This document shows positions 1-29,945 of a stretch of DNA of 29,945 nt, piece after piece. This stretch comes from a virus (lineage: Duplodnaviria > Heunggongvirae > Uroviricota > Caudoviricetes). The translations under genes were made by a program, and so were the position numbers. The notes below the pieces were generated by a model, which was given only the letters and a program-made list of their open reading frames with translations, searched no databases and was not told where the DNA came from. The DNA is taken from the IMG/VR virus record IMGVR_UViG_2671181114_000018. One strand, given 5' to 3'. Positions within the stretch are counted from its first letter, which is position 1, and each line of letters begins with the position of its first letter.

Positions 1-1365
1 TTATGGACGGAGGCAATACTCGGCAATTCGAAGCGCTGAAATGTGCTTTTCATGGATCATGTCGTTCCCGCATCCGCATTCATTCTCACATGGTTCTCGC
101 ACCCATACACCATCGCTATTTTTTCGGTAGAACCATCCAGGACGAAAACCTGCGTTCTGCATATACATCCCTGGGTGAACGACAACTAATTCACATACTT
201 CAATCAGGTCAGTCTCATGGCATATGATTCCAATTCCCTTCTGATACACGGCCTGAAAGTCTTTATTGACATGTTTTATTAGTTCATCTATCTCAAAAGC
301 GACGTAATTTTTTCCTTTAAGAAGCCGCTCTATCTTTGGCAAGCGCAATGGAGAATTGTCATTATCTGTACCAAAGAGAATTATGCTGGGTGAACTTATT
401 GTAACGCCGCCTGTTAATTCGCCTCTCATCGTTTCAATAGAGTCAAATAGCTCAGCTATTTTCCCACCACGATAGAAAGCAATACTAGGAGAAACGTTTT
501 TCACATAACTATCATGATATTCAGGTAATTCAAGTGACCGCTTGAATACAGGAATATCTATATTTGGATCCCTTAATTGTTCAACTTCCCGCCAAGGTAA
601 GTCTAATAACTCCTTGAGGATAGGATCCTCCGTAACTGACGGGAATAAGGAATTTGTATCAGTGATTGCATTCAATACGGCATATTGTTTTAAAAGTGAC
701 CGACTAGCTTTTATCTGTGCAATAAAGCAATTTTCTGGAACTGGCTCTCCATATAGCGGCCCTAGTAACCAAGCATCTTGGGCCTGCATTCTGGGTCGGA
801 AACCCTTAATTTCAATATCAGAAAGATCAACCAAACCAAGACGAGATGCTAGTGATTTATCTAGAATGTAGAGATATCCATCTCCATCTTCATAATAATA
901 CCTTACCGCTTTTTTTATCAGCCATATGGGGTTTTCATTACAGTCTTCGCACATGTCTATCTTTGGCGGTGGAGATGGTTTTATTGACAGTGAACATTTA
1001 TGACTCGCAAACCAAGCGGCAACTGCAGGGTTAGTGGTACAGTCAACATAGAATGATCTCCATCCATAGTGTTGTAACAGTGCCTGTACATATTCCAGAT
1101 CGTTTGCATGGCTACCAATTACTCCCTCAAGCACACTTGCAGCATAGCTAATCCACTTTATCATCGTTGACTTGTTACATTCATCGCGATCAAAAGAAGC
1201 AAGTACGGATGGTACCTCCTGCTTACCATAGAGAGAATTTTGACCTCGAAATAATACATTGTCACCAAACTGTGCAATTACAGCTTCCAGCTCACTAATA
1301 GTTCTGACCTCAAATTGTTCCAATTCTTCCCTCTCCCCTGAATTCGCAATCATGGCATCTTGCAC
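1..1365 (-). CDS. Hypothetical accessory protein with N-terminal FRG-like motif and Cys-rich C-terminus (candidate defence/cargo gene)
   Basis: Complete 454-aa ORF (stop = revcomp of nt 1-3). Contains 'VLFRGQNSLYGK' near the N-terminus, which I recall as the FRG domain signature, and Cys clusters (CEDCNENP; PCENECGCGNDMIHEKH). Visibly AT-rich compared with the phage structural genes. Function not known from sequence. Confidence 0.45.
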   Translation of the reverse strand: MQDAMIANSGEREELEQFEVRTISELEAVIAQFGDNVLFRGQNSLYGKQEVPSVLASFDRDECNKSTMIKWISYAASVLEGVIGSHANDLEYVQALLQHYGWRSFYVDCTTNPAVAAWFASHKCSLSIKPSPPPKIDMCEDCNENPIWLIKKAVRYYYEDGDGYLYILDKSLASRLGLVDLSDIEIKGFRPRMQAQDAWLLGPLYGEPVPENCFIAQIKASRSLLKQYAVLNAITDTNSLFPSVTEDPILKELLDLPWREVEQLRDPNIDIPVFKRSLELPEYHDSYVKNVSPSIAFYRGGKIAELFDSIETMRGELTGGVTISSPSIILFGTDNDNSPLRLPKIERLLKGKNYVAFEIDELIKHVNKDFQAVYQKGIGIICHETDLIEVCELVVVHPGMYMQNAGFRPGWFYRKNSDGVWVREPCENECGCGNDMIHEKHISALRIAEYCLRP

Positions 1366-1439
1366 GCAAAATTTATGAACACCGACTCTAGTACTATGTT
1401 AACAAATGTATCAAAAACTTCCCCTGTCATTTGAGTTAG

Positions 1440-1728
1440 CCATCGGAAAACCATCACAACCATCACGCCTCTTAAAATCATATCTTAACCACATGAATAA
1501 TATAGATAAATGTTGTGACGGTAAAACCATCACAAAACATAACGTAAACCGTCACACCCAATAAATTCAGTAAGTTATAAAACAGAGTTGTGATGATTTA
1601 AGACCGTCACACTGTGATGCTGTTGTGATAGTTTTGTGATGGTTTTCAATACCATTATTTACTTATATATATCATATAGATAGATACTATTATTAAATTT
1701 TGTGACGTTTGTGACGGTTTTCCGATGG
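1440..1728. repeat. Iteron-like array: about 12 copies of octamer TGTGA(C/T)GG / CC(A/G)TCACA in both orientations, bounded by 19-bp inverted repeats, with an AT-rich core
   Basis: Read directly: arms ccatcggaaaaccatcaca (1440-1458) and tgtgacggttttccgatgg (1710-1728) are reverse complements with one mismatch. Octamers at about 1451, 1460, 1514, 1526, 1549, 1589, 1604, 1613, 1624, 1635, 1701, 1710. AT-rich stretch around 1650-1700. No ORF of 60 aa or more in the region. Confidence 0.8.
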
Positions 1729-2345
1729 TCCCCCTCAATTTTTGAAAAAATCAGAATCGGTCAGAAATCACCCTGATTTGTTGGTAGTTTTGTATATCTA
1801 TCTGTTAGTGACTTGAACACTGGAGCGTATACGTTAATGCAGGTATGGCGATGGTTCAGGCTGTGCAAAGTATTTCAGTTCCGCATTTCACTGCCATTCC
1901 GCGCCAGAGCACGTCAGTTAAGGCCTGGACACTTCCACGCACTGACCTGATCTCGCTGCGACCATTACGTAAAAAGTCACGTAATCGCTGTTGTTCCCGC
2001 ATGTAATCAGGCTCCGATATTTTTCATCCACAGCCGGCAATCACACAAAAACTGAAATCCTCGAAATCTGTTTCACACATTTCAGTTGGCGAACTACTGC
2101 CAAAGCCCCAGCGCTGGCGCGGTCTGGCGATGTGTTTTGTACCACCGGAAAAACTGAAATCATTCTCAACACGAAAACCGCAGGCGGGTGCGGTGTAGCG
2201 CCGTTTTCGTCACTTCCGCCGTTATTTCGTCGTGGCAGGCTGCATCAGCGCCTTGCTGCGCTTCTGAAGTTAATCAGGTTGGGATGAACGGGTGCAGATA
2301 ATTGCGGCGCTCAGAATGCGTCTGGTGAGGTCTGGGAATGGGTAC

Positions 2346-2370
2346 AAAAAAGCCCGCATTATGCGCGGGC
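2346..2370 (-). terminator. Rho-independent terminator closing the minus-strand late (tail) operon
   Basis: Plus strand aaaaaa-gcccgc-attatgc-gcgggc: 6-bp GC stem (2352-2357 / 2365-2370) with 7-nt loop. On the minus strand the hairpin is followed by TTTTTT, 12 nt after the stop of the 2382-4085 gene. Confidence 0.6.
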
Positions 2371-2381
2371 TGATGGGATGA

Positions 2382-4085
2382 TCAGGCGATTATCTTCTGG
2401 TACTTACTCCGGGTCTGACCTGCCTTCTCCGCCGTCTGTGTGAATGCGCCGGCATTGGTTGGCGTACCAACGCTGGGGTGTGAATGGCTCGCACACTGCT
2501 GCGCCAGCTCGGCCAGTAAATCAATGGTGTCCAGCATCATGGTCAGCGTGTTAACGCTCTCACTGCCAATATGGACGGTTGGCCCCATAATCTGCTGACC
2601 GCCCGATGCCACCGATTTACGTAATGCAGCAATCTTTTCTGTCAGGGTTCCCCCCACATCAACATCCACGGCACCGGCCACTTTCGTGGATTGTTTGCCG
2701 GTTATATCGGCTTCGTCATTCCCCTCAATGCTGGCCAATCTGTTGCCCTTCACGGCCTGGCTATAATCACCGGCACTGACCTGCTGAATGGCTCCGGCCA
2801 TCAGGGTGGCGGTACCCAGCACCGTGGTTTTATCAGTGGCTTTAACTGTCGTTTCACGGCTGACCAGATCACGCTGTTCTGTATCGGCTTTAACCGTCCG
2901 CGCCATCGATGTTTCGCTGATGGTCTGATCGGTCTGCCGTACCCAATCGCCAGCCTGGGTAACGCGCTGCGACACTTCAGCCCGCTGCTGTTGCAGCTGC
3001 TCACCGGGCTTAACATCCGGCAGGCTGGTACCATCCGGCAGTGTCTGCCTGATAAACGGTTTATCAGGTCGCCCCCCGGTAAACGCAACTTCAACCAGCG
3101 TCCCTTCTGGCGGGAACTGGAACATGCCAGAGTCATTCCCGGCCATAGGTACCGGCAGCGGCACCGCTGAATAAACCGGCGTCTGGTTGTCCGGGTTGCC
3201 GTCTGCATCAAGCAGCTGCACATCAACGGCATAGCGCGGCCGGAACGGATCGGCAAAATTACCACTTTTCACAGTCTCACTGGGTGCCACCACTCTGGCC
3301 AGTTTTGGCAGGTGCAGCCCGGAAGCCAGTTCCGGGTAATGGCTTTCAATCTGGCGCTGTGCCGGTGTTTTCTGTAATGGCTGACCTGTTGCGCGGTTTC
3401 TGGGTGTCCAGGTGATGGCCATGGTGTCATTGGTCAGATGAACTTTGGTCACGCGTTCTCCGTTCAGCTCCACACCCGGCCGCAGACTCTGGATCACTGG
3501 CAGCGTCATGGAATGACCGCCAGCCGCCCCCTGGCTGAACTCTGCCGGGATATCAACCGGACGATCGGCGAACATCGCTTTTTCCGCGCCGCCCACATAC
3601 AGGGAACCATCCGGCAACTGGTACCAGATGTAATCCGGGATACTGAATGCTTTGCCCAGATTATTCAGCAACTGATAGCCAGTGCCATTGTGGGTGAAAT
3701 GGGGGATCGGCTTATCGCTGTATGGGGCATCCGGCACACTGACAGCAATTCCGCTGTTTTCCTCCAGCCAGATGGCTACCTTGCGCAAAGTGGGATGCTG
3801 AAATGAACATGGCCACATCCTTTCAAATACGCCGACCAGCTCGCGCACAAACAGACGCTGAAAACCGTTTTCGGCGGGTTGTGCGCGTTCCACATAGCCG
3901 GTAAACCAGCGCAAAAGCAGATCGGAATAACCCACATCCAGCCGCACCAGTTTCCCGGTGTAATCCGTGGCTGTCTGTGCGGTGATAAACCCCCGGCCAC
4001 AGCTGCTCAGCTCCAGCACCAGGCTGGCATCAGCCAGATGAACTTCATCCGTTGAAAGGTACAGGCGTTTAACTGGTTTCATCAT
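2382..4085 (-). CDS. Baseplate central hub-spike protein (gpV/gp5-type OB-fold domain with N-terminal extension; VgrG-like arrangement)
   Basis: 567 aa, last gene of the late operon. 'EGTLVEVAFTGGRPDKPFI' resembles the gpV/gp5/VgrG OB-fold signature (xVLVxFxxGDxDRPxV); C-terminal 'CASHSHP' resembles the HxH metal-binding spike apex. From memory; no HMM run. Confidence 0.5.
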   Translation of the reverse strand: MMKPVKRLYLSTDEVHLADASLVLELSSCGRGFITAQTATDYTGKLVRLDVGYSDLLLRWFTGYVERAQPAENGFQRLFVRELVGVFERMWPCSFQHPTLRKVAIWLEENSGIAVSVPDAPYSDKPIPHFTHNGTGYQLLNNLGKAFSIPDYIWYQLPDGSLYVGGAEKAMFADRPVDIPAEFSQGAAGGHSMTLPVIQSLRPGVELNGERVTKVHLTNDTMAITWTPRNRATGQPLQKTPAQRQIESHYPELASGLHLPKLARVVAPSETVKSGNFADPFRPRYAVDVQLLDADGNPDNQTPVYSAVPLPVPMAGNDSGMFQFPPEGTLVEVAFTGGRPDKPFIRQTLPDGTSLPDVKPGEQLQQQRAEVSQRVTQAGDWVRQTDQTISETSMARTVKADTEQRDLVSRETTVKATDKTTVLGTATLMAGAIQQVSAGDYSQAVKGNRLASIEGNDEADITGKQSTKVAGAVDVDVGGTLTEKIAALRKSVASGGQQIMGPTVHIGSESVNTLTMMLDTIDLLAELAQQCASHSHPSVGTPTNAGAFTQTAEKAGQTRSKYQKIIA

Positions 4086-4630
4086 TAACCCAAAGCATCA
4101 TTGACGGGTTTCAGCACCCGTTTTTCAAACCACGTCAGTTTTTCTTCATCTTCTCCAGCGCTCTGGCCGCCAGGCTGTCCGGCATTACCGGCCGTCTGTT
4201 TTTTGGCAGACGTTTTACCTGTTGCCCTGGCTTCCCGTTTTTCCTGCACGCTGATATGTTCTGCCAGCGTAAACGTGACCAGCCAGGCCATTTTCCCGTC
4301 CTGCTGCGAGGCATCTAGCATTCCGCTGAATGTCGCCTCACGAAAATTCACGGCTCTGGCCACTTCATGCGCCACGCGGTATTTCTGGCGGTTGCCTCCG
4401 GCATCCGTGGCACTGGCCAGTTCGAAAATACGCTTCAGGATCTCCGGGCTTTTAAGCGGAATTTCGCCACTGATACGCAGCTCTTTCCCTTTTGCCCCCT
4501 GTTCTGATTTGGTTGTGGCACTTGTCTGGCCGGACTGGTCTTTATCCTGAAACTGCTGCGAGACGGTCACGCGCATGTTTTTCAGCTGGATAGCCTCACC
4601 ATTAAGCGCCAGCGTTGGGATCGAAGTCAT
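4085..4630 (-). CDS. Hypothetical tail/baseplate-associated protein
   Basis: 181-aa ORF, start overlapping the next gene's stop inside the tail operon. No motif recognised; assignment by operon context only. Confidence 0.3.
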   Translation of the reverse strand: MTSIPTLALNGEAIQLKNMRVTVSQQFQDKDQSGQTSATTKSEQGAKGKELRISGEIPLKSPEILKRIFELASATDAGGNRQKYRVAHEVARAVNFREATFSGMLDASQQDGKMAWLVTFTLAEHISVQEKREARATGKTSAKKQTAGNAGQPGGQSAGEDEEKLTWFEKRVLKPVNDALG

Positions 4631-5327
4631 GAATCATTCCCTTTATTCCATCCAGATTGTCACCGACCAGCATCACCGCCGCAGTGTAGACGGCTGACGG
4701 TTGCGGGATATCCTTTACCAGTTCCAGCAGCGTGGTGGCCGTATCACCGGTGCTGGTAAACACCCATGCTCTGGCACTTTTCCCCTGCAAATCATTCAGC
4801 CCGCTGGCCACATCACTGATCAGGTTGTCGCGCAGCTGCGTGAACTCACCCAGTTGCTGCTTTAGTCCGTCCAGGCTGAATCCCGCACTGGCCGCTTTTT
4901 GTGCCTGGCTGACAGCCGCCGCAGACAATGCCGCCCTGCTGGTTGGCACAGACAGCGGAATGGCCACCGGCAACCCCGCCCCGGCTTTAGCGGGGATCTG
5001 CATTTTTTCGATGGCCAGCGCCGCTGCGGATTGTGCCAGGCGTTTTACCTGAGTGAATGCCGGTGCCGGGAAAACATCGACCAGACCGTTGAGACGGGTC
5101 ATAAAATTCTCATGCGTCTGGCCTGTCACCATCATGATCATCACATCGGCATTCCCGCCCGTTCCGGTAAGCCTTTCAGCAAGATAGCTAACAGCATTCA
5201 CCGGGCTGAGATATGCCCCGTTATCCGTCTGTTGCCCCAGACCGTTTATCCATGGATGCGCCGGAACTATGGAACAATTCAGCGCGGCCAGTGAGTCAGT
5301 AAACGCCAGACGCGCTTCACGCCACAT
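4602..5327 (-). CDS. Hypothetical tail/baseplate-associated protein
   Basis: 241-aa ORF between the fibre chaperone and the hub-spike gene, co-oriented and overlapping. No motif recognised; true start may be internal. Confidence 0.3.
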   Translation of the reverse strand: MWREARLAFTDSLAALNCSIVPAHPWINGLGQQTDNGAYLSPVNAVSYLAERLTGTGGNADVMIMMVTGQTHENFMTRLNGLVDVFPAPAFTQVKRLAQSAAALAIEKMQIPAKAGAGLPVAIPLSVPTSRAALSAAAVSQAQKAASAGFSLDGLKQQLGEFTQLRDNLISDVASGLNDLQGKSARAWVFTSTGDTATTLLELVKDIPQPSAVYTAAVMLVGDNLDGIKGMIHDFDPNAGA

Positions 5328-5661
5328 CAGGCACCTCTGGCCAGAAAGGATCCGAAGTATCCACCCTGTTCACCATGACGCTATATCGCTCCCACGCATC
5401 CAGAAGCAGGATCTCTTTTTCGGTCGCCATACCAAGTCTTACAGACCTTTCAAGCAGGGCTATGACAGAATTCGCCTCAGCCAGAAGACGAGATTTATCA
5501 CTCTCAGCCTGCTCCTTTATCTGTTCCGCTGTAAGGGGCTTATTCAGTATTGCCTTCGCTTCCTCTTCAGTTATCGCAATTAACCCGCGGCGGTAGTATT
5601 TTTTATCAGCATCATCTTCATAAGCGTAAATTTCATTTTTACTCGTTTTAAAATACTTCAT
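5317..5661 (-). CDS. Tail fibre assembly chaperone (Tfa; P2 G / Mu U-like)
   Basis: 114 aa directly downstream of the fibre gene (3-nt gap); size and C-terminal '...DPFWPEVPDVA' typical of the enterobacterial Tfa family. Confidence 0.7.
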   Translation of the reverse strand: MKYFKTSKNEIYAYEDDADKKYYRRGLIAITEEEAKAILNKPLTAEQIKEQAESDKSRLLAEANSVIALLERSVRLGMATEKEILLLDAWERYSVMVNRVDTSDPFWPEVPDVA

Positions 5662-5663
5662 CG

Positions 5664-7451
5664 TTATCTTAACTCCGTCCAGGCCCTCAATATCGTAGAG
5701 ACACCAGAAACATCAACCCGGTAGGTAAAGCCCGGTGGGACAATGAAAAACGCGGTTGCAAGCGATGTGTCTAAAGCGGTTGCACCACCACCACCAAATT
5801 CAATCCCATTGATATAAGCATAAAGGTTTGCTGACGTTCCCCCAGTAATTCGGACATATACTGCTATCGGAAACCCTGTGGAATTGGTGTATGTCACCCC
5901 GGTTCCACGAGATGATTTTAAATCCTGTAATGTTTGCCCTTTACCTAGAGATGGGTAAGTTTGTATTGCAGTAGTTACTGCCGCCTGCGGCATGACTAAA
6001 GAATTTGATCCCCCCATTGAATTAACAAGCTGAACAAGACCTGCATTTGTGATAGTTGCCCCGTCCGCTGTGTATTTTGACTGCGCCAGTTCATATGCAG
6101 ATTGCGCCTGTTTCAGCACATAATTTACAGCGGTGGTGGTGGCAGCGGTTTTTGAATCAGGCGCACCTGTATTGTCACTGAGCATGACAATACCTTTCTG
6201 CGACGTTGTCGCTTCAACTGCACTCCATTTCTTTTTAGCAATTTCCGCTGCGGCCATTGCCGTGTCATAAGCAATTTTTACCGCACCTGACGTTGCAGCA
6301 GTCTCGTTACTTTCATCTGTTACTCCACCATTAAGACGAACCAGCCCCTTTTGTGAGGTAGAAGCATCGTAAATACCTATGTTTTGCCTGAATAATGCAG
6401 GGTTAAGGATATCCCCACCATTCCGCTCTTTAGCAAGACGCGCATTGGCATTATCCATCGCGATTTTGACTGCTTTCGGTGTAGCGGCCTGTCCTTCACT
6501 AGTGCTGTCTGTCGCGCTGCTTAACTGGGTGAATCCCTTCGCGCTGGTCGTGGCATCAGGATGATTTCGGGACTGCTCATGCTTTTTAAGCGCATCGCTG
6601 GCCTGTTGTTCGTTCAGCGTCCCTTTGGGCCGTAAATCCGTGATATTGCCATTCACATCAATGCTGGCCACGGCAAACACATAATGCTGTACGCCGTTCT
6701 GCACGTAATCCGTCAGGTTTTCCGCCACGGTGATTTTGCACTGAGCATTCCACATACTGGTAAGCGATCCTGTCCAGCACACATCCAGCCAGACTTTGAC
6801 CGGTTTTGTCGTCACGGTGATATTCTGATTGTCAGCCAGTGACGTACGCAGTCCTGCCACATAGCCGGTACCTTTGGTCACAAAGAACTGATTGCCCGTT
6901 TTACTGACCAGCCAGCCATCGCCAAAGAATGCCGCAGCCCCGTAAATATCCGTGTTTTCCAGGCGCTGACGTTCATCCATTCCGGCCATTCGCGCCGTGA
7001 AATCAATCTGCCAGGTCTCAGCCGGTGTATTAATCCCGGTTTCAGTCTGTGCGCCGTTGTACTCCATCAGAAACGAGCGGGTAAGCACGTTCCCCTGTTG
7101 CCCTTCCGCTGTTTTCAGCTTCTGCTGCACAGGCGCATGAACAATCATGGCCAGGGTGCCACTGGCCTTATTCAGCAGACCGATCCAGTTAAAACTGAAG
7201 TCGCCCACATCCGCGCCCAGAACGGTGGAATACACCACGCCGTTTTCATTCACCACGCCAGTGCGGGTAACAGGCTGCCGGTGCACAATCTGCTCCACAG
7301 GTGGCAGTGCTTCATTCCGGTCAACGGGTGTATCCGGGTTCAGTCCTGGCACATTTGCAAACACAAATTCATCCAGTAACACCGGCTCGCCGGTTGCACC
7401 CTGCTGCGCTTTCCAGTGCTCAAATGCCAGCGTGATAGCTGTCTGTGACAT
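5664..7451 (-). CDS. Tail fibre protein (P2 H-like central motif)
   Basis: 595 aa; internal 'HEQSRNHPDATTSAKGFTQLSSATDSTSEGQAATPKAVKIA' matches the conserved P2 gpH-family motif (HEQSRRHPDA..AKGFTQLSSATNSTSETLAATPKAVK) as I recall it. Followed by Tfa. Confidence 0.8.
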   Translation of the reverse strand: MSQTAITLAFEHWKAQQGATGEPVLLDEFVFANVPGLNPDTPVDRNEALPPVEQIVHRQPVTRTGVVNENGVVYSTVLGADVGDFSFNWIGLLNKASGTLAMIVHAPVQQKLKTAEGQQGNVLTRSFLMEYNGAQTETGINTPAETWQIDFTARMAGMDERQRLENTDIYGAAAFFGDGWLVSKTGNQFFVTKGTGYVAGLRTSLADNQNITVTTKPVKVWLDVCWTGSLTSMWNAQCKITVAENLTDYVQNGVQHYVFAVASIDVNGNITDLRPKGTLNEQQASDALKKHEQSRNHPDATTSAKGFTQLSSATDSTSEGQAATPKAVKIAMDNANARLAKERNGGDILNPALFRQNIGIYDASTSQKGLVRLNGGVTDESNETAATSGAVKIAYDTAMAAAEIAKKKWSAVEATTSQKGIVMLSDNTGAPDSKTAATTTAVNYVLKQAQSAYELAQSKYTADGATITNAGLVQLVNSMGGSNSLVMPQAAVTTAIQTYPSLGKGQTLQDLKSSRGTGVTYTNSTGFPIAVYVRITGGTSANLYAYINGIEFGGGGATALDTSLATAFFIVPPGFTYRVDVSGVSTILRAWTELR

Positions 7452-7460
7452 AAAAACTCC

Positions 7461-8054
7461 TTACAAACCTGCGCTGAATGTCGCGCTTCGGGTTTCCGTC
7501 CCTGCTAACGAAGCCGGATAAACCACATATTCCCCCTGATCCCATCCGGCTCTGATAACCATTTTTTCCGATGTGATCACCTCAAACTGATAACGACGGC
7601 ATGTTCGCCCGTACTGCCGGATTATCTGGATAAGCAGCTGCGTGTTGTCCGCTATCTGGCTGTCTGTCACACGTACCAGGAGCACATCCCAGTCAATACC
7701 CGGCTGACGCTCCCGCAGCTCCACATATCCAATGCCCAGCCGTTCAAAGATGTTGATAAATCCCTCAACGGAACCGGCATCACGCGCATTCACGAAGGCA
7801 AACGCCACCCGTTTGCGGAACAGACTCAATGGCTCACCATCAAAGCGGGTTATGTCCCGGTCATACGCCAGCAGGTTCAGTAATGCCGGTGTGCAGGTCA
7901 GCGGATCAAACTGGTTCAGTGGCCAGGTTATCCAGCCGTAAACCTCCGCCCAGAATCGCCGGGCTGTTTTCAGCAGCTTGTTCGGCTCCCCCTGATTCAT
8001 CCAGGAAGGCAGCACCATCCCGGCCAGCTTTTTCATGAACTCATTCATTCTCAA
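7461..8054 (-). CDS. Baseplate/tail protein (Mu gp48-like, DUF2313 / P2 I-position)
   Basis: 197 aa between the J-like gene and the fibre gene, the conserved position of the P2 gpI / Mu gp48 / YmfQ family. Synteny-based. Confidence 0.5.
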   Translation of the reverse strand: MRMNEFMKKLAGMVLPSWMNQGEPNKLLKTARRFWAEVYGWITWPLNQFDPLTCTPALLNLLAYDRDITRFDGEPLSLFRKRVAFAFVNARDAGSVEGFINIFERLGIGYVELRERQPGIDWDVLLVRVTDSQIADNTQLLIQIIRQYGRTCRRYQFEVITSEKMVIRAGWDQGEYVVYPASLAGTETRSATFSAGL

Positions 8055-9225
8055 GACTCACTACCAGTGACTTCAGGCGCGGCACATTCAGCTCACTGGT
8101 AATGTCACCCAGTGAAAAGGACAGCGAATCCGCCAGCGCAAAGGTTTTGTGGATCTCCCGTCCCAGCTGAGAAAACGAGAACCGCGAATATGGCCACGTC
8201 TTTCTGACGTCAAAATCAGCGTTTTCACGAAAAGCACAGCGGATCATGTTTTCAATCCCGGCCTTCAGGCTGTTACGTTCGTCGTCTGTCAGGTTGGCCA
8301 GATTTCTGACGTACACCGTCACCGCCAGATCGTGGCGAGTTTCCGGCATGGCGTAACACTGCATATCGTCACCGTGGCCGTGATGCCCCTGCGTGTTGAT
8401 GTAATCATTCACCGCATTCACAAACGGCGCGGAAGTCACCCCGCTGTCCAGCAATAAATAGGCATTTGCGGTACCCGGTCCCCTCGGCGCTTCATGCTCA
8501 AAGAAAATCCGGTCAATACTCAGCCCGGCAACACCGGCAATCATTGAACGGTAAACCGCATCCGTGTGGTAATTGCCCACCAGGTTGAACTGGTTGCGGC
8601 AGCGTTCACGCAGTTCATCATCACTTTCTTCATCGGCACCCGGCACTGTCAGCCAGTTTTCCTCGCTGGCCACATGACTGATGCCGTCAACGGCCACAGG
8701 TAAAATGCGGTAATACCCTGGCGCAAGGTTATAGGCTCCCCCGGCTCCGGTGGCTTTCACCGGCAGCAGGGCACTGGCCGTGCCGGAAGGGATCACCACA
8801 TCGGCCGTGGTCGCCAGTTCGTACACCCTGCCGTTAATGCGTTCAGTCTGGATAACTGTCCCGGCCTTAACCGTCACAACGGCTTTGGTATCCTCCTTAA
8901 AGAAACGGATCACACCCTGTGCAGCGCTGGCGGGTTTCGCCGTCACGTTCACCGCCCAGGCCAGCAGACGCAACATGCTCCCGCTGGCCGTGGCCACAAA
9001 CATATTGGCCAGTACCGTGAACACCAGAACATCTTTCAGCCACATCACCGGTGCAGTCACAATGGCTGTGATTAAGCGCCAGAACGGTGACATGCGGGAT
9101 GTATTGGTGATGATGCCCTCCTCAGCCGCAATAGCATTAAAGCGATCCCGTACTTCAGCTTCTGTCACCGGCATCCCGCTGGTTTTCACTACTTCCTCAA
9201 AATCAACCTGGGGCTTTTCCGTCAT
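8041..9225 (-). CDS. Baseplate J-like protein (P2 J / Mu gp47-like)
   Basis: Track ORF is 8041-9279 (412 aa); likely start is the internal Met 'MTEKPQVDF' at 9225, giving an ATGA overlap with the upstream gene's stop. Size and position fit Baseplate_J. Confidence 0.6.
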   Translation of the reverse strand: MTEKPQVDFEEVVKTSGMPVTEAEVRDRFNAIAAEEGIITNTSRMSPFWRLITAIVTAPVMWLKDVLVFTVLANMFVATASGSMLRLLAWAVNVTAKPASAAQGVIRFFKEDTKAVVTVKAGTVIQTERINGRVYELATTADVVIPSGTASALLPVKATGAGGAYNLAPGYYRILPVAVDGISHVASEENWLTVPGADEESDDELRERCRNQFNLVGNYHTDAVYRSMIAGVAGLSIDRIFFEHEAPRGPGTANAYLLLDSGVTSAPFVNAVNDYINTQGHHGHGDDMQCYAMPETRHDLAVTVYVRNLANLTDDERNSLKAGIENMIRCAFRENADFDVRKTWPYSRFSFSQLGREIHKTFALADSLSFSLGDITSELNVPRLKSLVVSLENE

Positions 9226-9551
9226 AAATCCACCTGATAAGAAAGTGTGCCAAAGTCGTATGTACTGGCAGTCACCCAAAGGCGTTTCTGACTTTCTTCA
9301 TTGATTTCAACTGTGCCAGGCACTATGCGTTCATCATTTTCAACCAGTAATTCAAGCTGGGTAAAAATATCTGCCCTCAACGTCGGGCTTCGCTCCGCAA
9401 TCAATTGTGTTGCCAGTCCGCTTTCAATAATGGCGTGCACAATATCCTGCCCGATACTTTTACGGTTATTGCATAATTCAGGCTCATGACCTGCATTCAG
9501 TGAGAAATCACCATTATTAATAAGCAGGTCAATATAAAGAAATTCACTCAC
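9222..9551 (-). CDS. Small baseplate protein (Mu gp46-like / GPW-position)
   Basis: 109 aa directly between the tape measure and the J-like gene, translationally coupled on both sides. Synteny-based. Confidence 0.5.
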   Translation of the reverse strand: MSEFLYIDLLINNGDFSLNAGHEPELCNNRKSIGQDIVHAIIESGLATQLIAERSPTLRADIFTQLELLVENDERIVPGTVEINEESQKRLWVTASTYDFGTLSYQVDL

Positions 9552-11587
9552 GCATTAAGCTCCTGCCATTCCATTAGCTGGGAGGGTGAAAGTGCTTCTT
9601 TGGTATGAAAATGCACTTCACCAATTTTACGGCTGTTATCCGTCACTGATTTAGAGTTACTGCTTATTGTTTTACTGATACCACCGCGATCCACATCCTT
9701 TAACTTTCCACCTGTTGAAAGGGTATTGGCAGTCAATGTTTCACTGGTATTTGCAGTATGGTTGTTCTGTATTAATGAAGGTACCACCCCACCTGTAATT
9801 TTATTTATTTCCGGCGAAACGGTTGTGGACAGGTCAATATTGACGCCCGGAATTTTATTCAGTTTTTCAACAATCCAGTTCCACGACTTCAGAAATCCGC
9901 TTTTAATGGTCTGCCAGACGTTATCAAACAGGGAAACAATACCGCTGGCCATCCCGCTTAATGCCTGTGAGGGTGAGAACCCGGCCAGCAGCGCAATAAA
10001 ACTGTTCCAGCCGTCTTTAATCCACTGCCATGCAGCGGAGAACACGCCGGCAAGCCATTCCACCACGCCCGCCACCGCCGTAAACGCTGCAGTATTCATC
10101 ACCGCCGCTTTCACATCATCCCAGTGTTTAATCAGCAGGTAACAGCCCGCAGCCAGCAGGGCTATCGCCCCGATAACCAGCAGCACCGGCCAGCTCATCA
10201 GATTAATACCAATGCCGGCCATAATCGCCGCCATGCGTACGGCCAGCAGCGTGCCACGAAGGAATTTAAGCGTGATGTTCCATGCCGCGACGGCTTTTGA
10301 GGCAATCCAGACAGTGGCGGTGTATATCTTCGTGACTGAAGTCAGCGTCTTCCAGAGAGCAATCGCGCCCAGCTTAATAAGTTTTGAGACGCCCAGAACG
10401 ATGTTCGCTACCGCGCCGGCAGCAGCAAACCCCAACAACGCCATAGCCGCATAGCCGATAACACGCGCAATGTTGGGAAACAACTGCATCCAGCGGGCAA
10501 AGGTCTGCCCCATATCGGCCAGGCGATTCAGCACCGGATACAGGACGGGGATCAACGTCAGCCCAATGACGGTCTGAATAGACTTAAGGATCTGAACAAA
10601 GCGATCCCACGGTTTCACCAGTTTCCCGGCCATCTCCTGTGTACGCTTCAATCCGTCAGAACCGCCCAGCTCAGTGATATTACGTTGCAGTAAGGCCACA
10701 TTGCCGTAAAGATGTTTCACCACCGCTGAACTGTCACCAAATGCCGCATCCAGCTCCGCCTGGGCTTTCAGGTTCCCTTCCAGGCTTTTGCCATACTTAC
10801 CCTGTAACTTGATCAGCATTTCAGGCATGGACAGCATTTTGCCGGTGGCATCCGTAAAGGACAGCCCCAGCTTTTTACCGCCCTCAATGGCTCCGGTCAT
10901 GAAGCCTTCATAAGCGCTGCTGGCTTCCGTTCCCAGCGTTCGGTTAAGCTGCCCCAGTACGGCCAGTTGTTCATCCAGCCCCACGCCGTAGTTGGTACCC
11001 ACGCCGCGCGCACCTTCCATCAGGTCTTTGATGACGCCCATTTCAGTACCGAAGACCTTGCGCATGTACACCATTTTTCCGGCCAGTTGTTCAGCAAACT
11101 GGACTTTACCCAGCCGTGCCGCCTCGGCGGAAAAGTTGCCGTACATCTGCCCCATAAACTCTGCGGTATCGGCAGATGTTGATTTCAGTGCAAACGCCAG
11201 CGTGTTGGCGACTTTCGTCACCTTCGGCAGTTCATTCCCGGTCAGGCCGGCAATGGCGGTGTTAATACTTTCCGTGGACTGGACAAACTCCACCGCGCTG
11301 GCGCCGTAGGTCATACTGAACCGCAACGCATCACGCTGGACGGCCTTTAAAGCCTGATCATCAATGCCTTTTGCGGCTGCGTCATTCAGCGCGTCATACA
11401 TCTCAATAGCCGGCGACAACGCCCCTTTGATGGCCATCCCTGTGCCGGCTAAAGCCAGCGCACCGCCCCCAATCTGCGTAAAGGCCACTTTCGATTTTTC
11501 AGCAAAGCCTGTAACACTGCTCTGCACCTGCTTTAACGGGCGCGTCAGTTTATCAATCAGGCTTAAGGTAAAATCTAACTGTTTCAT
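9548..11587 (-). CDS. Tail tape measure protein
   Basis: 679 aa, Ala/Gly-rich helical N-half, several hydrophobic segments in the middle (e.g. 'LLVIGAIALLAAGCYLLI'), directly downstream of the frameshifted chaperone. Confidence 0.8.
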   Translation of the reverse strand: MKQLDFTLSLIDKLTRPLKQVQSSVTGFAEKSKVAFTQIGGGALALAGTGMAIKGALSPAIEMYDALNDAAAKGIDDQALKAVQRDALRFSMTYGASAVEFVQSTESINTAIAGLTGNELPKVTKVANTLAFALKSTSADTAEFMGQMYGNFSAEAARLGKVQFAEQLAGKMVYMRKVFGTEMGVIKDLMEGARGVGTNYGVGLDEQLAVLGQLNRTLGTEASSAYEGFMTGAIEGGKKLGLSFTDATGKMLSMPEMLIKLQGKYGKSLEGNLKAQAELDAAFGDSSAVVKHLYGNVALLQRNITELGGSDGLKRTQEMAGKLVKPWDRFVQILKSIQTVIGLTLIPVLYPVLNRLADMGQTFARWMQLFPNIARVIGYAAMALLGFAAAGAVANIVLGVSKLIKLGAIALWKTLTSVTKIYTATVWIASKAVAAWNITLKFLRGTLLAVRMAAIMAGIGINLMSWPVLLVIGAIALLAAGCYLLIKHWDDVKAAVMNTAAFTAVAGVVEWLAGVFSAAWQWIKDGWNSFIALLAGFSPSQALSGMASGIVSLFDNVWQTIKSGFLKSWNWIVEKLNKIPGVNIDLSTTVSPEINKITGGVVPSLIQNNHTANTSETLTANTLSTGGKLKDVDRGGISKTISSNSKSVTDNSRKIGEVHFHTKEALSPSQLMEWQELNA

Positions 11588-12032
11588 CCTGAACCTTTAA
11601 ACGCGGTGCTTATTCCGTTAGCAACCGCTATACGCGTATTTTCCCAGTGGCGATTATCCAGCCAGATAGCGGCGGAAATATCATCCACGGAATCCTGACC
11701 ATGCGGTAAATAATGACGCCGTAATATCAGATATTGTTCGAGTCCGTTCTGTTCAATTGCCCGGACTCGCTTTGTCAGTTTTTTACTTCAATTTCCAGTT
11801 CGGGCGCATAAAGCTCATTAATTTTCCCTGCAAGCTGAAGCGCTGCCCCCGGACGTTTAAGAATATCTTCCAGCGCTTCTTTACATTCTGGTACAACAAT
11901 GCGCATAAGATAACTATGGGCTGGAGCTACTTTATTATCCATCGCCATTTCGTTGATGAATTTATTATAAGCCGTCTGATTTGGTTCAAAGGTAATGTCT
12001 TTTTTACATACAACCAGATTAATTTTTTCCAT
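11584..12032 (-). CDS. Tail assembly chaperone, long form made by programmed -1 ribosomal frameshift (P2 E+E' / lambda G-GT analogue)
   Basis: Minus strand reads gtA AAA AAC tga: perfect X XXY YYZ heptamer (plus 11778-11784) as the last codons. The -1 frame from there is open for about 64 codons across the otherwise ORF-free 11588-11774 gap and stops at TGA (11584-11586) overlapping the tape-measure ATG. Confidence 0.6.
11775..12032 (-). CDS. Tail assembly chaperone, short form (P2 E-like)
   Basis: 85-aa ORF immediately upstream of the tape measure gene, ending '...EIEVKN*' with a slippery heptamer at its 3' end. Confidence 0.6.
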   Translation of the reverse strand: MEKINLVVCKKDITFEPNQTAYNKFINEMAMDNKVAPAHSYLMRIVVPECKEALEDILKRPGAALQLAGKINELYAPELEIEVKN

Positions 12033-12318
12033 AAATAATATTCTCTCTTAAATTAATTTCATCAACCAGCGTGTTATGACGTGCAGCACATTGCCCGTAT
12101 AACTCCAGATATAGTGTCAGTAATTCCGCCGCATCTTTTCCCTGCGTGCCATTCAGGCGCGGCAGCTGCGTGGCACATTTAGTTTTCAGGTTTTCCTGAT
12201 AACGTACGTTCGGTACTGGTGACGGCATCGTTGTACATGCTGACAAAATCATCAGACAGGCACTTATTGGTAAACACCGGCTTAACCACTTCCGTACGGA
12301 TTTCACGCGGTGGCGCAT
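12019..12318 (-). CDS. o-spanin (Rz1-like outer-membrane lipoprotein), overlapping the i-spanin in another frame
   Basis: Lipobox 'LMILSAC' followed by Pro-rich 'TTMPSPVPN'; the ORF starts inside the 3' half of the i-spanin gene and extends past it. True start may be internal. Confidence 0.55.
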   Translation of the reverse strand: MRHRVKSVRKWLSRCLPISACLMILSACTTMPSPVPNVRYQENLKTKCATQLPRLNGTQGKDAAELLTLYLELYGQCAARHNTLVDEINLRENIIYGKN

Positions 12319-12511
12319 TTTTCAGTGCCTCCAGTTTGTCTTCCAGCCGGCGACCAGAAATACCGGCAATATCAGCCAGCCTTTCCCCGGTCGCAGTGGC
12401 CGCTTTTGAGACGGTCAGATCGATGCTGTCCCGTTGCCAGCCGGCCGTTTTCCAGCCGGCTAAAAATGCCAGAACAAGGGTGAATAACCAACCTGACACC
12501 ACGCGATCCAT
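12179..12511 (-). CDS. i-spanin (Rz-like)
   Basis: 110 aa with N-terminal transmembrane segment 'WLFTLVLAFLAGW' and a charged helical periplasmic part; immediately downstream of the endolysin. Confidence 0.6.
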   Translation of the reverse strand: MDRVVSGWLFTLVLAFLAGWKTAGWQRDSIDLTVSKAATATGERLADIAGISGRRLEDKLEALKNAPPREIRTEVVKPVFTNKCLSDDFVSMYNDAVTSTERTLSGKPEN

Positions 12512-12852
12512 CAGCGCACCCCGTTGTGTTCCAGGCTGAAATGATTACCATCAGGACGGGTTTTAAAACGTCCGCCCCAGCTCCCGCCCAGCGATTCCCA
12601 GTATTCCCCCAGTGGCAGATAATCTTCCGTTCGGGTTTTGTATTCGCCCTTCACAAACAGATTAAAATCCACGGCCAGACGCTGGGTGTGCAGACTGTTG
12701 GAAATACCGCTGCCCTTCTTCGCGTTCAGTGCCGCCTGTTCCGGCGTCCGGTACGCCTCACCGAACGTCAGCCACATCCCGTTGGCGTTGGCATACTGGA
12801 TCAACAAAGCAATCATTGATGTAAACCGTTGTTGTTTCTCGCTCAGCGTCAT
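12511..12852 (-). CDS. Endolysin, peptidase M15 family (L-alanyl-D-glutamate peptidase type)
   Basis: 113 aa with 'HTQRLAVD' (H-x6-D) and 'DGNHF' zinc-ligand motifs typical of M15/VanY-type endolysins; lies between holin and spanins. Confidence 0.75.
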   Translation of the reverse strand: MTLSEKQQRFTSMIALLIQYANANGMWLTFGEAYRTPEQAALNAKKGSGISNSLHTQRLAVDFNLFVKGEYKTRTEDYLPLGEYWESLGGSWGGRFKTRPDGNHFSLEHNGVR

Positions 12853-13145
12853 TTCCCTGCCCCTTTATCAAAAATCCCTGTAAGGCCACGTTTGCGCAGC
12901 CAGGCTTCCACCACGTTCTGCCCCAGAATACCCAGCGCGGAACCAATGCCGGCCAGCGCAAGTGGGTGAATATCCGGGACAAAGTACAGTGCCACGCCGG
13001 CAATTAGTGACAATCCGCTGCCAACAATGACACGGCCAGTGACCAGCCGAAGGGTGATCGGCTCGTCGCTGTTGAGTAATTTCCCCAGTGCAATCATCGC
13101 CCCCATGACAGCCAGTGCAATGAACCCTTTTTCATACTCCTGCAT
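12849..13145 (-). CDS. Holin (putative)
   Basis: 98 aa with 2-3 hydrophobic segments ('FIALAVMGAMIALG', 'VIVGSGLSLIAGVALYFV', 'LALAGIGSALGILG') and a charged C-terminus; directly upstream of the endolysin. Confidence 0.6.
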   Translation of the reverse strand: MQEYEKGFIALAVMGAMIALGKLLNSDEPITLRLVTGRVIVGSGLSLIAGVALYFVPDIHPLALAGIGSALGILGQNVVEAWLRKRGLTGIFDKGAGK

Positions 13146-13157
13146 CCCTGCTGCCTC

Positions 13158-13613
13158 TTATCCAATCAGGTTTTCCGTGGCTTCCGCTTCCAGATACGGC
13201 ACCCCGTTGATGTTCACGAACTTAGGACTTGTCACGAAGTATTTGATTTTGTGCGTGGATACGCTGCCACCCTTCGGATCACCATCCAGTACACTGTTGA
13301 GCTGGAGCTTGTTCCCGAAGGTTTCCACCTTCATTTCTTCGCTGCCGGCTTTGGCGTAAAAAAGGAAATCCACCGGGGGAATACCCCGCCATGAACCCGC
13401 TGAACGGGCTTTGGCCGTCAGTACCTGAAGCACTTTTGAGCTGACTTCAATTTCCCCTTCGGCGGCAACATCGCCGTCAATATAGCCGTCCGGGACACCG
13501 CGTGTCTGGGCTGCGGCGCTGTTGTCGGTGATATCCAGCGAAATTTTTTCAATGTGGATCAGGTCGCCGTCCACGTAGACGTCAAAGGACATCCCTGAAA
13601 TACGTTTGGTCAT
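13158..13613 (-). CDS. Tail tube protein (putative)
   Basis: 151-aa ORF directly downstream of the putative sheath gene, overlapping stop/start. Sheath-tube gene-pair logic; no motif verified. Confidence 0.5.
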   Translation of the reverse strand: MTKRISGMSFDVYVDGDLIHIEKISLDITDNSAAAQTRGVPDGYIDGDVAAEGEIEVSSKVLQVLTAKARSAGSWRGIPPVDFLFYAKAGSEEMKVETFGNKLQLNSVLDGDPKGGSVSTHKIKYFVTSPKFVNINGVPYLEAEATENLIG

Positions 13614-14737
13614 GCGCTGGCCTCCAGACTCGCATCCAGTAACAGACTGATGGTGATTTGCAGTGGTACTTCATACGTACGCACCACAATGTAGATATCC
13701 ACCGCCTTTTTGTTCTTCCAGACAATGGTCACGTCACCGTCCTGCGGTGGCTTCACTTCGCCCGGAAATGACACGCCGTTAATACTGGCCGCCGTGGACA
13801 TTTCACGCAGCGGACGGGCAAACAGCGTCTGGTGTGCGGCAATACTGCCCGGTGTACTGTTCAGTGAGCGATCGGCAATCTTACCGATGGCCAGCAGACG
13901 GACACGACGTGCTGCCTTATCCACAATACGCAGCGTCTCAATGGACTGATAATCACCGCCCTCAACGTCGAGTGTACGACCGTCAGACCAGTAAAAGCCG
14001 TCATAGTCCGGATACCACATCGGCACGCTGTAGCGCTGTGCCTCCAGCGCCTGAAGGGTCGCCAGCTCCAGCGTTGCCCCTGCTCCATCTTTCGGCAGTT
14101 CGTCGCTACCCAGGCTCAGTAATGGTCCGGTTTTTACCCGCGCCGGACTGTCAGCGATGGTAACAGCGCGATTACAGAGGCGACCGGCAAGCACGCCCGG
14201 ATCATTCCCCCAGAGGCGCGGAACCAGTTGCACCGATTTTTCAGCAATACCCTGCTGAAGGGTGGACAGACGTTTCAGATAATCCGCCTGTGATTCATCC
14301 TCCTGCATTCCCTGTACGGCCAGAATGAACCACACCCAGCGGCCGTATTTTGCAATCAGTTCAGATCGCAGCGTTGCCGCCTGGTTAATCTGCTCTTTTG
14401 CCGCCACATCATCAGACAGCACCACACCTTCCACCGAACAGGAAACCTGTGCAGCTTTGACGGCATCAACCCACGCCCCCGGCTCACTGTCAGCGGCCAG
14501 CACATGGATAAATCCCCACCAGTTCTGTCCGGCGTTCGCCAGTGCGGCCAGAACATCGCTTTTTAACGGGCTGTCCCCCTCACCCAGCAGCGCATCAAAA
14601 TCGCTCTGTGCGTTAACTGCCTGTGTTTTCCCTACATTTTTGGTTCCCGTACCGATAAACAGCAGCGTGCGCTCCACTTCCGTGGTTTCACCCAGCAGCT
14701 GATTTACCTGGTTTACGGTCACAATTGGCCAGGTCAT
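13610..14737 (-). CDS. Tail sheath protein (putative)
   Basis: 375-aa ORF followed by a small tube-size ORF, downstream of the tail-completion genes. Synteny-based. Confidence 0.5.
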   Translation of the reverse strand: MTWPIVTVNQVNQLLGETTEVERTLLFIGTGTKNVGKTQAVNAQSDFDALLGEGDSPLKSDVLAALANAGQNWWGFIHVLAADSEPGAWVDAVKAAQVSCSVEGVVLSDDVAAKEQINQAATLRSELIAKYGRWVWFILAVQGMQEDESQADYLKRLSTLQQGIAEKSVQLVPRLWGNDPGVLAGRLCNRAVTIADSPARVKTGPLLSLGSDELPKDGAGATLELATLQALEAQRYSVPMWYPDYDGFYWSDGRTLDVEGGDYQSIETLRIVDKAARRVRLLAIGKIADRSLNSTPGSIAAHQTLFARPLREMSTAASINGVSFPGEVKPPQDGDVTIVWKNKKAVDIYIVVRTYEVPLQITISLLLDASLEASA

Positions 14738-15438
14738 GATCTCCCCCTGATATCCTGCGCGTTAACATCCCAGCCGAACCCGATAGCCTGAAGCTGTCGC
14801 GCCAGCGCTTTGTTAAAGTCATCCTGACCGATCCCCAGAAATCCCCTGGCAGGTAAATCTATCTGCCAGGATGTTTTGACCGGCTTGTCCTCCAGTATCC
14901 GGATAAGCAAACCTGCCTGTCTGGCGGTCATTTTTTCCTGTATTTCCTTATATCCGGGCTTGCGCCAGCGCTTGCCGCGCCTGACTTTATACCCGGCCTT
15001 ACGCAGACGTTTCGCCTGTCGCAGTGATGCAGGTTTATCCCCCTGCTCACGGCCTTCCACCTGCTTGCGGTTGACGGTCACGCTCATGCCGTTCTGCTGG
15101 ACATAACCCACCACGCCGGCAGGCAGATTTCCCTTCGCATTCCGGTAATTACCACCGGTCAGATACAGCCTGACAGACTCCGTTTCTGGCATTTCACGGA
15201 TGCGGATAAGTTTCGGCATATTGCGCAACATTTTGCCTTTACGCCGGGTCTGTCTCCCCTGCCACTTATCCCCCTCCGGTGACTGCTGATTACGCACATT
15301 GCGCTTTGCTGCGGCTTCCACGCCGTATTTCGCCATTCGCCACAGCAGCCGGCGACGTTTGGCAGGAGGCAAATCCAGCTTTTTCAGCGCCTCCTGTAGC
15401 TGGCGGAACTGTTCCTGGTTCAGTTCGCCATTTATCAT
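14734..15438 (-). CDS. Virion morphogenesis / tail completion protein (P2 S-like)
   Basis: 234 aa, very basic C-proximal region, positioned after the R-like gene as in P2 (L-...-R-S). Confidence 0.5.
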   Translation of the reverse strand: MINGELNQEQFRQLQEALKKLDLPPAKRRRLLWRMAKYGVEAAAKRNVRNQQSPEGDKWQGRQTRRKGKMLRNMPKLIRIREMPETESVRLYLTGGNYRNAKGNLPAGVVGYVQQNGMSVTVNRKQVEGREQGDKPASLRQAKRLRKAGYKVRRGKRWRKPGYKEIQEKMTARQAGLLIRILEDKPVKTSWQIDLPARGFLGIGQDDFNKALARQLQAIGFGWDVNAQDIRGRS

Positions 15439-15917
15439 TCCTGCCCCTCATTGACGGGGATCACCGTCACCTCATCCGCCGTCCAGACTTCGGGATTTGC
15501 CAGCTTCCAGCGCTGGCCATCAAACGGGATCTGACCTTTGGGATCGGGGATCAGATTCAGTTCCTCCACCATTGGCAGCGTCACCACCATGATGGCGGTT
15601 TCCTGGTCGATGGTTTCAATATCAAATTCCGGCAGTTCGGCATCAATGCCGGTTTCCTCAAAGAGCGCCCGCTCATCCTGGCAAAGCCACGACATAAACA
15701 ACGCCATCAGGATTTTGGGATCGTACTCGCGGTAGGGATAACGCTCCCACGTCAGCACAGCGTTATAGCGAATGATGGCAATGCGATACTGCCCCAGCCC
15801 GGTGTCACGCTGTGCCGGGATGAATGCGATTTCATCCATCTGGCTGTCAAATCCCTGCATTGCCCGTTTGGGCATGTTCGCAATGAGAAAATCCGTTAAT
15901 TCGGTGAGCTGGCTCAT
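15435..15917 (-). CDS. Tail completion protein (P2 R-like)
   Basis: 160 aa immediately after the head completion gene, translationally coupled; size matches P2 gpR. Confidence 0.5.
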   Translation of the reverse strand: MSQLTELTDFLIANMPKRAMQGFDSQMDEIAFIPAQRDTGLGQYRIAIIRYNAVLTWERYPYREYDPKILMALFMSWLCQDERALFEETGIDAELPEFDIETIDQETAIMVVTLPMVEELNLIPDPKGQIPFDGQRWKLANPEVWTADEVTVIPVNEGQE

Positions 15918-16405
15918 ATCATGGCCACCGTGATGCGTTTCAGTCCTTTAATACGCCGTACCGCCAGCGTGGATTCCGCTATCAGGCTGGATCGGGTTTC
16001 ATCGCTTTCCTGCCCCGGATGGCTTTCACGGCGACCAACAGACGCAAATTCGCCCATCAGGTCAGCTTTGGCGCGGGCAAAAACAGCCTTGCGGTAACGG
16101 GCGCACAACAGATTTTCACCGTCAATCTCAACGCCCGGAACGTCCGCCGCGCTTGCATGGCCACTGAGGCGACAATCTGCCACTACCCTGACCAGATCAT
16201 CATTGATTTCACCGGCTGCGGTCAGCAGCGCCTGACGGATGGTGGCTGCGTCGATATCGGCAGGAATAGCACGCTGGGACTGAAAATCCTTCACGCTCAG
16301 GTCTGGCCAGAAGCCATCATTCGTCAGAATGGCATCATCAAAATCAATTGCAGTTCCGCTGAACATCCTGTTCCTCCGGAAAAAAGCGGGCTGGCCGGTT
16401 TCCAC
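15914..16405 (-). CDS. Head completion/stabilisation protein (P2 L-like)
   Basis: 163 aa, last gene of the O-N-M-L capsid block; position and size as P2 gpL. Confidence 0.6.
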   Translation of the reverse strand: METGQPAFFRRNRMFSGTAIDFDDAILTNDGFWPDLSVKDFQSQRAIPADIDAATIRQALLTAAGEINDDLVRVVADCRLSGHASAADVPGVEIDGENLLCARYRKAVFARAKADLMGEFASVGRRESHPGQESDETRSSLIAESTLAVRRIKGLKRITVAMI

Positions 16406-16459
16406 GGGCGATACGCTGATGCGATCCCCTCCACCGCGCCCGCTTTCGGGTCGGTAGTC

Positions 16460-16651
16460 TTATTCGCCGCTGACTGCGGCCTGAATCTCACCTTCTTCAA
16501 ACCACGAATCAACCGCACGGCCATCAGCAGCCTGATAGTGGATCAGATACTGATTGCAGCAGTGGGTGTATTCTGCACGGGCTTTCACATGCCCTTTCTC
16601 ACCGCTGACAGAAATCTTCACTGCTTGCCCAAGTGAATGTTTAAACCCCAT
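16460..16651 (-). CDS. Small hypothetical protein (possible moron between M and L)
   Basis: 63-aa ORF filling the gap between the M-like and L-like genes; not part of the canonical P2 set. Confidence 0.3.
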   Translation of the reverse strand: MGFKHSLGQAVKISVSGEKGHVKARAEYTHCCNQYLIHYQAADGRAVDSWFEEGEIQAAVSGE

Positions 16652-16669
16652 TTTTGAACTCTCCGATGA

Positions 16670-17368
16670 CTATTTTTCAAGCGCCCGCAGACGGGCAGCG
16701 ATACGCTGCAACATCGTGCCAACGCCACATTTAGGGTCGAATCCCTTCGCCTGCTCCAGCAAATCCTTCGCCCGGAGCAATACATCCCTGTCTTCCGTTG
16801 CCGCTGCGCGTGGCTCTCCGTTCTCATCGCGTAGCAGGTGCAGACCGGCAAACTTCACGTATTTGGCCTTAATGACCTCATACACATTCCAGTGCTGCAT
16901 AACGTTTCCCAGCGTGCGGCTGAAATACGGCTCCACATCCTGCCCCTGTGCGGCTTCCGTCTCCGCCCAGGCCAGTACCGTATCGGCCACAAACACCGGG
17001 AACGCACTGCCGAACGCGGCCGGGGTTTCCTGTCCCCGTTCGATGGCCACATCCGCCCAGTCCAGCGCCTGATCAAACTGGCCAGTATCAAACAGCCAGA
17101 CGACACACCAGGCAAAAACGGGATTCTGATGCGTACTGTCACTTTCCAGCCAGGTTTGTGCGGTCGGCATCCAGCGGGGCAACAGCACATCGCGCTTGAA
17201 CTCCATACGCTCTGCACGGTTGCTAATCGCTGCGGCCGCTGCCACATCCTTTTCCAGCGCGGCAATCTGGACATGCAGACTGGTTTCGCTGTCAAGCGAC
17301 TGCTGCTGACGCAGTAACCGCTCCGCCTCTATACGTGCACTGTGTCGCTGTGCCGGTGACAGTTGCAT
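16670..17368 (-). CDS. Terminase endonuclease (small) subunit (P2 M-like)
   Basis: 232 aa immediately downstream of the major capsid gene; order O-N-M-L and size match P2 gpM. Confidence 0.65.
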   Translation of the reverse strand: MQLSPAQRHSARIEAERLLRQQQSLDSETSLHVQIAALEKDVAAAAAISNRAERMEFKRDVLLPRWMPTAQTWLESDSTHQNPVFAWCVVWLFDTGQFDQALDWADVAIERGQETPAAFGSAFPVFVADTVLAWAETEAAQGQDVEPYFSRTLGNVMQHWNVYEVIKAKYVKFAGLHLLRDENGEPRAAATEDRDVLLRAKDLLEQAKGFDPKCGVGTMLQRIAARLRALEK

Positions 17369-17378
17369 CAGTTCCCCC

Positions 17379-18398
17379 TTATGCGCCCGCTGATACCGCG
17401 CCGATTGTCACCGCGCTTTCATCAAATGCGGCATACAGTTCCGGATATTCCACGGCATAACCTTCATTACGCAGATATTTGTTTTCATACTGCTTACGGT
17501 CTTCCACAAACTCCGCTTTACGCTGACGCGTGCCGCGCTGGGTGTAGATGTGCAGGTTAGGCAGTGTGGTAACAATCATGCGCTTGCCAGGCATAAACGG
17601 CGGAACATAAGCCGTACGGCCGGCGATACTGTCAGACAGCAGCTGTGCGGCAATCTTTTCAGTGGGTTTATCGGCTTTCTGGTACAAACGGAACGACTCC
17701 GCCGCCACCAGGTCAGCCCCCACCAGAACCACCAGACGCGGGTCATTACGGAACTGTGCCGGAATTTTGGCGTTGATAAGGTCGGATGCCATCGCATCGA
17801 GTGACACATAATCGCCTTTACCGTCACCATCGAGCACAACCGCATCGGTGACGATCTGCTTACCGCCATCCCACTCTTTAACAATCTGGTGCCAGCCTTT
17901 ATTCACATCTTCGCCGTTCGGGTTCTTCTCGGCATCCGTGGTCTCTGCAACAGATTTCCCGTTGAAGCCGATACGCAGCATATCCAGTGCAAACGCCTGA
18001 TTGGTGAAATCCTGGACGCGCTGGAAAAACTCGTTTTCATCGCCGGCGTTTGCCCATACAGAAAGCAACTGCCAGGTCAGTGCAGCACATGAATCCGTCT
18101 CAACCAGCTTGTAATCATTGCCGCTGACACCTACTTTCTTACGGAAACGGCCATCCAGCACACGCCCGGTATACAGGCCAGAACTGCCAACCGGTACCAC
18201 CTGTCCCTGTAACTGGTCAACATCAGCGACCGTCAACAGATTCAGGAAAGAAGATTCTTCCAGCAGTGCATTACGCATCTGGGTTTCTTTCGGATCGGAC
18301 AGCGCAAACCAGCGGTCGCCATCGGTCGCACCGTAGGATTCACGCAGCCCGTTGTGGTACTGACGCAGAAACTCACGGGCTTTCGCATTTAATTGCAT
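17379..18398 (-). CDS. Major capsid protein (P2 N-like)
   Basis: 339 aa between scaffold and small terminase; size and position as P2 gpN. Confidence 0.8.
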   Translation of the reverse strand: MQLNAKAREFLRQYHNGLRESYGATDGDRWFALSDPKETQMRNALLEESSFLNLLTVADVDQLQGQVVPVGSSGLYTGRVLDGRFRKKVGVSGNDYKLVETDSCAALTWQLLSVWANAGDENEFFQRVQDFTNQAFALDMLRIGFNGKSVAETTDAEKNPNGEDVNKGWHQIVKEWDGGKQIVTDAVVLDGDGKGDYVSLDAMASDLINAKIPAQFRNDPRLVVLVGADLVAAESFRLYQKADKPTEKIAAQLLSDSIAGRTAYVPPFMPGKRMIVTTLPNLHIYTQRGTRQRKAEFVEDRKQYENKYLRNEGYAVEYPELYAAFDESAVTIGAVSAGA

Positions 18399-18432
18399 AT
18401 TCTTTTTCCTTAAAGAAAAGTCGTGTTATCCC

Positions 18433-19272
18433 TTACAGGAAATTGAAGCCTTTCTTGCCCTTGCTGAATTTCTTGTCCGGCAACTGGGTAACTTTGTTAT
18501 TCAGCTTGGTGAAGTTCTTCACCAGCTCCGGCAGATTACCCACCAGACGCGCAAAATCTTCGGTATCCACCACTTCCTTAACGGTGTCCACATCTTCCTG
18601 CACATCAGATACTGCTTCTTCCGCTTCACCCAAACGGGTTTCAATGGCAGATACACGCTTATCAATCGCATCCAGCGCTTCAGCGAGCGCCTGTAAAGCA
18701 TCAGGCTGTGATGCTTCCTGCTCCGTTGTCTCTTCTGGTTCTTCAATACTGAAAAAATGGCGCCAGCCCTTTTTCGCGGTCTTTGACATTCCCTTTTCCT
18801 TTTTAAATTCCCTGACTTCATCAAACGCCAGCGGCTTATACGGGCCGACGCGTTTTCCTTTGGTGCGGCTGAAACGTAGCCGAGTGGTACCTACCCCAGC
18901 CGGACTGTCAGTAACAGCCAACCCCTCAAGATAGGTTTTGCCTGTACTTCTGAAATTACCGTCCGGGGTAAACTCCGGTGATAAAAATAAAAGCTGACCT
19001 TTTGCATTTGCCTGAAGCAATGAAATAGCCGGGCAAAGACGGGCATATAAACGCAAGATCCCTTCATCATCACGTTCAGCTTTTAATTCCAGTACCTCAC
19101 CCATATTTCCGTAATTACGGGTATGTTCCGGCCATAACAAGGCAGGATAAAGTGAGTAGTCATATAACTCGGCAGCATCCAGTAACCATTGTTCCTCAAT
19201 GGTTCGCTTATCAACCGTTTCACCCGCAGTGGCGATACAAATCCAGTTTGTTGCCAGCTGTGAACCTGACAT
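18433..19272 (-). CDS. Capsid scaffolding protein (P2 O-like)
   Basis: Track ORF 18433-19332; probable start at internal Met 'MSGSQLATNW' (19272). Acidic coiled-coil C-terminal half typical of gpO scaffold; first gene transcribed divergently from P-Q. Confidence 0.7.
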   Translation of the reverse strand: MSGSQLATNWICIATAGETVDKRTIEEQWLLDAAELYDYSLYPALLWPEHTRNYGNMGEVLELKAERDDEGILRLYARLCPAISLLQANAKGQLLFLSPEFTPDGNFRSTGKTYLEGLAVTDSPAGVGTTRLRFSRTKGKRVGPYKPLAFDEVREFKKEKGMSKTAKKGWRHFFSIEEPEETTEQEASQPDALQALAEALDAIDKRVSAIETRLGEAEEAVSDVQEDVDTVKEVVDTEDFARLVGNLPELVKNFTKLNNKVTQLPDKKFSKGKKGFNFL

Positions 19273-19415
19273 ATTGCCTCCCTTCCTGCTGCGGTTTTCA
19301 GTATCGCCAATTAAATTAACCGCCGCATTCACTTCATTTCGGATATAAACAATTAGCCGAACACATCAGAAATAAAGCAGGATTTAATAAAGAAGCGCCC
19401 GTGCATAATGTGTGC

Positions 19416-21200
19416 ATGGCTAAATACTCAGAAGAATTAAAAGGCGTTGCGCGGGCGCTTTATTTAAAACGTTATACCCCGCAGGAAATTGCCAGTGAAC
19501 TTAATCTGCCTAACAGACGCATTGTCTATTACTGGGCAGCGAAATATTGCTGGGCGGAATTACTCAGCCACGAATCAACCGAGGACGCATTAAACCGCCG
19601 CATTCAGTCTCTGACATTACGTGAAGGGAAATCCGAGCTGGAGCTGCGGGAGCTGGACAGCCTCGTTTCTCACCTGGTGAAACTGCGAGCACAGCATAAT
19701 AAGCATCAGGAAAAACTGGCAGAAATTAAGCACAGCGAAAGTGATGCGCCGACGTCCCGTCAGTCCGGTGGAGACGAAAAGCCCCGTAAACGTGGCAAGT
19801 ACAAAAAAAATGATATCAGCGGGCTGACGCAGGAAGATTTCGACCGGTTCGCGCTCGAGCACCTTTTCGGCTACCAGAAACACCTTCGCGCCAATCTCAA
19901 TCAGCAAATCAGGAACATCCTGAAAAGTCGCCAGATTGGCGCAACCTGGTATTTCTCAATAGAAGCCTTTGAAAATGCGGTTATGACAGGCGATCCGCAA
20001 ATCTTCCTGTCCGCGTCAAAGGCTCAGGCTGAAGTGTTCCGCAGCTATATCGTCAACATTGCGGAGCAGTATTTCGGCGTGGAGCTGACAGGCAACCCCA
20101 TCCGCCTGTCCAACGGTGCGGAGTTGCGCTTCCTGTCCACCAATAAGAACACCGCCCAGTCATACAGTGGTCATCTGTATTGTGATGAATATTTCTGGGT
20201 ACCCAACTTTGCAAAATTAAACGAAGTGGCCAGCGCAATGGCCACACACGACAAATGGCGCACCACCTACTTTTCCACTCCCAGCAGCAAAACACACCAG
20301 GCTTACCCGTTCTGGACAGGTGAAGAATGGAAGCGCGGCAACAAAAAACGCGCACGCGTGGCGTTTCCAACAGAGAAGGAGCTGCGTGACGGTGGACGGT
20401 TATGTCCTGATGGCCAGTGGCGCTACATCATCACACTGGAAGACGCGATTGCGGGCGGGTTCAATCTGGCCAGCATCGAAAAACTACGTAATCGCTACAA
20501 CCGCGACACTTTCAACATGCTGTACATGTGCGTTTTCGTGGACAGCAAAGACAGCGTTTTTTCGTTCTCCCATGTGGAACGCTGCTGTATTGATCCGGAT
20601 ATCTGGGAGGATCATGACGAAGACCTGCCCCGGCCATTCGGCAATCGTGAAGTATGGGCAGGCTATGACCCGGCTCGCAGCGGCGACACCTCAACCTTTG
20701 TCATTGTCGCCCCGCCGATAGTGGCCGTCGAAAAATTTCGCGTACTACGCGTATTCCACTGGCAGGGAATGAACTGGAAATGGCAGGCGGCACAAATCAA
20801 AAAACTGTTTGGCCAGTACAACATGACTTACATCGGGATTGATATCACCGGGCTGGGGAGTGGTGTCTTTGAAGATGTGCAGCACTTTGCCATGCGTCAG
20901 GCGGTGGCTATCCGCTATGGCGTGGAAACCAAAAACCGCCTGGTGATGAAGATGATCGACGTTATCGAAGACAACCGCGTGGAGTGGGACAAGGAGAAAA
21001 CTGAAATCGCCGCCAGCTTTATGACCATCCGCAGAACGTCCACGGCCAGCGGTAACGCCATGACGTTTGTTGCCGACCGTACAGCTGAAACCGGCCACGC
21101 TGACAGTTTCTGGGCTATCGCCCATGCCATAGACAACGAACCATTACACTTTGAAAACCAGCGCAAATCACGCTGGGGTAACTTAGGGAAAGCAGCATGA
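19416..21200 (+). CDS. Terminase ATPase (large) subunit (P2 P-like)
   Basis: Track ORF 19401-21200 (599 aa); probable start 'MAKYSEELKG' at 19416. Size and position (P then Q, divergent from O-N-M-L) as P2 gpP. Confidence 0.85.
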   Translation: MAKYSEELKGVARALYLKRYTPQEIASELNLPNRRIVYYWAAKYCWAELLSHESTEDALNRRIQSLTLREGKSELELRELDSLVSHLVKLRAQHNKHQEKLAEIKHSESDAPTSRQSGGDEKPRKRGKYKKNDISGLTQEDFDRFALEHLFGYQKHLRANLNQQIRNILKSRQIGATWYFSIEAFENAVMTGDPQIFLSASKAQAEVFRSYIVNIAEQYFGVELTGNPIRLSNGAELRFLSTNKNTAQSYSGHLYCDEYFWVPNFAKLNEVASAMATHDKWRTTYFSTPSSKTHQAYPFWTGEEWKRGNKKRARVAFPTEKELRDGGRLCPDGQWRYIITLEDAIAGGFNLASIEKLRNRYNRDTFNMLYMCVFVDSKDSVFSFSHVERCCIDPDIWEDHDEDLPRPFGNREVWAGYDPARSGDTSTFVIVAPPIVAVEKFRVLRVFHWQGMNWKWQAAQIKKLFGQYNMTYIGIDITGLGSGVFEDVQHFAMRQAVAIRYGVETKNRLVMKMIDVIEDNRVEWDKEKTEIAASFMTIRRTSTASGNAMTFVADRTAETGHADSFWAIAHAIDNEPLHFENQRKSRWGNLGKAA

Positions 21201-22216
21201 AAAAACGGAAATACAGGGAACGCCGCACCGTTACCAAACAACGCCATATGAGCCTTATCACGCTGGGCAAGCCAGAACCCATTCTGACGACCGGCACGAA
21301 CTATACAGACGTCTGGTATGACAATGAGGCGGAACACTGGACGCTCCCGATTGACAGGCTGGCACTGGCACAACTGGTGAACCTGAACGCGCAGCACGGC
21401 GGCGTGCTGTATGCCCGTCGCAATATGGTGACAGCAAATTATGATGGCGGCGGCCTGACACATGAGCAACTGGGCGCGGCCGTATTTGACTGGCTGACGT
21501 TCGGTGATGTGGCCATTCTCAAAGTACGTAACGGCTGGGGGGATGTGGTTGCACTGTACCCGCTGCCGGCGCTCTATACCCGCCAGCGTAAGACCGGGGA
21601 ATTTGTTGTACTTCAGCAGGGTGAACCGGTGATTTATCCGCCTGAAGATATTATTTTTCTCAGGCAGTACGACCCGCAACAGGCTATTTATGGTCTTCCG
21701 GATTACATCAGCGGCATCCACTCCGCCCTGCTCAACGGTGAAGCCACGATTTTTCGCCGGCGTTACTATCACAACGGTGCTCACACGGGCGGTGTGCTCT
21801 ATTCCAATGACCCGAATATGACCGATGAAGTGGAAGAAGAAATTATTCAGAAGCTGGAGCAGTCAAAGGGGATCGGGAATTTCAGCACCATGTTTGTGAA
21901 TATCCCCAAAGGTGATCCGGATGCCATCAAATTTATCCCGATTGGTGATATCAGCGCCAAAGATGAGTTTCAGAACGTGAAAAGCATCAGCGCTCAGGAT
22001 GTACTGACCGCGCACCGTTTCCCGGCCGGTCTGGCCGGAATTATCCCCACGAACGGGGCAGTAATGGGGGATATTGAGAAAGCGGCCAAAACATACCGCA
22101 AAGCGGAGATTTTACCTATTCAGCGCATGTTCACCGCCGCAGTGGAGCAAGAAAGTGATGTACCACCCCACCTGTACCTTAATTTCCTGAAAGACAGTGA
22201 GCTGGAAGGTGATTAA
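21197..22216 (+). CDS. Portal (capsid vertex) protein (P2 Q-like)
   Basis: 339 aa immediately downstream of and overlapping the large terminase gene; size as P2 gpQ. Confidence 0.85.
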   Translation: MKKRKYRERRTVTKQRHMSLITLGKPEPILTTGTNYTDVWYDNEAEHWTLPIDRLALAQLVNLNAQHGGVLYARRNMVTANYDGGGLTHEQLGAAVFDWLTFGDVAILKVRNGWGDVVALYPLPALYTRQRKTGEFVVLQQGEPVIYPPEDIIFLRQYDPQQAIYGLPDYISGIHSALLNGEATIFRRRYYHNGAHTGGVLYSNDPNMTDEVEEEIIQKLEQSKGIGNFSTMFVNIPKGDPDAIKFIPIGDISAKDEFQNVKSISAQDVLTAHRFPAGLAGIIPTNGAVMGDIEKAAKTYRKAEILPIQRMFTAAVEQESDVPPHLYLNFLKDSELEGD

Positions 22217-22269
22217 TGTCCGCAAAAAGGCTAAAATATCATCGTTTTCCAACTTCCGGAGCGATGGAT

Positions 22270-22545
22270 ATGCGGGTAATGAAGGTTTACTGTCCGGTAT
22301 GTGAGGCAAGGGCTGTTATCAAAAAAACAGCCAGAAAACACAAGGAGCTGTCTGATTTATATTGCGCCTGTACTGATGTTGAATGCGGTCACACTTTTGT
22401 GATGAATATGACGTTCTCACATACCATCAGCCCCAGCGCCAAATCCAGCGATGCGTTGATCGCCACTATCTGTAACAGCCTTGATATGCAGCAAAAACAG
22501 CTGATGCTCAAATTTTTAAGTCAGGATGCTACCGCAGCAGCATAG
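22270..22545 (+). CDS. ogr: Ogr/Delta-family zinc-finger late transcription activator
   Basis: Track ORF starts at 22216 overlapping the Q stop; likely start at Met 'MRVMKVYCPVC' (22270, GGAG about 9 nt upstream) or 'MKVYCPVC' (22279). Cys pattern CPVC...YCACTDVECGHTF parallels P2 Ogr CPLC...HQCQNVNCSATF as I recall it. Confidence 0.7.
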   Translation: MRVMKVYCPVCEARAVIKKTARKHKELSDLYCACTDVECGHTFVMNMTFSHTISPSAKSSDALIATICNSLDMQQKQLMLKFLSQDATAAA

Positions 22546-22574
22546 AAAAAGGCACCGTTACAGGTGCCTTTTTT
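22546..22574. terminator. Bidirectional rho-independent terminator between ogr-like gene and the convergent cargo gene
   Basis: aaaaa-ggcacc-gttaca-ggtgcc-tttttt: 6-bp GC stem flanked by an A-run and a T-run, immediately after the ogr stop and 17 nt from the stop of the minus-strand cargo gene. Confidence 0.6.
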
Positions 22575-22590
22575 CATAGACACTGAGCAA

Positions 22591-23598
22591 TTATTTGCTT
22601 TTATTTCCATCATTATTAGGATGATTTACAGGAGTAAGGCCTGAGGCTACATCATTAGCAGTTTGAAGACTGGTAGGAATCAGACCGGGCCAATTTGCCC
22701 CATTTAGTCCCCAATTGAGTTTAGCTAAATTCTCACCAGGCCAGGTTGATTTCGCAGAATTTAAATCAAGTCCCTGAAGCCCCTGAAGCCCCTGAACCCC
22801 CTGAAACCCCAGAGAACCTAAAGTCGGCCTGGCAAAAGGCAGTGTATTCTTAGATATTTCCTGATTAATATCGTCTAATTTATTTTGATTCGCTATAATT
22901 TTGGCATTCAAATCCATCAATTCTTTTTCTTTTAATTCCAATTCCGTCCTCACCTTCGAAATTGAGTCCATAGCATTATAATAAGAATTGGTAACTGACT
23001 GAACCTCTTTTCCCTTTTCCTTTATTAACTCATTAATATCCCTGAGCTTTACCTGAGCGTTATTATATTTATCTTCAAGCGCGTTTGTATCATATTCGAT
23101 AGCTTTATTTGCCTTTTCAGCATTTAACCTCGCTTTTGCGTCTGCATATTCATACTCGACATTTTTATTTATTTCGTCTATTTTTAAATCAAGAGCACTC
23201 TGTTTTCTCTTACTATCATTTGTACTCTTTTTCGTAAGCACTCCATTTTGTATTACATCAACAACATATGAGATAAAAGGAGTGCCAACTACAAATATAA
23301 TTGAGGCAACAAATGGATACCAAAACGTATGAGTATGAGGGATGCTAATTCCAAAAAAGACACTATTTGATGGTAACGCCTTTATTTTTTCAATACGTTG
23401 TTCTATGTCCAGACTGAACGAGAATAAGAGTAATAGAGTGCGGTCCCAGTTACAGAGAATCCAAGAGGATATGAAGCATAGAAAAAATGGATTTGATAAC
23501 CGTTGATTAACAGCTTTCACTACCGGTTCAGTTGTAACTGATTTTACCGCATCCAAAGCTTTATCTATTGTTTCGCTCATTTTAGGAGTATCAACCAT
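22591..23598 (-). CDS. Accessory membrane-anchored coiled-coil protein with C-terminal collagen-like G-x-Q repeats (candidate superinfection-exclusion/defence cargo)
   Basis: 335-aa ORF (start may be the internal Met 'MSETIDK'). Hydrophobic N-terminal segments ('FFLCFISSWILC', 'VASIIFVVGTPFISYVV'), long K/E-rich heptad region, C-terminal 'GFQGVQGLQGLQGL'. Visibly AT-rich; sits between the replication gene and ogr/portal, the position of tin/old in P2. Confidence 0.5.
   Translation of the reverse strand: MVDTPKMSETIDKALDAVKSVTTEPVVKAVNQRLSNPFFLCFISSWILCNWDRTLLLLFSFSLDIEQRIEKIKALPSNSVFFGISIPHTHTFWYPFVASIIFVVGTPFISYVVDVIQNGVLTKKSTNDSKRKQSALDLKIDEINKNVEYEYADAKARLNAEKANKAIEYDTNALEDKYNNAQVKLRDINELIKEKGKEVQSVTNSYYNAMDSISKVRTELELKEKELMDLNAKIIANQNKLDDINQEISKNTLPFARPTLGSLGFQGVQGLQGLQGLDLNSAKSTWPGENLAKLNWGLNGANWPGLIPTSLQTANDVASGLTPVNHPNNDGNKSK
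22772..22807. repeat. In-frame tandem repeat, 4 units of 9 bp (ccctgaagc x2, ccctgaacc, ccctgaaac) inside the cargo gene
   Basis: Read directly from the plus strand; on the minus strand the units encode the G-L/F/V-Q triplets of the collagen-like tail. Confidence 0.9.
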
Positions 23599-23714
23599 TA
23601 TTTTTAAACAAAGTTATTGATAAATGAATAATATCATACTACTAGAAAACTGTAACATCACGACTTCCTTCATGATGTCACAGTTTTTAGCTATAACTGA
23701 GAGATATAAAGTAG

Positions 23715-26369
23715 TTAATCTCGTTTAAAAATCCAGCATCGGAATGTATCCGGCATCCGTTGCATATCCCCTTTACCACGGTTATGGCGCTCACTAACTG
23801 CGCTGCGCGTGGTGCTTTGTCTGATGAACCGACGTTCATTACCGTTTTTAAGCAGCTTTTTGATTTCCGTTAAAGTGAACGGAATCCGCTGCCGGTGTGC
23901 TGCTGCGACTTCTTCCATATGATTGAAATTAATTGCAATTTCATTTTCATCTGATGAGTGATTGACGCCATAGGGTGCCAGTTCATCCAGGTAATCAAAC
24001 AGTTCCCAAAACTCCTGCACCATCGGGTGATCCTTTTTAAGCGCCTGACAACGTTCAATAGCCAGCGCGGTGATGGCTTCGCGAGTTTTTTCTATGCGTT
24101 CAACCGGTACCGGCACAACAAGCGCAAGCGCCTCCAGCAAACCCACAAGCTGCGCGTGATTCTTTGCAATACGGATATGGCGAATACTACTGTTAGATTC
24201 CAGCGCATTCCTGGCGCGTTCGTATCCCTTACCGAACGTCTGCATGATTTCTTTCTCACGCATGGTGGCCAGTAGTGTGAATCCCGATACCTGGCTAACA
24301 GGGAGTTGTTCCAGCCGCTCCGCAGCGTGGCGCGTCTGAATAGACTGCCCGCGCTTGTCGGTATAGATATGGATAATACGCTCCAGAAACGCCTTGCTGC
24401 CGTCTGTATCAGCGTTCTGCGCAATCACAATACTGCCCCTGAATGGCGGTTCGTATGTTTCGTTATTGTTGGACTTTATCCCCACAGCACGGGAAGCGCG
24501 GCCGTTATACAATGATTTCAGTTCATCCCAGTCAAAAGCACGTTGCTTGGCGTTATCCGTTGTGCGGTCGCCTTCGATTAACACAACCGGCAGGTTGCCG
24601 ACCTGGGCAAAGTTGCGCCCACGCGCTGCGGCCGTGGACTTAGAAGGATCAAAACCTTCATATTCTTCACGGCCGGCGAGCTTCCACAGAAATTCAATCA
24701 GTGTAGATTTACCTGTCCCCGGTTCACCCACGATTTCCAGAAACGGGAATGACTTATCGCGCTCCCGGATTTGTTCGGCAAAAAGCGACCCCAGCCAGAA
24801 TGCTAGCGCCACGTACCCCTTTTCACCAAATGCCGTCCAGATATCGTCAATCCAGCCCGTGGTAAATTCATTCAGCTTTGGATTCAGATCCAGCGATGGT
24901 GTCAGGCTCAGGCTTTTTACACTGGCGTGATTGATTTCAAAATAGTCTTCATCGTTCATCTCATACAGCCGGCCATCGCACACGGCCACACGGTTAAACA
25001 GCCACGCTGAATAATCTTTGTTGTAGCCGATAAAGTTCTGTGTCTTAACCTCTTTTATTTCAGGAAGCCGCATCTGGATGAACTTATCCAGTTGCTTGGT
25101 GCTGCCGGTGTATACCGCCCCTTTGGCGATATGCAGCAAACGTTTCTTAAACTCGGCGGAGCTGGTGAGCTGGTTCGCCGTGAAGGTATCCTTCACCGCT
25201 GGCCGGTTCGGCATGTTGACCTTAACGTAATACCAGGACTCGTCAGTAGGTTCAGAACGCTGGAAATAGAGCGGAGTCAGCCAGCAGTTAGCTATTTCTG
25301 TCACGCCGCCAGATTCTTTCACCGCACGTTCTTTGGCTTCCCAGTCCTGGATAACTTCGGTACCGGTATTACTTATGCGCTCATAGGCTCGCATGTACCT
25401 GTCCAGATCCAGTTCAAACCAGAACATGCGGGAATTATGTTCAAAATAGAACGAATGCCACTCATTATGCTGATGCATGAGCAGCGCTTTTTCAGTCGGA
25501 CTTTTCGCCAGCAGAATATCGCCATAGTAGCGATAATTTTTGATGTCCGATTTACTGAACCGGCCACGCAACAACAAGTCATTCCAGTCCAGACAGGAGG
25601 ATGATTTCACCGGCTGCGCCGCACGAACTTTCCAGCCGGCATCCTCACTACGTGCAGCAAATGCCAGCGTGTGCTTTGTGCCGGCCTTATCGCCGTCAAA
25701 TGCCCATACAAGGCGTGGGCGCGGTTTTTCGCCCAGTTCTTTGGCCAGCGTATCCAGTGCGGCCAGAGGGTAGTTGTTACTGCTCAGTGTGGCAACTGCG
25801 GGTAAACCCGCCTGGCAAAGACTCAGCGCATTAAATATCCCCTCAGTGATCCAGATTTCATTCACTTCCAGCAGGTTGACAGAAGGTGGTACCCACCAAT
25901 GGCCAACATAACTCCCTTTAATATTGGCTTTTTGCTTACCAAAGCGTTGGGGCTGGTCAATAATGCGCTCCCACGTCGCACCACATGCCAGCTTAAATTT
26001 GACTGTTGCCGATCCCATGCCATCTTTAACAAACGCGCCCTGGGTGAAAATGCCTTTCAGTGGTTCGGTATCCAGCCCTCTGGCCTCACGCAGATACGCC
26101 TCAGCAGCTGCGTGTGGGGTTTCAGGAGTGTCCTGATACCGTTTAGACCAGTCCTCAAAAATATCCGGGTACAGCTCTTTAACAACGACCTGATGGCCGC
26201 AGTTATTTTCGCGACCACACTTCAGAATCCAGGGCTTATCTATGCTGGTGAATAATTCGCGCTTACGACACTTAGGGCATACACCCTGCTGCAAATACTT
26301 ATCCCGCTCTTTAAACTCAAAATCCTGAACAAGACGGCGCACAACGTCCTGTTGTATCGTTGCGTTCAT
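23715..26369 (-). CDS. Replicative primase-helicase, P4 alpha-type (zinc-binding primase + D5-like SF3 helicase)
   Basis: Track ORF 23715-26405 (896 aa); probable start 'MNATIQQ' (26369). N-terminal zinc-ribbon Cys pairs (CPKC...CGRENNCGH), Walker A 'GEPGTGKST' in the helicase part; size and domain order resemble P4 alpha. Confidence 0.8.
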   Translation of the reverse strand: MNATIQQDVVRRLVQDFEFKERDKYLQQGVCPKCRKRELFTSIDKPWILKCGRENNCGHQVVVKELYPDIFEDWSKRYQDTPETPHAAAEAYLREARGLDTEPLKGIFTQGAFVKDGMGSATVKFKLACGATWERIIDQPQRFGKQKANIKGSYVGHWWVPPSVNLLEVNEIWITEGIFNALSLCQAGLPAVATLSSNNYPLAALDTLAKELGEKPRPRLVWAFDGDKAGTKHTLAFAARSEDAGWKVRAAQPVKSSSCLDWNDLLLRGRFSKSDIKNYRYYGDILLAKSPTEKALLMHQHNEWHSFYFEHNSRMFWFELDLDRYMRAYERISNTGTEVIQDWEAKERAVKESGGVTEIANCWLTPLYFQRSEPTDESWYYVKVNMPNRPAVKDTFTANQLTSSAEFKKRLLHIAKGAVYTGSTKQLDKFIQMRLPEIKEVKTQNFIGYNKDYSAWLFNRVAVCDGRLYEMNDEDYFEINHASVKSLSLTPSLDLNPKLNEFTTGWIDDIWTAFGEKGYVALAFWLGSLFAEQIRERDKSFPFLEIVGEPGTGKSTLIEFLWKLAGREEYEGFDPSKSTAAARGRNFAQVGNLPVVLIEGDRTTDNAKQRAFDWDELKSLYNGRASRAVGIKSNNNETYEPPFRGSIVIAQNADTDGSKAFLERIIHIYTDKRGQSIQTRHAAERLEQLPVSQVSGFTLLATMREKEIMQTFGKGYERARNALESNSSIRHIRIAKNHAQLVGLLEALALVVPVPVERIEKTREAITALAIERCQALKKDHPMVQEFWELFDYLDELAPYGVNHSSDENEIAINFNHMEEVAAAHRQRIPFTLTEIKKLLKNGNERRFIRQSTTRSAVSERHNRGKGDMQRMPDTFRCWIFKRD

Positions 26370-26408
26370 ATATAATCCATGTGTGAAATGATGAATAAAA
26401 GGCAAAAA

Positions 26409-26627
26409 CTATATTCTGTACTGCTTGTTATATCTTTCATGCGTCATTAACTCCCAGCTTCTGCCCTTATCCTTACTAAGCAAACGCCAGCGATAGGAGA
26501 CATGAACAGAGAAATAATGATTTGGTTTTATAACCTGATATATCTTTTTGCCGTTGTAATATTCTGTCAGCGCTGAAAATGCCTTGTTAATGACACTTTC
26601 ACTTGCATGAGAGGTCACTTTCAGCAT
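26409..26627 (-). CDS. Hypothetical early protein
   Basis: 72-aa ORF immediately upstream of the primase-helicase gene in the same operon; AT-rich; no motif recognised. Confidence 0.35.
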   Translation of the reverse strand: MLKVTSHASESVINKAFSALTEYYNGKKIYQVIKPNHYFSVHVSYRWRLLSKDKGRSWELMTHERYNKQYRI

Positions 26628-26629
26628 AG

Positions 26630-27199
26630 TTATTTCACACTGGCTATTTTAACGAGATAAGTCCAGACGTAAGACACTAGTTTAGCCTGATAAATAGCGT
26701 CATATAGTGCATGGTGCGGTGTACCTTCAAATTTAATAATATTTTTGATGTTCAAACCTAAATCTTTGGCCAGCGCATTTATCGTCCTGACATCCCGGTC
26801 ATTCCAGTAATTCCACATCGGGCTTAACAAGCCTACCTTATTTGCAGCATGGCGGAGGATAACGTTATCAAACGACGCTCCATTACCCCAAACCTGTAAA
26901 TGATGTGCATCAGTGAGTTCACTGATAAAGTGGAAAAGGTCAGAAATGGCCGTATCCAGCGGACAATTCGCATCATTAATAATCTCGCTCCTTGCTTCGG
27001 AGGACTGACGCAGCCACCACAGAACTGTATCGGCTCCCATAGTGCAGTCGTAATCAACGCTACTTGCAAGACTGACACGGCGATAGAAAGTTTCCCCCAT
27101 TTCACCCGTTTCCGGATTAAATAATACAGCGCCAATAGCGGTAATTGCTGCCGTTGGTTTGTTATCCATTGTTTCAAGATCAATCATTAAATGTTTCAT
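26630..27199 (-). CDS. 3'-5' exonuclease (DnaQ-like fold)
   Basis: 189 aa beginning 'MKHLMIDLETMDNKPTAAITAIGAV...', an Exo I-type motif (D-x-E); later 'HHALYDA' resembles the Exo III motif. Common in P2-like early operons. Confidence 0.65.
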   Translation of the reverse strand: MKHLMIDLETMDNKPTAAITAIGAVLFNPETGEMGETFYRRVSLASSVDYDCTMGADTVLWWLRQSSEARSEIINDANCPLDTAISDLFHFISELTDAHHLQVWGNGASFDNVILRHAANKVGLLSPMWNYWNDRDVRTINALAKDLGLNIKNIIKFEGTPHHALYDAIYQAKLVSYVWTYLVKIASVK

Positions 27200-27208
27200 A
27201 TCGGTTCC

Positions 27209-27544
27209 TTAACGTTGGGAAGCTGCAACAGGTTTTAGATGGGAGTTATTTATTCTTAATGCGTTAGTCGCCAGAGACATAAGACCTGAAATATTGTTTT
27301 CGGTTGGGATGTTTCCACCGAACACCATAAGCGTGATTTTATGAAGTTCCTCAAAATCTTCACTGTCATTATTAAAACGAGCAGTAGAGGTTATACCTTC
27401 AAGACATTTTGCAAGCTGAATGTTTAATTCCATTAACTGCAAACCATCGCTATGAACAGAGAACGTTTCTTTATCAATGGCTTTAGCCTGAGCGTGATAA
27501 TTTTGCAACAGGCTGCGTATGAGAGTCGCGTATTTAGTTTTCAT
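27209..27544 (-). CDS. Hypothetical early protein
   Basis: Track ORF 27209-27577; likely start at internal Met 'MKTKYATLIR' (27544), just after the cox stop. No motif recognised. Confidence 0.35.
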   Translation of the reverse strand: MKTKYATLIRSLLQNYHAQAKAIDKETFSVHSDGLQLMELNIQLAKCLEGITSTARFNNDSEDFEELHKITLMVFGGNIPTENNISGLMSLATNALRINNSHLKPVAASQR

Positions 27545-27816
27545 CGTGGTTCTCCCAAACCCAGCCACATTAACCACCCATCCCTAATTTCCTTCGGGCG
27601 GCTCTCATACGCTAATTTCATTCCGTTGTTCCAAGCAGGAAGATAAATCCAATATTCTCCAGCTCGACCAGAGGTGGATTGCGGGTCTGTCATTTCAACA
27701 ATAGGTAATTTCCCTTTTTCAATCATCCCCTTTACAGCTCGCTCCGATTTTCCAATGAGCCGAGCGAATTCCTGATAGGGGACAGCATCGCTGGTTAGAA
27801 CAATTTGCTTAGTCAT
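27541..27816 (-). CDS. cox: Cox-like excisionase / early-promoter regulator
   Basis: 91 aa, first gene of the early operon, divergent from C. Length and sequence closely resemble P2 Cox as I recall it ('...IPYQEFAKLIGKS...GRAGEYW.YLPAWNNG...'). From memory. Confidence 0.75.
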   Translation of the reverse strand: MTKQIVLTSDAVPYQEFARLIGKSERAVKGMIEKGKLPIVEMTDPQSTSGRAGEYWIYLPAWNNGMKLAYESRPKEIRDGWLMWLGLGEPR

Positions 27817-27933
27817 TTCAAGCCCTCTCGCGGTTCTGAAATTGCCTTTAATGGCTTATAGTGTCCTCTGATGTTCAGTTTTAAACATCAAACAATCTAC
27901 ATCTAAATCAAATACTATTGAGATCTAAACACC
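27817..27933. promoter_or_regulatory. Immunity switch region between cox and C (early and repressor promoters with operator-like repeats)
   Basis: 117-bp AT-rich intergenic region between divergent genes. Direct repeats ATCTAAA at 27901-27907 and 27923-27929 (22-bp spacing) and palindrome tgatgtt-N8-aacatca (27869-27890). Promoter elements not individually assigned. Confidence 0.5.
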
Positions 27934-28233
27934 ATGTCAAACACGATAGGCGAAAAAATAGTACTAATTAGAAAGTCTGAATACCTAAGTCGACAGCAAC
28001 TAGCTGATATATCTGGCATTCCTTATGGGACTCTTAGTTATTACGAAAGCGGTCGTTCTACCCCTCCGACTGACGTTATGATGAAAATCCTCCAAACACC
28101 GCAGTTCACTAAATACACCCTATGGTTTATGACTGACCAAATCTCGCCAGAATCCGGTCAGATCGCGCCGGCTCTCGCACACTTTGGGCAAGATGCAACA
28201 ACCTCGCAGCCCTCAGACCAAAAGACTGGCTAA
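27934..28233 (+). CDS. C: Immunity repressor C (P2 C-type)
   Basis: 99 aa; 'MSNTIGEKIVLIRKSEYLSRQQLADISGIPYGTLSYYESGRSTPPTDVMMKILQTPQFTKYTLWFMTDQISPESGQIAPALAHFGQ' is near-identical to P2 C as I recall it, same length. Confidence 0.9.
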   Translation: MSNTIGEKIVLIRKSEYLSRQQLADISGIPYGTLSYYESGRSTPPTDVMMKILQTPQFTKYTLWFMTDQISPESGQIAPALAHFGQDATTSQPSDQKTG

Positions 28234-28348
28234 CCATTTACCGCGAATACATGCACCACAAGTGCATGCTACTGGCAGCTAAATTTTGCACCAGACATTA
28301 CAAAGAGTTAGGAACGAGAAGAGAACGAACCCATCGGAGGGCTTTCTT

Positions 28349-29362
28349 ATGACAGTTAAGAAACTCGATGATGGTCGGTATGAAGTGGATATCAGACCTG
28401 CCGGGCGCAACGGAAAGCGCATCCGCAGGAAGTTCGACAAAAAAAGCGAGGCTATCGCTTTCGAAAAACACACGCAGTACAACCACCACAACAAAGAATG
28501 GCTTTCGAAGCCGACAGACAAGCGGCGTCTGTCAGAGCTAACGGCTATATGGTGGGAGTTGAAAGGAAAGCACGAGGAACACGGAAAATCTAATCTTGGG
28601 AAAATTGAAATATTTACCCGGATAACTGATGACCCCTGTGCGTTCCAGATAACGAAAGCACTTATCAGCCAGTACAGCGCTACCCGCAGAAGCCAGGGTA
28701 TAAAGCCATCAAGCATTAACCGGGATTTAACCTGCATAAGTGGCATGTTCACCGCATTAATTGAGGCTGAATTGTTCTTCGGTGATCACCCGATACGCGG
28801 TACGAAAAGACTGAAAGAACAGAAGCCGGAAACCGGCTATCTGACACAGGATGAAATTAGCTTGTTGCTTTCGCAACTGGACGGAGACAACAAGAAGATT
28901 GCGATTCTTTGTCTTAGTACCGGCGCAAGATGGGGTGAAGCCGCGCGGCTGAAAGCGGAGAACGTGATCCATAACCGCTGTACGTTTGTTAAAACCAAAA
29001 CGAACAAACCACGCACTGTGCCAATTTCTGACGAGGTGGCAAATATGATCGCCAACAACAAGCGAGGCTTTCTTTTTCCGGATGCAAACTATCCAGCATT
29101 CAGACGGTTGATGAAGGAACTGAAACCTGATCTTCCGGCCGGACAAGCAACCCACGCATTGCGTCACAGCTTCGCAACCCATTTCATGATTAACGGTGGG
29201 AGCATCATCACGCTGCAACGTATCCTTGGCCATTCGCGAATTGAGCAAACTATGGTCTACGCACACTTTGCCCCGGAATACTTGCAGGACGCGATCGCCC
29301 TCAATCCGTTACGTGGAGGAATTGAGGTTCAGAGTGTCCACACAGTGTCCACAGACGAGTAA
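28349..29362 (+). CDS. int: Tyrosine integrase (P2 Int-type)
   Basis: Track ORF starts at 28286 with TTG; real start is Met 'MTVKKLDDGRYEVDIRPAGRNGKRIRRKF' at 28349 with GGAGGG upstream. Catalytic C-terminal 'HALRHSFATHFMINGGSIITLQRILGHSRIEQTMVYAHF' (R..H-x-x-R...Y). Downstream of C as in P2. Confidence 0.9.
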   Translation: MTVKKLDDGRYEVDIRPAGRNGKRIRRKFDKKSEAIAFEKHTQYNHHNKEWLSKPTDKRRLSELTAIWWELKGKHEEHGKSNLGKIEIFTRITDDPCAFQITKALISQYSATRRSQGIKPSSINRDLTCISGMFTALIEAELFFGDHPIRGTKRLKEQKPETGYLTQDEISLLLSQLDGDNKKIAILCLSTGARWGEAARLKAENVIHNRCTFVKTKTNKPRTVPISDEVANMIANNKRGFLFPDANYPAFRRLMKELKPDLPAGQATHALRHSFATHFMINGGSIITLQRILGHSRIEQTMVYAHFAPEYLQDAIALNPLRGGIEVQSVHTVSTDE

Positions 29363-29446
29363 CTAAATATGGCTTTCAGTGGTCTTGTGTGCCGCGCAAA
29401 CCCGCATTGCACCGTTGAAAGCCCCTATTGTAAGGGTACATAAACG

Positions 29447-29469
29447 CCCTTACACGGGCTTATTTTTTT
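29447..29469. other. Phage attachment-site core (prophage right junction), P2-type core
   Basis: cccttacacgggcttattttttt is the reverse complement of the P2 att core AAAAAATAAGCCCGTGTAAGGG as I remember it; about 85 bp downstream of int, within a hairpin (gtaaggg...cccttac) plus T-run. Confidence 0.6.
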
Positions 29470-29627
29470 ATGCATAAGCCCTATCTCTGGTAACCGTCTT
29501 CCATTGACCACATCGATAGAATCCTCCTTCATAGCACGATGCCTTTCACTTATCGGCATCGTGCTCCCACAAGTTCCGGCTACGCACAGCCAGAACGCGC
29601 ATATTTGACGCTTACCAAAAAATATTC

Positions 29628-29945
29628 TCACTCTCCACATTTGAATGTCAGACGAGCGACACCATGTAATCCTACACCTTCTGTCTTCAGCTCAACTATT
29701 TGCATTTTTTTGCCCTGAGTAACACAGAAATGAGTTGCATCATTTTTTACTATATTTTCTGCACCAGATATTCTACCCCTGGCTAAAGAAGCTTCGGCTT
29801 CGGTGTAGTATTGGTTATCGAGTTTACGCTGAATATTACTTTTATATGCAAGACCAAATTTACCGATACTTGTCTCATCATTATGCACAGCACAACCAGA
29901 CATAATAAAAATACTAATTAATGATATAGCAGCTATCTTTTTCAT
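29628..29945 (-). CDS. Small lipoprotein (probably flanking, non-phage gene)
   Basis: 105 aa starting at the window edge; signal peptide with lipobox 'IMSGC' (MKKIAAISLISIFIMSGCAV). AT-rich; outside the att core. Confidence 0.55.
   Translation of the reverse strand: MKKIAAISLISIFIMSGCAVHNDETSIGKFGLAYKSNIQRKLDNQYYTEAEASLARGRISGAENIVKNDATHFCVTQGKKMQIVELKTEGVGLHGVARLTFKCGE

Follow-up and report, generated by a model that had tools for sequence, protein, structure and literature searches.

In phage P2, cargo genes are carried at the tin/old and Z/fun loci, and the concept of cargo hotspots in P2-like prophages, that is, variable slots in a conserved backbone that hold alternative defence genes, is reportedly that of Rousset et al. 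in 2022. Among toxins of the ADP-ribosyltransferase (ART) superfamily, DarTG and RES-Xre (MbcTA) are multi-gene systems in which a separate antitoxin or chaperone accompanies the toxin. The FRG domain is said to have been reported as a potential effector in a 2020 Journal of Bacteriology paper from the Aravind group. The Frg clade is placed in the ART superfamily and is a predicted NADase effector of prokaryotic immunity (Aravind group, PMC9503650; also PMC12522546). This class (Pfam PF08867) is a computational one that comprises many architectures, and the two-domain form described below is given no function in it. We found no experimental study of any FRG protein in the searchable literature. 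Among defence databases, PADLOC includes FRG proteins as PDC-S15, which has the standing of a candidate and not of a validated system. An earlier note on the DNA studied here had called the function of the FRG domain unknown, a statement that is partly outdated by the predicted NADase assignment (PMC9503650) and by the candidate PDC-S15.

The stretch of DNA that was analysed (the window; 29,945 nucleotides) contains a gene for an FRG protein at its left end. This gene belongs to a Salmonella P2-like (Peduoviridae, Evevirus-like) prophage as a self-contained accessory gene, and its slot has the last tail gene on one side and the attachment site on the other. The relevant features of the window are as follows.

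1..1323, minus strand: coding sequence of the FRG/ART and zinc-domain protein, 440 aa, with a probable TTG start at 1323-1321 and the stop at 3-1.
673..1323, minus strand: N-terminal FRG domain of ART fold, residues 1-217.
4..672, minus strand: C-terminal family-specific domain, beta-sheet-rich with a final helix, residues 218-440.
43..78, minus strand: putative zinc knuckle of conserved residues, C416-x-C418-x5-H424-x2-H427.
1385..1414, minus strand: sigma-70-like promoter candidate, TTGATA-18-TAGAGT, called by consensus match alone (9/12).
1451..1717, no strand assigned: eight TGTGAYRG iteron-like repeats in both orientations, belonging to the phage backbone and not to the cargo.
2351..2371, minus strand: intrinsic-terminator-like hairpin that ends the late (tail) operon.
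2382..4085, minus strand: last tail gene, 567 aa, at the inner edge of the cargo slot.
29334-29354, plus strand: two Int arm-type repeats GTGTCCACA at the 3' end of the integrase gene, at the opposite prophage junction.
29447-29469, plus strand: duplicated half of the CyaR terminator at the opposite junction, with the att core GGCTTATTTTTTT at 29457-29469.

The earlier description of a complete, AT-rich ORF was borne out. The frame is open on the minus strand from 1 to 1365 with the stop codon at 1-3, and the GC content of the gene is 41%, compared with 53% for the phage late and structural genes at 2382-22545. The length of 454 aa given at that time is correct for the longest possible ORF, which begins at a GTG at 1365, but not for the likely protein. 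A GGAGAGGG ribosome-binding site is present upstream of the TTG at 1323 (approximately 1327-1337), homologues of ~435 aa all start with M-[EK]-Q and align to this TTG, and the 440-aa form is annotated by NCBI on more than 1000 Salmonella contigs. Judged from these features, the true start is probably TTG 1323 and the protein 440 aa long, and for the same reasons residues are numbered from that codon. The promoter candidate at 1385-1414 falls within cargo-specific DNA (1366-1429), and homology to E. coli relatives starts at 1430. The FRG gene thus probably has its own promoter, as far as a consensus match can tell, and a hairpin follows its stop codon.

The DNA between the cargo and the tail operon conforms to what had been described earlier. 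The FRG gene lies beyond the late-operon terminator, the hairpin at 2351-2371, which follows the last tail gene (stop at 2382). The 567-aa product of this gene scored 23.0 bits against Phage_base_V, just below the cut-off of 23.8, and gave a weak, near-threshold match to Gp5_C, which suggests a baseplate spike or hub protein. An iteron-bearing region is indeed located upstream of the ORF: 12 copies of TGTGAYRG occur in the window, a number reached by 0 of 100 shuffles, and 8 of them fall within 1451-1717. This stretch is AT-rich (33% GC) and 86% identical to E. coli Evevirus-type prophages. At the same identity of 86%, the non-coding backbone from 1430 to 2400 matches E. coli prophages as well as Escherichia phage ESSI2_ev239, an Evevirus of the Peduoviridae. 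Together with the Toprim primase gene (23715-26405), the repeats at 1451-1717 may indicate a replication origin or a crr-like site.

The remainder of the backbone is P2-like, with an Ogr/Delta zinc-finger gene, an HP1_ORF34 baseplate gene, a tail fibre gene and a tyrosine integrase, as well as a P4-alpha-like Toprim primase and an Rv2179c-like exonuclease. On the basis of ORF sizes and order, the capsid and packaging block appears to resemble P2 Q-P / O-N-M-L. The exonuclease gene, in the early region at 26630-27199 on the minus strand, encodes a 189-aa Rv2179c-like 3'-5' exonuclease (Pfam, 1.7e-72) and adjoins the primase gene. A second AT-rich orphan ORF (34-40% GC, 335 aa) is located between the Ogr and primase genes at 22591-23598 on the minus strand, presumably at roughly the position of the P2 tin/old cargo. 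Its product had no Pfam match and a weak LmuB-like match (4.9e-5), and the ORF might represent a further gene of accessory or defence type.

The exact FRG protein is encoded on many Salmonella enterica contigs, and the left-hand neighbourhood was inspected on 25 of them. In full-length contexts the gene order is tail genes, the gene for the 567-aa spike-like protein, ~1 kb of non-coding DNA, the FRG gene and, on the opposite strand, host yegQ (trhP). On the contig L003 the distance from the FRG stop to yegQ is 281 bp, and the following features were located in this interval.

L003 11384-11407: hairpin after the FRG stop.
L003 11416-11435: inverted pair of Int arm-type ATGTGG(A/T)C repeats, mirroring the integrase-side GTGTCCACA repeats of the window (29334-29354).
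L003 11479-11563: gene for the small RNA CyaR (Rfam, 99 bits), 114 bp past the FRG stop.

The matching prophage junction in L003 lies 110-130 bp past the FRG stop. The duplication of half of the CyaR terminator at 29447-29469 indicates that the prophage is integrated in the 3' end of cyaR and that the FRG gene is inside the att sites. The earlier note had predicted that any partner gene would lie to the left of the window and had proposed an inspection of the upstream neighbour. On the 25 contigs with the exact protein no such partner was found: the region outside the window contains the hairpin, the Int arm sites, the att core in cyaR and host yegQ, and nothing else. At the right end of the window, a 105-aa ORF without a family match (29628-29945) lies beyond the att site, and by its position and size it is putatively host yegR. 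Some Salmonella genomes contain a decayed copy of the prophage (L004 1-11365) whose portal gene is truncated and whose tail-fibre portion is in fragments, but in which the FRG gene is intact, and decayed prophages of this type hint that the cargo is retained after phage decay. The possibility that the gene is a conserved host housekeeping gene, which the same note had raised against its own proposal, was rejected. The gene is absent at the DNA level from 5,426 complete E. coli genomes, and other cargo replaces it in relatives.

To sample the slot in relatives, we used the gene for the 567-aa spike-like protein as an anchor, which yielded 80 related IMG/VR loci, and extracted the downstream ORFs; removal of evident host genes left 41 non-redundant cargo proteins. 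In E. coli relatives, which are integrated at raiA and not at cyaR, homology to the window ends at 1430 and the slot is occupied by an acyltransferase gene in the opposite orientation. Across the 80 relatives the cargo forms more than 40 unrelated clusters. These comprise AAA_15/AAA_21 ATPases matching OLD, GajA, AriA and PtuA models, AIPR and Abi_C proteins, a reverse transcriptase, a C5 methylase with TdeIII endonuclease, PIN_8 and PIN_12 proteins, RES (an ART-superfamily toxin), Fic and HIRAN proteins and AT3 acyltransferases. A short canonical FRG protein of 285 aa is also among them (L092 8516-9370; also in L089), and its match to PDC-S15 has an E-value of 2.3e-32 over model positions 44-267 of 276. 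The slot thus accommodates FRG genes of two subfamilies, and that of the window is one alternative cargo among many.

Most of the slot cargoes are defence-type genes and some are lysogenic-conversion genes, and the claim that a prophage extremity of this kind is a site for defence or conversion cargo holds for these relatives, in which the hotspot contains both. The FRG gene itself lies between att sites, deviates in GC content from the phage late genes and is replaced by unrelated genes in relatives, all of which identifies it as prophage cargo. The slot resembles the P2-like hotspots in being a variable position in a conserved backbone with alternative defence genes, but it differs from the classical P2 positions, as it is situated between the last baseplate or spike gene and attP, beside the iterons.

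The presence of an FRG domain, which the FRGQ motif had suggested and for which a profile search had been proposed, was confirmed. The score of the protein for Pfam PF08867 was 33.2 bits (E=1e-7; cut-off 25), over residues 36-123 in the 454-aa numbering and profile positions 2-88 of 94, and the FRGQ motif corresponds to residues 25-28 (window 1240-1251). In 73 sequences with identities down to 24%, the invariant residues of the N-terminal domain are R26 G27 Q28, Q84 H85 Y86 G87, D94, F105, R178 and Q182. An AlphaFold model built from a 46-sequence alignment was confident (pLDDT 89.9, pTM 0.87). In this model residues 1-217 adopt an ART fold with a split beta-sheet, not that of a PD-(D/E)xK nuclease, in agreement with the published computational placement of Frg (PMC9503650; PMC12522546). 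The closest structural neighbour of the FRG-domain model is Tpt1, and other neighbours are LT, pertussis toxin S1 and ArtA. R26 sits in the first core strand (23-28) and D94, together with T/S96, in the next one (93-96); Q182 immediately precedes a later strand (184-187). Mapped by their order in the model and not by superposition, R26, D94 and Q182 would recall how R / S-T / E are laid out in R-S-E ARTs. The position of the classical ART catalytic Glu is held by a Gln (Q182), followed by an invariant Ala, and for this reason the predicted NADase or transferase activity is not assured. No solved structure was retrieved when the family profile was used for a sequence search, searches of NCBIfam and PHROGs gave no informative match, and Foldseek against viral structures (BFVD) gave no match at E <= 0.001.

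The C-terminal half of the protein is specific to the family. The fold of residues 218-440 had no match among solved structures, and this domain was found only fused to FRG, in ~170 clusters. At E <= 0.001, the profile of the domain retrieved 170 clusters out of 1.84 billion representatives. Every full-length protein with the domain is 430-495 aa long and has it at ~215-435, and FRG was present at the N-terminus in 10/10 divergent members tested, in 9/10 of them above the Pfam cut-off. The two-domain architecture is thus fixed and the family small. Several Cys clusters had been proposed to bind zinc, and part of this proposal stands. C416, C418 and H424 (C-x-C-x5-H) are invariant in 73 divergent sequences and H427 is nearly invariant among closer homologues. 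Of the 12 cysteines, no others are invariant, although C49 nearly is, and the 'MCEDC' cluster is not conserved as Cys. The conserved C-x-C-x5-H motif would be expected to bind zinc, and C49 of the N-terminal domain, conserved to at least 90%, is a further candidate ligand.

Full-length homologues with 43-87% identity occur in Gamma- and Alphaproteobacteria. A tblastn search of 50,697 deposited phage genomes gave no homologue, from which we conclude that carriage by phages is rare, and 5/72,556 plasmids carry one. Homologues with 43-60% identity stand alone in varied settings, as follows.

Klebsiella/Raoultella (L011): P2-like prophage, with the tail-fibre gene on one side and the gpU/tape-measure genes on the other.
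E. coli: within an ICE, flanked by tra genes.
Rhizorhabdus: adjoining an integrase.
Serratia: near TerB, BrxC-like ATPase and DEAD helicase genes, a large helicase and HipBA.
Aeromonas: near a CHAT protein and an AAA_15 ATPase, in an element with a tyrosine recombinase.
Brucella: near a CBASS cyclase and a methylase.

The Klebsiella homologue presumably occupies the Z/fun-type position. At L011 8111-10172 the FRG homologue adjoins a SIR2_2 and nucleoside 2-deoxyribosyltransferase pair, a candidate for another NAD+/nucleotide-related defence module. No conserved neighbour, and hence no adjacent antitoxin, was found across seven genomic contexts, and since no neighbour recurs, the gene appears to act alone.

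The proposed comparison with PADLOC gave matches for the N-terminus only. In PADLOC-DB v2.0.0 the protein matched PDC-S15 candidate models only, apart from an insignificant match to BrxA (E=0.062), and there was no significant match to proteins of validated anti-phage systems. The best match, PDLC04938 (PDC-S15), had an E-value of 3.7e-9 and covered model positions 40-153 of 276, corresponding to the N-terminal ~110 residues. As only the FRG core was matched, we do not file the protein as a member of PDC-S15. The two share an FRG domain with FRGQ / QH(Y/H)G / D-x-[ST] / WFA motifs, as seen in an alignment to canonical short FRG, and both are single genes in defence hotspots, the true PDC-S15-type short FRG of L092 occupying the same slot. 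They differ in that the window protein has an extra 220-residue zinc domain peculiar to the subfamily. DarTG and RES-Xre also differ from the window protein. No sequence similarity to them was detectable, the window protein has Q182 in place of the classical catalytic Glu, and a single polypeptide without a conserved neighbour stands here instead of a toxin with its separate antitoxin.

Our best reading is that the FRG gene would be a stand-alone, NAD+-using abortive-infection or exclusion gene. That it is a single-protein anti-phage or anti-mobile-element defence expressed by the lysogen we judge narrowly probable. This reading is favoured by an enzymatic-type domain fused to a family-specific one, the stand-alone gene, its own promoter-like site and the occurrence in hotspots and defence islands; a defence role for the cargo, one of the two that had initially been proposed, is the most plausible one given the gene neighbourhoods of the homologues. 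The FRG gene would be expressed in the lysogen, and the C-terminal zinc domain would keep the FRG domain inactive until a cue of infection is sensed. The released FRG/ART domain would then use NAD+, either by hydrolysis, leading to depletion, or by ADP-ribosylation of a protein or nucleic-acid target, and replication of the invading phage would be stopped, possibly at the cost of the cell. More tentatively, and with a probability that we set well below even, the protein could be the founding member of a new single-protein immune system, in which a novel zinc-sensor fold activates an ART-fold enzyme of an atypical (R / D-x-T / Q) type whose chemistry may differ from that of known ART defences. 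By analogy with Tpt1, the closest structural neighbour, such chemistry might for example be a modification of nucleic-acid ends.

Other roles can be envisaged for an ART-fold protein encoded by a prophage. The protein could benefit the phage in its lytic or lysogenic programme, by modifying a host protein or nucleic acid in the manner of T4 Alt, ModA and ModB, or by acting against host defences; we regard this as unlikely. Slightly lower in our ranking is a self-contained toxin or addiction module, with an ART toxin similar to DarT, RES/MbcT or ParT and the C-terminal domain as its antitoxin in cis, so that the mobile element would be stabilised. Classical ART toxins, however, have a separate adjacent antitoxin gene, which is not present here, and the fixed fusion and the location in defence islands fit a sensor-effector defence equally well or better, although toxin-antitoxin and abortive-infection roles overlap and are not mutually exclusive.

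We consider it improbable that the gene is lysogenic-conversion or virulence cargo encoding an ART toxin for eukaryotic cells, comparable to Salmonella ArtAB, PltA and SpvB. In favour of this are the Salmonella enterica host, the presence of LT, pertussis toxin S1 and ArtA among the structural neighbours of the model, and the O-antigen-type acyltransferases, which are conversion genes, in the same slot of relatives. The N-terminus, however, is not hydrophobic and has no signal-peptide-like stretch, no B-subunit gene is adjacent, close full-length homologues are found in marine and soil Alpha- and Gammaproteobacteria (among them Rhizorhabdus, Roseovarius and Bradyrhizobium), and the conserved Cys and His residues are of a cytoplasmic type that suggests zinc binding. 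The chance that the protein is a PD-(D/E)xK-type nuclease effector, as a 'D..D.EIK' stretch had weakly suggested, is very slight, because this stretch, seen in this one protein, falls in a variable region of the family alignment where the fold is that of an ART, and neither domain model has a nuclease-like fold, nor did Pfam, NCBIfam or PADLOC give a nuclease family match. On these computational grounds the nuclease reading was rejected. The probability left over by these readings we assign to something else.

The FRG domain is a predicted NAD+-using immune effector, yet it is only a candidate in defence databases. The gene described here is a compact test case, being 1.3 kb long with a probable promoter of its own, and its slot is one in which recognised defence genes are otherwise found. 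Its form, defence-like cargo at the end of a prophage, is ordinary, yet it offers a clean entry to an uncharacterised domain family. Work on this gene could link a domain that has long been without a known function to a defined defence mechanism, and the same work could give a role to a new zinc-binding domain and extend the map of Peduoviridae cargo hotspots in enteric pathogens.

Follow-up and report, generated by a model that had tools for sequence, protein, structure and literature searches.

SaPI Rep proteins recognise their iterons through a C-terminal winged-helix domain, and in SaPI origins 6–12 iterons flank an AT-rich centre, no fewer than two per side, running in opposite directions (PMC9371898). 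The PICIs of Gram-negative bacteria have the same layout, which was shown to function as a pri-rep-ori set and has been described as common to no other replicon (PMC6092414). P4 needs two cis regions located 4.5 kb apart. Theta plasmid origins (RK2, pPS10, R6K, and F) combine phased repeats beside an AT-rich unwinding element with an initiator encoded by the element itself. Plasmid iterons are typically direct repeats of 17–22 bp, and the winged-helix Rep recruits the host DnaB.

Many Peduoviridae use a phiCTX-type primase-helicase in place of the P2 gpA rolling-circle initiator. The search of the literature revealed no mapped origin for phiCTX-type replicases, nor for the phages phiCTX, Smp131, and RSY1. 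The phiCTX record (NC_003278) annotates repeats and two IHF sites only, with no function assigned.

We analyzed a 29,945-bp stretch of viral DNA (IMG/VR record IMGVR_UViG_2671181114_000018; hereafter the window). It is a P2/HP1-like (Peduoviridae) prophage, and among named phages it is closest to Escherichia phage ESSI2_ev239 (Evevirus; hereafter ev239), whose replicase is 94% identical. The comparisons presented below make it likely that an iteron array in this prophage (Table 1) is the vegetative replication origin and the predicted cognate binding site of the 896-aa primase-helicase that the prophage encodes. It is most likely an origin of the ordinary SaPI/PICI/P4 iteron kind, found in a phage group without an earlier mapped origin.

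The array resembles the origins of SaPIs and PICIs in its short iterons, arranged as two opposed sets around an AT-rich region (PMC9371898, PMC6092414). The proposed initiators are also alike: a helicase of the SF3 type, which in some of those elements is fused to a primase, with a C-terminal winged helix (winged-helix-like here, by model). The differences are that the host element is a complete temperate myovirus and not a satellite, that the iterons are octamers, that the Toprim primase is fused in one 896-aa chain, and that the replicase has no significant sequence similarity to solved Rep structures. The location differs as well. SaPI and PICI origins lie immediately 3′ of the rep gene, an arrangement that we found in phage phi3 but not in the window, where the integrated prophage has the two at opposite ends, with the array ~4.5 kb from the replicase gene (measured in the ev239 record), across int and attP and beside cos.

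P4 also has octamer iterons (TGTTCACC) in both orientations, with pairs 9–11 bp apart in ~300-bp regions, and its alpha protein has the domain order that we predict here: Toprim primase, SF3 helicase, and C-terminal DNA-binding domain. The P4 ori has type 2 repeats in addition. Unlike P4, the window has a single array, and its outer pairs are inverted whereas the crr halves are direct 120-bp repeats. The phiCTX "R3 repeats" occupy the same position between attP and cos, cover ~290 bp of AT-rich DNA, and comprise 12 GGTAAT repeats at nearly the same spacing; the phiCTX replicase is 41% identical to that of the window. However, GGTAAT and TGTGAYGG are unrelated sequences, and in contrast to the two annotated IHF sites of phiCTX, the strict IHF consensus WATCAANNNNTTR has no match within the window. 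The phased repeats beside AT-rich DNA recall theta plasmids too, but the sites here are of 8 bp in both orientations, and the proposed initiator itself has helicase and primase domains. Judged in silico, the array fits the SaPI/PICI/P4 kind in all features except the adjacency to the replicase and, unlike P4, the single site.

Array anatomy and the search for further iteron clusters

The exact octamer TGTGAYGG was present eight times in the window, and seven of these copies lie at 1451–1717. The number expected for the whole window was 2.24 ± 1.56, and none of 100 shuffles reached eight. With a relaxed 3′ end (YGTGAYD, the last two positions degenerate) we found 12 sites, from 1452 to 1716, with the orientations --+--+-+++++. 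The array therefore has at least six short (5–8 bp) repeats in ~300 bp of non-coding DNA (7 exact, 12 relaxed), as opposed sets with at least two iterons per side of an AT-rich segment.

A first-pass annotation, made from the letters alone, had counted about twelve copies; this holds for the relaxed motif, while the exact octamer gives only the seven. The rest of its description was confirmed. The periodicity of 9–11 bp corresponds to spacings of 9 bp at 1452/1461 and 1701/1710 and of 11 bp in the tandem triple; near-palindromic iteron pairs are present at 1514–1534 and 1604–1620; and the lowest-GC 50-mer, which starts at 1654, has 12% GC, against 50% for the window. The enrichment of the octamer over the rest of the prophage, which it had named as a check, is given by the counts above. 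The near-perfect terminal inverted repeats of 19 bp were recovered with one mismatch, and they sit within a longer inverted repeat of 27 nt that is 89% complementary.

Table 1. Features of the 29,945-bp window, with their coordinates
Feature	Position	Strand	Description
FRG-domain cargo gene	1–1365	-	Pfam FRG; PADLOC candidate family PDC-S15, E 3.7e-9
Iteron array, proposed ori	1440–1728		12 TGTGAYGG-type octamers, both orientations, around AT-rich DNA
Left outer iteron pair, 9 bp apart	1451–1467	-	TGTGATGG (1451–1458) and CGTGATGG (1460–1467); inside the left arm (1440–1466) of the 27-nt inverted repeat
Gap, left outer pair to first internal iteron	1468–1513		~53 bp start to start; most variable portion of the array among close relatives
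Internal iterons	1514–1556		TGTGACGG (1514–1521, +) and TGTGATGG (1527–1534, -), facing each other as a near-palindrome; TGTGACGG (1549–1556, -)
Internal iteron cluster	1589–1642		TGTGATGA (1589, +), TGTGACGG (1604–1611, -), tandem triple (+) at 1613/1624/1635
AT-rich core, proposed DNA-unwinding element	1643–1700		~58 bp, 12–14% GC; between the tandem triple and the right outer pair
Right outer iteron pair, 9 bp apart	1701–1717	+	TGTGACGT (1701–1708) and TGTGACGG (1710–1717); inside the right arm (1702–1728) of the inverted repeat
Probable cos	2184–2198		GCGGGTGCGGTGTAG; ~460 bp from the array; context, outside the proposed origin
Tail and baseplate genes	from 2382		
Terminase	19401–21200		
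Portal	21197–22216		
Replicase, 896 aa	23715–26405	-	Toprim + DUF5906 (SF3 helicase); proposed cognate initiator
Cox-like	27541–27816	-	
C repressor	27934–28233	+	
Integrase	28286–29362	+	

The array is conserved in ev239 and in the E. coli relatives. An extra 11-bp iteron unit, TGTGATGCTCT, was observed in the E. coli NT1F10 lineage (L002; alignment A1, columns 259–269), which has four tandem copies where the window has three. This is iteron copy-number variation within the proposed origin. A "terminator" predicted at 1513–1535 was rejected, as it is merely the iteron palindrome. Neither the search of the whole window against Rfam nor the tRNA scan gave a match, and readings of the array as a structured RNA or tRNA were rejected.

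The search across the window for a second iteron cluster comparable to the array, of the crr kind, gave none. The next-densest 300 bp holds four TGTGAY (8871–9170) and lies within the baseplate J-like gene, which also has an iteron-like 12-mer, AACCGTCACAAC, at 8869–8880. These sites probably occur by chance and are not comparable to the array.

The replicase might bind the array as an accessory cis element, for example a crr-like enhancer or a site of copy control and incompatibility ("handcuffing"), with initiation elsewhere. P4, with its two separate iteron regions, ori and crr, each bound by alpha, is a precedent, and the array is several kilobases away from the replicase gene. However, without a second cluster the window offers no other candidate site for the replicase. 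Moreover, the array has its own segment of 12–14% GC with iteron flanks, as SaPI and PICI origins do (PMC6092414), and the compact satellites of 11–13 kb with this replicase family also have a single array. We regard an accessory role as unlikely.

Domains and predicted structure of the replicase

The replicase is composed of a Toprim primase, an SF3 helicase (DUF5906, with a Walker A motif), and a C-terminal domain that is helical and winged-helix-like. BLAST against P4 alpha gave weak but collinear matches, one over the Toprim region (E 0.004) and one over the Walker A region (E 0.002), and the search of PDB sequences gave no meaningful match. In the AlphaFold model of residues 690–896, which is confident (pLDDT 92.8), a helical bundle is followed by a winged-helix-like unit. 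The best relevant structure matches of this model were the initiator helicases Cch and SaPI Rep, all of them weak, and the fold of the P4 origin-binding domain was not recovered among the matches. The first-pass annotation had considered a replicase of the P4 alpha type. What stands of this is at most a distant relationship, suggested by the collinear likeness; the P4 origin-binding domain did not emerge from the C-terminal model. The SF3 helicase and C-terminal winged-helix domain of SaPI- and PICI-type initiators are both present, the latter as a winged-helix-like domain predicted by the model.

Sliding-window identity between replicase clades showed that the C-terminal third is the most divergent everywhere. 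This pattern does not separate the iteron groups, and no specificity region was located with it. Two other genes lie beside the replicase. A 72-aa ORF (26409–26627) co-varies with it among close relatives and is absent from distant family members; it might conceivably act as a co-factor. The exonuclease varies freely within the TGTGAYGG group (48–98% identity).

The array and the replicase occur together and change together

Every ORF of the window was compared by tblastn with nine phage genomes. Of the window proteins, the replicase alone was shared by all the genomes with an array, namely ev239, phiCTX, RSY1, Smp131, a Halomonas phage, and phi3. ESSI-2 and vB_YenM_324 have neither this replicase nor the array and encode a P2 gpA-type replicase instead; both have the structural, terminase, and cos module of the window (51–85% protein identity).

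The same strict co-occurrence was found on one backbone. For this comparison we selected IMG/VR contigs with a 77–100% identical baseplate protein and cross-referenced, by contig name, the searches for baseplate-adjacent DNA, the replicase, and gpA. Where the primase-helicase was at least 85% identical to that of the window (four informative contigs), 12–13 TGTGAY sites were present in every case. A single informative contig had a 61% identical primase-helicase, together with 12 GTTACA sites in the same place, and all 16 contigs with a gpA-type replicase were without any array. The resulting counts, 5/5 against 0/16, overstate independence because the contigs are interrelated. Three contigs (L058, L074, and L079) were left out as uninformative, as they end short of the array position. 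L074, with a 61% identical replicase, was considered as a counter-example and rejected, since the contig stops ~45 nt before the expected array. An insertion of ~600 bp with terminator-like hairpins (~6230–6860) separates its conserved DNA near cos from the place where the array is expected.

Exchanges were observed in both directions. In IMGVR_UViG_3300010279_000222, Cox and C are 100% identical to those of the window, Int 98%, a 122-aa ORF 96%, the terminase and portal 99%, and the baseplate protein 97%, but the replicase is only 61% identical and GGTTACA iterons lie at the same place. Conversely, ev239, L145, and L150 share with the window only 34–38% identity in Cox, 37–46% in C, and 47–53% in Int, whereas their replicases are 93–95% identical and TGTGAYGG is retained. 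In these comparisons iteron sequence tracks the replicase and not Int, C, or Cox. In the first case the unchanged cox-C-int block separates the replicase from the array. Since the two flank this block, matched pairs need two exchanges, or selection.

The array could alternatively belong to packaging, as an accessory site for terminase binding similar to cosB, or to attP, as arm sites for integrase or Cox. It lies between attP and the probable cos, and the phiCTX record annotates repeat regions around both attP and cos. Nevertheless, the 16 gpA-replicase contigs without the array have the same cos 15-mer and structural module, and the arrays of phi3 and the satellites do not adjoin terminase or portal genes. 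With respect to attP, the arm-type repeats of the integrase differ in sequence from the iterons (GTGTCCACA twice in the window and GTCCACA six times in ev239), and the swaps run against it: the iterons are unchanged where Int and Cox have diverged and changed where both are nearly or fully identical. Both versions are very improbable in our estimate.

The direct repeats GTGTCCACA of the window, at 29335–29355, overlap the 3′ end of the integrase gene, and the GTCCACA repeats of ev239 are found just after int (L003, ~26741–27040). Both sets are probably arm-type sites for the integrase and differ from the iterons.

Array geometry across the family

Each family member that we examined had one AT-rich array, with an iteron sequence specific to its clade, and five iteron types were distinguished across the replicase clades. 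As a positive control, the k-mer scan applied to the arrays also recovered the annotated crr of P4. GGTAAY is the iteron of phiCTX (35100–35390), RSY1, Smp131, and the Halomonas phage. In phi3 the iteron is CCGGAACA, and the array lies immediately 3′ of the primase gene. The iteron (C)GGTTACA was found in two P4-like satellites of E. coli, 11–13 kb in size, whose replicases are ~51–56% identical to that of the window.

The arrays differ little in layout, and the iteron sequences of distant members are unrelated. An outer pair spaced 9 bp apart is followed by a gap of 61–75 bp, mostly AT-rich, and by a tandem cluster at 10–12 bp with one inverted iteron; then come a gap of 52–56 bp and an inverted outer pair, again at 9 bp. 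The 9-bp outer pair and the 52–56 bp gap, at the equivalent place, occur also in phiCTX, RSY1, Smp131, phi3, and L044, and the 11-bp tandems are at the same place in phiCTX, RSY1, Smp131, and L044. The gap of 61–75 bp (start to start) beside one outer pair was present in all family members examined, and it holds the lowest-GC 50-mer of the array in phiCTX, phi3, Smp131, L044, and L043.

This conserved spacing with 9-bp outer pairs identifies the "terminal inverted repeats" as the outermost pairs of iterons. The first-pass annotation had offered them as a sign of a MITE-like, non-autonomous mobile element, and a unit of ~290 bp bounded by a 27-nt inverted repeat (89%) does have that appearance. 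The reading did not survive. All 39 E. coli genomes with a match contain a single copy, at the same prophage position. The flanks, GAGTTAG/CCATCGG...CCGATGG/TCCCCC (the slash marks the edge of the unit), show no target-site duplication. The supposed terminal repeats are iteron pairs that recur internally, and homologous arrays with other iteron sequences sit at the same locus or adjoin the replicase gene. A mobile element is therefore extremely improbable.

The two satellites (L043, 16039–27302; L044, 14388–26258) are P4-like, satellite-type islands of E. coli chromosomes. They encode two integrases, an HTH regulator, an Icd-like protein, the family replicase, an Ogr/Delta-like protein, and a capsid protein of the P2 family. 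The satellite arrays are homologous to, and collinear with, the array of a full-size phage (L060, 6360–6640), with 72% mean column identity and shared flanks. The cognate replicases are 49–52% identical overall and 22–38% identical in the C-terminal region. We considered similar C-terminal domains as the cause of the common GGTTACA and rejected this, because L143, the 61% identical phage replicase, and the satellite L044 are only 22–38% identical there. On these alignments, iteron type is not a simple function of C-terminal sequence similarity, and origin exchange or cross-activation between phages and satellites is a possibility.

Prophage context and cargo

On the circular phage genome the elements follow one another as replicase - cox - C - int - attP - cargo - array - cos - tail genes. 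The FRG gene of the window occupies the variable slot between attP and the array, and the array lies 75 bp upstream of its start. Its place is taken by an acyltransferase gene, encoded on the opposite strand, in ev239 and in the relatives from E. coli. Homology to E. coli prophages of the raiA site begins at 1430, just outside the array, and the cargo differs to the left of this point. From there to 2372 the window consists of unannotated, conserved non-coding DNA that is 86% identical in 19 E. coli prophages adjoining raiA.

This position had led the first-pass annotation to consider an operator array for the FRG gene. The location upstream of the gene would suit an operator or promoter array, and weak sigma-70-like matches do fall over the left part of the array, but there are 4 against 2.6 expected, and the promoter scan gave matches at chance level only. 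The array remains 78–87% identical where the convergent acyltransferase, with its own terminator, replaces FRG, and both its presence and its sequence follow the replicase type and not the cargo. We therefore abandoned this reading as very unlikely.

The region from attP to the array is a hotspot for cargo genes (window 1–1365, - strand; L001, 7825–8928; L003, 27190–28293; L257, 810–3728). In a further raiA-site prophage the cargo is an ATP-dependent nuclease with a YafO toxin-antitoxin pair. A relic of the array, 57 bp long with two iterons (corresponding to 1546–1602 of the window, 91% identity), was found in another raiA-site prophage (L257, 2378–2557; E. coli EC42405 and 16 other genomes); it adjoins seven copies of an 8-bp tandem repeat, CGCTTCAT. 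Two IMG/VR contigs of 15.8 and 14.0 kb (L017 and L018) are internally deleted prophages that have lost most structural genes. The array is retained in full, along with the integrase, repressor, and replicase, cos, the acyltransferase cargo, and a portion of the terminase-portal region.

The window encodes another candidate cargo gene, a 335-aa ORF (22591–23598, - strand) between the portal-side regulator and the replicase. It belongs to PHROG 4780 and has a weak LmuB-like PADLOC match (E 5e-5). Its absence from the nine compared phages and from close relatives points to a second variable cargo slot.

The 15-mer GCGGGTGCGGTGTAG is probably the cohesive end (cos), since each end of the record for Cronobacter phage ESSI-2 has a copy, and so do nearly all of the 80 relatives that we examined, whether the array is present or not. 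In the relatives it is placed ~186 nt past the baseplate gene (~600–650 nt in some). About 650 bp of conserved non-coding DNA (1730–2380) extend from the array to the last tail gene, and positions 2110–2300 are almost invariant relative to the E. coli relatives. Repeats of the type (A)ACTGAAA(T) are located at ~2049–2060 and ~2150–2160. Because such motifs are also the top repeated k-mers in relatives without the array, they may be terminase recognition sites.

Proposed initiation and significance

The first-pass annotation had put forward an origin or crr among its candidate readings. The origin is strongly supported by the co-occurrence with the replicase, the reciprocal module swaps, and the conserved geometry, and a separate crr-like second site was not found. 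Co-variation of iteron sequence with the initiator, as seen in the reciprocal swaps and in the contigs of one backbone, is what we would expect of a replicase and its cognate origin.

We infer the following course, in which initiation takes place inside the array. After excision and circularisation, the winged-helix-like domain at the C-terminus of the replicase would bind the TGTGAYGG iterons. The opposed 9-bp outer pairs and the 11-bp-phased triple would nucleate replicase oligomers, and these would melt the adjacent AT-rich core, the segment of 58 bp and 12–14% GC at 1643–1700. The SF3 helicase would then load itself, and the Toprim domain would prime synthesis for the host polymerase.

The assignment would give the phiCTX-type primase-helicase a precise candidate origin of ~290 bp together with its cognate protein, and would account for the function-less "R3 repeats" annotation in the phiCTX record. 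It would also extend the origin of two iteron sets around an AT-rich region, called peculiar to PICIs (PMC6092414), to full-size temperate phages. For the annotation of prophage hotspots, the array is useful as the fixed boundary of a cargo slot that holds the FRG candidate defence gene, the acyltransferase, or the nuclease and toxin-antitoxin genes. The added interest is modest, and it lies in the family-wide conserved geometry and in the natural swaps of specificity.

A broader proposal, to which we give slightly less than an even chance, is that the array is one case of a ~300-bp origin "chassis" common to a family of Toprim + SF3 replicons, with matched exchange of iterons and replicases. 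Members of this family are P2-like and HP1-like temperate phages of Enterobacteria, Pseudomonas, Ralstonia, Stenotrophomonas, and Halomonas, and P4-like satellites of E. coli. If the proposal is true, helper-type phages and satellites with homologous GGTTACA arrays would be able to replicate, or to pirate, each other's origins. The natural swaps of replicase and iterons are material for the engineering of specificity and for questions about the cross-activation of phage and satellite origins.

Follow-up and report, generated by a model that had tools for sequence, protein, structure and literature searches.

The window, that is, the whole stretch of 29,945 nt analysed here (IMG/VR virus record IMGVR_UViG_2671181114_000018), covers nearly the whole genome of a temperate phage in the P2 family (Peduoviridae). 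Genes for the scaffold, the capsid and the small terminase lie on the minus strand, while those for the large terminase, the portal and Ogr lie on the plus strand; a Toprim/helicase primase, Cox, a repressor and an integrase are also encoded. This set includes P2-type large and small terminases, as well as the genes for the portal, the scaffold and the capsid. Among sequenced phages, Escherichia phage ESSI2_ev239, Cronobacter phage ESSI-2, Yersinia phage vB_YenM_324 and their relatives are the closest, and a scan of species-representative genomes with 40-mers retrieved further relatives from Enterobacter, Salmonella, Pseudocitrobacter, Sodalis and Erwinia, with ∼71-79% identity. The minus-strand late operon ends with homologues of HP1 orf33, orf34 and orf35, the products encoded at this end being a 241-aa protein, a 181-aa protein (Pfam HP1_ORF34, E=3e-54) and a 567-aa spike or baseplate protein (2382-4085). 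At the other end of the window, 265 bp of non-coding DNA downstream of int (29363-29627) are the expected place of attP if HP1 is taken as the model; next comes a 105-aa minus-strand ORF with no assigned function (29628-29945, phrog_21109). No tRNA gene or tRNA fragment was detected anywhere in the window.

Between an iteron array and the terminator of the late operon, the original prediction had placed an ORF-poor spacer of about 600 bp, and the present analysis confirms that this interval exists and that it is devoid of any conserved gene. The statement that the spacer is not AT-rich also holds, with ∼50% G+C in the interval and values from 0.43 to 0.56 across 1700-2400, compared with 0.29-0.34 in the iteron array and 0.55-0.60 in the late genes. 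Likewise, the repeated 12-mer was found to be part of an exact 13-mer, AAAAACTGAAATC, present at 2047-2059 and 2149-2161, and the inverted repeat corresponds to a real 9-bp pair (2050-2058 and 2079-2087). When one mismatch was allowed, AAAAACTGAAATC had 3 matches in the window versus 0.02 expected, and the 9-mer AACTGAAAT was present 6 times versus 0.29 expected, with four of the six copies located at 1872-2160 in both orientations. The two copies outside this region are at 20996-21008 and 24515-23, and one outlying copy lies within the large-terminase gene, as GAAAACTGAAATC. The 12-mer repeat and the inverted repeat are the most conserved parts of a cis-acting region of ∼370 bp (1861-2232), whose layout was derived from the conservation profile of 101 unique homologues and from motif-position histograms of 103 homologues (Table 1).

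Table 1. Coordinates in the window of the features that make up or surround the conserved region, and of the two terminase genes.
Feature	Position	Strand	Evidence or remark
Right flank of the iteron module, including the palindrome GTCAGAAATCACCCTGATTTGT (1760-1781)	1760..1860		outside the family-wide candidate cos region
Distal element CTGTGCAAAGTATTTCAGTT (motif at 1872-1880) and inverted copy of the G+C box (1893-1910, pairs with 2111-2128)	1861..1910		
Subgroup-specific conserved island GTTACGTAAAAAGTCACGTAATC, with two ACGTAA units	1963..1986		aligned relatives
Palindrome of ∼40 bp formed by the distal 13-mer and its inverted copy, AACTGAAAT-N20-ATTTCAGTT; inner half-sites CGAAAT / TTTCAC	2047..2087		
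Conserved G+C box GCCCCAGCGCTGGCGCGGTCTGGCG with the palindrome CCAGCGCTGG inside	2105..2129		conservation profile over 101 sequences
Proximal copy of the repeat AAAAACTGAAATC	2149..2161	+	exact repeat, ∼30 bp from the core
Imperfect inverted repeat around the core, ACGAAAACCGC (2171-2181) and GCCGTTTTCGT (2200-2210)	2171..2210		11-nt arms, 91% complementary, 18 nt apart
Proposed nicking site (cosN-like) core GGCGGGTGCGGTGTAG	2183..2198		contains the mapped virion DNA ends of relatives
Conserved block next to the core, towards the late operon, CGCCGTTTTCGTC...TTATTTCGTCG	2199..2232		conservation profile
Variable linker from the candidate cos region to the late terminator	2233..2340		low conservation, many indels
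Rho-independent terminator of the late (tail/baseplate) operon	2341..2371	-	hairpin at 2351-2371: 8-bp stem, 6 G-C pairs, T run
Small terminase (gpM-like), 232 aa, proposed motif reader	16670..17368	-	phrog_74, E=3.7e-70
Large terminase (gpP-like), 599 aa, proposed core-nicking nuclease	19401..21200	+	Terminase_6N, Terminase_6C and Terminase_5 domains

The most constant element of the region is a 16-mer core, located 183 nt past the stop codon of the orf35 homologue. All the relatives that BLAST retrieved without selection for the core (from Cronobacter, Yersinia, Salmonella and E. coli) carry it unchanged, with flanks that are only ∼70% identical; BLAST against phage genomes delimited ∼165 bp (2048-2212) that are common to phages of four genera at ∼70-75% identity. 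A search of IMG/VR with the core as the pattern returned 120 loci, of which ∼113 were true homologues with the same flanks and an orf35 homologue to the right. In these ∼113 relatives, both arms of the inverted repeat around the core are also kept as sequence.

In five relatives whose virion genomes were assembled independently of one another (ESSI-2, ev129, ev015, ev239 and SW5), the DNA ends fall within this core, at 2184-2198. The linear record of ESSI-2 ends with ...GCAGGCGGGTGCGGTGTAG and starts with GCGGGTGCGGTGTAG..., which places its end at window position 2198 and its start at 2184, the 15 nt of GCGGGTGCGGTGTAG being present at both ends. This duplication fits the filled-in form of a cohesive end with a 5′ overhang, and the distance between the orf35 stop codon and the start of the overhang is 198 nt in both ESSI-2 and the window. 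For the three ESSI2_ev genomes, which a group other than that of ESSI-2 assembled from virion DNA, the sequence begins at 2187 or 2195 and terminates at 2186 or 2191. According to their authors, nt 1 of these records was chosen relative to a reference genome, so that they count as independent evidence only because adapter sequence abuts the ends. Nextera adapter directly adjoins phage sequence at both ends of ev129, at the right end of ev239 and at the left end of ev015, and is absent at the right end of ev015, while the start of ev239 at 2187 is preceded by a chimeric fragment and not by adapter. The joining of adapter, and in one case of a chimeric fragment, to phage sequence is the behaviour of assemblies at true DNA ends. 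Also, the record of Salmonella phage SW5, which comes from a third laboratory (Nextera XT, Ray assembler), is split at the centre of the core. The record starts of YenM_324, SI7 and SW3 are not at the core, and no contig ending at the core was present in the checked subset of whole-contig core-matching IMG/VR metagenomic loci. The end positions scatter over 2184-2198 among the relatives and do not fix the length or the polarity of the overhang. Our literature search found no statement on the termini of ESSI-2, YenM_324 or SW5. As a side observation, the public records of ev239 (NC_049392/LR597637), ev129 (NC_049394) and ev015 (NC_049395) still contain Illumina Nextera adapter/index sequence in their first and last 40-130 nt, and that of ev239 opens with a chimeric 123-nt piece of a tail-fibre gene, equivalent to window 7144-7266.

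From the conservation of the region and the mapping of these ends, we consider it highly probable that the interval contains the cos region, where cohesive ends are cut for packaging, of a temperate P2-family phage similar to ESSI-2 and HP1. For the phage of the window itself this is the most likely assignment, made through the identity of its core with that of the relatives. The original prediction had offered a cis-acting site as one of three options, and this option is the one that gains support, in the specific form of a packaging region. A cos of this kind is well known, its position is the one expected for the family and nothing in it would surprise a phage specialist; as far as our literature search reached, neither this individual cos nor the architecture of its motifs has apparently been described before.

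The two other options were a decayed gene remnant and a structured RNA. The sole ORF of 60 aa or more found mechanically is a 98-aa frame with a TTG start (1991-2287), which crosses the core and remains open for at least 60 aa in 72 out of 115 homologues; in addition, the records of relatives annotate CDSs in this region, namely the 88-aa WP_432780809.1, two hypothetical proteins of ev239 and QEI25469.1 of SW5. That the region encodes a small protein or a decayed gene is nevertheless extremely unlikely, and the earlier judgement that it has no convincing ORF stands. Neither the 98-aa frame nor seven shorter ORFs matched Pfam or PHROG at E<0.1. There is no codon periodicity, mean entropy being equal at the three codon positions (1.02/1.05/1.01 in 101 homologues), and 329 of the 339 indels in these homologues (97%) are not multiples of three. 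Nucleotide alignment to the relatives, which had been suggested as a check, disclosed no gene remnant and no conserved frame: frames shift between close relatives, and the annotated ORFs lie on different strands depending on the record. Moreover, in virions the 98-aa frame is cut by the DNA ends, and it is open in many relatives because of the conserved DNA blocks. A 48-aa minus-strand ORF (1856-2002) was also rejected; a similar ORF is seen in locus L130, but stop codons interrupt it in L055, the closest relative, and frameshifts do so in L027, L001 and L043. Hypothetical-protein CDSs have been called over cos in L001 (3175-3505), L003 (5953-6219), L148 (18-182) and L009 (3242-3427), on different strands. 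Since the region lacks any coding signal, the CDS calls across cos in the public records of relatives are probably spurious.

With respect to RNA, the inverted repeats can form hairpins and the minimum-energy fold does contain the stem between 2050-2058 and 2079-2087, as could be expected if the region acted as an sRNA or as an element of the late-operon 3′-UTR. We regard this possibility as very improbable too. The covariance search, run with permissive E-values, gave only sub-threshold matches, with a best Rfam score of 26.2 bits against a threshold of 41, and the weak matches to Trp_leader and Arrc14 stem from the hairpin of the late terminator only. Folding of 2040-2240 was no better than that of shuffled sequences on either strand (z-scores of +1.0 and +0.4). 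No promoter-like site was found at 1530-2450, and the region is located downstream of a strong terminator. Finally, the arms of the repeats keep the same sequence, without compensating changes between the halves of the palindromes, and the conserved blocks are DNA palindromes.

The candidate cos region is characterized by an array of short motifs. In ∼90% of 114 relatives the ACTGAAA repeats keep a constant distance from the core and all lie to one side of it, and this spacing is seen in 85-90% of the homologues whatever cargo is present to the left. Of 103 homologues, 91 have the proximal ACTGAAA between -40 and -30; the palindrome, which comprises an ACTGAAA at about -135 and a TTTCAGT at about -105, is positioned in this way in 87/103, and a distal TTTCAGT at -310 or -290 in 64/103. 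The inverted copy of the G+C box has a counterpart in ESSI-2, which carries an equivalent 25-nt inverted pair. Conservation of the distal island at 1861-1910 extends to L130, which is homologous to the window only from 1861 onwards, and the island at 1963-1986 is nearly invariant (three variable positions) in 10 out of 10 aligned relatives, with variable flanks. On the other side of the core, the block at 2199-2232 is a possible cosQ-like element. The arms that flank the core are proposed to be symmetric half-sites that would position two nuclease protomers.

Homology to the relatives breaks to the left of the core at 1430, 1861, 1961, 2007 or 2048. The breakpoint at 1430 is sharp and coincides with the start of the iteron array (1430-1740), in which AAAACCATCACAA and TGTGACGGTTTT, present in both orientations, surround a centre of ∼30% G+C. 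Among the sequenced relatives this array is present only in ev239, which also has the 896-aa Toprim/helicase primase (94% identity); ESSI-2 contains neither the array nor this primase, the primase has no match in ev129, ev015 or YenM_324, and the array is absent from the scanned flanks of ev129 and YenM_324. The iteron array is probably the cognate origin of the 896-aa primase. One could then ask whether the spacer is an extension of this origin that provides accessory sites for the primase-helicase or for host factors: it directly adjoins the iterons and their A+T-rich centre, 1430-2232 moves as one block in a subgroup of relatives, and the iteron module and the primase type occur together among the sequenced phages. 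We find this very unlikely, since the core and the motif array from 2048 onwards are present in ESSI-2, which lacks both the iterons and the primase, and in ev129, ev015 and YenM_324, in which the primase has no match and, as far as the flanks were scanned, the iterons are absent, and since an origin would leave the virion DNA ends unexplained. Besides, the iteron motif is absent to the right of ∼1730; the iterons and the A+T-rich element both lie within 1430-1740, and the spacer (1760-2345) has ∼50% G+C. At most, 1760-1860 belongs to the origin module. This segment is conserved only in those relatives that also share the iteron array from 1430, that is, it travels with the array and is therefore part of the iteron module and not of cos.

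A location close to attP could in turn suggest that the region is part of attP itself, with the motifs acting as arm-type integrase or Cox sites during integration and excision. In HP1-like phages cos and attP are neighbours, the motifs of ESSI-2 lie within 900 bp of the int stop codon, and att arms typically contain short repeats that face both ways. However, the sequence is not split between the prophage ends in lysogens: 1430-2995 in L002 and 2063-2999 in L003 are each contiguous within an integrated E. coli prophage, and the junction with the host (raiA, mntR) is found 1-3 kb further left, past variable cargo genes. Regardless of the inserted cargo, it is the distance to the core that stays fixed for the motifs, and neither the distance to int nor that to the end of the prophage. 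These prophage junctions led us to reject an attP function, which has only a very small chance of being correct. The cargo genes lie in a slot between attP and the cos/iteron modules, which in the window holds a 454-aa FRG-domain protein gene on the minus strand (1-1365, 36-46% G+C). Among the relatives compared (L002, L003, L001, L009 and L011), the same slot contains an acyltransferase gene, or genes for an AAA ATPase and a serine acetyltransferase, and it is empty in ESSI-2. The slot between attP and cos is a hot spot for cargo insertion.

The assignment as cos was then compared with known systems. A literature search for a dissection of the P2 cos found nothing on the ends and returned only the work of Lavigne et al. 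(2009, PMC2771037) on the position of the HP1 cos, according to which the cos of HP1, HP2 and phiCTX adjoins attP instead of following the portal gene as in P2. The gene order in HP1 is orf33, orf34, orf35, a terminator, the annotated cos 192 nt past orf35, attP and int. The window has this same layout, with its candidate site at 183-198 nt, except that cargo genes and the iteron module have been inserted between cos and attP and separate cos from int. In HP1, TTTCAGTT is found 38 nt from the left end, a location that matches the proximal motif of the window in side and roughly in distance, and within 70 nt of cos there are ACGTAA/TTACGT units, which are reminiscent of the ACGTAA units in the island at 1963-1986. 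The occurrence of TTTCAGTT in HP1, with weak statistics, hints that the element may be older than the ESSI-2 group. In contrast, the cut sites show no alignable similarity: the record of HP1, a phage with 5′ overhangs like P2, gives a 9-nt left cohesive end, TCCTTCCCC, whereas the window has a G+C-rich core of ∼15-16 nt.

Coliphage P2, as well as 186 and P4, has 19-nt 5′ cohesive ends, GGCGAGGCGGGGAAAGCAC. P2 and the phage of the window share the same terminase family, with homologues of gpP and gpM, and other P2-like traits of the window are a G-rich candidate cohesive-end segment that starts with GGCG and is preceded by AAAACCGC, and a terminator with the end of a leftward operon ∼150 nt away. 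The P2 cos is located downstream of the portal gene Q, whereas in the window the portal and large-terminase genes are 17-19 kb from the core, and cos and terS are 14.5 kb apart. Alignment of the P2 cos with the core gave only a weak local match of G+C-rich sequence, of ambiguous orientation because the T-run+CAG element is on the opposite side. No ACTGAAA array was seen in the P2 flanks that were examined.

The ACTGAAA motif is not the only one used by this phage type. In a minority lineage, every copy of CTGAAA/TTTCAG is replaced by TGCAAA/TTTGCA at the same places, while the core and the G+C box are unchanged. This lineage comprises five IMG/VR loci, the Salmonella phages SI7, SW3 and SW5, and prophages in 19 E. 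coli genomes; the loci are L085 (1150-1560), L067, L090, L103 and L106, and an E. coli example is found in NZ_CP027388.1 at 251018-251429. The hosts of both classes are the same enterobacteria. The idea that the loci without ACTGAAA were P4-like satellites bearing the cos of a helper was discarded, as they belong to the same phage type with a different motif. The concerted swap of the motifs, as expected for the sites of one protein, together with a spacing to the core that is fixed whatever lies further left, suggests that the motifs are read by a phage-encoded recognition protein. The putative reader is probably the gpM-like small terminase. An alignment of five small terminases showed that all pairs were 50-58% identical except ESSI-2/ev015 (69%), and did not separate the two motif classes.

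In lambda, Nu1 binds the R sites (R3, R2 and R1) of cosB, and lambda and 21 have cosN in common but a different cosB. The region of the window resembles the lambda cos in that its proposed nicking site has partial two-fold symmetry and in that a one-sided repeat array, comparable to R3, R2 and R1, extends ∼30-310 bp from it; the resemblance to the lambda/21 pair lies in the existence of two lineages with the same nicking site and different repeats (CTGAAA or TGCAAA). On the other hand, the two systems differ in overhang and their proteins have no sequence relationship; binding by the small terminase of the window is only predicted, and the sequences of the small terminases do not group according to the motif. 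No IHF site was found.

On the basis of these comparisons, packaging could proceed as follows. Recognition of replicated phage DNA would rely on an array of short motifs confined to the int-proximal side of the core and consisting of ACTGAAA or its complement at about -310, -135, -105 and -35 and of the G+C box. By analogy with lambda Nu1 on the R sites, the array would probably be bound by the small terminase (16670-17368). The large terminase (19401-21200), guided by the flanking inverted half-sites, would make staggered nicks within the core and generate cohesive ends of ∼15-16 nt, probably as 5′ extensions as in P2. If the analogy with lambda holds, packaging would start on the motif side.

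Taken together, these comparisons would identify ∼400 bp of seemingly empty DNA as an essential cis-acting site. Such a site would fix the natural ends, and hence the correct zero point, for a widespread family of enterobacterial prophages, and would mark the cargo hot spot as the stretch from attP to cos. We tentatively suggest, as a possibility that may well turn out otherwise, that the ACTGAAA array represents the first cosB-like recognition element to be defined for terminases of the P2/HP1 family, and that it comes in two or more interchangeable specificity classes, CTGAAA and TGCAAA, which share an invariant nicking core. The one-sided array and the concerted swap in a sister lineage offer a cheap and concrete test of how terminases of the P2/HP1 type recognise DNA. 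If the suggestion is true, these prophages would form packaging-specificity groups, as in lambda and 21, and the array would be a natural system for studying the DNA-recognition code of gpM-type small terminases.

Follow-up and report, generated by a model that had tools for sequence, protein, structure and literature searches.

Among the contractile-tailed phages described so far, close points of comparison for the locus analysed here are HP1 and its relatives, P2 and Mu. In the P2 record, only the spike gene V lies before W/J/I, as a separate gene at the head of the V-W-J-I-H-G cluster, and U and the hub gene D end the F operon (T-U-D), after H and G. In Mu, hub and spike are two genes that follow the tape measure/gp43 genes and precede the wedge genes, so that the order reads tape measure, gp43, hub, spike, gp46–48 and fibre. 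For HP1, it was stated in 2023 that homologues of gpD and gpV are fused into one protein (PMC10612066). Mass spectrometry of purified ACA1 virions in the same study detected a split hub (gp48), the spike (gp49) and the homologue of HP1 orf33 (gp46, with only two spectra), and did not detect the ORF34 homologue (PMC10612066). In spikes with a C-terminal HxH motif an Fe ion is buried and no separate tip protein is required; the P2 spike gpV reaches the periplasm (PMC12407873).

The stretch of DNA analysed here (29,945 nt, referred to as the window) is an almost complete, P2-like prophage of the HP1/ESSI-2 type (Peduoviridae), with a tail region approximately 85% identical at the DNA level to that of Escherichia phage ESSI2_ev239. 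The tail genes are all encoded on the minus strand, and were assigned by Pfam/PHROG matches as tape measure (9548–11587, PF10145), W-like DUF2590 (9222–9551), J (Baseplate_J, 8041–9279), I (Tail_P2_I, 7461–8054), fibre (5664–7451) and fibre chaperone (Caudo_TAP, 5317–5661). They are followed by the genes designated here ORF33 (241 aa, 4602–5327; family of HP1 orf33, K139 orf37 and ACA1 gp46), ORF34 (181 aa, 4085–4630; PF25759 HP1_ORF34 and phrog_1398) and ORF35 (567 aa, 2382–4085; phrog_2258, fused baseplate hub and central spike). The block from tape measure to chaperone (5317–11587) is in identical order to HP1 orf27–orf32, and the complete series of nine genes, on one strand, corresponds to HP1 orf27–orf35. 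The chaperone, ORF33, ORF34 and ORF35 genes overlap by 11, 29 and 1 nt along the series, a pattern of translational coupling, with the TAA stop codon of ORF34 sharing 1 nt with the ATG of ORF35. The late tail operon ends in an intrinsic terminator (2351–2371, minus strand; 8-bp stem with 6 G-C pairs, then TTTTTTG), which begins 11 nt past the ORF35 stop codon; in K139 a terminator is annotated at the equivalent site. A preliminary description of the window had listed these ORFs of 241, 181 and 567 aa after fibre and chaperone at the 3′ end; all three are present on the minus strand as described, and the order was confirmed by the Pfam/PHROG matches.

Orthologues of HP1 orf33, orf34 and orf35 were all found in the window by tblastn, Pfam, PHROG and alignment. 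Orthology extends to K139 orf37–39, phiO18P gp44–46 and ESSI2_ev239 gp03–gp01, in which order, strand and the place at the end of the operon are alike, and in HP1, K139, phiO18P and ESSI2_ev239 the ORF35 protein is a fused hub-spike with an HxH motif, as it is in the window. The differences within this group are in sequence and length: the HP1 proteins are only 23–41% identical to those of the window, the beta-helix of ORF35 is approximately 32 residues longer in the window than in HP1, and the window ORF33 is without the N-terminal extension of the K139 and phiO18P proteins. In ACA1 (gp46–gp49) and the Vibrio Canoevirus (gp39–gp41), the module of the HP1 subgroup is found at the same position as in the window, with the hub (approximately 230 aa) and the spike as separate genes; the Canoevirus also has no ORF33 and carries a Cys/His motif, not HxH, at the end of its spike. 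We therefore consider it highly probable that ORF33, ORF34 and ORF35 are the canonical 3′ end of an HP1/ESSI-2-type late tail operon, orthologous to HP1 orf33, orf34 and orf35, with ORF35 as a fused hub-spike.

The preliminary description had regarded the hub-spike module as displaced, on the premise that spike and hub precede W/J/I in P2 and Mu, and had proposed a rearranged or hybrid baseplate. The premise is correct for Mu and only half correct for P2, where V alone precedes these genes and D is last. P2 resembles the window in having the hub gene last, after the fibre genes, in a spike composed of OB-fold, beta-helix and C-terminal HxH, and in a W/J/I wedge; it differs in its separate V, in a D protein of 387 aa that matches Phage_GPD, and in the presence of gpX (LysM) and gpU. 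No LysM protein was found in the window. Compared with P2, the hub is still the last tail gene; the differences are that W-J-I-fibre-chaperone separate the tape measure from ORF34/hub, and that the spike forms an extension of the hub protein, where P2 has it as the first gene of the wedge operon.

Gene order was surveyed in HP1, K139, phiO18P, phi3, ACA1, ESSI-2-like phages and 80 IMG/VR contigs, and was found to be identical, strand included, in 86/86 related loci from at least ten host genera. Because the order is constant in all 86 loci, the arrangement represents a layout conserved throughout the HP1 subgroup of Peduoviridae and no local rearrangement or hybrid; none of the HP1-subgroup relatives was rearranged. 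A recent local rearrangement in this prophage, or a mosaic in which a foreign hub-spike block joined a P2-like wedge/fibre block, might be suggested by an order unlike that of Mu and, as to the spike gene, unlike that of P2, and also by the fibre chaperone, a swapped cassette that is approximately 41–48% identical to its counterparts in the nearest phages against 86–94% for the neighbouring genes. Both versions are nevertheless contradicted by the synteny survey, and run against an even GC content (0.55–0.57 across 2–5 kb), the translational coupling of the genes and the co-variation of ORF33/ORF34/ORF35 identities with those of I and the fibre N-terminus (Spearman 0.73–0.91), so that this origin is extremely improbable.

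ORF35 matched phrog_2258 at E 2.3e-277 and aligned full-length with HP1 orf35 in tblastn, at 40% identity. An AlphaFold2 monomer model (mean pLDDT 77) was compared with the PDB using Foldseek. Fused hub-spikes were matched at E 1e-17 to 1e-14 overall, with VgrG (9jg9_G) at E 1.8e-17 and further matches to AlgoCIS (7aef_q), PVC8 (6j0m_A) and Afp8 (6rbk_C), over 545–680 alignment columns. Spike structures were also matched, namely Mu gp45 (9ki1_V, E 2.8e-4) and pyocin (4s37, E 2e-2). As modelled, ORF35 is a VgrG-like hub and spike in one chain, with a gp27/gpD-like hub, an OB-fold, a beta-helix and an HxH tip; structure prediction thus placed the protein within the baseplate families that the preliminary description had named for it.

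VgrG, Afp8 and PVC8 were the best full-length structural matches and have in common with ORF35 the order of gp27-like hub, OB-fold and beta-helix. The two sides differ in that sequence identity is 10–14%, that the ORF35 hub is approximately 130 aa shorter than that of VgrG, that VgrG and Afp8 have a separate PAAR tip where ORF35 has an HxH tip of its own, and that ORF35 is a phage virion protein and VgrG a secretion-system component. Against the VgrG NCBIfam models TIGR01646 and TIGR03361, ORF35 scored 17.0 and 15.2 bits, with cut-offs of 121.8 and 186.35; the architecture is VgrG-like and the protein lies outside the T6SS VgrG family. The folds of Mu gp44/gp45 match parts of ORF35 (1wru and 9ki1_G at E 3e-9 to 3e-8; 9ki1_V as above).

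The predicted gp27/gpD-like hub domain (aa 1–235, nt 3381–4085, minus strand) was modelled at pLDDT 92–98, and in the predicted monomer its gp27-like fold was matched at a Foldseek probability of 1.00 to VgrG, Afp8, PVC8, Mu gp44 and the pyocin hub. Matches to stand-alone hubs included phiTE (9cuy_X, E 5e-11), E217 (8eon_E, E 3.4e-9), Mu gp44 (1wru, E 3.4e-9) and the pyocin R2 hub (6u5h_A, E 5e-6). The hub domains of the window, HP1, K139, phiO18P and ACA1 had no match in Pfam, including Phage_GPD (PF05954), at E ≤ 10, while P2 gpD, used as a control, matched Phage_GPD at E 6e-27. Comparison of the ORF35 family with P2 gpD and gpV by hhalign gave no signal, with profiles so shallow (Neff ~2) that this is no evidence of absence; the relatives gathered from viral contigs were all close (72–98% for ORF35 and 98–100% for gpD). 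Kinship of the hub domain to gpD is seen at the level of the predicted fold only. In most 50%-identity clusters, the hub domain is a separate protein of 225–245 aa. With approximately 235 aa, compared with 285–390 aa in solved hubs, the ORF35 hub is shorter, and some hub sub-domains may therefore be missing.

The gpV/gp5-type OB-fold occupies aa 258–385 (nt 2931–3314, minus strand; pLDDT 60–89). Phage_base_V (PF04717) was matched at aa 309–345 with E 1e-4 and 23.0 bits, slightly below the cut-off of 23.8, the family profile matched the VgrG OB region at E 2e-4, and TIGR01646/TIGR03361 gave weak matches. The gpV/gp5-like OB motif that had been read in the 567-aa protein was thus recovered. A triple-stranded beta-helix with gp5 C-terminal repeats follows at aa 387–508 (nt 2562–2927, minus strand), supported by a Gp5_C match of 24.1 bits, over the Pfam cut-off of 20.4, and by phmmer matches to the T4 gp5 beta-helix structures 4jiv and 1k28 (E 5e-10 over aa 413–508). 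In the AlphaFold2 monomer the beta-helix had pLDDT below 50, as an obligate trimer fold would give.

The tip module (aa 510–567, nt 2385–2558, minus strand; pLDDT 88–96) is predicted to be composed of a helix at 513–533, the HxH motif at H534/H536 (nt 2478–2486) and a helix at 545–566. The C-terminal HxH, likewise noted in the preliminary description, is invariant in HP1, K139 and phiO18P. All 116 close homologues have it, as do 10 of the 12 intact fused cluster representatives, a degree of conservation above that given by chance. The Pfam Apex model (PF18946) had no match in ORF35 and matched the control, P2 gpV. In P2 the HxH lies 12 residues from the C-terminus, within the Apex motif, whereas the ORF35 motif is 31 residues away from the end and flanked by the two predicted helices; the predicted tip is helix-HxH-helix, unlike the gpV-type apex. 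Given the lack of an Apex match and the helix-HxH-helix model, metal binding and tip geometry are treated as assumptions.

ORF34 matched PF25759 (HP1_ORF34) at E 3.1e-54 (183.8 bits, cut-off 27) and phrog_1398 at E 1.8e-73, and the family carries the name ‘baseplate complex protein’ in Pfam, NCBI and UniRef. Identity to the proteins of HP1, K139, phiO18P, phi3 and ACA1 was 27–49%, and 21 residues were invariant; the long tail of ORF34 is charged and of low complexity, and its terminal helix is conserved. The hub gene always has ORF34 as its immediate upstream neighbour, including in loci that lack ORF33 and the chaperone. No relative was found in the PDB using the single sequence and the profile. 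There is a real, if minority, possibility that ORF34 and P2 gpU (the family of the pyocin R2 ‘ripcord’ PA0626) are homologues that have diverged strongly, which would make the module P2 U-D with V fused on. ORF34 and gpU are alike in their place directly upstream of the hub gene and in size (181 and 159 aa), the ACA1 authors obtained an HHpred match of their ORF34 homologue to PF06995 at 15% identity, flagged as ‘uncertain’ (PMC10612066), and gpU-family proteins are real baseplate parts (6u5b_h, 6 chains, E 3e-13). A scan of genome contigs for gpU gave only 12 loci. In our comparisons by sequence and profile, ORF34 had no similarity to P2 gpU or PF06995, and ORF33 was likewise without similarity to PF06995; hhalign of the ORF34 family against gpU gave no signal, again with shallow profiles (Neff ~2) that provide no evidence of absence.

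ORF33 matched phrog_1677 at E 3.6e-76 and aligned with HP1 orf33; no match was found in the PDB with the single sequence and the profile, and the predicted model contains a long central segment of low confidence. It is missing in the Canoevirus, which is also without the chaperone, and its identity co-varies with the baseplate genes and not with the chaperone. ORF33 is best explained as an accessory virion protein of low copy number that is restricted to this lineage. Alternatively, ORF33 and/or ORF34 could be assembly factors (hub-spike or fibre chaperones) or proteins ejected with the DNA, and not parts of the finished baseplate. The ACA1 virion data, with ORF34 undetected and two spectra for ORF33, would fit such a role, as would the position of ORF33 directly after a fibre chaperone with which it is jointly absent from the Canoevirus, the charged tail and terminal helix of ORF34, and the low-confidence segment of the ORF33 model. 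However, ORF34 bears its baseplate name in three databases and is strictly kept beside the hub gene, and the ORF33 homologue is present in purified ACA1 virions (PMC10612066) and follows the baseplate genes in its variation; small low-copy proteins are moreover usual at this place in simple baseplates, as with ripcord-1/2 and the baseplate tube protein of Pa193. Both alternatives are accordingly improbable. The preliminary description had suggested that these two ORFs could be novel baseplate or ejected proteins: for the 181-aa protein, the baseplate part stands through PF25759, a catalogued baseplate family, and the novelty does not, all three proteins belonging to existing families (phrog_2258, PF25759/phrog_1398 and phrog_1677).

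By comparison with solved homologues, a trimer of ORF35 would plug the distal end of the tube and seed assembly of the W/J/I wedges, and sheath contraction would force it across the outer membrane, a metal ion at the tip (Fe in P2 gpV) presumably being held by its three HxH motifs. The covalent link between hub and spike would mean that both have to leave the tube end as one unit to open the channel for tape measure and DNA. ORF34 would be a core hub partner, most likely at the hub/tube/wedge junction, the place of P2-type gpU/‘ripcord’, as judged from position only. Tail assembly would be expected to require both ORF34 and ORF35, and ORF33 could be dispensable or linked to host range. No HP1-type baseplate was found among the solved structures searched. 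We tentatively suggest, as a possibility we consider rather unlikely, that the centre of the HP1-type baseplate differs from all solved simple ones (P2, pyocin, Mu and E217/Pa193), with a reduced hub of approximately 235 aa fused to the spike, an alpha-helical-hairpin tip presenting the HxH metal site in place of a gpV-type apex, and lineage-specific ORF34 (core) and ORF33 (accessory), with folds that have no solved baseplate counterpart, replacing gpU/ripcord and the LysM protein gpX. ORF34 might in that case supply hub or tube-adaptor elements absent from the short hub.

The three-gene module is ordinary and already known, the gpD-gpV fusion in HP1 being in print (PMC10612066), and current understanding of contractile tails is unchanged by the findings on ORF33–ORF35. 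Their main value is in annotation: copies of the three genes in enterobacterial prophages, numbering hundreds to thousands, are labelled ‘hypothetical protein’ and can be renamed as a fused baseplate hub-spike (ORF35), an HP1_ORF34 baseplate protein (ORF34) and a virion protein of the HP1 orf33 type (ORF33). A common assumption on gene order in P2 is also corrected, the hub gene being last in the P2 and HP1 subgroups alike.

One P2-like prophage fills nearly the whole 29.9-kb window, with the integrase gene (28286–29362) at the high-coordinate end together with genes for an HTH repressor, a primase-like protein, an Ogr-like regulator, the portal and the large terminase. Scaffold, capsid, small terminase and homologues of gpL, gpR and gpS are encoded on the minus strand, as are the sheath (DUF2586), tube (HP1_Orf24), holin, M15 endolysin, LysC-like spanin and tail assembly chaperone, after which come the tape measure, DUF2590, Baseplate_J, Tail_P2_I, fibre and Caudo_TAP chaperone genes. 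The operon ends on the same strand with ORF33 (241 aa, 4602–5327), ORF34 (181 aa, 4085–4630) and ORF35 (567 aa, 2382–4085), named after their HP1 orthologues and overlapping by 11 nt (upstream gene/ORF33), 29 nt (ORF33/ORF34) and 1 nt (ORF34/ORF35). ORF35 is the last tail gene and is followed by a strong intrinsic terminator (2371–2351); the preliminary description of the sequence is thus correct. Beyond the terminator GC content drops from about 0.55 to 0.40, which marks the prophage end.

Just past this end, a 454-aa FRG-domain protein (window 1–1365, minus strand, 40% GC; PF08867, E 1e-7) has a PADLOC match, to the candidate defence family PDC-S15 (E 3.7e-9). The AT-rich intergenic stretch between its gene and the prophage end (about 1380–1760) contains many short repeats, in either orientation, that resemble TGTGA(T/C)GG / CCATCACA. 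They may be bound by proteins or flank an att site, and one of them scores as a terminator-like hairpin (1535–1513). Flanked by the Ogr-like and primase genes, a 335-aa ORF of low GC (0.37–0.44; 22591–23598, minus strand) gave a weak PADLOC LmuB match (E 5e-5) and no match in the Pfam search, and probably represents moron or defence cargo.

The preliminary description had taken the hub–spike genes to be displaced, as part of a rearranged or hybrid baseplate, and the synteny comparison refutes this reading. Over 10 kb (window 2000–12000), DNA identity is 85% to Escherichia phage ESSI2_ev239 (Evevirus, Peduoviridae) and 83% to three of its sister phages. Full-length ORF35 homologues were found in 50 of 75 matching phage records, including HP1, HP2, K139, Kappa, phiO18P, F108 and phi3 as well as Yersinia, Salmonella, Cronobacter and Pseudoalteromonas phages. 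The annotated order of HP1, orf27 (tape measure), orf28–orf30, orf31 (fibre), orf32 (chaperone), orf33, orf34 and orf35, is exactly that of the window and recurs in the ev239, K139, phi3, phiO18P and ACA1 records; a tblastn survey of six phage records and 80 IMG/VR contigs returned this single order, always on one strand, at all 86 loci. The order is constant across the surveyed loci, and sequence identity in ORF33, ORF34 and ORF35 rises and falls with that in the I protein and in the N-terminal part of the fibre (Spearman 0.73–0.91); the layout is therefore inherited and characteristic of the HP1 subgroup. The element belongs, as an ordinary member, to a known lineage whose gene arrangement was already recorded when the HP1 and K139 genomes were annotated.

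Within the same region, the fibre assembly chaperone (5317–5661, minus strand) has only about 41–48% identity to that of the nearest phages, against 86–94% for the flanking genes, which points to exchange of fibre tip and chaperone as a cassette. In public records the ORF34 homologues of phi3 (8465–9004) and of the Canoevirus Vibrio phage 1.202.O (2940–3476) are mis-annotated as ‘nucleoid DNA-binding protein’ and ‘adenine glycosylase’, and the hub N-terminal part of the phi3 ORF35 homologue is unannotated.

The earlier contention that spike and hub genes precede W/J/I in P2 and Mu holds for Mu, where alone the order is TMP, gp43, hub, spike, wedge, fibre, but is only half right for P2. The P2 record gives a V operon (V-W-J-I-H-G) and an F operon (FI-FII-E-E'-T-U-D), so that U and the hub gene D are likewise the last tail genes, 3' of the fibre genes. 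The HP1 type differs from P2 in that W-J-I-fibre-chaperone (plus ORF33) lies between T and the gene in the U position, and in that the spike is joined to the end of the hub.

In ORF35 the Gp5_C repeats exceed the Pfam cut-off, Phage_base_V (OB-fold) falls slightly below it (aa 309–345), and T4 gp5 beta-helix crystal structures match aa 413–508 (E 5e-10). The N-terminal 245 residues had no Pfam match even at E<=10, whereas P2 gpD matches Phage_GPD. An exhaustive search with the N-terminal domain alone returned 252 clusters at E<=1e-3; among the best 150, stand-alone proteins of 225–245 aa predominate and only about 14 are fused forms (470–612 aa), so this is a discrete module that usually has its own gene, as in ACA1 (gp48, gp49) and Canoevirus. 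ORF35 was modelled as a monomer with AlphaFold2 from a 112-sequence alignment, giving pLDDT of 92–98 (aa 1–235), 60–89 (OB region), <50 (beta-helix, as expected for a trimeric fold predicted as a monomer) and 88–96 (aa 510–567). Foldseek against the PDB matched fused hub–spikes over 545–680 columns (VgrG 9jg9, 1.8e-17; AlgoCIS 7aef_q, 3.7e-17; PVC8, 8e-16; Afp8, 3.5e-14; VgrG1 4mtk, 6e-14), stand-alone hubs at 5e-11 to 5e-6 (phiTE, E217, Mu gp44 (1wru), MuSo2, P1 and pyocin R2 hub 6u5h) and the spikes Mu gp45 and pyocin 4s37; a family profile picked out the OB region of VgrG among PDB entries (E 2e-4). Structure prediction thus places the protein in hub–spike (baseplate) fold families, and the OB-fold spike motif reported for it is borne out by Phage_base_V, the family-profile match to VgrG and the structural matches. 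On the model, ORF35 joins a gp27/gpD-type hub to a gpV/gp5-type spike in one chain, as VgrG does. In profile comparison it falls outside the VgrG TIGRFAMs and Pfam Phage_GPD, and what it shares with VgrG and gpD is fold and architecture. The fusion in HP1 has been noted before (PMC10612066). The beta-helix is about 32 residues longer (aa ~445–476, window 2658–2753) than in HP1, K139 and phiO18P, and the extended region is unusually close to the T4 gp5 C-terminal beta-helix.

The C-terminal HxH motif described earlier was confirmed: H534-x-H536 is invariant in HP1, K139 and phiO18P, and occurs in the same context in 116/116 close homologues and 10 of 12 intact fused cluster representatives. In C-terminal HxH spikes three motif copies hold a buried Fe ion, a PAAR-like tip protein is not needed, and P2 gpV reaches the periplasm (PMC12407873). 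In ORF35 the motif lies 31 residues from the C-terminus between two confidently predicted helices, and the Pfam Apex model, which recognises gpV, found no match, so the tip, as modelled in the monomer, may be a helical-hairpin variant. Two fused representatives (P0377, P0378) and the Canoevirus spike (Vibrio phage 1.202.O, 4166–4861) end instead in CxxxxxCPFxGxPH...TVFAG, a Cys/His sequence that may represent a different type of metal-binding tip inside the family; a 65-aa ORF follows the Canoevirus spike gene.

ORF34 belongs to PF25759 (‘Bacteriophage HP1 ORF34 baseplate complex protein’, E 3e-54), with 27–49% identity to counterparts in six phages, 21 invariant residues, and a conserved core of about 130 residues followed by a charged low-complexity tail. 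Its gene lies immediately 5' of the hub gene at every locus examined, including Canoevirus, which has neither ORF33 nor the chaperone and in which the ORF34 gene comes straight after the fibre gene. P2 gpU occupies the same position, and members of its family do form part of baseplates: ‘ripcord’ PA0626 of pyocin R2 (6u5b, six chains) is a match at E 3e-13. Since homology between ORF34 and gpU was not detected in sequence/profile comparisons, and the HHpred match of the ACA1 homologue, a protein not detected in virions, was called uncertain by its authors (PMC10612066), we infer from position only that ORF34 acts at the hub/tube/wedge junction.

ORF33 falls in phrog_1677 (unknown function), matched nothing in Pfam, NCBIfam or PADLOC, and diverges faster than its neighbours (17–24% identity to the HP1, K139, phiO18P and ACA1 counterparts). 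It is accessory, being absent from Canoevirus, and its ACA1 homologue was found in purified virions by two spectra (PMC10612066). A LysM (gpX-like) protein, which P2-type baseplates carry, was not detected among the late genes (window 11600–16400), so ORF33 and ORF34 may, by analogy, replace the small hub-associated proteins of such baseplates, for example ripcord-1/2 and the baseplate tube protein of Pa193.

To what is established here, namely operon position, ORF35 fold and architecture, HxH conservation, ORF34 family membership and the accessory status of ORF33, solved homologues add a probable course of events. An ORF35 trimer would cap the tube and nucleate the W/J/I wedges, on contraction it would pierce the outer membrane, its tip stabilised by metal, and, with hub and spike covalently joined, the channel could open only once the whole hub–spike had come away.

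Follow-up and report, generated by a model that had tools for sequence, protein, structure and literature searches.

Programmed -1 frameshifting in the genes for tail assembly chaperones is a textbook mechanism in tailed phages, and the structures that stimulate -1 shifts start 5-9 nt past the slippery heptamer. The heptamer of phage lambda is G_GGA_AAG. In the dnaX gene of Escherichia coli, a high-efficiency shift carries the ribosome into a nearby stop codon and yields a shorter protein, and a Shine-Dalgarno-like element upstream of the site serves as a stimulator. The two products of lambda, gpG and gpGT, are made at a ratio of 30:1 and are both required for tail assembly (PMC5009743). In the record of phage P2, a -1 shift is annotated at T_TTT_TTG, and E' ends inside the start of the tape measure gene T. 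Because the mechanism is a textbook one, a further instance is no surprise to the specialist; the gain from the locus described here lies in annotation.

The DNA analysed here is a stretch of 29,945 nt (the window; IMG/VR record IMGVR_UViG_2671181114_000018) from an HP1-like prophage (Peduoviridae, ESSI-2/Evevirus-like), which is kin to Haemophilus phage HP1. Its genes are ordered as sheath (DUF2586), tube (HP1 Orf24 family; 13158..13613), holin, M15 endolysin, two overlapping ORFs (12179..12511 and 12019..12318) at a position annotated as spanins in relatives, chaperone and tape measure, the four ORFs after the tube gene forming a lysis cassette. The order chaperone, extension, tape measure is shared with HP1, phiO18P, SI7, PV94, yong1 and phi3, and lysis genes precede it in most of them.

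How is the junction between chaperone and tape measure built? Chaperone, heptamer, extension and tape measure all lie on the minus strand. The short tail assembly chaperone (TAC-S, 11775..12032), an ordinary decoding product of 85 aa and 9.6 kDa, runs from ATG (12032..12030) over 85 codons to TGA (11777..11775), and its 3' end reads ...GAA ATT GAA GTA AAA AAC TGA. Thus the slippery heptamer A_AAA_AAC (11778..11784), noticed in a preliminary description of this DNA, is indeed present: read directly, it lies in the X_XXY_YYZ phase of the chaperone frame and immediately adjoins the 0-frame stop. A TGA upstream of the heptamer (11788..11790, likewise read directly, the frame boundaries being computed) closes the -1 frame, so that entry into this frame is necessarily at or after 11787. 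The open stretch of the -1 frame extends from stop to stop over 67 codons (11584..11787; SKKLTKRV...KGSG*). Counted from the slip, the extension (11584..11778) has, as had been proposed, 64 sense codons (11778..11587; LTKRVRAIEQ...AFKGSG in translation) followed by TGA (11586..11584). The long form (TAC-L, join(12032..11778, 11778..11587)), in which base 11778 is read twice, would comprise 149 aa and 16.9 kDa. The stop of the extension overlaps the ATG (11587..11585) of the tape measure gene (9548..11587 in the ORF list, 679 aa; Pfam PhageMin_Tail, E 3e-21) as ATGA, again in agreement with the preliminary description, and this overlap is kept in all 83 unique sequences of the window's layout group. 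Two overlapping reading frames directly upstream of the tape measure gene and downstream of the tube gene are thereby found. The extension had also been said to fill the only sizeable ORF-free gap of the late operon, which is roughly right: another gap among the late genes (16406..16669) contains a 63-aa ORF, and a stretch of about 1 kb past the last tail gene (1366..2381) is poor in ORFs.

The 85-aa ORF belongs to Pfam Phage_TAC_10 (PF10963), which it matches at 117.3 bits against a cut-off of 25.7 over the full model (positions 1-82 of 82). When Pfam was scanned with E values up to 1 allowed, only this family, DUF6848 (below its cut-off) and DUF6890 appeared. The predicted model of the short form has a tail assembly chaperone fold: it matches the tail assembly chaperone of HK97 (PDB 2ob9), beside which is listed the Bacillus protein RBSTP2171 (PDB 3fgx), an entry without assigned function, both at 8-17% sequence identity and on the basis of a predicted model.

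The extension in turn corresponds to Pfam DUF6890 (PF21830; E 6.3e-25, 87.1 bits against a cut-off of 23.6), its residues 19-62 covering model positions 1-44 of 44, and it belongs to PHROG 7050; conservation also covers the 18 residues that separate the heptamer from the first position of the model. In an analysis of 83 unique relatives, the -1 frame has a pN/pS of 0.227, or 0.229 over its first 20 codons past the heptamer, as compared with values of 1.31 and 2.13 for the remaining frames; the same selection result is obtained in the Yersinia-type length class, and the third-position periodicity of the extension is that of the chaperone ORF. Each of the 83 relatives that share this layout has 2-5 stops across the gap when it is read in the 0 frame and 3-11 when it is read in the +1 frame. 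The extension lies in the -1 frame at 278 of the 282 loci having both parts. A tblastn search with the fused sequence recovered both pieces, at a coverage of at least 80%, in 65 of 76 phage records, and the proteins of eight phage genera align across the junction without gaps. Judged by these comparisons of sequence, chaperone and extension are one protein. AlphaFold, with the two parts modelled separately, predicts the extension as three helices (pLDDT 85). When the fold of the extension was compared with viral models, no match was significant (best E 1.0); the family profile found nothing among PDB sequences, NCBIfam holds no model for the fused protein, and no fold or sequence match of the extension to characterised T or E' domains was found.

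Might the extension nevertheless be a separate small protein, started at a non-canonical codon (CTG at C-TGA) or by termination-reinitiation? RefSeq and GenBank annotate it as a separate 'DUF6890 family protein', and in the window a CTG overlaps the chaperone stop and an AGGA stands 4 nt upstream of an in-frame GTG at 11688. However, relatives have V, I, A, P, Q, L, E or T at the position of this GTG, and the first ATG, GTG or TTG of the extension falls at 20 different positions, so that there is no conserved start codon. The starts annotated under the NCBI name are arbitrary and sometimes non-canonical; they are scattered over ten alignment columns, some of them at the CTG directly after the heptamer. 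At loci whose chaperone stop is TAA or TAG, the codon after the heptamer is CTA (ATA in Vibrio phages), and CTA is unusual as a bacterial start. Moreover, purifying selection and homology reach the heptamer, and in the Pseudomonas clade they reach 21 nt upstream of the 0-frame stop. A separately started protein is thus very unlikely.

The heptamer on its own is no proof of frameshifting: the 9146 codons of the window's genes include 40 heptamers that are in phase, with three ORFs ending right at such a heptamer. This abundance, together with the finding that the two parts are fused in a single frame in three related contigs, could be taken to mean that a chance heptamer lies beside a frame that is open by accident, or that the chaperone gene has been broken by a frameshift mutation. 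A heptamer combined with an open frame is rare, however: stops occur at a frequency of 0.075 in the -1 frame of the window's genes, which puts the chance of 64 open codons at about 0.007. A search for further in-frame fused layouts returned only the same three contigs, which were not treated as a clade, and the 120 best-matching database proteins for the fused sequence include no fused form. As compared sequences are decisive here, what do the relatives tell us?

An in-phase A-rich heptamer occupies the equivalent position at 277 of 278 related two-frame loci, which were found in a search using a four-member alignment and come from Enterobacterales, Aeromonas, Haemophilus and Pasteurella phages, Vibrio and Pseudomonas; the single relative without an X_XXY_YYZ heptamer is L130. 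All of 45 additional loci have one in phase as well, the forms in both sets being A_AAA_AAC, A_AAA_AAG or A_AAA_AAA. Among the 277, AAAAAAC (189) is the heptamer of enterobacterial, Aeromonas and Haemophilus/Pasteurella loci, AAAAAAG (79) that of Pseudomonas-type loci and AAAAAAA (9) that of Vibrio-type loci. The preceding codon is NNA throughout, namely GTA or, at loci with another amino acid, CTA or ATA; thus a synonymous third base is conserved, and the A is retained even when Val is replaced by Leu or Ile. In all 83 unique close relatives, GAAGTAAAAAAC is unchanged. The 0-frame stop (TGA, TAA or TAG) is flush with the heptamer at 198 of the 277 loci, and in the Pseudomonas clade it comes 21 nt after the heptamer, the overlap encoding homologous residues. 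A two-frame layout with heptamer at 277 and a further 45 loci in several bacterial orders, and a -1 frame under coding-type selection, are comparative data by which the reading as chance or decay is already contradicted, and we give it hardly any credence.

Prediction of RNA structure downstream of the heptamer, which had been proposed as a check, yielded a candidate stimulatory hairpin (11739..11769, minus strand) with an 8-bp stem, a 15-nt loop and a spacer of 8 nt from the heptamer, in which CGAGUCCG (11769..11762) pairs with CGGACUCG (11746..11739). Its minimum free energy is -15.5 kcal/mol (z -4.2); none of 200 shuffled sequences was equally stable, and when the peptide was recoded synonymously 2000 times, only 2.1% of the versions folded equally well. 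In 68 distinct relatives, 88% of the cells are paired as against 12-42% in slid controls, a control that ignores phylogeny and was applied to a structure taken from the window itself, and compensatory changes occur at five of the eight pairs; RNAalifold independently gives the identical helix. Since the stem lies inside coding sequence, part of this conservation is due to the protein. Folding of 131 nt around the site gives a structure of ordinary stability (z -1.2), so only the local hairpin stands out, and Rfam 15 has no match at E up to 1 on either strand of 11500..12100. The stable structure and its covariation, as features of a stimulated -1 signal, are found in the window's clade, the hairpin being conserved only within the clade of Enterobacterales and Aeromonas; in the HP1, Vibrio and Pseudomonas clades, different hairpins occur, at spacings of their own. 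Because of these different offsets, a stimulatory role is something that we infer.

The same long protein (...VKK-LTKRV) would be made if RNA polymerase added one A in the A6 run of some transcripts. A homopolymer run is present at the site in all 277 loci (A6 here, A7 in Vibrio phages), the conserved third-position A extends this run just as it completes the heptamer, and bacteria and insertion sequences do use slippage on A/T runs for gene expression (PMC1088944; PMC5009743). However, the run is just 6 A long, and in many bacterial genomes selection against slippage-prone runs becomes visible once they reach about 9 nt (PMC1088944). In addition, the run always has the X_XXY_YYZ phase, the P2 and lambda cases, which were studied experimentally, have been described as translational frameshifts, and a hairpin with compensatory changes 8 nt downstream is a classic ribosomal stimulator that polymerase slippage does not predict. 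We therefore consider transcriptional slippage improbable.

Comparison of the loci, then, establishes two conserved frames, a heptamer at their junction, a second frame with no start codon of its own, and a conserved downstream hairpin, and the tail assembly chaperone gene very probably contains a programmed -1 ribosomal frameshift. An outline of the proposed process is as follows: most ribosomes would read the 85 codons and stop at the TGA after A_AAA_AAC to give the short chaperone. A minority would slip back by one base, the tRNA-Lys and tRNA-Asn on AAA AAC re-pairing on AAA AAA, probably aided by the hairpin and possibly also by the adjacent stop codon. The slipped ribosomes would then translate 64 more codons, including the DUF6890 domain, and terminate at the start of the tape measure gene to give the long chaperone. 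Frameshifting is probably of low efficiency: in E. coli, A_AAA_AAC promotes less shifting than A_AAA_AAG does (PMC5009743), and this weakness fits a low-level shift. If lambda gpG/gpGT and P2 E/E+E' are taken as models, both forms may coat the tape measure protein, presumably their common client, the extension of the rare long form may recruit the tail tube protein, and neither form would be present in the final virion. Of the junction peptides expected after Glu-C digestion, VKNLTKRVRAIE would point to a two-tRNA slip once Asn has been decoded, and VKKLTKRVRAIE to a P-site slip or to an extra A in the mRNA. The junction ...EIEVKK-LTKRV given earlier is thus possible, and ...EIEVKN-LTKRV, in which both tRNAs slip after Asn, is equally allowed by the sequence.

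A rather unlikely, tentative extension of the frameshift model is that the flush 0-frame stop is part of the signal, and that the fused relatives use the site in reverse, in a dnaX-like manner, to make the short form. The fused relatives L206 and L207 retain the heptamer, and a -1 slip there would lead to a stop after 5 codons. If this idea were true, frameshifting would compete with termination, and the kinetics of release factor would set the ratio of long to short form.

The shift is unannotated in the records inspected (ESSI2_ev239, an E. coli prophage, YenM_324, HP1, phiO18P, SI7, PV94, yong1 and phi3), and both Pfam and PHROGs give the function of the extension as unknown. A literature search on DUF6890, HP1, HP2, K139, phiO18P and ESSI-2, which did not cover the survey of Xu, Hendrix and Duda 2004, found no description of the shift; the nearest papers give the two ORFs separately or deal with other topics. 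The comparative sequence data support reading the 'DUF6890 family protein' as the extension that frameshifting adds to Phage_TAC_10 chaperones. Read in this way, the family would gain a function, and hundreds of prophage annotations would be corrected. The series of heptamers ending in AAC, AAA and AAG also offers natural material on how shift efficiency is tuned to the host.

How does this locus compare with the known systems? The E/E+E' pair of P2, in the FETUD tail operon, comes from the same virus family (Peduoviridae) and occupies the same position before the tape measure gene T. In both, a single-base run near the end of the short ORF (91 aa in P2, 85 aa here) forms the slippery site, T_TTT_TTG in P2 and A_AAA_AAC here, and the extension, 51 codons after the re-read codon in P2 and 64 here, ends at or inside the tape measure start. 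The slip occurs 20 nt upstream of the E stop in P2, whereas here it directly adjoins the stop; tube gene and chaperone are separated by a lysis cassette here, unlike in P2; and the shift is annotated in the P2 record but not in HP1-like records. The Pfam families also differ from those of P2, only Phage_TAC_10 and DUF6890 passing their cut-offs here, and hhalign with a profile of eight genera detected no similarity to P2 E+E' (probability 0.2%, E 0.26). Therefore the likeness to P2 is one of mechanism and gene position by analogy, not of family membership. In this sense the earlier assignment to a G/GT or E/E+E' mechanism is supported, the sequence-level features expected of such a frameshift being present. 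With E. coli dnaX the locus shares an A-rich heptamer decoded by tRNA-Lys and a downstream hairpin, and the dnaX heptamer A_AAA_AAG is itself used by the Pseudomonas relatives; no Shine-Dalgarno-like element was seen by eye upstream of 11784, and the shift here lengthens the protein, unlike that of dnaX. Lambda is a siphovirus, and its sequence families differ from those here. Nevertheless, lambda gpG/gpGT likewise has a -1 shift late in the chaperone ORF, an X_XXY_YYZ heptamer and an extension ending at the tape measure gene, and the expected low ratio of long to short form and the chaperone role, with domain roles that we infer here, are also alike.

The tail assembly chaperone gene of the window (12032..11775, minus strand) encodes 85 amino acids and has the 3′ end GAA ATT GAA GTA AAA AAC TGA. 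The slippery heptamer with which the preliminary description had this ORF end is indeed present: A_AAA_AAC lies at 11784..11778 (minus strand) in the X_XXY_YYZ phase, with the stop codon immediately 3′ of it. In translation, the −1 frame is open from stop to stop for 67 codons (11584..11787, minus strand), and its 64 sense codons counted from the slip read LTKRVRAIEQNGLEQYLILRRHYLPHGQDSVDDISAAIWLDNRHWENTRIAVANGISTAFKGSG. The expectation of about 64 codons ending at a TGA that overlaps the tape-measure ATG is likewise borne out, as the extension stop (11586..11584) and the start codon (11587..11585) of the gene for the 679-aa tape measure share bases as ATGA. In-phase heptamers occur 40 times in the 9146 codons of the window's genes, and the chance of 64 open codons in a −1 frame is about 0.007; on their own, the heptamer and the open frame are suggestive, short of proof. 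Heptamers are also flush with the ends of two other minus-strand ORFs, T_TTG_GGT (4088..4094) in 4085..4630, where the −1 frame corresponds to the following gene, and A_AAA_AAT (12022..12028) in 12019..12318, a spanin in relatives' annotation, whose −1 frame meets no stop for 31 codons; these two appear to be accidental, a result of gene ends that overlap.

The 85-aa protein covers the whole Pfam model Phage_TAC_10 (E 3.4e-34) and the extension matches DUF6890 (E 6.3e-25). By Pfam, a PhageMin_Tail tape measure lies 3′ of the extension, followed by a DUF2590 gene and a Baseplate_J gene, and a DUF2586 sheath and an HP1-Orf24-type tube lie 5′ of the chaperone; between tube and chaperone are a holin, an M15 endolysin and two overlapping ORFs called spanins in relatives' records. 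Judged by sequence, the tail module is of the HP1 type. Among phage records, Escherichia phage ESSI2_ev239, an Evevirus of the Peduoviridae, is nearest (about 90% identity across 1 kb), and a chaperone of identical sequence is on record from Salmonella enterica (protein search). Elsewhere in the window, the last tail gene (2382..4085) has weak Gp5_C and Phage_base_V matches, and the region past it (1..2381), in which about 1 kb devoid of any ORF of at least 100 aa is followed by an FRG-domain ORF that begins at 1365, continues past the low-coordinate edge and encodes 454 aa or more, may be cargo or a prophage edge; the window contains no tRNA gene. The only other late-gene gap (16406..16669) is mostly occupied by a 63-aa ORF (16460..16651, minus strand) that has no Pfam match.

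A tblastn search with the fused protein, that is, chaperone and extension joined by a −1 slip, matched 76 phage records, in 65 of which the two pieces together cover at least 80% of the fused sequence, from phages of Escherichia, Salmonella, Cronobacter, Yersinia, Aeromonas, Haemophilus, Pasteurella, Vibrio, Pseudoalteromonas, Salinivibrio and Pseudomonas. When both domains were placed by profile HMMs in the three forward frames of 285 collected loci and the window, the extension was in the −1 frame in 278 loci and in the chaperone's own frame in four, the other four being truncated. An in-phase A-rich heptamer stands at the homologous site in 277 of the 278 two-frame loci: A_AAA_AAC flush with the stop (189), A_AAA_AAG 21 nt 5′ of the stop (79, one of them at 36 nt) or A_AAA_AAA flush with the stop (9). 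All 45 additional two-frame loci carry A_AAA_AAG. The codon preceding AAA is GTA, or CTA or ATA where Val is replaced by Leu or Ile, the synonymous third base A being retained even after the amino-acid change. Fused proteins from eight genera align through the junction free of gaps. In the Pseudomonas clade, the 21-nt overlap before the 0-frame stop encodes the seven residues that correspond by homology to LTKRVRA, which places the switch to the −1 frame at the heptamer rather than at the stop. Chance or gene decay as the source of this arrangement is contradicted by these comparative data.

The last base of the heptamer tracks the host group: C in enterobacterial, Aeromonas and Haemophilus/Pasteurella relatives, A in Vibrio-type loci and G in Pseudomonas-type loci. 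The sole two-frame relative lacking an X_XXY_YYZ heptamer, from a Saccharospirillaceae MAG (L130:1421-1452), has a chaperone ending in TCG GTA AAG GTA TAA, where the one evident candidate is slippage of a single tRNA on A_AAG. One-frame fusion is seen in three related contigs, through an A8 run (L199:1449-1470), an extra C 3′ of an A6 run (L206:1458-1480, on a contig shared with L287) and GTA AAA AAA GTC (L207:1452-1475). All three retain the heptamer; in the latter two a −1 slip would reach a stop after five codons (RARPR*, SPRAR*), a dnaX-like layout reversed relative to the two-frame loci. Their nearest relatives (84% identity) have the usual two frames, and the fusions may be sequencing error, prophage decay or a real variant.

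Selection was followed in 83 unique sequences sharing the window's layout. The −1 frame of the gap varies mostly at third codon positions (0.99 bits vs 0.35 and 0.24 at positions 1 and 2), mirroring the chaperone ORF (1.13 vs 0.31 and 0.11 bits), and its pN/pS is 0.227 (0.229 for the first 20 codons 3′ of the heptamer), against 1.31 in frame 0 and 2.13 in frame +1. GAAGTAAAAAAC does not vary among the 83, and the pattern of selection recurs in a second length class. The seven codons before the stop (CTG GAA ATT GAA GTA AAA AAC; 11785..11805, minus strand) have nearly invariant third positions in these relatives (0-0.4 bits vs a mean of 1.13), and synonymous constraint therefore extends about 12 nt 5′ of the heptamer, which could reflect codon bias or an upstream element.

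Public records treat the extension differently. E. coli RefSeq prophages carry a 46-aa 'DUF6890 family protein' in the gap; ESSI2_ev239, phiO18P, SI7, yong1 and phi3 have a small hypothetical ORF there, HP1, PV94 and YenM_324 leave it blank, and none of these is annotated with a frameshift. A separate DUF6890 protein is contradicted by the missing start codon, by the CTA that many relatives have where it would start and by conservation that reaches the heptamer. The −1 frame has no conserved start among 209 unique sequences, in which the first ATG, GTG or TTG falls at 20 positions, and the in-frame GTG at 11688, preceded by AGGA, is unconserved in relatives. Among 5.8 billion proteins, the best 120 matches of the fused sequence are all chaperones of 85-99 aa; the extension alone retrieves 39 clusters of 45-71 aa, mostly named 'DUF6890 family protein'. 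The N-termini of these entries spread over ten alignment columns, as expected of an ORF without its own start, and some, beginning MTKRV..., start from the CTG directly 3′ of the heptamer. The main gain is one of annotation: DUF6890 is to be read as a frameshift extension of these chaperones. Our literature search found no paper describing the shift in HP1-like phages, relatives of Haemophilus phage HP1, and the 2004 survey by Xu, Hendrix and Duda may include HP1.

The preliminary description had proposed RNA structure prediction 3′ of the heptamer, and an 8-bp stem with a 15-nt loop was found 8 nt downstream, pairing CGAGUCCG (11769..11762) with CGGACUCG (11746..11739; minus strand). The hairpin (−15.5 kcal/mol, z −4.2) was equalled in stability by 0 of 200 shuffles, and when the peptide was recoded synonymously 2000 times, only 2.1% of the versions were as stable. 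Across 68 distinct Enterobacterales and Aeromonas sequences, 88% of cells are paired vs 12-42% with slid partners, five of the eight pairs show compensatory changes (e.g., G-C to A-U in 21 sequences) and RNAalifold finds the same helix independently. Rfam gave no family match. Because the helix was taken from the window, the shuffles ignore relatedness and the region is coding, and because hairpins in the HP1, Vibrio and Pseudomonas clades differ and stand at different distances, a clade-specific stimulator is likely rather than established. The same long protein could arise by slippage of RNA polymerase, which is less likely because the run has only six A and the hairpin is not predicted by it; selection against slippery runs is seen from about nine nt in many bacteria (PMC1088944).

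A −1 ribosomal frameshift on A_AAA_AAC is the best-supported reading of the sequences, yielding a major short form (85 aa, 9.6 kDa) and, by the slip, a minor long form (149 aa, 16.9 kDa). Sequence comparison demonstrates that both frames are coding, that the in-phase heptamer is conserved, that a start is missing and that the hairpin is present; slippage by the ribosome rather than by RNA polymerase, its efficiency and the residue at the junction (Asn or Lys) are inferred. Ribosomes of E. coli shift far more readily on A_AAA_AAG than on A_AAA_AAC or A_AAA_AAA (PMC5009743), which agrees with a shift of low efficiency in the enteric phages.

Lambda produces gpG and gpGT in a ratio of about 30:1, and in that phage the tape measure is bound by the G part and the tube protein by the T part (PMC5009743); by analogy, the two forms here would divide their roles likewise. 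In P2, of the same virus family, the annotated E/E+E′ shift is at T_TTT_TTG, 20 nt 5′ of the E stop, and E′ ends 8 nt into T, a layout shared with the window. The class of mechanism is already known, and a shift in the window's chaperone is supported. The preliminary assignment to the G/GT or E/E+E′ mechanism stands as to layout, coding −1 frame and heptamer, but P2 E+E′ has no detectable sequence similarity to the window's protein (hhalign probability 0.2%) and the Pfam families differ. The element appears to function like P2 E/E+E′ and lambda G/GT and is by sequence a member of neither, its domain matches placing it in Phage_TAC_10 plus DUF6890.

Follow-up and report, generated by a model that had tools for sequence, protein, structure and literature searches.

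Gene content of the locus

The window, that is the whole 29,945-nucleotide stretch of IMG/VR record IMGVR_UViG_2671181114_000018, carries on its minus strand four genes for a holin, an M15 endolysin, an i-spanin and an o-spanin, bracketed by the tail tube gene (13158-13613) on the upstream side and by the tail assembly chaperone gene (11775-12032) on the downstream side. The first-pass annotation had described a lysis cassette embedded in the tail operon, and this description stands, each of the four ORFs having independent family support. Its limits were drawn as 11775-13145, a range that takes in the chaperone gene, which is not a lysis gene; the lysis cassette proper occupies 12019-13145 on the minus strand. 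None of the four ORFs is disrupted, and their motifs, start sites and overlaps are conserved. Plus-strand and alternative-frame ORFs across the cassette gave no Pfam matches and were treated as shadow ORFs.

Holin and endolysin

The holin gene (12849-13145, minus strand) has its ATG 12 nt after the stop codon of the tube gene and encodes a protein of 98 aa that matches PF04550 (Phage_holin_3_2) with an E-value of 7e-40; its 135.7 bits clear the cutoff of 25, and for comparison P2 Y reaches 143.6 bits in the same family. The PHROG search returned the holin family phrog_175, and blastp against P2 gpY gave 43% identity (E=2e-20). On these matches we assign the protein to the P2 gpY family (PF04550), as a homologue of P2 Y. 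Hydrophobic segments are found at residues 7-24 and 39-56, and a third one at 62-79 is weaker, marginal and glycine-rich, a profile identical to that of P2 Y. The net charges of −1 at the N-terminus, +1 in loop 1, −1 in loop 2 and +3 at the C-terminus appear compatible with an N-out/C-in orientation. What is encoded here is a predicted small membrane protein with a basic C-terminus, beside a putative muralytic enzyme. A dual-start/antiholin motif was considered and rejected, since only one Met precedes the first hydrophobic segment and a LysA-like gene is absent.

The endolysin gene (12511-12852, minus strand; 113 aa) overlaps the holin stop codon with its ATG (ATGA), and its product scores 41.9 bits against PF13539 (Peptidase_M15_4; cutoff 25) and also matches endolysin PHROGs. 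In agreement with the first-pass annotation, it belongs with the M15 peptidases and not with the K type of P2, which is unrelated to M15; we class it by its motifs and profile match as a LAS-type zinc peptidase of the Pfam subfamily M15_4 (VanY-like). H55-x6-D62 and D101-x2-H104 are invariant and line up with SNHNYGVAVD and D..HF of Ply500; they supply the M15 zinc-ligand pattern, H-x(3-6)-D with a distal H, and an acidic catalytic residue. The protein was also matched to the LAS fold. Neither a signal peptide nor a SAR domain is present. The small L-alanoyl-D-glutamate peptidases of the M15/LAS group (T5 EndoT5, RB49, the Ply500 EAD, LysB4 and Serratia ChiX) are alike in their single-domain zinc peptidase fold and share the H-x6-D ... 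D-x2-H motif with the window endolysin, but their identity to it is only 15-23%, and phmmer with the endolysin as a single-sequence query against the PDB returned zero matches, so that a profile was required. The M15 homologue is found in 322 phage records of diverse genera and is annotated as endolysin in unrelated phages; the 113-aa family comprises more than 3,200 clusters at 90% identity, and M15_4 endolysins also occur in unrelated Vibrio, Pseudomonas and Aeromonas phages.

The overlapped spanin pair

The i-spanin gene (12179-12511, minus strand; 110 aa) shares 1 nt of its ATG with the endolysin stop codon (TGATG). Its product matches the Rz-like spanin family phrog_1152 (E=2.5e-34) and has, by hydropathy, a predicted N-terminal membrane anchor at about residues 4-20 and one conserved cysteine, C84; 75 unique homologues are encoded at the same position. 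The Pfam search gave no match for the i-spanin, and profile comparison with P2 LysB and with the i-spanins of HP1 (orf25) and K139 was not significant.

Within the i-spanin gene, 193 nt from its start and in the +1 frame, begins the o-spanin gene (12019-12318, minus strand), with GGAGG located 9 nt 5' of its ATG. The two genes overlap by 140 nt, as the first-pass annotation had recognised in calling them overlapping and out of frame, and the o-spanin runs 160 nt past the i-spanin stop codon and overlaps the chaperone start by 14 nt. The identification as an o-spanin was borne out by the lipobox of the 99-aa precursor, L-S-A-C with a predicted lipidated Cys28 and Thr at +2; the predicted mature form has 71 aa with conserved C48 and C77. 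Every one of 70 unique o-spanin homologues, the most divergent with 37% identity, keeps a lipobox, which is far beyond chance. The protein matches phrog_2425 (E=2e-32) and falls below the threshold of PF23793, the LysC family (19.2 bits against a cutoff of 27), whereas hhalign comparison with P2 LysC and the K139-type o-spanins gave a probability of 97% and E=1e-10 over 83 columns. From these profile comparisons we place the o-spanin as a remote LysC relative rather than a Pfam-level family member.

The pair has the overlapped two-component architecture of the P2 LysB/LysC type. A census of spanins (Kongari 2018) lists for Cronobacter phage ESSI-2 an overlapped pair with an i-spanin of 110 aa, an o-spanin of 99 aa and a 140-bp overlap, a geometry identical to that of the window.

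Flanking tail genes and expression

The tail tube protein (151 aa) matches PF10772 (Phage_HP1_Orf24; E=1.9e-62) and phrog_1182, and the chaperone (85 aa) matches PF10963 (Phage_TAC_10; E=3.4e-34). Identity to HP1 amounts to 55% for the sheath, 60% for the tube (orf24) and 43% for the chaperone (orf26), while no similarity was found between the window tail genes and P2 FI, FII or E. The chaperone gene contains a slippery heptamer, A_AAA_AAC, at 11784-11778, after which the −1 frame is open to a TGA at 11584 that overlaps the ATG of the tape measure gene (9548-11587, minus strand; 679 aa; PF10145, phrog_28). The heptamer is followed after 8 nt by a hairpin of 8 bp (−15.5 kcal/mol, z=−3.6), and among 158 related chaperone genes the heptamer is AAAAAAC in 124 and AAAAAAG in 30. 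The small ORF after the chaperone (11584-11784, minus strand), as read from the sequence and its translation, is therefore a predicted −1 frameshift extension and not a separate gene, and the predicted fusion product would have 148 aa.

Co-transcription and translational coupling of the four cassette genes with the structural genes are likely, judging from the 12 nt that separate the tube and holin genes and from the ATGA, TGATG and 14-nt overlaps of neighbouring genes in one compact late operon. A scan of 9000-20000 for sigma-70 promoters and intrinsic terminators gave site counts below those of shuffled sequence; within the cassette and around it, neither an internal promoter nor an attenuator was convincing. 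Matches to TGT-N12-ACA, the Ogr site of P2 type, numbered 5 against 7.6 expected, none of them lay in the divergent region between scaffold and terminase, and a late promoter was not located. When the whole window was scanned for tRNAs and Rfam families, nothing was found.

Comparison with known phages

The closest systems compared were Escherichia phage ESSI2_ev239 (Evevirus) and Cronobacter phage ESSI-2 (Seongnamvirus), with 88.6% and 76.7% nucleotide identity, respectively, over 9000-15500. Both have the gene order of the window: sheath, tube, holin, M15 endolysin, i-spanin/o-spanin, chaperone and tape measure. RefSeq labels a holin, an endolysin and an Rz-like spanin among the two phages, although the ESSI-2 record is without a holin annotation, and the o-spanin is unannotated in ev239 and 'hypothetical' in ESSI-2; otherwise they differ from the window in sequence divergence only. 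Phages of the ESSI-2 type are plaque-forming isolates (PMC6969025).

That the cassette is decaying or non-functional, as part of a defective prophage or tailocin-like element, we regard as very unlikely. Tail-only derivatives of the lineage do exist, at two Pseudomonas loci (L056 and L059). However, the four ORFs of the window are intact with conserved motifs, starts and overlaps, plaque-forming phages have been isolated that are related to it at 81-89% nucleotide identity, and elsewhere the window carries scaffold, capsid, terminase, portal, Ogr, Cox, repressor and primase genes.

In Haemophilus phage HP1 and Vibrio phage K139 the cassette likewise lies between the tube (HP1 orf24) and the TAC_10 chaperone (HP1 orf26); this position of the HP1 lysis genes is published, and HP1 hol/lys at the same position is an experimentally shown lysis system (PMC7312051). 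In these two phages the holin is a PF16080 pinholin and the endolysin a SAR-type GH24 lysozyme, neither of which is related to the window holin or endolysin, and K139 has in addition a DksA-type zinc-finger gene before the holin. In K139, the o-spanin and the chaperone are annotated as a single fused ORF.

P2 has the order L-X-Y-K-lysA-lysB-lysC-R-S, with FI-FII-E-T contiguous, and its cassette, between L/X and R/S, is four genes upstream of the window position. The first-pass annotation had taken this difference as a distinct late-operon layout. The position does differ from that of P2, but the layout of the window is the standard HP1-like one of the Peduoviridae seen in HP1, K139, ESSI-2 and ev239, with an HP1_Orf24 tube, the cassette, a TAC_10 chaperone with −1 frameshift, the tape measure and DUF2590. 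The proposal of a swapped lysis module also holds in part: the endolysin differs in kind from P2 K, and no equivalent of P2 LysA is found in the window, but the holin is of the same family as P2 Y, the o-spanin is a remote relative of LysC and the overlap is P2-like, with the o-spanin in the +1 frame in both and an overlap of 140 nt in the window and 146 nt in P2. Between P2 LysB and the window i-spanin there is no detectable similarity. Because the tail genes are HP1-type and HP1, K139, ESSI-2 and ev239 share the position of the cassette, the window is not a special rearrangement.

Conservation of the cassette position

Ninety-eight related loci keep the cassette as a unit. A lysis cassette fills the tube/chaperone slot in 71 of 76 species-level loci and in 77 of 77 viral loci, and the loci bearing it span Enterobacterales, Pasteurellaceae, Aeromonas, Vibrio, Pseudomonas and Pseudoalteromonas. 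The four-gene arrangement identical to that of the window recurs in 76 of 77 viral loci and, among the 17 enterobacterial genome loci where a holin was recognised, in 14. At the Pseudomonas loci L056 and L059, tube and chaperone are adjacent and no head genes lie upstream.

A recent, idiosyncratic insertion or transposition of the cassette into a P2-type tail operon in the window phage alone would be in keeping with the GC content, which dips to 0.46-0.50 over 11000-12500 compared with about 0.55 in the flanks, and with a holin that is P2-Y-like in a position that is not that of P2. We nevertheless consider such an event highly improbable: the tail genes into which the cassette would have moved are HP1-type and not P2-type, and both the occupied slot and the four-gene order recur at the frequencies given above, the slot from Enterobacterales to Pseudoalteromonas.

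The contents of the slot vary, with at least five endolysin families, at least three holin families and chimeric combinations across the survey. The window combines a P2-Y holin with an M15_4 endolysin, Aeromonas loci combine a lambda-S holin with a P2-K endolysin (the K type in the slot of Aeromonas prophages has 53% identity to P2 K), and Pasteurellaceae have the pinholin with the SAR-type GH24 lysozyme. Five endolysin families alternate in the slot, each time with holin- or spanin-like genes as neighbours. Throughout the HP1-like clade the slot itself is conserved, but its contents are mosaic.

This alternation also argues against the M15 peptidase being a virion-associated (tail) peptidoglycan hydrolase for cell-wall penetration, with the flanking small genes forming no lysis cassette. 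M15 domains are present in some virion-associated lysins too, and the gene does lie between the tube and the chaperone of a tail operon. Yet the protein has only 113 aa and is without a structural domain, a gpY-family holin and a spanin pair directly adjoin it, unrelated phages have homologues of it that carry an endolysin annotation, and the HP1 gene at the homologous position is an experimentally shown endolysin (PMC7312051). The chance that it is a virion component thus appears slight in the extreme.

Taken together, we are confident that the window represents an almost complete prophage of an ESSI-2/HP1-like temperate myovirus (Peduoviridae), with a canonical holin-endolysin-spanin cassette in the usual tube/chaperone slot of its lineage. 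Direct observation covers the presence of the genes, their families and motifs, their conservation and their synteny. The cassette is already known as such, being ordinary, intact and in the published position for the ESSI-2/HP1-like lineage.

Lysis model and implications

Lytic activity, bond specificity, membrane topology and transcription are inferred, the lysis mechanism from the families to which the cassette members belong. The gpY-type holin, with its three segments, would build up in the inner membrane and trigger hole formation, through which the cytoplasmic 113-aa zinc M15 peptidase, having no export signal, would exit. By analogy with its nearest structural relatives, the endolysin would cut the peptide stem of peptidoglycan, with L-Ala-D-Glu as the most likely bond. 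Lastly, the i-spanin in the inner membrane and the o-spanin, a lipoprotein of the outer membrane, would join into a complex across the periplasm and disrupt the outer membrane.

A more tentative proposal, which we hold to be possible but on balance doubtful, is that the tube/chaperone junction is a dedicated lysis slot, and/or that the overlap between o-spanin and chaperone couples translation. The conserved 3' end of the tube gene and 5' end of the chaperone gene may serve as recombination anchors, with holins, endolysins and spanins swapped piecewise between unrelated phages. Through the tight overlap where the o-spanin gene stops and the chaperone gene starts, translation of the chaperone and tape measure might be coupled to that of the lysis genes.

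The locus matters chiefly for correct annotation: the window is not a rearranged P2 but a prophage of the ESSI-2/HP1-like kind, and the 99-aa ORF that is unannotated or 'hypothetical' in the relatives is the o-spanin. A compact Gram-negative endolysin of 113 aa could have practical interest, although it is not new. The ideas of a lysis slot and of translational coupling have apparently had no systematic description, and both would extend the well-known mosaicism of phages.

Gene order and packing of the lysis cassette

Between 9500 and 16000, the ORF listing of the window gives a closely packed series of minus-strand genes, whose identities were assigned by Pfam and PHROG scans and whose packing was read directly from the sequence. 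The series runs from the sheath (13610-14737, 375 aa; DUF2586, phrog_907) and tube genes (13158-13613, 151 aa; Phage_HP1_Orf24), through a holin (12849-13145, 98 aa; Phage_holin_3_2, PF04550, E=7e-40), an endolysin (12511-12852, 113 aa; Peptidase_M15_4, 41.9 bits where the cutoff is 25, and endolysin PHROGs), an i-spanin (12179-12511, 110 aa; phrog_1152 Rz-like spanin, E=2.5e-34) and an o-spanin (12019-12318, 99 aa; phrog_2425, weak LysC match), to the tail assembly chaperone (11775-12032, 85 aa; Phage_TAC_10) and the tape measure (9548-11587, 679 aa; PhageMin_Tail). From the tube stop codon to the holin ATG is a distance of 12 nt, the holin stop overlaps the endolysin ATG as ATGA, and the endolysin stop overlaps the i-spanin ATG as TGATG. 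The o-spanin ATG is found 193 nt inside the i-spanin gene in the +1 frame, preceded by GGAGG at 9-nt spacing, and the o-spanin runs 14 nt past the chaperone ATG before it ends. The ORFs, their database matches and the sequence reading establish that the four-gene cassette described in the first-pass annotation is real; the sole correction is that its range of 11775-13145 takes in the chaperone gene, the cassette proper being 12019-13145.

A canonical -1 slippery heptamer, A_AAA_AAC, directly precedes the chaperone stop codon and is conserved in 154 of 158 chaperone relatives. An 8-bp hairpin lies 8 nt downstream (z=-3.6), and the -1 frame (11584-11784, minus strand) is open up to a TGA overlapping the tape-measure ATG, so that a frameshift would yield a fusion of 148 aa. 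RefSeq enters this extension in Escherichia phage ESSI2_ev239 (ev239) as a separate 'hypothetical protein'.

The element and its relatives

Elsewhere, the window has genes for terminase, portal, scaffold and capsid, for head and tail completion (gpL and gpR, respectively) and for an S-like protein. These are joined by genes for baseplate J, the tail fibre and its assembly proteins, HP1_ORF34 and a gp5-like spike, and by those for a zinc-finger protein of the Ogr/Delta type, a Toprim primase/replicase, Cox and a repressor with an HTH motif. This gene content identifies the window as the genome, complete in its essentials, of a temperate myovirus. By megablast its nearest relative is ev239 (Evevirus; 98% coverage, 88.6% identity), followed by other ESSI2_ev phages and Cronobacter phage ESSI-2 (Seongnamvirus), and the region is present in 39 of 5,426 complete E. 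coli genomes at 80-91% identity. ESSI-2-like phages have been isolated as plaque-forming temperate phages, and their prophages are widespread in Citrobacter, Enterobacter and Salmonella (PMC6969025). That relatives form plaques, and that the ORFs and motifs of the cassette are intact, contradicts a reading of the cassette as decaying.

Two further minus-strand ORFs depart from the backbone GC content of ~55%. A 454-aa ORF (1-1365, 40% GC), beside the baseplate/spike genes and extending past the left end, carries an FRG domain (Pfam) and matches the PADLOC candidate defence family PDC-S15 (E=3.7e-9), so that a role in defence, or as prophage cargo, is possible. A 335-aa ORF (22591-23598), from an island of 37% GC that separates the ogr-like gene from the primase/replicase, has no Pfam match and only weak LmuB-like PADLOC matches (E=5e-5), and is probably a moron.

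Properties of the lysis proteins

The endolysin has the motifs S-L-H55-x6-D62 and D101-G-N-H104, which do not vary among 25 aligned homologues and are at least 95% conserved in 54 unique relatives. In a PDB profile search they align with those of the Listeria phage L-Ala-D-Glu peptidase Ply500 (E=0.004), and the top Foldseek match is ChiX, a Serratia L-Ala-D-Glu endopeptidase; the scores are moderate but all agree, and consistently indicate a LAS/M15 fold. The protein is an M15 peptidase unrelated to P2 K, as first annotated. Hydropathy analysis found no hydrophobic segment in it, hence no signal or SAR domain, so that a hole-forming holin is required. The alternative that it is a virion-associated lysin is unlikely, given its small size, the flanking holin and spanin pair, and the precedent of Haemophilus phage HP1.

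The 98-aa protein proposed as holin does not lack candidate transmembrane helices: hydropathy gives strong segments at 7-24 and 39-56 plus a marginal, glycine-rich one at 62-79, the same profile as P2 gpY. Its charges (N-terminus -1, loop 1 +1, loop 2 -1, C-terminus +3) fit a predicted N-out/C-in three-segment topology.

The i-spanin has a single N-terminal hydrophobic anchor (residues ~4-20) and a conserved Cys84. The o-spanin N-terminus comprises a basic region, a hydrophobic core and the lipobox L-S-A-C with Cys28, followed by Thr, i.e. no Asp at +2; Cys48 and Cys77 are also conserved. This lipobox, whose presence the first-pass annotation had left to be checked, is retained in 70 of 70 unique homologues, the most distant at 37% identity, and this argues strongly for a real gene in the overlapped frame. 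The ESSI-2 pair in the spanin census of Kongari et al. 2018 has the same geometry as the window pair (overlapped, 110 and 99 aa, 140-bp overlap; PMC6139136 supplement).

Gene content, motifs, conservation and synteny are what our analysis demonstrates. On the paradigms of lambda, P2 and HP1, the cassette would be co-transcribed with the late structural genes, and the holin would build up and then trigger; the cytoplasmic M15 peptidase would be set free and cut peptide stems, the bond probably being L-Ala-D-Glu. As in those paradigms, the spanin complex would then disrupt the outer membrane. A scan for internal promoters and terminators gave no signal above shuffled expectation, and a late promoter was sought but not found. 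Although the window has an Ogr/Delta homologue (22216-22545), no P2-type Ogr dyad TGT-N12-ACA is present in the divergent region between the scaffold and terminase-portal operons (19333-19400); this lineage may use late promoter signals unlike those of P2. The late operon has a single sizeable non-coding gap (16406-16669, minus strand, 264 nt), between the small terminase and head-completion genes, and ev239 has a 63-aa hypothetical gene annotated in the matching gap.

Layout compared with P2 and HP1-like phages

Unlike the window, P2 has its lysis genes between L/X and R/S (L-X-Y-K-lysA-lysB-lysC-R-S) and keeps FI-FII-E/E'-T contiguous, so the contrast drawn initially is factually right. P2 is, however, the wrong reference, the tail genes being HP1-type: sheath, tube and chaperone are 55%, 60% and 43% identical to those of HP1, and the window tail genes show no detectable similarity to P2 FI, FII or E. 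HP1-like and P2-like viruses have already been split by their differing tail genes (Lavigne et al. 2009, PMC2771037). In RefSeq, ev239 and ESSI-2 share the order tube, holin, endolysin, Rz-like spanin, chaperone and tape measure, and the same slot is used in HP1 (orf24 tube, hol, lys, orf25, orf26, orf27) and Vibrio phage K139 (orf25 tube, zinc-finger gene, holin, endolysin, orf29, orf30, tape measure). The HP1 position is stated in the literature, with hol and lys shown experimentally to be a pinholin and a SAR endolysin (PMC7312051); the holins and endolysins of HP1 and K139 are unrelated to those of the window. The annotation is correct but ordinary; cassette and position were already known for the lineage.

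The proposal of a module swapped relative to P2 stands for the endolysin but not for the holin, o-spanin or spanin architecture. The holin is a gpY homologue of the same Pfam family (43% identity over 86 aa, E=2e-20). The o-spanin family, below the Pfam LysC threshold, aligns to P2 LysC and K139-type o-spanins (hhalign probability 97%, E=1e-10), and the window and P2 both have overlapped +1-frame spanins (140 nt in the window, 146 nt in lysB/lysC). LysA is absent, and profile comparison of the i-spanin gave no significant similarity to LysB or HP1 orf25. By these comparisons, the swap is confined mainly to the endolysin.

Survey of the tube-chaperone slot

An alignment of five tube proteins retrieved 80 species-representative genomic loci and 80 viral contigs, in which tube-chaperone ORFs were classed by iterated HMMs, with representatives checked against Pfam. 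Both flanking genes were found in 76 genomic loci, with a 1.0-1.6 kb insert in 71, an occupancy that contradicts a recent, idiosyncratic insertion. The endolysins were GH24 Phage_lysozyme (30 loci; Pasteurellaceae, Pseudomonas), M15_4 (16; Enterobacterales), P2-K type, 53% identical to P2 K and with a lambda-S-type holin (10; Aeromonas and relatives), M15_3 (9; Oceanimonas, Pseudomonas), Pesticin-like lysozyme (2; Pseudoalteromonas) and unrecognised (4). In the viral set of close relatives, a PF04550 holin accompanied M15 in 77 of 77 informative loci.

In Aeromonas and relatives (L022-L031, L040, L045), the slot holds a DksA-type zinc-finger gene, a PF05106 lambda-S-type holin, the P2-K-type endolysin and a LysC-type o-spanin, a chimeric combination different from that of the window. 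Five Pseudomonas loci have no cassette. In the HP1-type tail clusters of L056 and L059 (Pseudomonas and gamma proteobacterium L18, ~3380-8850) the tube-chaperone gap is 52-65 nt, and upstream of the L056 sheath are host-like rather than head genes; these two look like tail-only clusters and may be tailocin-like derivatives. In L057, L058 and L060 the slot holds only an 83-84-aa membrane/coiled-coil ORF. K139 orf30 (L004, 10799-11377) is annotated as one 192-aa ORF, with a LysC-type o-spanin at 21-89 and a TAC_10 chaperone at 110-192; the two may truly be fused, or the single ORF may come from an error of sequencing or frame or from a wrongly called start. In the window these are two genes in different frames with a 14-nt overlap.

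The window endolysin shares 99% identity with a protein of Citrobacter freundii, and its family comprises more than 3,200 90%-identity clusters across Enterobacterales. The M15_4 endolysin is also found in 322 phage records, with Vibrio, Pseudomonas and Aeromonas among the hosts, a spread that fits horizontal exchange of just the enzyme gene. Taken together, the occupancy of the slot and its varied endolysins indicate that the slot is ancient and general, and its contents mosaic.

Follow-up and report, generated by a model that had tools for sequence, protein, structure and literature searches.

The window, meaning the whole stretch of 29,945 nucleotides that was analysed, represents a roughly 30-kb P2-like prophage, probably from Salmonella. 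A rightward late unit within it reads terminase, portal and ogr, and the last of these genes encodes a small zinc-finger protein of the Ogr/Delta family. The genes of this region and the terminator that follows them are listed here.

18433..19332, minus strand: gpO-type scaffold gene, the adjacent P2-type homologue
19416..21200, plus strand (ORF 19401..21200): large terminase gene, gpP-like, with Pfam Terminase_6N, Terminase_6C and Terminase_5
21197..22216, plus strand: portal gene, gpQ-like, 339 aa, with Phage_portal PF04860 at 65 bits
22216..22545, plus strand: long ogr ORF, 109 aa
22545..22574, both strands: hairpin terminator with a 12-bp stem and flanking A and T runs, found by folding

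The start of the terminase was set at the conserved MAKYSEEL, an N-terminus shared with its relatives, and the portal is 92% identical to that of Escherichia phage ESSI2_ev239. Coordinates and Pfam assignments agree with the original prediction that the zinc-finger gene lies directly 3' of portal Q, with the long ORF running over the Q stop. The contrast that had been drawn with P2, in which ogr follows tail gene D beside attP (PMC5694545), is also correct. The position is not exceptional; the ogr homologues of K139 and Smhb1 are likewise found between the portal and replication genes (PMC8537503). A large branch of P2-like phages, the K139/Evevirus-type Peduoviridae, has the gene after the portal as a rule, and this location needs no special explanation. 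Relatives of the regulator are encoded at no fewer than 263 genome loci and on at least 567 viral contigs; the kind of gene is known and already present in public databases, and its placement is already in print for K139 (PMC8537503). Scans of the whole window for Rfam families and tRNAs returned no matches, and the P2 cos 19-mer was sought and is absent.

The hairpin directly 3' of the ogr stop (-18.4 kcal/mol, z-score -5.9) is found, together with its T run, in nearly all relatives. It is bidirectional, ending both the terminase-portal-ogr unit and a convergent gene of 335 aa. A consensus scan for promoters and terminators in 18900-24000 missed this terminator, apparently because the T run pairs inside the predicted stem. 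The three genes leave no space between them for a terminator and a strong hairpin follows the last of them, which makes the suggested co-transcription of the ogr gene with the late P-Q operon plausible.

The assignment of the protein had been staked on a zinc-finger profile search, which succeeded with a score far above the cut-off. The 109-aa protein matched Ogr_Delta PF04606 over residues 26-71 with 57.7 bits (E 1.1e-15), as compared to the curated Pfam cut-off of 26.3 bits, and PHROG 603, annotated 'transcriptional regulator', was matched as well (E 4.6e-38). All 120 of the homologues listed bear PF04606. The residues that define the family were located by alignment.

22291..22386, plus strand: zinc-finger core C26-X2-C29-X22-C52-X4-C57, with an extra Cys at residue 50

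Cysteines C26, C29, C52 and C57 pair without gaps with C4, C7, C30 and C35 of P2 Ogr, so that the spacing CX2CX22CX4C is exactly that of P2; overall, the two proteins are 26% identical over 38 aa. All five cysteines are invariant in the alignment of 43 homologues, and the motif occurs only once within the window. A 99%-identical protein of 109 aa (P0001) has the NCBI name 'ogr/Delta-like zinc finger family protein' in Salmonella enterica and occurs on 345 contigs. In the AlphaFold model, residues 32-66 form a three-stranded zinc ribbon and residues 78-108 form two C-terminal helices (pLDDT ~65-85), and this two-helix region is conserved among homologues. Family profile, four-cysteine spacing and P2-like phage context all place the protein in the Ogr/Delta family, as had been predicted, and within its K139/Evevirus-type subgroup; by homology it would act as the late-gene activator of the prophage.

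A zinc ribbon could in principle serve another purpose, such as Lar-like restriction alleviation or repression. Sequence searches of the PDB and a Foldseek search with the AlphaFold model detected no significant relative among solved structures, the best match being a TFIIS-type zinc ribbon of a Pol I subunit (E 0.24). A match to Lar_restr_allev was also present, at 21.7 bits, which falls under the cut-off of 28.6 for that family. The Ogr_Delta score far above its cut-off and the exact cysteine spacing argue against such a role, as does the fact that this is the sole gene of its kind in the prophage. A function other than late activation is regarded as extremely improbable, and the evidence from the late promoters is considered below.

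Overlap of the portal stop with the start of the long reading frame

One short motif joins the portal gene to the long ORF.

22214..22218, plus strand: TAATG, in which the portal stop and the long ogr start overlap, read from the sequence

Here the ATG at 22216-22218 and the portal TAA at 22214-22216 have one base, 22216, in common. The corresponding junction was taken from 80 loci in genomes and 80 in IMG/VR, and genome loci were counted when the ogr-like gene followed a portal homologue 44-93% identical to that of the window. Of 49 such portal-adjacent genome loci, which represent many genera of Enterobacterales, 46 have a start codon overlapping the portal stop, as do 76 of 78 IMG/VR loci. 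Among the 46, the overlap takes the form ATGA in 35 instances, TAATG in nine, and TTGA and GTGA in one each; the three exceptions are K139, L005 (where the codon is ATA) and L051. In loci with ATGA, the final sense codon of the portal is GCA, AAA, GAA, TTA, GTA, CCA, CAA, CTA or TCA. These nine codons specify eight amino acids and invariably carry A as the third base, and this constancy of the A despite the variety of residues demonstrates that the overlapping ATG is under selection. On this comparative evidence the overlap is not the product of chance. It is both present and conserved, as stop-start coupling would require. One other reading frame spans the junction, a minus-strand ORF of 65 aa with a TTG start (22112..22309); it was rejected because its register is one base off the frame that is kept open.

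The original prediction noted that the ORF allows an N-terminal extension of about 18-21 aa. In-frame ATG codons are present at 22264, 22270 and 22279, corresponding to extensions of 16, 18 and 21 aa, respectively. Relatives retain the ATG at 22270 but not those at 22264 and 22279, so the length of the extension is 18 aa. Between the long start and the first cysteine the spacing is constant, at 25 codons or in a few cases 24, and indels are absent. In frame 0 the 54-nt extension has no stop codon in any of 44 unique sequences, while the other two frames contain 62 and 23 stops, with the conserved hexamer described below excluded from the count. A shuffle test over 13 independent groups gave P ~0.001 for the absence of stops, and 43 further unique IMG/VR sequences are likewise stop-free. 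The open frame has thus been maintained by selection.

The pattern of substitution, assessed by pairwise counts, is of the coding type. Values of pN/pS for the extension are 0.41-0.47 in frame as compared to 1.3-1.5 in the wrong frames, and the gene body stands at 0.09. Differences at codon positions 1, 2 and 3 number 27, 40 and 66 (P = 2e-4, 21 disjoint pairs). Freedom from stops and indels, the pN/pS values and the excess of changes at position 3 agree in suggesting that the sequence 3' of the overlapped start is translated, and that the 18 codons evolve as weakly constrained coding sequence. The noted capacity for an extension therefore corresponds to a stretch that selection keeps open and that changes as coding sequence does, with a conserved length at the lower end of the predicted range.

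Translation of the extension does not necessarily imply a use for it. The 91-aa protein could be the only form that matters, with ribosomes that continue from the portal stop serving to keep the ogr cistron translated on the long late mRNA, so that polarity or mRNA structure is avoided, and the additional residues being a tolerated by-product. Several observations fit this possibility: the pN/pS of the extension is well above that of the body of the gene, entropy in codons 9-14 is almost equal across the three codon positions, and the extension is predicted to be disordered (AlphaFold pLDDT of 50 or less). Moreover, homologues in other genomic contexts are without the extension, and L005 has lost the long ATG. 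Weak constraint on the amino acids together with the low pLDDT means that the long form may have no distinct role. A by-product hardly contradicts the explanation preferred here, in which both forms are produced; the open, indel-free frame indicates that the extension is made in this case as well, and the difference concerns only a distinct function for the long form. As a full account of the extension, a by-product is considered unlikely.

A putative promoter and internal start within the extension

The region around the overlap contains additional conserved elements, which together resemble a promoter and a second translation start.

22209..22214, plus strand: -35-like hexamer GTGATT in the last portal codons, 17 nt from TAAAAT, recognised by conservation
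22232..22237, plus strand: -10 hexamer TAAAAT in codons 6-8 of the extension, recognised by its invariance; putative promoter element
22258..22261, plus strand: Shine-Dalgarno sequence GGAG, 8 nt 5' of ATG 22270, recognised by conservation
22270..22545, plus strand: short ORF of 91 aa (MRVMKVYCP...), beginning at the start of Ogr proper, a conserved ATG/GTG

All of 86 unique sequences have TG at 22210-22211. Its T occupies the wobble position of a portal codon, which may be GGT, GAT, AAT or TGT, encoding G, D, N or C. The hexamer TAAAAT, which spans codons of the form xTA-AAA-Tnn, is invariant except for a change of A to C at the fifth base. Codon 6 of the extension always has A at its third base; codon 7 is AAA in 44 of 47 loci and AAC (Asn) in the other three, the synonymous AAG being used in none; and every codon 8 has T as its first base, whether the residue is Y, S, F or L. 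Position 22230, which corresponds to an extended -10 element, is a nearly invariant G. Conservation of TAAAAT and the upstream TG at wobble positions, and where the encoded residue varies, goes beyond what coding constraint explains. These hexamers are under selection of their own, and they are suggestive of a sigma-70 promoter (xTG, 17 nt, TAAAAT) that straddles the portal stop, with transcription predicted to start at ~22244. The -35 region is weak, with three of six matches. No ogr promoter was reported by the consensus scan of 18900-24000 because the element has eight of 12 matches and the threshold was nine. The same region includes AGGTGAT (22207-22213), with a conserved GGTG, which is possibly a Shine-Dalgarno sequence for the long start instead of a -35 element.

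The second start is conserved in a similar manner. GGAG is kept in 40 of 43 unique IMG/VR sequences, with low entropy even at its wobble position, and codon 19 (22270) is conserved as ATG or GTG, so that selection on the internal start is evident. The ESSI2_ev239 regulator is annotated from the equivalent ATG. Homologues that do not follow a portal gene, in Proteus, Pectobacterium, Rahnella and others, begin at the codon-19 Met; they start with MR[VI]..., a few having another third residue, and often have a TATAAT-like box of their own upstream. Comparison among relatives favours two genuine starts and a promoter within the longer ORF. Given this conserved putative promoter and second start, neither of which the original prediction had noted, the gene is probably expressed by a further route besides coupling to the portal.

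An alternative is that there is no internal promoter or start, that only the 109-aa protein is made through coupling to the portal, and that TAAAAT, GGAG and the ATG reflect amino-acid or other constraints. Annotation in NCBI and in the record of Yersinia phage vB_YenM_324 favours the long form, and the promoter scan, at its threshold, reported nothing here. This is difficult to reconcile with a hexamer and an upstream T that are conserved at wobble positions, and with homologues elsewhere that begin at the codon-19 Met. An activator needs an expression route independent of itself, and one made solely from its own target promoter could never start. The P2 ogr promoter also has a matching layout, reading TTG, 17 nt, TAAAAT, 34 nt and ATG in P2 and xTG, 17 nt, TAAAAT and 32 nt in the window. 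Expression of the long form only is therefore judged highly unlikely, and two starts served by two transcripts remain the preferred reading. Gene callers are themselves split for this family, choosing starts that give either 86-91 aa or 104-109 aa.

A candidate operator between the terminase and scaffold genes

The intergenic region from which the terminase and scaffold genes diverge was examined for a site at which the protein might act.

19338..19361, no strand assigned: dyad TTCGG-N14-CCGAA between divergent pP and pO, candidate activator site
19404..19409, plus strand: putative pP -10 element, CATAAT, 6 nt 5' of the terminase ATG at 19416
19300..19305, minus strand: putative pO -10 element, GATACT, within the conserved block CAGTAT(C/T)

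Exact copies of TTCGG-N14-CCGAA occur twice in the window, as compared to 0.12 expected. The copy between pP and pO is conserved in all relatives, with a spacer of N13 or N14, and TTCGG-N14-CCGAA is also present in the P/O region of K139. Its distance to the GCATAAT block is exactly 42 nt in the three lineages counted (the window, L015 and L002). On the other side, the distance to the GATACT box is 42 nt in relatives and 32 nt in the window, because of a 10-nt deletion. The second exact copy, at 27299-27322, falls within an ORF of the early region and is absent from ESSI2_ev239, and was taken as a chance occurrence. When up to two mismatches were allowed, dyads occurred at a chance-level count and no further late promoters of this type were evident in the 17-kb leftward morphogenesis cluster. 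ESSI2_ev239 holds a single copy of the dyad, which suggests that the 17-kb leftward morphogenesis cluster may depend on one divergent promoter region.

The site used by P2 itself was not found at this position. TGT-N12-ACA has no match in the 145-bp terminase/scaffold intergenic region, and its five matches in the window as a whole, where 7.6 are expected, are at the level of chance; the P2-type late-promoter dyad, TGT-N12-ACA near -55, is thus lacking. A dyad unlike that of P2 is consistent with the differing site TGTTGT-N13-ACAACA reported for phiRSY1, another member of the family (PMC5694545). With the P2 consensus absent from P/O, the evidence for the proposed site consists of its position and its conservation, and TTCGG-N13/14-CCGAA is the probable target of the Ogr-like protein. 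The missing P2 sequence could also be cited in favour of some other function for the protein; against this, the prophage has a P2-type late region, with a conserved dyad where P2 has its activator site.

Proposed regulation and comparison with known systems

These observations can be combined into one explanation, in which conservation is the basis for proposing the promoters, two forms of the protein, a binding site and activation. The gene's own sigma-70 promoter would fire near 22244, and GGAG with the ATG at 22270 would yield the 91-aa protein; an mRNA from ~22244 is without the upstream ATG and would thus encode this form and not that of 109 aa. After the late genes are switched on, transcripts from the terminase promoter would run through the ogr gene, and ribosomes finishing the portal could reinitiate at TAATG to give the 109-aa form, which has a basic and probably disordered N-terminal tail of 18 residues. 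The protein would bind the dyad at 19338-19361 and bring RNA polymerase to it, in the manner of P2 Ogr at the site shared by pP and pO, and positive feedback would result. Feedback by read-through had been proposed for this gene, and it agrees with the known design of P2, in which ogr closes a late operon with a common terminator. As a whole, an explanation that joins the identity of the late activator, two routes of expression and the dyad as target is considered probable.

A stronger version of this scheme would have the two transcripts act as an isoform switch, with only the 91-aa form present early, the 109-aa form appearing after late onset, and the tail altering the behaviour of the activator. 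This is considered quite unlikely. If true, the tail could change affinity, stability or self-limitation, which would amount to a built-in temporal feedback across the P2-like phages of Enterobacterales.

An own promoter combined with read-through from a late operon is the logic of P2, here moved to the terminase-portal operon. The features not previously described are the near-universal overlap, an extension that doubles as a promoter region, the two conserved starts and the dyad specific to the subgroup, and these details are modest refinements of the P2 paradigm. As a candidate operator for this Ogr subgroup, TTCGG-N13/14-CCGAA could aid the prediction of late promoters in prophages and satellites.

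P2 Ogr belongs to the same Pfam family as the window protein and has the same CX2CX22CX4C motif; other relatives are B of phage 186, Pag of PSP3 and Delta of satellite P4. In both P2 and the window the gene closes a late operon, is closely preceded by a promoter of its own (a putative one in the window) and has a terminator in common with the operon, which is entered in the record of P2 as 'terminator for ogr transcript and F operon'. P2 also has a single annotated activator site common to pP and pO, and the dyad of the window occupies the equivalent place. The two systems differ in the operon that carries the gene, which is the F tail operon in P2 and the terminase-portal operon in the window, so the window gene is found beside replication genes and not beside attP. 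They differ also in the protein, which has 72 aa in P2 and 91 or 109 aa, with the C-terminal two-helix region, in the window. The space that bears the promoter is 81 nt of non-coding DNA in P2, whereas in the window it is a coupled, in-frame extension. Finally, the P2 activator site TGT-N12-ACA lies at ~-55, whereas the dyad of the window is ~66 nt 5' of the predicted transcription starts.

Closer parallels are found among other phages. The zinc-finger protein of Vibrio phage K139 orf13, together with those of Kappa, phiO18P and Smhb1, is ~50% identical to the window protein. In K139 the gene is located 3' of the portal and before the replication genes, with an annotated putative promoter of its own, but a small orf14 separates portal and regulator and there is no start-stop overlap. 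The closest phage is ESSI2_ev239 (Peduoviridae, Evevirus), with terminase-portal DNA that is 82.8% identical. There, as in the window, a leftward scaffold gene is followed by the rightward terminase, portal and 'transcriptional regulator' genes, by a leftward block of primase and early genes, and by the repressor and integrase; the cargo 3' of the regulator differs from that of the window. The gene order of the window is also that of vB_YenM_324, where the regulator comes right after the portal, and of hundreds of prophages, and homologues are present in Cronobacter phage ESSI-2 and further ESSI2_ev phages. The regulators of ESSI2_ev239, ESSI-2 and vB_YenM_324 share 58-61% protein identity with that of the window (tblastn), and each overlaps the portal stop as in the window; the first is annotated with the short start and the last with the long one.

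Terminase leader and the P/O dyad

19404-19418, conserved CATAAT box and start of the terminase gene (ATG at 19416)

Just 6 nt separate the conserved CATAAT box from the ATG at 19416, and this start codon is not preceded by a Shine-Dalgarno sequence. Together, these two features of the sequence suggest that the terminase mRNA in this lineage is leaderless or nearly leaderless. In the Xenorhabdus relatives, by contrast, a leader of ~45 nt containing a Shine-Dalgarno sequence lies downstream of the same CATAAT box.

The opposite, scaffold-promoter side of the TTCGG-N14-CCGAA dyad, the candidate Ogr site between the divergent terminase and scaffold genes, is 10 nt shorter here (19306-19337, 32 nt) than in relatives (42 nt). 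Relatives such as the Escherichia phage ESSI2_ev239 carry an additional TTCGG copy on this side, and one helical turn appears to have been lost from the window by deletion between the two TTCGG repeats.

A second dyad and the spacer of the putative ogr promoter

A further exact match to the dyad motif was found in the early region.

27299-27322, second exact TTCGG-N14-CCGAA dyad, within an early-region ORF (27209-27577, minus strand)

The exonuclease and primase genes lie downstream of this copy, which could be an Ogr site specific to this lineage. However, it is absent from ESSI2_ev239 and is therefore probably a chance match.

Within the spacer of the putative ogr promoter, the A residues at 22225-22226 were invariant in 86 unique sequences. 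They fall in codon 4 of the N-terminal ogr extension, which reads AAA, AAC or AAT; their invariance is not explained by the promoter model, or by constraint on the coding sequence.

Flanking regions and replication module

A stretch of ~1 kb (1366-2381), left of the final tail or baseplate gene, contains no minus-strand ORF of at least 90 aa. The P2 cos 19-mer had no match anywhere in the window, in which neither a cos site nor a prophage end was located.

The region to the right of ogr includes two minus-strand genes.

22591-23598, minus strand, 335-aa ORF between ogr and the primase gene
23715-26405, minus strand, replication gene encoding an 896-aa Toprim/DUF5906 primase (PHROG 1139)

The 335-aa ORF has a GC content of 33-38%, compared to ~52% in its surroundings, matches PHROG 4780 (unknown function) and is predicted to encode coiled-coil and hydrophobic segments. 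PADLOC returned only weak, coiled-coil-type LmuB hits. Other small ORFs occupy this position in ESSI2_ev239; the ORF looks like a moron in a variable slot equivalent to the P2 old/tin region.

P2 has a gpA-type nickase in place of the primase. Yersinia phage vB_YenM_324 also has a gpA-type replication gene, yet its portal-ogr junction is the same as that of the window. Judged from these gene arrangements, the late module and its ogr junction are thus accompanied by different replication modules.

Follow-up and report, generated by a model that had tools for sequence, protein, structure and literature searches.

A predicted cos site beside the last tail gene, not the portal, in an E. coli prophage of the HP1/ESSI-2 branch of Peduoviridae

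Results

The packaging site of this prophage is very probably a cohesive-end (cos) site at positions 2183-2198, GGCGGGTGCGGTGTAG, which lies on the attP/int side, 183 nt past the end of the last tail gene, rather than at the replication/portal junction. All coordinates refer to the window, by which we mean the whole stretch of 29,945 bp that was analysed. Since the virion-end data come from relatives of the prophage, we infer by homology that cutting takes place here.

Judged from its sequence, the window represents an E. coli prophage, one that falls within the HP1/K139/phiO18P/ESSI-2 branch of Peduoviridae. It encodes a gpM-type terminase small subunit (16670-17368, minus strand; phrog_74, E=4e-70), a gpP-type terminase large subunit (19401-21200, plus strand; Pfam Terminase_6N, Terminase_6C and Terminase_5) and a gpQ-type portal protein (21197-22216, plus strand; Pfam Phage_portal), a set common to the entire family. 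The traits of the HP1 branch are a portal and terminase closest to the HP1/K139/ESSI-2 type, an ogr-like gene after Q, and cox/cI/int at the opposite end. The nearest nucleotide relatives of the portal/ogr region are ESSI2_ev239 (82%), YenM324, ESSI-2, phiO18P, HP2, K139, PV94 and F108, and the same comparison gave no match to P2 or 186. The last tail gene (2382-4085, minus strand; phrog_2258, E=2e-277) is a homologue of HP1 orf35 and K139 orf39, annotated as "baseplate protein". The left end of the prophage falls outside the window, and an ARAGORN search for tRNA or tmRNA genes that might mark att was negative.

The predicted cohesive-end core (cosN-like, plus strand) was assigned by homology to the genome ends of relatives. 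It is found once in the window, 183 nt past the baseplate gene stop at 2382, as a G-rich 16-mer, GGCGGGnGnGGnnnAG, bordered by GCA and YGC and identical at 16/16 positions to ESSI-2 and YenM324. An inverted repeat (I22) encloses it, with the left arm ACGAAAACCGC at 2171-2181 and the right arm GCCGTTTTCGT at 2200-2210 (both plus strand, 91% complementary), and the dyad axis of this repeat, 2190.5, is the exact midpoint of the 16-nt core. Among 137 distinct relatives, bases that lie 9-11 and 13-19 nt to the left and right of the axis are for the most part complementary. The predicted nicks would fall between 2182 and 2183 on the top strand and between 2198 and 2199 on the bottom strand, leaving 16-nt 5' overhangs; within the window, the one feature that points to a 5'-protruding overhang of this length is the dyad axis.

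Towards the tail gene, the core is followed by two direct TTTCGTC repeats (2205-2211 and 2225-2231, plus strand), 20 nt apart, which are candidate binding sites for the gpM-type terminase subunit. The paired repeats tend to co-vary in relatives, as TTTTGTC/TTTTGTC (n=33), TTTCGTC/TTTCGTC (n=12) or TTTGGTC/TTTGGCC (n=6). The int side carries a conserved block (2047-2161, plus strand; repeats D8 and D15) with two copies of AAAAACTGAAATC (2047-2059 and 2149-2161), an inverted ATTTCAGTT at 2079-2087 and a conserved CCAAAGCCCCAGCGCTGGCGCGG at 2100-2122. About 30 nt left of the core, the motif AAACTGAAAA is present in ESSI-2 and in most of the 103 IMG/VR contigs whose left flank is of the family type. 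The Rho-independent terminator of the tail operon (2351-2371, minus strand), formed by an 8-bp stem with 6 GC pairs and a T-tract, sits between the baseplate gene and cos. Small ORFs at 1845-2006 and 1991-2287, along with two that are annotated over the cos region of ev239, were dismissed as spurious, since the pattern of conservation in this DNA is non-coding. A second match to the ESSI-2 core, with 2 mismatches (16429-16443, minus strand), was not accepted: it falls in the 54-nt gap upstream of the gpL-like gene, partly coincides with a likely ribosome-binding site, and has neither the GCA/YGC borders nor any flanking motif.

The core coincides with the genome ends of close relatives. The terminal repeat of the Cronobacter phage ESSI-2 record (15 nt, not 16) is made up of the last 15 nt of the core; the record begins and finishes with GCGGGTGCGGTGTAG, following the convention by which the 19-mer is duplicated in the P2 record. 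The virion-derived coliphage assemblies ev015, ev040, ev129 and ev239 terminate inside the core, where one side of the break reads ...GCAGGCGGGTGC or ...GCAGGCG and the other GTAGCGCC... or GTGTAGCGCC...; these tagmentation-based contig ends are imprecise, being scattered over core positions 3-13. Nextera adapters directly abut the core breaks in three of the four (ev015, ev040 and ev129). By comparison, the virion-derived assemblies of five relatives run unbroken across the portal-ogr-replication junction. Two record ends were set aside. The YenM324 record has prophage coordinates, starting in a tRNA-like att sequence and with the core internal at 27803, and its ends were rejected as cos; nt 1-112 of the ev239 record are a copy of its positions 5096-5207 and were regarded as assembly junk.

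Conservation was assessed at the loci of 74 relatives gathered via the orf35 protein alone (77-100% amino acid identity), independently of the core motif. In 69 of them the core follows downstream of the orf35 homologue, with no more than 1 mismatch, and across 62 distinct sequences the 16-mer is invariant while the outer flanks vary. In the window, neither the core nor its two flanks departs from the consensus of the relatives. Among the contigs from a separate exact-motif scan of IMG/VR, 103 have a left flank of the family type, and in 82 of these the orf35 homologue lies right of the core, at a median distance of 197 nt.

The original prediction had expected cos between the replication genes and portal Q, which is true of P2 and 186 and does not hold for the HP1/ESSI-2 branch. 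Its observation that the interval 22217-23714 lacks a P2/186-type core was borne out: the 19-nt core GGCG(A/T)GGCGGGGAAAGCA(C/T), searched as the pattern GGCGNGGCGGGGAAAGCA with up to 3 mismatches, had 0 matches there on either strand. The degenerate search that it had proposed for the whole prophage gave the same result across the entire 29,945-bp window, on both strands; as only 0.19 matches would be expected by chance, the absence is statistically unremarkable. The core search did not find the ESSI-2-type core within 22217-23714 either. The missing P2-type cos is ordinary for the HP1/ESSI-2 branch of P2-like phages, because the normal place of cos in this branch is after the last tail gene. 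With regard to the hedges of the original prediction, a site located elsewhere agrees with the core at 2183-2198, about 20 kb from the place searched, and a diverged site agrees with its 11/19 ungapped identity to the P2 core, while the suggestion that a site in the interval had been overlooked fell away, there being nothing present to miss.

The interval is without a packaging role, and comprises a gene for a late activator, a terminator shared between two genes and an exchangeable accessory cassette, in keeping with the ogr-like gene, terminator, cargo gene and 116-bp spacer that the original prediction had listed. The Ogr/Delta-type zinc-finger late activator (22216-22545, plus strand; Pfam Ogr_Delta, E=1e-15) starts on the last base of the portal gene (21197-22216), and an ogr-like gene also follows Q directly in ESSI-2, YenM324, K139 and phiO18P. 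Next comes a bidirectional hairpin with A/T tracts (22546-22573; centroid -17 kcal/mol, z=-5.0), which is a terminator common to the ogr-like gene and the cargo gene. A simple terminator scan did not pick up this hairpin, we think probably because stem extension consumes the T-tract; folding confirmed it. Homology to the E. coli NT1F10 prophage passes through the hairpin and ends at 22574.

The cargo ORF (22591-23598, minus strand; phrog_4780, function unknown) has a GC content of 33-40%, against about 50% in the neighbouring genes. Its 335-aa protein has two predicted membrane helices and a coiled coil, and matched no Pfam family; matches to PADLOC LmuB and NCBIfam Rad50 lie within the coiled-coil stretch, far under any cut-off, and were not taken as homology. 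Upstream of the ORF is an AT-rich spacer of exactly 116 bp (23599-23714) with promoter-like hexamers, including a promoter-like site on the minus strand (23656-23628). Homology to related prophages breaks at 22574 and restarts only at 23727, so that the replaceable accessory cassette (22575-23726, minus strand) takes in the cargo ORF, the spacer and the final 12 nt of the primase ORF (23715-23726). Relatives bear different genes at this position, and the segment is not conserved; the cassette is not a packaging element.

Discussion

A P2-like cos lying inside 22546-23714, diverged past recognition, would occupy the same gene junction as the cos of P2 and 186, and an ogr-cos neighbourhood does exist in satellite-like elements, where the same core follows an ogr/delta-like gene by about 340 nt. 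Nevertheless, we regard this as extremely improbable. Non-coding DNA in that segment amounts to the 45-bp gap that holds the terminator hairpin and the 116-bp AT-rich spacer; the spacer is part of the cassette absent from close relatives, nowhere in the portal/replication junction of ev239 does non-coding DNA exceed 53 bp, the assemblies of the five relatives are continuous there and break at the other site, and neither type of core matches. Packaging by a headful or terminal-redundancy mechanism, which would need no cohesive-end site, is highly improbable, even though K139, with a closely related terminase, is reported, in a statement cited in PMC3986222, to possess ends that are terminally redundant and not cohesive. 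A single 16-nt stretch contains the ends of four independent assemblies of close relatives, ESSI-2 has its short exact terminal repeat at the core, the core aligns with experimentally determined 16-nt cos ends and is invariant while its surroundings drift, and K139 itself has a related motif at the equivalent place. As K139 belongs to the branch, end structure would not be uniform across it, if that cited report is followed.

It is also very unlikely that the prophage has become defective, with a relic out of use at 2183-2198. In favour of this, the left end that would show whether the prophage is intact and able to excise lies outside the window, and the related contig L061 has the same cos beside a prophage that has apparently lost its tail genes. 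Against it, core and flanks agree exactly with the consensus of the relatives, and the ORFs for packaging, head, tail, lysis and regulation are all full length in the window and follow the ev239 order.

With a cos at 2183-2198, the following sequence of events can be proposed. After excision and replication, the gpM/gpP-type terminase would recognise the conserved flanks of the core, that is, the inverted repeat 2171-2181/2200-2210, the TTTCGTC pair at 2205-2231 and the AAACTGAAA block at 2047-2161. It would then nick the strands at points 16 nt from each other, placed symmetrically around 2190.5, to give 5'-protruding 16-nt cohesive ends.

The same core and left-flank motif were seen in about 10 IMG/VR contigs without an adjoining tail gene. 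These tail-less modules (e.g. L017, L082 and L136) have the order primase-helicase, Ogr/Delta zinc-finger gene, cos, 1-2 cargo genes and P4-type integrase. It is quite possible, if short of probable, that they are P4-like satellites with an ESSI-2/phiO18P-type cos and, given that cos type, that they parasitise helpers of the HP1 branch rather than P2. A variable accessory-gene region beside cos at the HP1-branch position, between cos and attP, fits such a satellite reading, as does the old replication/portal junction, still a cargo slot without cos. Closeness to cos may not create such cargo hotspots, since that junction is a cargo slot where cos is absent.

The finding can be explained without new biology and matters mainly for annotation. 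If cos is annotated by position ("next to Q") or by the P2 19-mer, it is missed across the whole HP1/ESSI-2 branch, and such misses may lead to prophages being wrongly called packaging-defective. For the enterobacterial members of the branch, GGCGGGTGCGGTGTAG downstream of an orf35-type baseplate gene is a usable cos marker, which predicts virion genome ends, reveals cos-adjacent accessory genes, and also serves the search for satellites that use HP1/ESSI-2-branch phages as helpers.

Both the location and the sequence type of the site are already known. The cos of HP1/HP2 and PhiCTX adjoins attP, unlike that of P2, which is placed after the portal (Lavigne et al. 2009, PMC2771037). The closest counterparts are ESSI-2, ev239 (Evevirus), ev015, ev040 and ev129 (Quadragintavirus) and vB_YenM_324, in which the 16-nt core and its flanks GCA and YGCCGTTT are identical to those of the window. 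In ESSI-2-like phages the core also lies about 183 nt past the baseplate gene, with the AAACTGAAA block on the same side; in YenM324 one extra gene intervenes and the core is farther away. The differences are in the outer flanks, ACGAAAAC/GTTTTCGT with TTTCGTC repeats in the subgroup of the window and ev239 against CCAAAAC/GTTTTTGT with TTTTGTC in ESSI-2, and in the replication module, which has a toprim primase in the window and ev239 and a gpA-type nickase in ESSI-2 and YenM324.

In phiO18P, PV94 and HP1, cos is found between the last tail gene and attP/int, as in the window. The phiO18P record has cosL at 1-16, cosR at 33970-33985 and the end of the baseplate gene at 33770, while the HP1 record has cosL at 1-9, attP at 251-694, int at 698-1711 and the end of orf35 192 nt before the right end; the baseplate-gene-to-cos distance is thus 183 nt in the window and in ESSI-2, 192 nt in HP1 and 199 nt in phiO18P. 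The cores of phiO18P, GGCGGGAGCGGATGAG, and of PV94, GGCGGGTGAGGAAGAG, which stands at the end of the PV94 record and for which 16-nt 5' overhangs were established by run-off sequencing (PMC3986222), align with the window core without gaps at 12/16 identical positions each; like it, they begin with GGCGGG, end with AG and have the same GCA/YGC borders, and they differ at four positions. The HP1 core is more diverged (GGTGGGGAAGGA...), and its record annotates cosL only as 1-9; no cos annotation was found in the records of K139, HP2 and PV94. The repeats on the tail-gene side are of the (C)CGTG type in HP1, phiO18P and K139, in contrast to TTTCGTC in the window.

P2, 186 and P4 share with the window a P2-family terminase and portal and a G-rich, asymmetric core that starts with GGCG and is preceded by a AAAACCGC-like sequence. 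Their cos is the 19-nt GGCGAGGCGGGGAAAGCAC, whereas in the window, where the 11/19 ungapped identity to the P2 record spans 2183-2201, the predicted overhang is 16 nt and not 19. The local geometry of the window is P2-like, with the core, about 165-185 nt, a terminator and a convergent late gene stop. In the P2 record, cosL is at 1-19 and the Q stop at 187, and the tQ terminator between Q and cos has its counterpart at 2351-2371, between baseplate gene and cos. The window site is a relative of the P2 cos that has diverged and been relocated. It occupies the tail/attP junction and not, as in P2, the replication/portal junction, and the remaining circular gene order is the same; P2 has ogr at the tail/attP junction and the window has its ogr-like gene at the P2 cos place, so that cos and ogr are in effect swapped.

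A P2-family prophage adjoining yegR

The window is a P2-family (Peduoviridae) prophage. The nearest nucleotide relatives of its portal/ogr region are Escherichia phage ESSI2_ev239 (82%), Yersinia vB_YenM_324 and Cronobacter ESSI-2, followed by other ESSI-2-like coliphages and Salmonella SW3/SW5, and more distantly by Aeromonas phiO18P, Haemophilus HP2, Vibrio K139/kappa/PV94 and Pasteurella F108; P2 and 186 are not among the nucleotide relatives of this region. The gene order is that of ev239 throughout. Host homology begins 6 nt past the int stop codon, and the DNA from 29368, to the right of this stop, is the E. coli yegR region, present at 99% identity in almost every complete E. coli genome, the prophage directly adjoining yegR (window 29363-29945). 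Because this host DNA follows the integrase stop, the element is an E. coli prophage with its right end just past int; the left end lies beyond the window start. E. coli K-12 carries a P2 remnant (ogrK, yegZ) at the same locus, which may therefore be a site used repeatedly by P2-family phages.

The portal/replication junction lacks a P2-type cos

The junction comprises the genes for the terminase large subunit (19401-21200, + strand), the portal (21197-22216, +) and an Ogr/Delta zinc-finger protein (22216-22545, +), a strong hairpin with adjoining A and T tracts (22546-22573), a low-GC cargo ORF (22591-23598, −), an AT-rich spacer of 116 bp (23599-23714) and the gene of an 896-aa toprim primase (23715-26405, −), whose 3' end borders the spacer. 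The P2/186 cos pattern GGCGNGGCGGGGAAAGCA has no match at up to 3 mismatches in the whole window, an absence that is statistically uninformative by itself, since 0.19 chance matches are expected. As the pattern is unmatched anywhere, the original prediction was correct that the interval 22217-23714 contains no recognisable P2-type cos. Its reservation that a site there might have been missed can be dropped, as the cargo ORF and spacer form a replaceable cassette: homology to the closest E. coli prophages (e.g. NT1F10) covers the ogr-like gene and the hairpin, ends at 22574 and restarts only at 23727, within the primase gene.

The spacer contains promoter-like hexamers for the cargo gene, whose product combines two predicted membrane helices with a long coiled coil and a low-complexity tail and belongs to phrog_4780, a family without assigned function. 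At the same junction NT1F10 has a different gene (239 aa), ev239 has two small genes and no more than 53 bp of non-coding DNA, and ESSI-2 and YenM324 have a small unannotated ORF with an upstream LexA-box-like CTGT-N8-ACAG. This ORF, of about 60 codons, lies on the opposite strand between the ogr-like and replication genes (ESSI-2, L006 4290-4530; YenM324, L007 4300-4530), preceded by CTGTACATATAAACAG in ESSI-2 and CTGTATGTTTATACAG in YenM324, both read by eye, and is reminiscent of tum, the SOS-controlled antirepressor of phage 186. A second LexA-box-like sequence, also read by eye, is found in ESSI-2 near 28400 (L012, about 28100-28420). In the window, the primase gene and a 3'-5' exonuclease gene flank a 72-aa ORF with a ParE-like toxin domain (26409-26627, −; Pfam PF24732, E=1e-16).

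A predicted cohesive-end site downstream of the last tail gene

The expectation that cos lies between the replication genes and Q stands for the P2/186 branch (P2 record: cosL 1-19, Q stop at 187) but does not extend to the branch of HP1, K139, phiO18P, PV94 and the ESSI-2-like phages, because record annotation and published work place cos elsewhere, near att/int and past the baseplate gene. HP1 is annotated with cosL at 1-9, attP at 251-694 and int at 698-1711, with 192 nt between the end of its last tail gene, orf35 ('baseplate protein'), and the right genome end; in phiO18P, whose two termini are annotated as 16-nt cohesive ends, a tRNA-like att lies at 481-564 and int at 609-1661, and the baseplate gene stops 199 nt short of cosR. 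Lavigne et al. describe the cos of HP1/HP2 and PhiCTX as adjoining attP, not the portal-gene end as in P2 (PMC2771037). Both the location and the sequence type of cos are already documented for this branch. For one member, K139, terminally redundant ends have been reported (cited in PMC3986222).

In the window, the orf35 homologue (phrog_2258; 2382-4085, −) is followed by a terminator (2351-2371) and then by ...ACGAAAACCGCA GGCGGGTGCGGTGTAG CGCCGTTTTCGTCAC..., with the 16-mer at 2183-2198 (+). We identify this 16-mer as the predicted cohesive-end site on four independent lines, namely ESSI-2 termini, assembly breaks, determined ends and conservation, which agrees with the suggestion that the packaging site might be located elsewhere.

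The ESSI-2 record carries GCGGGTGCGGTGTAG at both its start and its end, the convention of the P2 record, which has its 19-mer at both ends. The genomes of ev015, ev040, ev129 and ev239 were sequenced from phage isolates (PMC6969025), and all four assemblies are broken inside the core stretch. On one side the contigs end in ...GCAGGCGGGTGC (ev015, ev040), ...GCAGGCG (ev129) or ...GCAGGCGGGGGC (ev239), and on the other they start with GTAGCGCC... (ev015, ev129), GTGTAGCGCC... (ev040) or GGTGCGGTGTAG... (ev239); none of these ends reaches beyond the 16-mer on either side. Nextera adapter lies directly beside breaks in ev015, ev040 and ev129, and all four records are uninterrupted across the portal-ogr-replication junction. 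In the same orientation, the annotated cohesive end of phiO18P (GGCGGGAGCGGATGAG) and the PV94 record end (GGCGGGTGAGGAAGAG) are each identical to the window core at 12/16 positions and share its frame, with GCA before and YGC after the core. For PV94, run-off sequencing gave 16-nt 5' overhangs (PMC3986222).

With the orf35 protein alone we retrieved 80 IMG/VR loci (77-100% aa identity), 74 of them extending 260 nt or more downstream of the gene. The DNA downstream of the orf35 homologue contains GGCGGGTGCGGTGTAG(C/T)GC, with no more than one mismatch, in 69 of these 74, at about 180-190 nt, or at 500-850 nt where an extra gene intervenes. Across 62 distinct sequences there is essentially no variation in the 16-mer and some 10 nt to either side, and the outer flanks are variable. 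A separate exact-match scan of IMG/VR for the core gave at least 120 loci; among the matches listed, 103 share the wider context, and the orf35 homologue lies to the right of the core in 82 of these (median distance 197 nt).

The public RefSeq records of the four coliphages retain Nextera adapter, at the ends in ev239 (NC_049392; 29127-29203), ev129 (1-43, 30879-30927) and ev015 (1-48) and internally in ev040 (29625-29665). In the ev239 record the opening 112 nt (1-112) repeat its positions 5096-5207.

Anatomy of the site and proposed cutting

The core itself is asymmetric and is surrounded by an inverted repeat (2171-2181 and 2200-2210), whose dyad axis at 2190.5 is the exact midpoint of the 16-mer. 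Among 137 distinct relatives, the two halves mostly pair at positions 9-11 and 13-19 from the axis, and some compensatory replacements of A-T by G-C occur. Two TTTCGTC repeats, spaced 20 nt apart (2205 and 2225), lie on the tail-gene side, and the copies at these positions tend to vary jointly among relatives; on the int side, a conserved block (2047-2161) holds two copies of AAAAACTGAAATC, one inverted copy and a GC-rich conserved segment. By homology, the core flanks would be recognition sites for a gpM/gpP-type terminase, and the exact nicks and 5' polarity are likewise predicted from homology; the centred dyad fits symmetric nicking at 2182/2183 (top strand) and 2198/2199 (bottom strand).

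The cos-to-int region and other contexts of the core

The accessory genes between cos and attP/int (window 1-1365, −; ev239 27190-28293; ev040 28468-30523; ev015 28696-30448; YenM324 28228-29056) differ in every relative, encoding an O-acetyltransferase, a serine acetyltransferase together with an abortive-infection protein, or hypothetical proteins. A cargo region therefore adjoins the relocated cos, besides the slot at the replication/portal junction. In the window it contains a 454-aa ORF with weak PADLOC PDC-S15 matches (E=4e-9).

In window 1440-1730 more than 15 GTGAYGG units (AAAACCATCACAA / TTGTGACGGTTTT) are densely clustered, direct and inverted, with arms of up to 27 nt at 89% complementarity. 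The cluster is conserved in ev239 (28380-28680), and both carriers have the toprim primase. None was seen by eye in the ESSI-2 cos-to-int or YenM324 cos-to-record-end regions, both phages having a gpA-type replication protein. The cluster may serve the primase replicon as an iteron-type origin.

At least about 10 IMG/VR contigs among the matches listed have the exact ESSI-2-type core and left-flank motif without an adjoining tail gene. They encode a primase-helicase (Zn_Ribbon_Prim, Toprim_3, DUF927) and an Ogr/Delta gene, with cos about 340 nt further on, then one or two cargo genes and a P4-type integrase. In L017 the core is at 8250-8264 (−), the primase at 9233-11920, Ogr_Delta at 8604-8942, the cargo at 6635-8260 and the integrase at 5400-6638; the others are L082, L136, L052/L053/L083/L126, L055, L056 and L026/L127. 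These contigs may be P4-like satellites using the cos of HP1-branch (ESSI-2-like) helpers, not that of P2. In another contig, L061 (core at 2014, motif on the plus strand), the window-type cos is followed within about 100 nt by an apparent short tail-gene remnant, capsid, terminase and portal, as judged from N-terminal sequences inspected by eye. No homologue of orf35 was detected near its core; the contig looks like a relative that has lost most of its tail genes.

Comparison with the P2 cos

With both oriented alike, the P2 sequence is ...AAAACCGCCCCGTGAAGCGGGCG GGCGAGGCGGGGAAAGCAC TGCGCGC..., compared with ...GAAAACCGCA GGCGGGTGCGGTGTAGCGC CGTTTTC... in the window, and 11 of the 19 positions of the P2 19-mer are identical without gaps, which bears out the suggestion that the site might be diverged. 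In both phages a convergent late gene, Q in P2 and the baseplate one in the window, has its 3' end about 165-185 nt from the core, which points towards it across an intervening terminator. The window site has the appearance of a P2 cos homologue that has diverged, at another junction of an otherwise collinear circular map, the positions of cos and ogr being swapped between the two phages.

What the first reader, a model, noticed from the sequence alone, without database searches (positions are those of the whole stretch)
22591..23598. AT-rich membrane/coiled-coil/collagen-repeat cargo gene at the replication-packaging junction (P2 tin/old-equivalent hotspot)
Between the replicase gene and the ogr/portal genes, where P2 carries its exclusion genes tin and old, sits a single 335-aa ORF unrelated to either. 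It has predicted N-terminal transmembrane helices, a long K/E-rich coiled coil and a C-terminal G-x-Q collagen-like repeat, flanked by its own terminator (22546-22574) and an operator-like inverted repeat upstream. Its composition is visibly more AT-rich than the flanking genes (not computed). This architecture matches no defence family I can name, so it is a candidate single-gene superinfection-exclusion or abortive-infection system.
Basis: partly seen in the sequence, partly recalled or inferred. Interest (0 to 1): 0.8.

Follow-up and report, generated by a model that had tools for sequence, protein, structure and literature searches.

The report
Uncharacterised membrane coiled-coil prophage cargo gene
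A P2-like prophage carries, in the slot where its relatives carry the Old anti-phage nuclease or nothing, an AT-rich gene for a two-helix inner-membrane protein with a long coiled-coil stalk and a fast-evolving tail; the family has no known function and is a good but untested candidate for a new single-gene phage-exclusion protein.

Summary
The 335-aa ORF at 22591-23598 (-) is real, under purifying selection, and foreign in composition (GC 36.5%, GC3 30%, against 50% for the window).

It lies between a Toprim primase and ogr/portal in an Evevirus-like Peduoviridae prophage. In phages with at least 85% identical primases this slot is empty or holds at least eight different cargoes, including a full-length Old nuclease. 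That makes it the tin/old-equivalent hotspot.

**Architecture:**
- a highly conserved N-terminal domain of two membrane helices, predicted N-in/C-in, with an invariant Asn50-Trp51;
- a coiled coil of fixed length, about 125 residues;
- a disordered, hypervariable tail.

**Database results:** the N-domain defines a family of about 950 clusters at 50% identity. It has no Pfam, NCBIfam, PADLOC, PDB or fold match. Only unknown-function PHROGs match.

**Where relatives sit:** in a canonical P2 gpA–gpQ hotspot beside an AIPR gene, as antisense morons in lambdoid prophages, and fused to the end of a Vibrio type I R-M operon.

**Claims that do not hold:**
- The "collagen-like" repeat is a 9-bp repeat whose copy number varies between alleles.
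- The terminator belongs to the phage backbone, not to this gene.
- The upstream palindrome reads better as an insulating hairpin than as an operator.

The exclusion or abortive-infection function is inferred from context only.

The parts
22591..23598 (-). CDS of the 335-aa cargo protein 'X'. The start is uncertain: Met1 at 23598 or the invariant Met7 at 23580. Neither has a Shine-Dalgarno sequence.
   Evidence: ORF listing. 46 homologue clusters, all in Enterobacterales. dN/dS is 0.05-0.17 in the N-domain and 0.14-0.34 in the coiled coil. phrog_4780, E 2e-71, function unknown.
23224..23598 (-). Conserved N-terminal membrane domain (residues 1-125). It comprises an N-terminal helix (5-34), TM1 (37-62, kinked at the invariant N50-W51), a short loop of about 30 residues with a helix and a beta-hairpin (PSNSVF, HxH), and TM2 (92-116).
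   Evidence: 73% mean pairwise identity among 26 orthologues. Invariant or near-invariant residues are R33, W46, N50, W51, P95 and P107 across 134 diverse members. AF2 with the deep alignment gives pLDDT 87. The profile finds 948 clusters at 50% identity.
23413..23490 (-). Hydrophobic helix 1 (residues 37-62), FFLCFISSWILCNWDRTLLLLFSFSL.
   Evidence: Kyte-Doolittle 1.2-1.26. It is a strong TM in distant members. AF2 gives helices 37-49 and 51-59.
23251..23325 (-). Transmembrane helix 2 (residues 92-116). It continues without a break into the coiled coil.
   Evidence: Kyte-Doolittle up to 1.97. AF2 gives a single helix 89-144.
22846..23226 (-). Coiled-coil stalk (residues 125-251), rich in K, N and E. 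Predicted to be cytoplasmic.
   Evidence: AF2 gives a single helix with pLDDT 84-93. Heptad a/d occupancy is 0.77 against 0.57 in shuffles. Length is fixed at 121-126 residues in orthologues. K+R density after TM2 is 0.24, against 0.10 in the loop, over 199 members.
22594..22845 (-). Disordered, hypervariable C-terminal tail (residues 252-335). It contains two degenerate W-P-G...L motifs and a basic end.
   Evidence: pLDDT 30-40. 16% mean identity and lengths of 58-184 aa among orthologues. Other clades carry different repeat arrays here.
22768..22812 (-). 9-bp tandem repeat encoding the (Q-G-L/V) units.
   Evidence: the repeat finder family D1: four overlapping in-register 18-nt copies at 9-nt spacing, spanning 45 nt. 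Copy number varies (1, 2, 4 or 5) among near-identical alleles.
22546..22573 (.). Bidirectional intrinsic terminator of the phage backbone, between the convergent ogr and X genes. It marks the right edge of the variable slot.
   Evidence: Perfect 11-nt arms. Hairpins of -17.4 and -18.4 kcal/mol with flanking A and U runs. Present in most slot variants, including several of the empty ones.
23646..23687 (-). Strong hairpin or palindrome just after the primase stop codon. It belongs to the X cassette. The most likely reading is a terminator that insulates X from the early operon; an operator is not excluded.
   Evidence: 18-nt arms, 89% complementary. -27.1 kcal/mol, z = -8.8. Found only in X-bearing loci; the core GACATCATGA/TCGTGATGTC is kept in the diverged cassette L029. 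There is no second copy in the window.
23628..23656 (-). Promoter-like site, GTTACA-17-TATTAT with an upstream TG (extended -10). The -35 hexamer overlaps the right arm of the hairpin.
   Evidence: Consensus scan, 9 of 12 matches. Conserved in L014, L016 and L025. This is a consensus match only.
22216..22545 (+). ogr/Delta-type late activator gene. It forms the right flank of the slot.
   Evidence: Pfam Ogr_Delta, E 1e-15.
23715..26405 (-). Toprim primase/helicase-type replicase. It forms the left flank of the slot. The recombination junction lies within its last few codons.
   Evidence: phrog_1139 DNA primase, E 0; Pfam Toprim_2 and Toprim_3. The 3' ends differ between cargo types.

Best explanation
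X is an accessory (moron) gene of the prophage. It is transcribed on its own from an extended -10 promoter behind an insulating hairpin. It encodes an oligomeric inner-membrane protein that protects the lysogen against other phages.

**Proposed working.** The two N-terminal helices form a hairpin in the inner membrane, with both termini in the cytoplasm. The coiled coil, about 19 nm long, holds several chains together and projects the variable tail into the cytoplasm. The tail, or in some relatives a globular C-terminal domain, recognises a phage-derived cue. The stalk transmits this to the conserved membrane module (polar N50-W51 core, prolines in TM2). That module then opens or perturbs the membrane, so infection is aborted.

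**Shown:** gene reality, composition, hotspot position, domain architecture, the conservation gradient, and the family's distribution and contexts.

**Inferred:** topology (from the positive-inside rule), oligomerisation, expression in the lysogen, anti-phage function, and the sensor-stalk-pore mechanism.

My estimate is about 0.6 that the gene is anti-phage at all, and about 0.35 for this particular mechanism.
For: **Hotspot.** The same slot is empty or holds Old, DUF2528 with a partner, ClpX-zinc-finger, DUF6232 or a 239-aa protein in phages with at least 85% identical primases. The slot is the published P2 defence hotspot (PMC9122126, PMC9519451). In a 2026 preprint, 6 of 8 unknown cargoes from the analogous P4 hotspot gave protection (10.64898/2026.02.27.708500).

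**Foreign composition.** GC3 is 30%.

**Contexts of relatives.**
- P0050 lies between portal and gpA of a canonical P2, next to an AIPR gene.
- P0117 overlaps the hsdR stop codon (ATGA) of a Vibrio type I R-M operon.
- P0064, P0091 and the Klebsiella phage protein QBP28505 are antisense morons between the replication genes and the nin/Q genes of lambdoid prophages.
- P0173 lies next to an integrase.

**Retention.** An intact copy under purifying selection survives with ogr in a decayed Pectobacterium prophage remnant.

**Conservation gradient.** The membrane module is conserved and the C-terminus is hypervariable: 73%, 52% and 16% identity for N-domain, coiled coil and tail, with a fixed stalk length. 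Tails are built of different repeat arrays. This fits a constant effector with a fast-evolving sensor.

**Membrane module.** Polar residues within it are invariant across 134 diverse members.

**No enzymatic or structural-protein match.** None was found anywhere.
Against: - No experimental or homology-based link to any proven defence protein. All the evidence is contextual.
- Some distant members are not in mobile or defence contexts. P0125 lies between Bacteroidota polysaccharide-utilisation genes.
- The gene is co-oriented with the early replication operon, so expression during lytic growth cannot be excluded.
- Promoter, topology and oligomeric state are predictions.
- Tail variability could simply reflect a lack of constraint.
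- The first hydrophobic segment is only moderately hydrophobic in this protein.
Confidence: 0.35

Rival explanations
1. Superinfection exclusion at the inner membrane. X sits in the membrane and blocks the passage of incoming phage DNA. It would do so by engaging the injection conduit, the tape-measure protein or a host entry factor through its conserved membrane domain and short periplasmic loop. The cell survives. The coiled coil would serve only to oligomerise the protein.
For: The inner-membrane location and the hotspot and moron contexts are the same as for the best explanation. The most conserved part is the membrane domain with its 30-residue loop (PSNSVF, HxH), as expected if it contacts a conserved host or phage envelope component. 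Known precedents are small inner-membrane prophage proteins: P22 SieA and HK97 gp15 (PMC10883804).
Against: Known Sie proteins are small (SieA is 162-164 aa with three TMs, PMC10883804) and lack a long cytoplasmic stalk. Here the stalk is under purifying selection and has a fixed length, which a pure membrane plug would not need. There is no homology to any Sie protein: PADLOC and Pfam give nothing, and the hhalign probability against lambda SieB is 1.3%.
Confidence: 0.22
2. X is not an anti-phage gene. It would be an accessory membrane protein serving the prophage or the host in another way, for example modulating the envelope or cell division in the lysogen, tethering a phage or host factor to the membrane during the phage's own lytic cycle, or acting as a counter-defence.
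For: The gene is co-oriented with the early replication operon. No defence-family match was found. At least one distant member has a non-mobile chromosomal context. The same slot also carries cargo with no defence signature, including a 239-aa protein with no hits.
Against: The gene is dispensable: closely related phages have an empty slot. It is separated from the early operon by a strong hairpin and has its own promoter-like site. It is retained in a prophage remnant that can no longer make phage. Relatives are operonic with a type I R-M system and adjacent to an AIPR gene.
Confidence: 0.28
3. X is a lysis-related or virion structural protein (holin, spanin or tail component) misplaced outside its module.
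For: A two-TM, N-in/C-in layout with a charged C-terminus resembles class II holins. Coiled-coil segments give weak hits to structural PHROGs in single distant members.
Against: The nearest phage, ESSI2_ev239, has a complete lysis cassette (holin, endolysin, Rz-like spanin) elsewhere in its genome and carries other cargo in this slot. There is no match to any holin, spanin or tail family. The gene is absent from closely related phage genomes, some of which have an empty slot. The gene is 335 aa, far longer than holins.
Confidence: 0.03

Closest known systems
P2 Old and Tin (the cargo of the gpA–gpQ hotspot of phage P2)
   Same: Same genomic role and position: non-essential, AT-rich cargo between the replicase and the portal side of a Peduoviridae genome. 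An Old orthologue occupies exactly this slot in a phage whose primase is 99% identical (L017).
   Different: No sequence relationship: BLASTP E 1.7 against Tin and 3.5 against Old. There is no ATPase or TOPRIM domain. X is a membrane protein, and it has the opposite orientation to Old in L017.
SNIPE / PD-lambda-1 (membrane-anchored DUF4041 + GIY-YIG nuclease; PMC13190303, PMC9519451)
   Same: A single-gene, elongated inner-membrane protein with an N-terminal TM anchor and a long helical cytoplasmic part. It was found in E. coli mobile elements, and one end of the protein is diversifying.
   Different: X has no DUF4041 and no nuclease domain. In SNIPE the C-terminal enzyme is the conserved part and the N-terminal membrane region is variable. 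In X the membrane domain is conserved and the C-terminus is variable.
Inner-membrane superinfection-exclusion proteins (P22 SieA, HK97 gp15, T4 Imm)
   Same: Prophage- or phage-encoded, predicted inner-membrane, single-protein systems with no enzymatic domain (PMC10883804).
   Different: These proteins are small (SieA is 162-164 aa with three TMs) and have no coiled-coil stalk. No sequence similarity is detectable with PADLOC or Pfam.
Membrane-associated abortive-infection proteins (lambda SieB and RexB, lactococcal AbiP, S. aureus PdpSau)
   Same: Prophage morons with N-terminal TM segments and a cytoplasmic part, acting alone or nearly so. PdpSau changes membrane potential on infection (PMC10127798). 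Lambda sieB is an antisense moron, as are the lambdoid relatives of X.
   Different: The hhalign probability against lambda SieB is 1.3%. AbiP and PdpSau carry an OB-fold nucleic-acid-binding domain (PMC10127798), which X lacks.
ZorA of Zorya (membrane motor subunit with a long cytoplasmic coiled-coil tail)

Membership tests
OLD-family nuclease (P2 Old) | N-terminal ABC-type ATPase domain plus a C-terminal TOPRIM nuclease domain | tested here: not met
   No AAA_15, AAA_21 or OLD-like_TOPRIM hit in X. No PADLOC Old hit. BLASTP against P2 Old gives E 3.5. As a positive control, the L017 cargo in the same slot hits Old at E 1e-215.
P2 Tin | Sequence similarity to the 253-aa cytoplasmic Tin protein | tested here: not met
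   BLASTP best E 1.7.
SNIPE / PD-lambda-1 | DUF4041 central domain | tested here: not met
   No Pfam family at E <= 0.1. None of the PADLOC hits at E <= 1 is a PD-lambda-1 model.
SNIPE / PD-lambda-1 | C-terminal GIY-YIG nuclease domain | tested here: not met
   The C-terminal 84 residues are disordered (pLDDT 30-40) and have no domain hit.
Lambda/P22 SieB (Pfam SieB) | Profile similarity to SieB | tested here: not met
   No Pfam SieB hit. hhalign of the family profile A4 against lambda SieB gives probability 1.3%.
Collagen-like (Gly-X-Y) repeat proteins | A long, conserved run of Gly-X-Y triplets able to form a triple helix | tested here: not met
   There are only about 4.5 triplets, encoded by a 9-bp tandem repeat. 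Near-identical alleles carry 1 to 5 units, and the repeat is absent from other orthologues. No Pfam Collagen hit.
Holin / spanin (lysis proteins) | Match to a holin or spanin family and a location in the lysis cassette | tested here: not met
   No Pfam, PHROG or NCBIfam lysis family matches. In the nearest phage the lysis cassette is annotated elsewhere in the genome.
PHROG 4780 / 13369 superfamily (function unknown) | N-terminal R-x2-NPF-x3-F-x2-SW-x3-NW two-helix membrane domain followed by a coiled coil | tested here: met
   phrog_4780 E 2e-71, phrog_13369 E 1e-19. 44 and 42 of 45 diverse relatives hit these PHROGs. The domain is at the N-terminus in all 207 proteins examined.
Prophage defence-hotspot cargo (P2 gpA–gpQ hotspot) | A variable gene content between conserved replicase and portal-side genes, including known defence genes | tested here: met
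   Slot survey in 29 IMG/VR loci plus four others: empty to 2.1 kb, at least eight cargo types, one of them Old.
Prophage defence-hotspot cargo (P2 gpA–gpQ hotspot) | Protection against phage infection when expressed | not testable with these tools
   This needs plaque and liquid-infection assays.

The most novel reading that the evidence does not exclude
X is the founding member of a widespread, unrecognised class of enzyme-free, single-protein anti-phage systems. The family comprises about 950 clusters at 50% identity, in Gammaproteobacteria and Bacteroidota, on P2-like and lambdoid prophages and attached to R-M operons. Each member would have a conserved two-helix 'NW' membrane module as the killing or blocking effector, a fixed-length cytoplasmic coiled coil as a ruler or transmitter, and a tail as the phage sensor. 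The tail would diversify by repeat slippage and domain swapping.
Probability: 0.3. Interest if true: 0.75.

Novelty: new variant of a known kind. Interest (0 to 1): 0.55.

Why it matters
If X protects lysogens, it adds a large protein family to the anti-phage repertoire. Pfam, NCBIfam and PADLOC miss this family, and only unknown-function PHROGs see it.

It would also be an unusually simple system. It has no enzyme and no partner gene, only a membrane hairpin, a rigid stalk and a variable tail. That makes it a tractable model for how membrane-bound immunity senses infection and acts on it.

The work also extends the P2 tin/old hotspot concept to the Evevirus-type Peduoviridae, which have a Toprim primase as replicase and ogr next to the portal gene. 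It gives a defined cassette boundary, from the last codons of the primase to a conserved backbone terminator, which can be used to mine further cargo.

The closest alleles are common in Salmonella enterica; one allele was seen on 494 contigs. The gene may therefore affect phage typing or phage therapy outcomes there.

Tried and rejected
**Sequence libraries**
- Pfam, NCBIfam and PADLOC scans of X gave only coiled-coil noise (SMC, Rad50, LmuB, JetC).
- Scans of 45 diverse relatives against Pfam and PADLOC also gave only coiled-coil noise.

**Structure**
- A PDB profile search found nothing below E 1.4.
- The full-length AF2 model was too poor in the N-domain (pLDDT 45-70). It was redone on the N-domain with a 134-sequence alignment (pLDDT 87).
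- Foldseek against PDB and BFVD found nothing at E <= 0.001.
- The afdb50 library was unavailable.

**Direct comparisons with known exclusion proteins**
- hhalign against lambda SieB was negative.
- BLASTP against P2 Tin and Old was negative.

**The upstream palindrome**
- I checked whether it is a repressor operator. There is no second copy in the window or in the immunity region.
- By eye it does not fit Ogr (TGT-N12-ACA), CRP or LexA spacing.

**Wider surveys**
With A2 it returned a single locus, in the same slot in Enterobacter asburiae, so no genome-wide statistic for defence-island association could be made.
- Tandem repeats in tails are significant in only 7 of 176 relatives. They are therefore a feature of the close clade and not of the whole family.
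- No att repeats or tRNA genes were found in the window to delimit the prophage.
- Literature searches found no paper that describes this family.
Full report
**1. The observation**

To its right are the convergent ogr gene (22216-22545; Pfam Ogr_Delta, E 1e-15), the portal gene (21197-22216) and the large terminase gene (19401-21200). To its left is a co-oriented 896-aa Toprim primase gene (23715-26405; phrog_1139).

The window as a whole is an Evevirus-like Peduoviridae prophage. The nearest deposited phage is Escherichia phage ESSI2_ev239, which has the same gene order. The integrase gene is at 28286-29362.

The gene is clearly foreign in composition. Its GC is 36.5% and its GC3 is 30%. The window is 50.1% GC, and GC3 in the neighbouring genes is 48-61%. 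The 23001-23500 bin is the most AT-rich in the window.

The gene is a real protein-coding gene.
- There are 46 homologue clusters, all in Enterobacterales.
- Pairwise dN/dS is 0.05-0.17 in the N-terminal domain and 0.14-0.34 in the coiled coil.
- The closest cluster (at least 90% identity) is mostly Salmonella enterica, with one allele seen on 494 contigs. Every member is named 'hypothetical' or 'coiled-coil domain-containing'.

**2. Anatomy of the protein**

*Residues 1-125, the N-terminal membrane domain.* This is the most conserved part, with 73% mean pairwise identity among 26 orthologues. The conserved motifs are RLSNPFFLxFxSSWxxCNWDR, PSNSVF, HxHxxWYPF and VD.

With a 134-sequence alignment, AF2 models it at pLDDT 87. 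The model has:
- an N-terminal helix (5-34);
- a hydrophobic helix (37-59) kinked at N50;
- a short loop with a helix (65-74) and a beta-hairpin (79-86);
- a second helix from residue 89 that runs straight into the coiled coil.

The second hydrophobic segment is a strong transmembrane helix. The first is moderate in this protein and strong in distant relatives.

Across 199 relatives, K+R density is 0.16 before TM1, 0.10 in the loop and 0.24 after TM2. By the positive-inside rule this favours both termini in the cytoplasm and the 30-residue loop outside. This topology is an inference.

*Residues 125-251, the coiled coil.* AF2 gives one continuous helix with pLDDT 84-93. It has significant heptad periodicity: a/d occupancy is 0.77, against 0.57 +/- 0.04 in shuffles, with a highest shuffle value of 0.68. 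Its length is almost fixed among orthologues, at 121-126 residues.

*Residues 252-335, the tail.* These are predicted to be disordered (pLDDT 30-40). They are hypervariable, with 16% identity and lengths of 58-184 aa.

The 'G-x-Q collagen-like repeat' is a 9-bp tandem repeat at 22768-22812. The window allele has four units. A near-identical IMG/VR allele differs only by lacking two of them. Salmonella and E. coli alleles at least 90% identical have 1, 2, 4 or 5 units, and the allele seen on the most contigs has one. It is a slippage polymorphism, not a collagen domain.

Other clades carry other arrays in the same place:
- WPxxNL...AK units, one to four copies;
- LxNLGx hexamers;
- NPFADGVS octamers in Pectobacterium;
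- repeated IPSAW-containing units (detected period 26 aa) in P0050.

Strict tandem repeats are nonetheless found in only 7 of 176 relatives, against 0 in shuffles.

**3. Regulatory signals**

*The inverted repeat at 22546-22573.* This is a good bidirectional terminator, but it is not the gene's own. The same element abuts ogr in most slot variants, including several of the empty ones. It belongs to the phage backbone and marks the right edge of the variable slot.

*The left edge.* This lies in the last codons of the primase gene, whose 3' end differs with the cargo.

*The upstream palindrome at 23646-23687.*
- It folds into a hairpin of -27.1 kcal/mol (z = -8.8), flanked by A and U runs.
- It lies directly after the primase stop codon and overlaps the -35 hexamer of an extended -10 promoter-like site, GTTACA-17-TATTAT with TG.
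- It occurs only in X-bearing cassettes.
- Its core, GACATCATGA/TCGTGATGTC, is kept in a cassette whose X is only 54% identical overall (71% in the N-domain) and which lacks the U tract.
- It has no second copy in the window and none in the immunity region.

I read it as a terminator that insulates X from the early operon. A protein-binding role is not excluded.

**4. The slot is a hotspot**

I took the primase as an anchor and looked at 29 IMG/VR loci with primases at least 85% identical, plus four other loci. The interval from the primase to ogr ranges from 30-55 bp (empty, six loci) to 2.1 kb.

Slot contents found:

| Cargo | Loci | Evidence |
|---|---|---|
| Empty (30-55 bp) | L031, L034-L036, L039, L041 | |
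| X family | window, L014, L016, L025, L029, L004, L005, L051 | |
| Full-length Old nuclease (primase 99% identical) | L017 | PADLOC Old E 1e-215; Pfam AAA_15 + OLD-like_TOPRIM |
| 239-aa protein with no hits | L019-L021, E. coli NT1F10 | |
| DUF2528 plus an 83-aa partner | L001, L042 | |
| ClpX-zinc-finger protein, 103-105 aa | L026, L015 (same-sized ORFs, not scanned, in L028, L030, L038) | |
| DUF6232 protein with two TMs | L037 | |
| Smaller ORFs | other loci | |

Most of this cargo is AT-rich: slot GC is 0.33-0.46 wherever a cargo ORF fills the slot.

The gpA-to-portal interval is the published P2 defence hotspot (PMC9122126, PMC9519451). In a 2026 preprint, six of eight unknown cargoes from the analogous P4 hotspot gave protection (10.64898/2026.02.27.708500). 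The Old orthologue in the same slot gives it direct support.

**5. The wider family**

A profile of the N-terminal domain was searched against 1.84 billion representative proteins. It finds 948 proteins at E <= 1e-3 and 71 at E <= 1e-10.
- The domain is at the N-terminus in all 207 proteins examined. Median protein length is 317 aa.
- None of 45 diverse members has a Pfam or PADLOC hit other than coiled-coil noise.
- Nearly all of them hit phrog_4780 and phrog_13369, and smaller numbers hit 22645, 35327 and 8191. All five are annotated 'unknown function'.
- N50 is invariant across 134 diverse members. R33, W46, W51, P95 and P107 are at least 90% conserved.
- Named members come from Enterobacterales, Vibrio, Shewanella, an Erwinia plasmid and Sphingobacterium.

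Contexts of relatives:
- The same primase-ogr slot in Citrobacter, Enterobacter and metagenomes.
- P0050 in the canonical P2 hotspot, between portal and gpA, beside an AIPR abortive-infection gene.
- Antisense morons between the replication genes and the nin/Q genes of lambdoid prophages: Klebsiella phage ST11-VIM1phi8.2, Enterobacter, and a metagenome.
- P0173 next to an integrase in Shewanella.
- P0117 overlapping the hsdR stop codon (ATGA) of a type I R-M operon in Vibrio. This member has a globular-looking C-terminal region of about 220 aa in place of a repeat tail.
- One Bacteroidota member between polysaccharide-utilisation genes, with no mobile element in view.
- In Pectobacterium aroidearum, an intact X together with ogr, as almost all that is left of a prophage next to pheA. 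Its N-domain dN/dS against the window allele is 0.105.

**6. Comparison with known systems**

X is unrelated to P2 Tin and Old and to lambda SieB (hhalign probability 1.3%). It has no DUF4041 or GIY-YIG domain, so it is not SNIPE/PD-lambda-1, the best-characterised membrane-anchored, elongated, single-gene defence protein (PMC13190303).

The conservation pattern is also the reverse of SNIPE's. There the enzyme end is conserved and the membrane end varies.

Small inner-membrane Sie proteins such as P22 SieA (PMC10883804), and membrane-anchored Abi proteins such as AbiP and PdpSau (PMC10127798), are functional precedents. They are not relatives.

**7. Most likely mechanism**

My commitment is as follows. 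X is a prophage-expressed, oligomeric inner-membrane protein that excludes other phages.

The favoured version has confidence 0.35. The variable cytoplasmic tail or domain senses an infection cue. The fixed-length coiled coil transmits it. The conserved membrane module, with its polar Asn-Trp core and helix-kinking prolines, then compromises the membrane. This would be an abortive-infection logic with a constant effector and a fast-evolving sensor.

The main rivals are:
- a SieA-like block of DNA entry through the conserved membrane and loop region (0.22);
- a function that is not anti-phage (0.28);
- a lysis or virion structural role, which is essentially excluded (0.03).

*Shown:* gene reality, composition, hotspot position, architecture, the conservation gradient, the size of the family and its contexts.

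*Inferred:* topology, oligomerisation, lysogenic expression, and any anti-phage activity.

**8. Verdict**

Three details were over-read: the collagen repeat, the 'own' terminator and the operator.

The gene belongs to a sizeable family with no assigned function. Its contexts make a defence role more likely than not. It is one of many unknown cargoes of a well-known hotspot, and nothing computed here fixes its mechanism.

Novelty: a new variant of a known kind, namely prophage-hotspot single-gene membrane exclusion candidates. Interest: 0.55.

Noticed in passing
window 1-1365 (-), with the AT-rich block 1-2000: An ORF that runs off the left edge of the window (at least 454 aa). It has an FRG domain (Pfam, E 1e-7) and weak hits to the PADLOC candidate PDC-S15 (E 4e-9). 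It sits in a second AT-rich block (GC 0.39-0.42) just outside the baseplate gene at 2382-4085. This may be a second cargo hotspot or a flanking island. An FRG domain is also fused to an HsdM in the Vibrio R-M locus that carries a relative of X.
   Followed up: partly
window 26409-26627 (-): A 72-aa protein with a ParE-like toxin domain (PF24732, E 1e-16), immediately upstream of the primase gene. It is conserved at the same place in related phages (L004, L005). I did not look for an antitoxin partner.
   Followed up: no
L017 5576-7682 (IMG/VR UViG_2711768169_000011): A phage with a 99% identical primase carries a full-length Old-family nuclease (586 aa, PADLOC Old E 1e-215) in the slot that holds X in the window. 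It is on the opposite strand.
   Followed up: yes
L019-L021 and L002 (E. coli NT1F10, WP_000909748.1): The same slot holds a 239-aa protein with a DxD-like YFDVDVV motif and no Pfam or PADLOC hit. It is present in 18 complete E. coli genomes, mostly from pigs. It may be a glycosyltransferase-like lysogenic-conversion gene or a defence gene.
   Followed up: partly
L006/L007 6001-7445 (Pectobacterium aroidearum): An intact homologue of X, together with ogr, survives as almost the only remains of a prophage between pheA and a ribosome-hibernation-factor gene. This looks like domestication of the cargo gene.
   Followed up: partly
L010-L012 7001-8398 (Vibrio): A 465-aa family member starts within the stop codon of hsdR (ATGA overlap) of a type I R-M operon. 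It has a non-repetitive C-terminal region of about 220 aa of unknown fold in place of a repeat tail.
   Followed up: partly
window 22131-22185 and 9781-9806: A 26-nt direct repeat (88% identity) is shared between the end of the portal gene and the tape-measure region. Several other two-copy repeats of 17-22 nt are scattered through the window. These are probably chance matches.
   Followed up: no
window vs L025, X gene: Synonymous divergence is uneven along the gene: dS 0.15 in the N-domain and 0.50 in the coiled coil. This suggests recombination within the gene that shuffles the stalk and tail against the membrane module.
   Followed up: no
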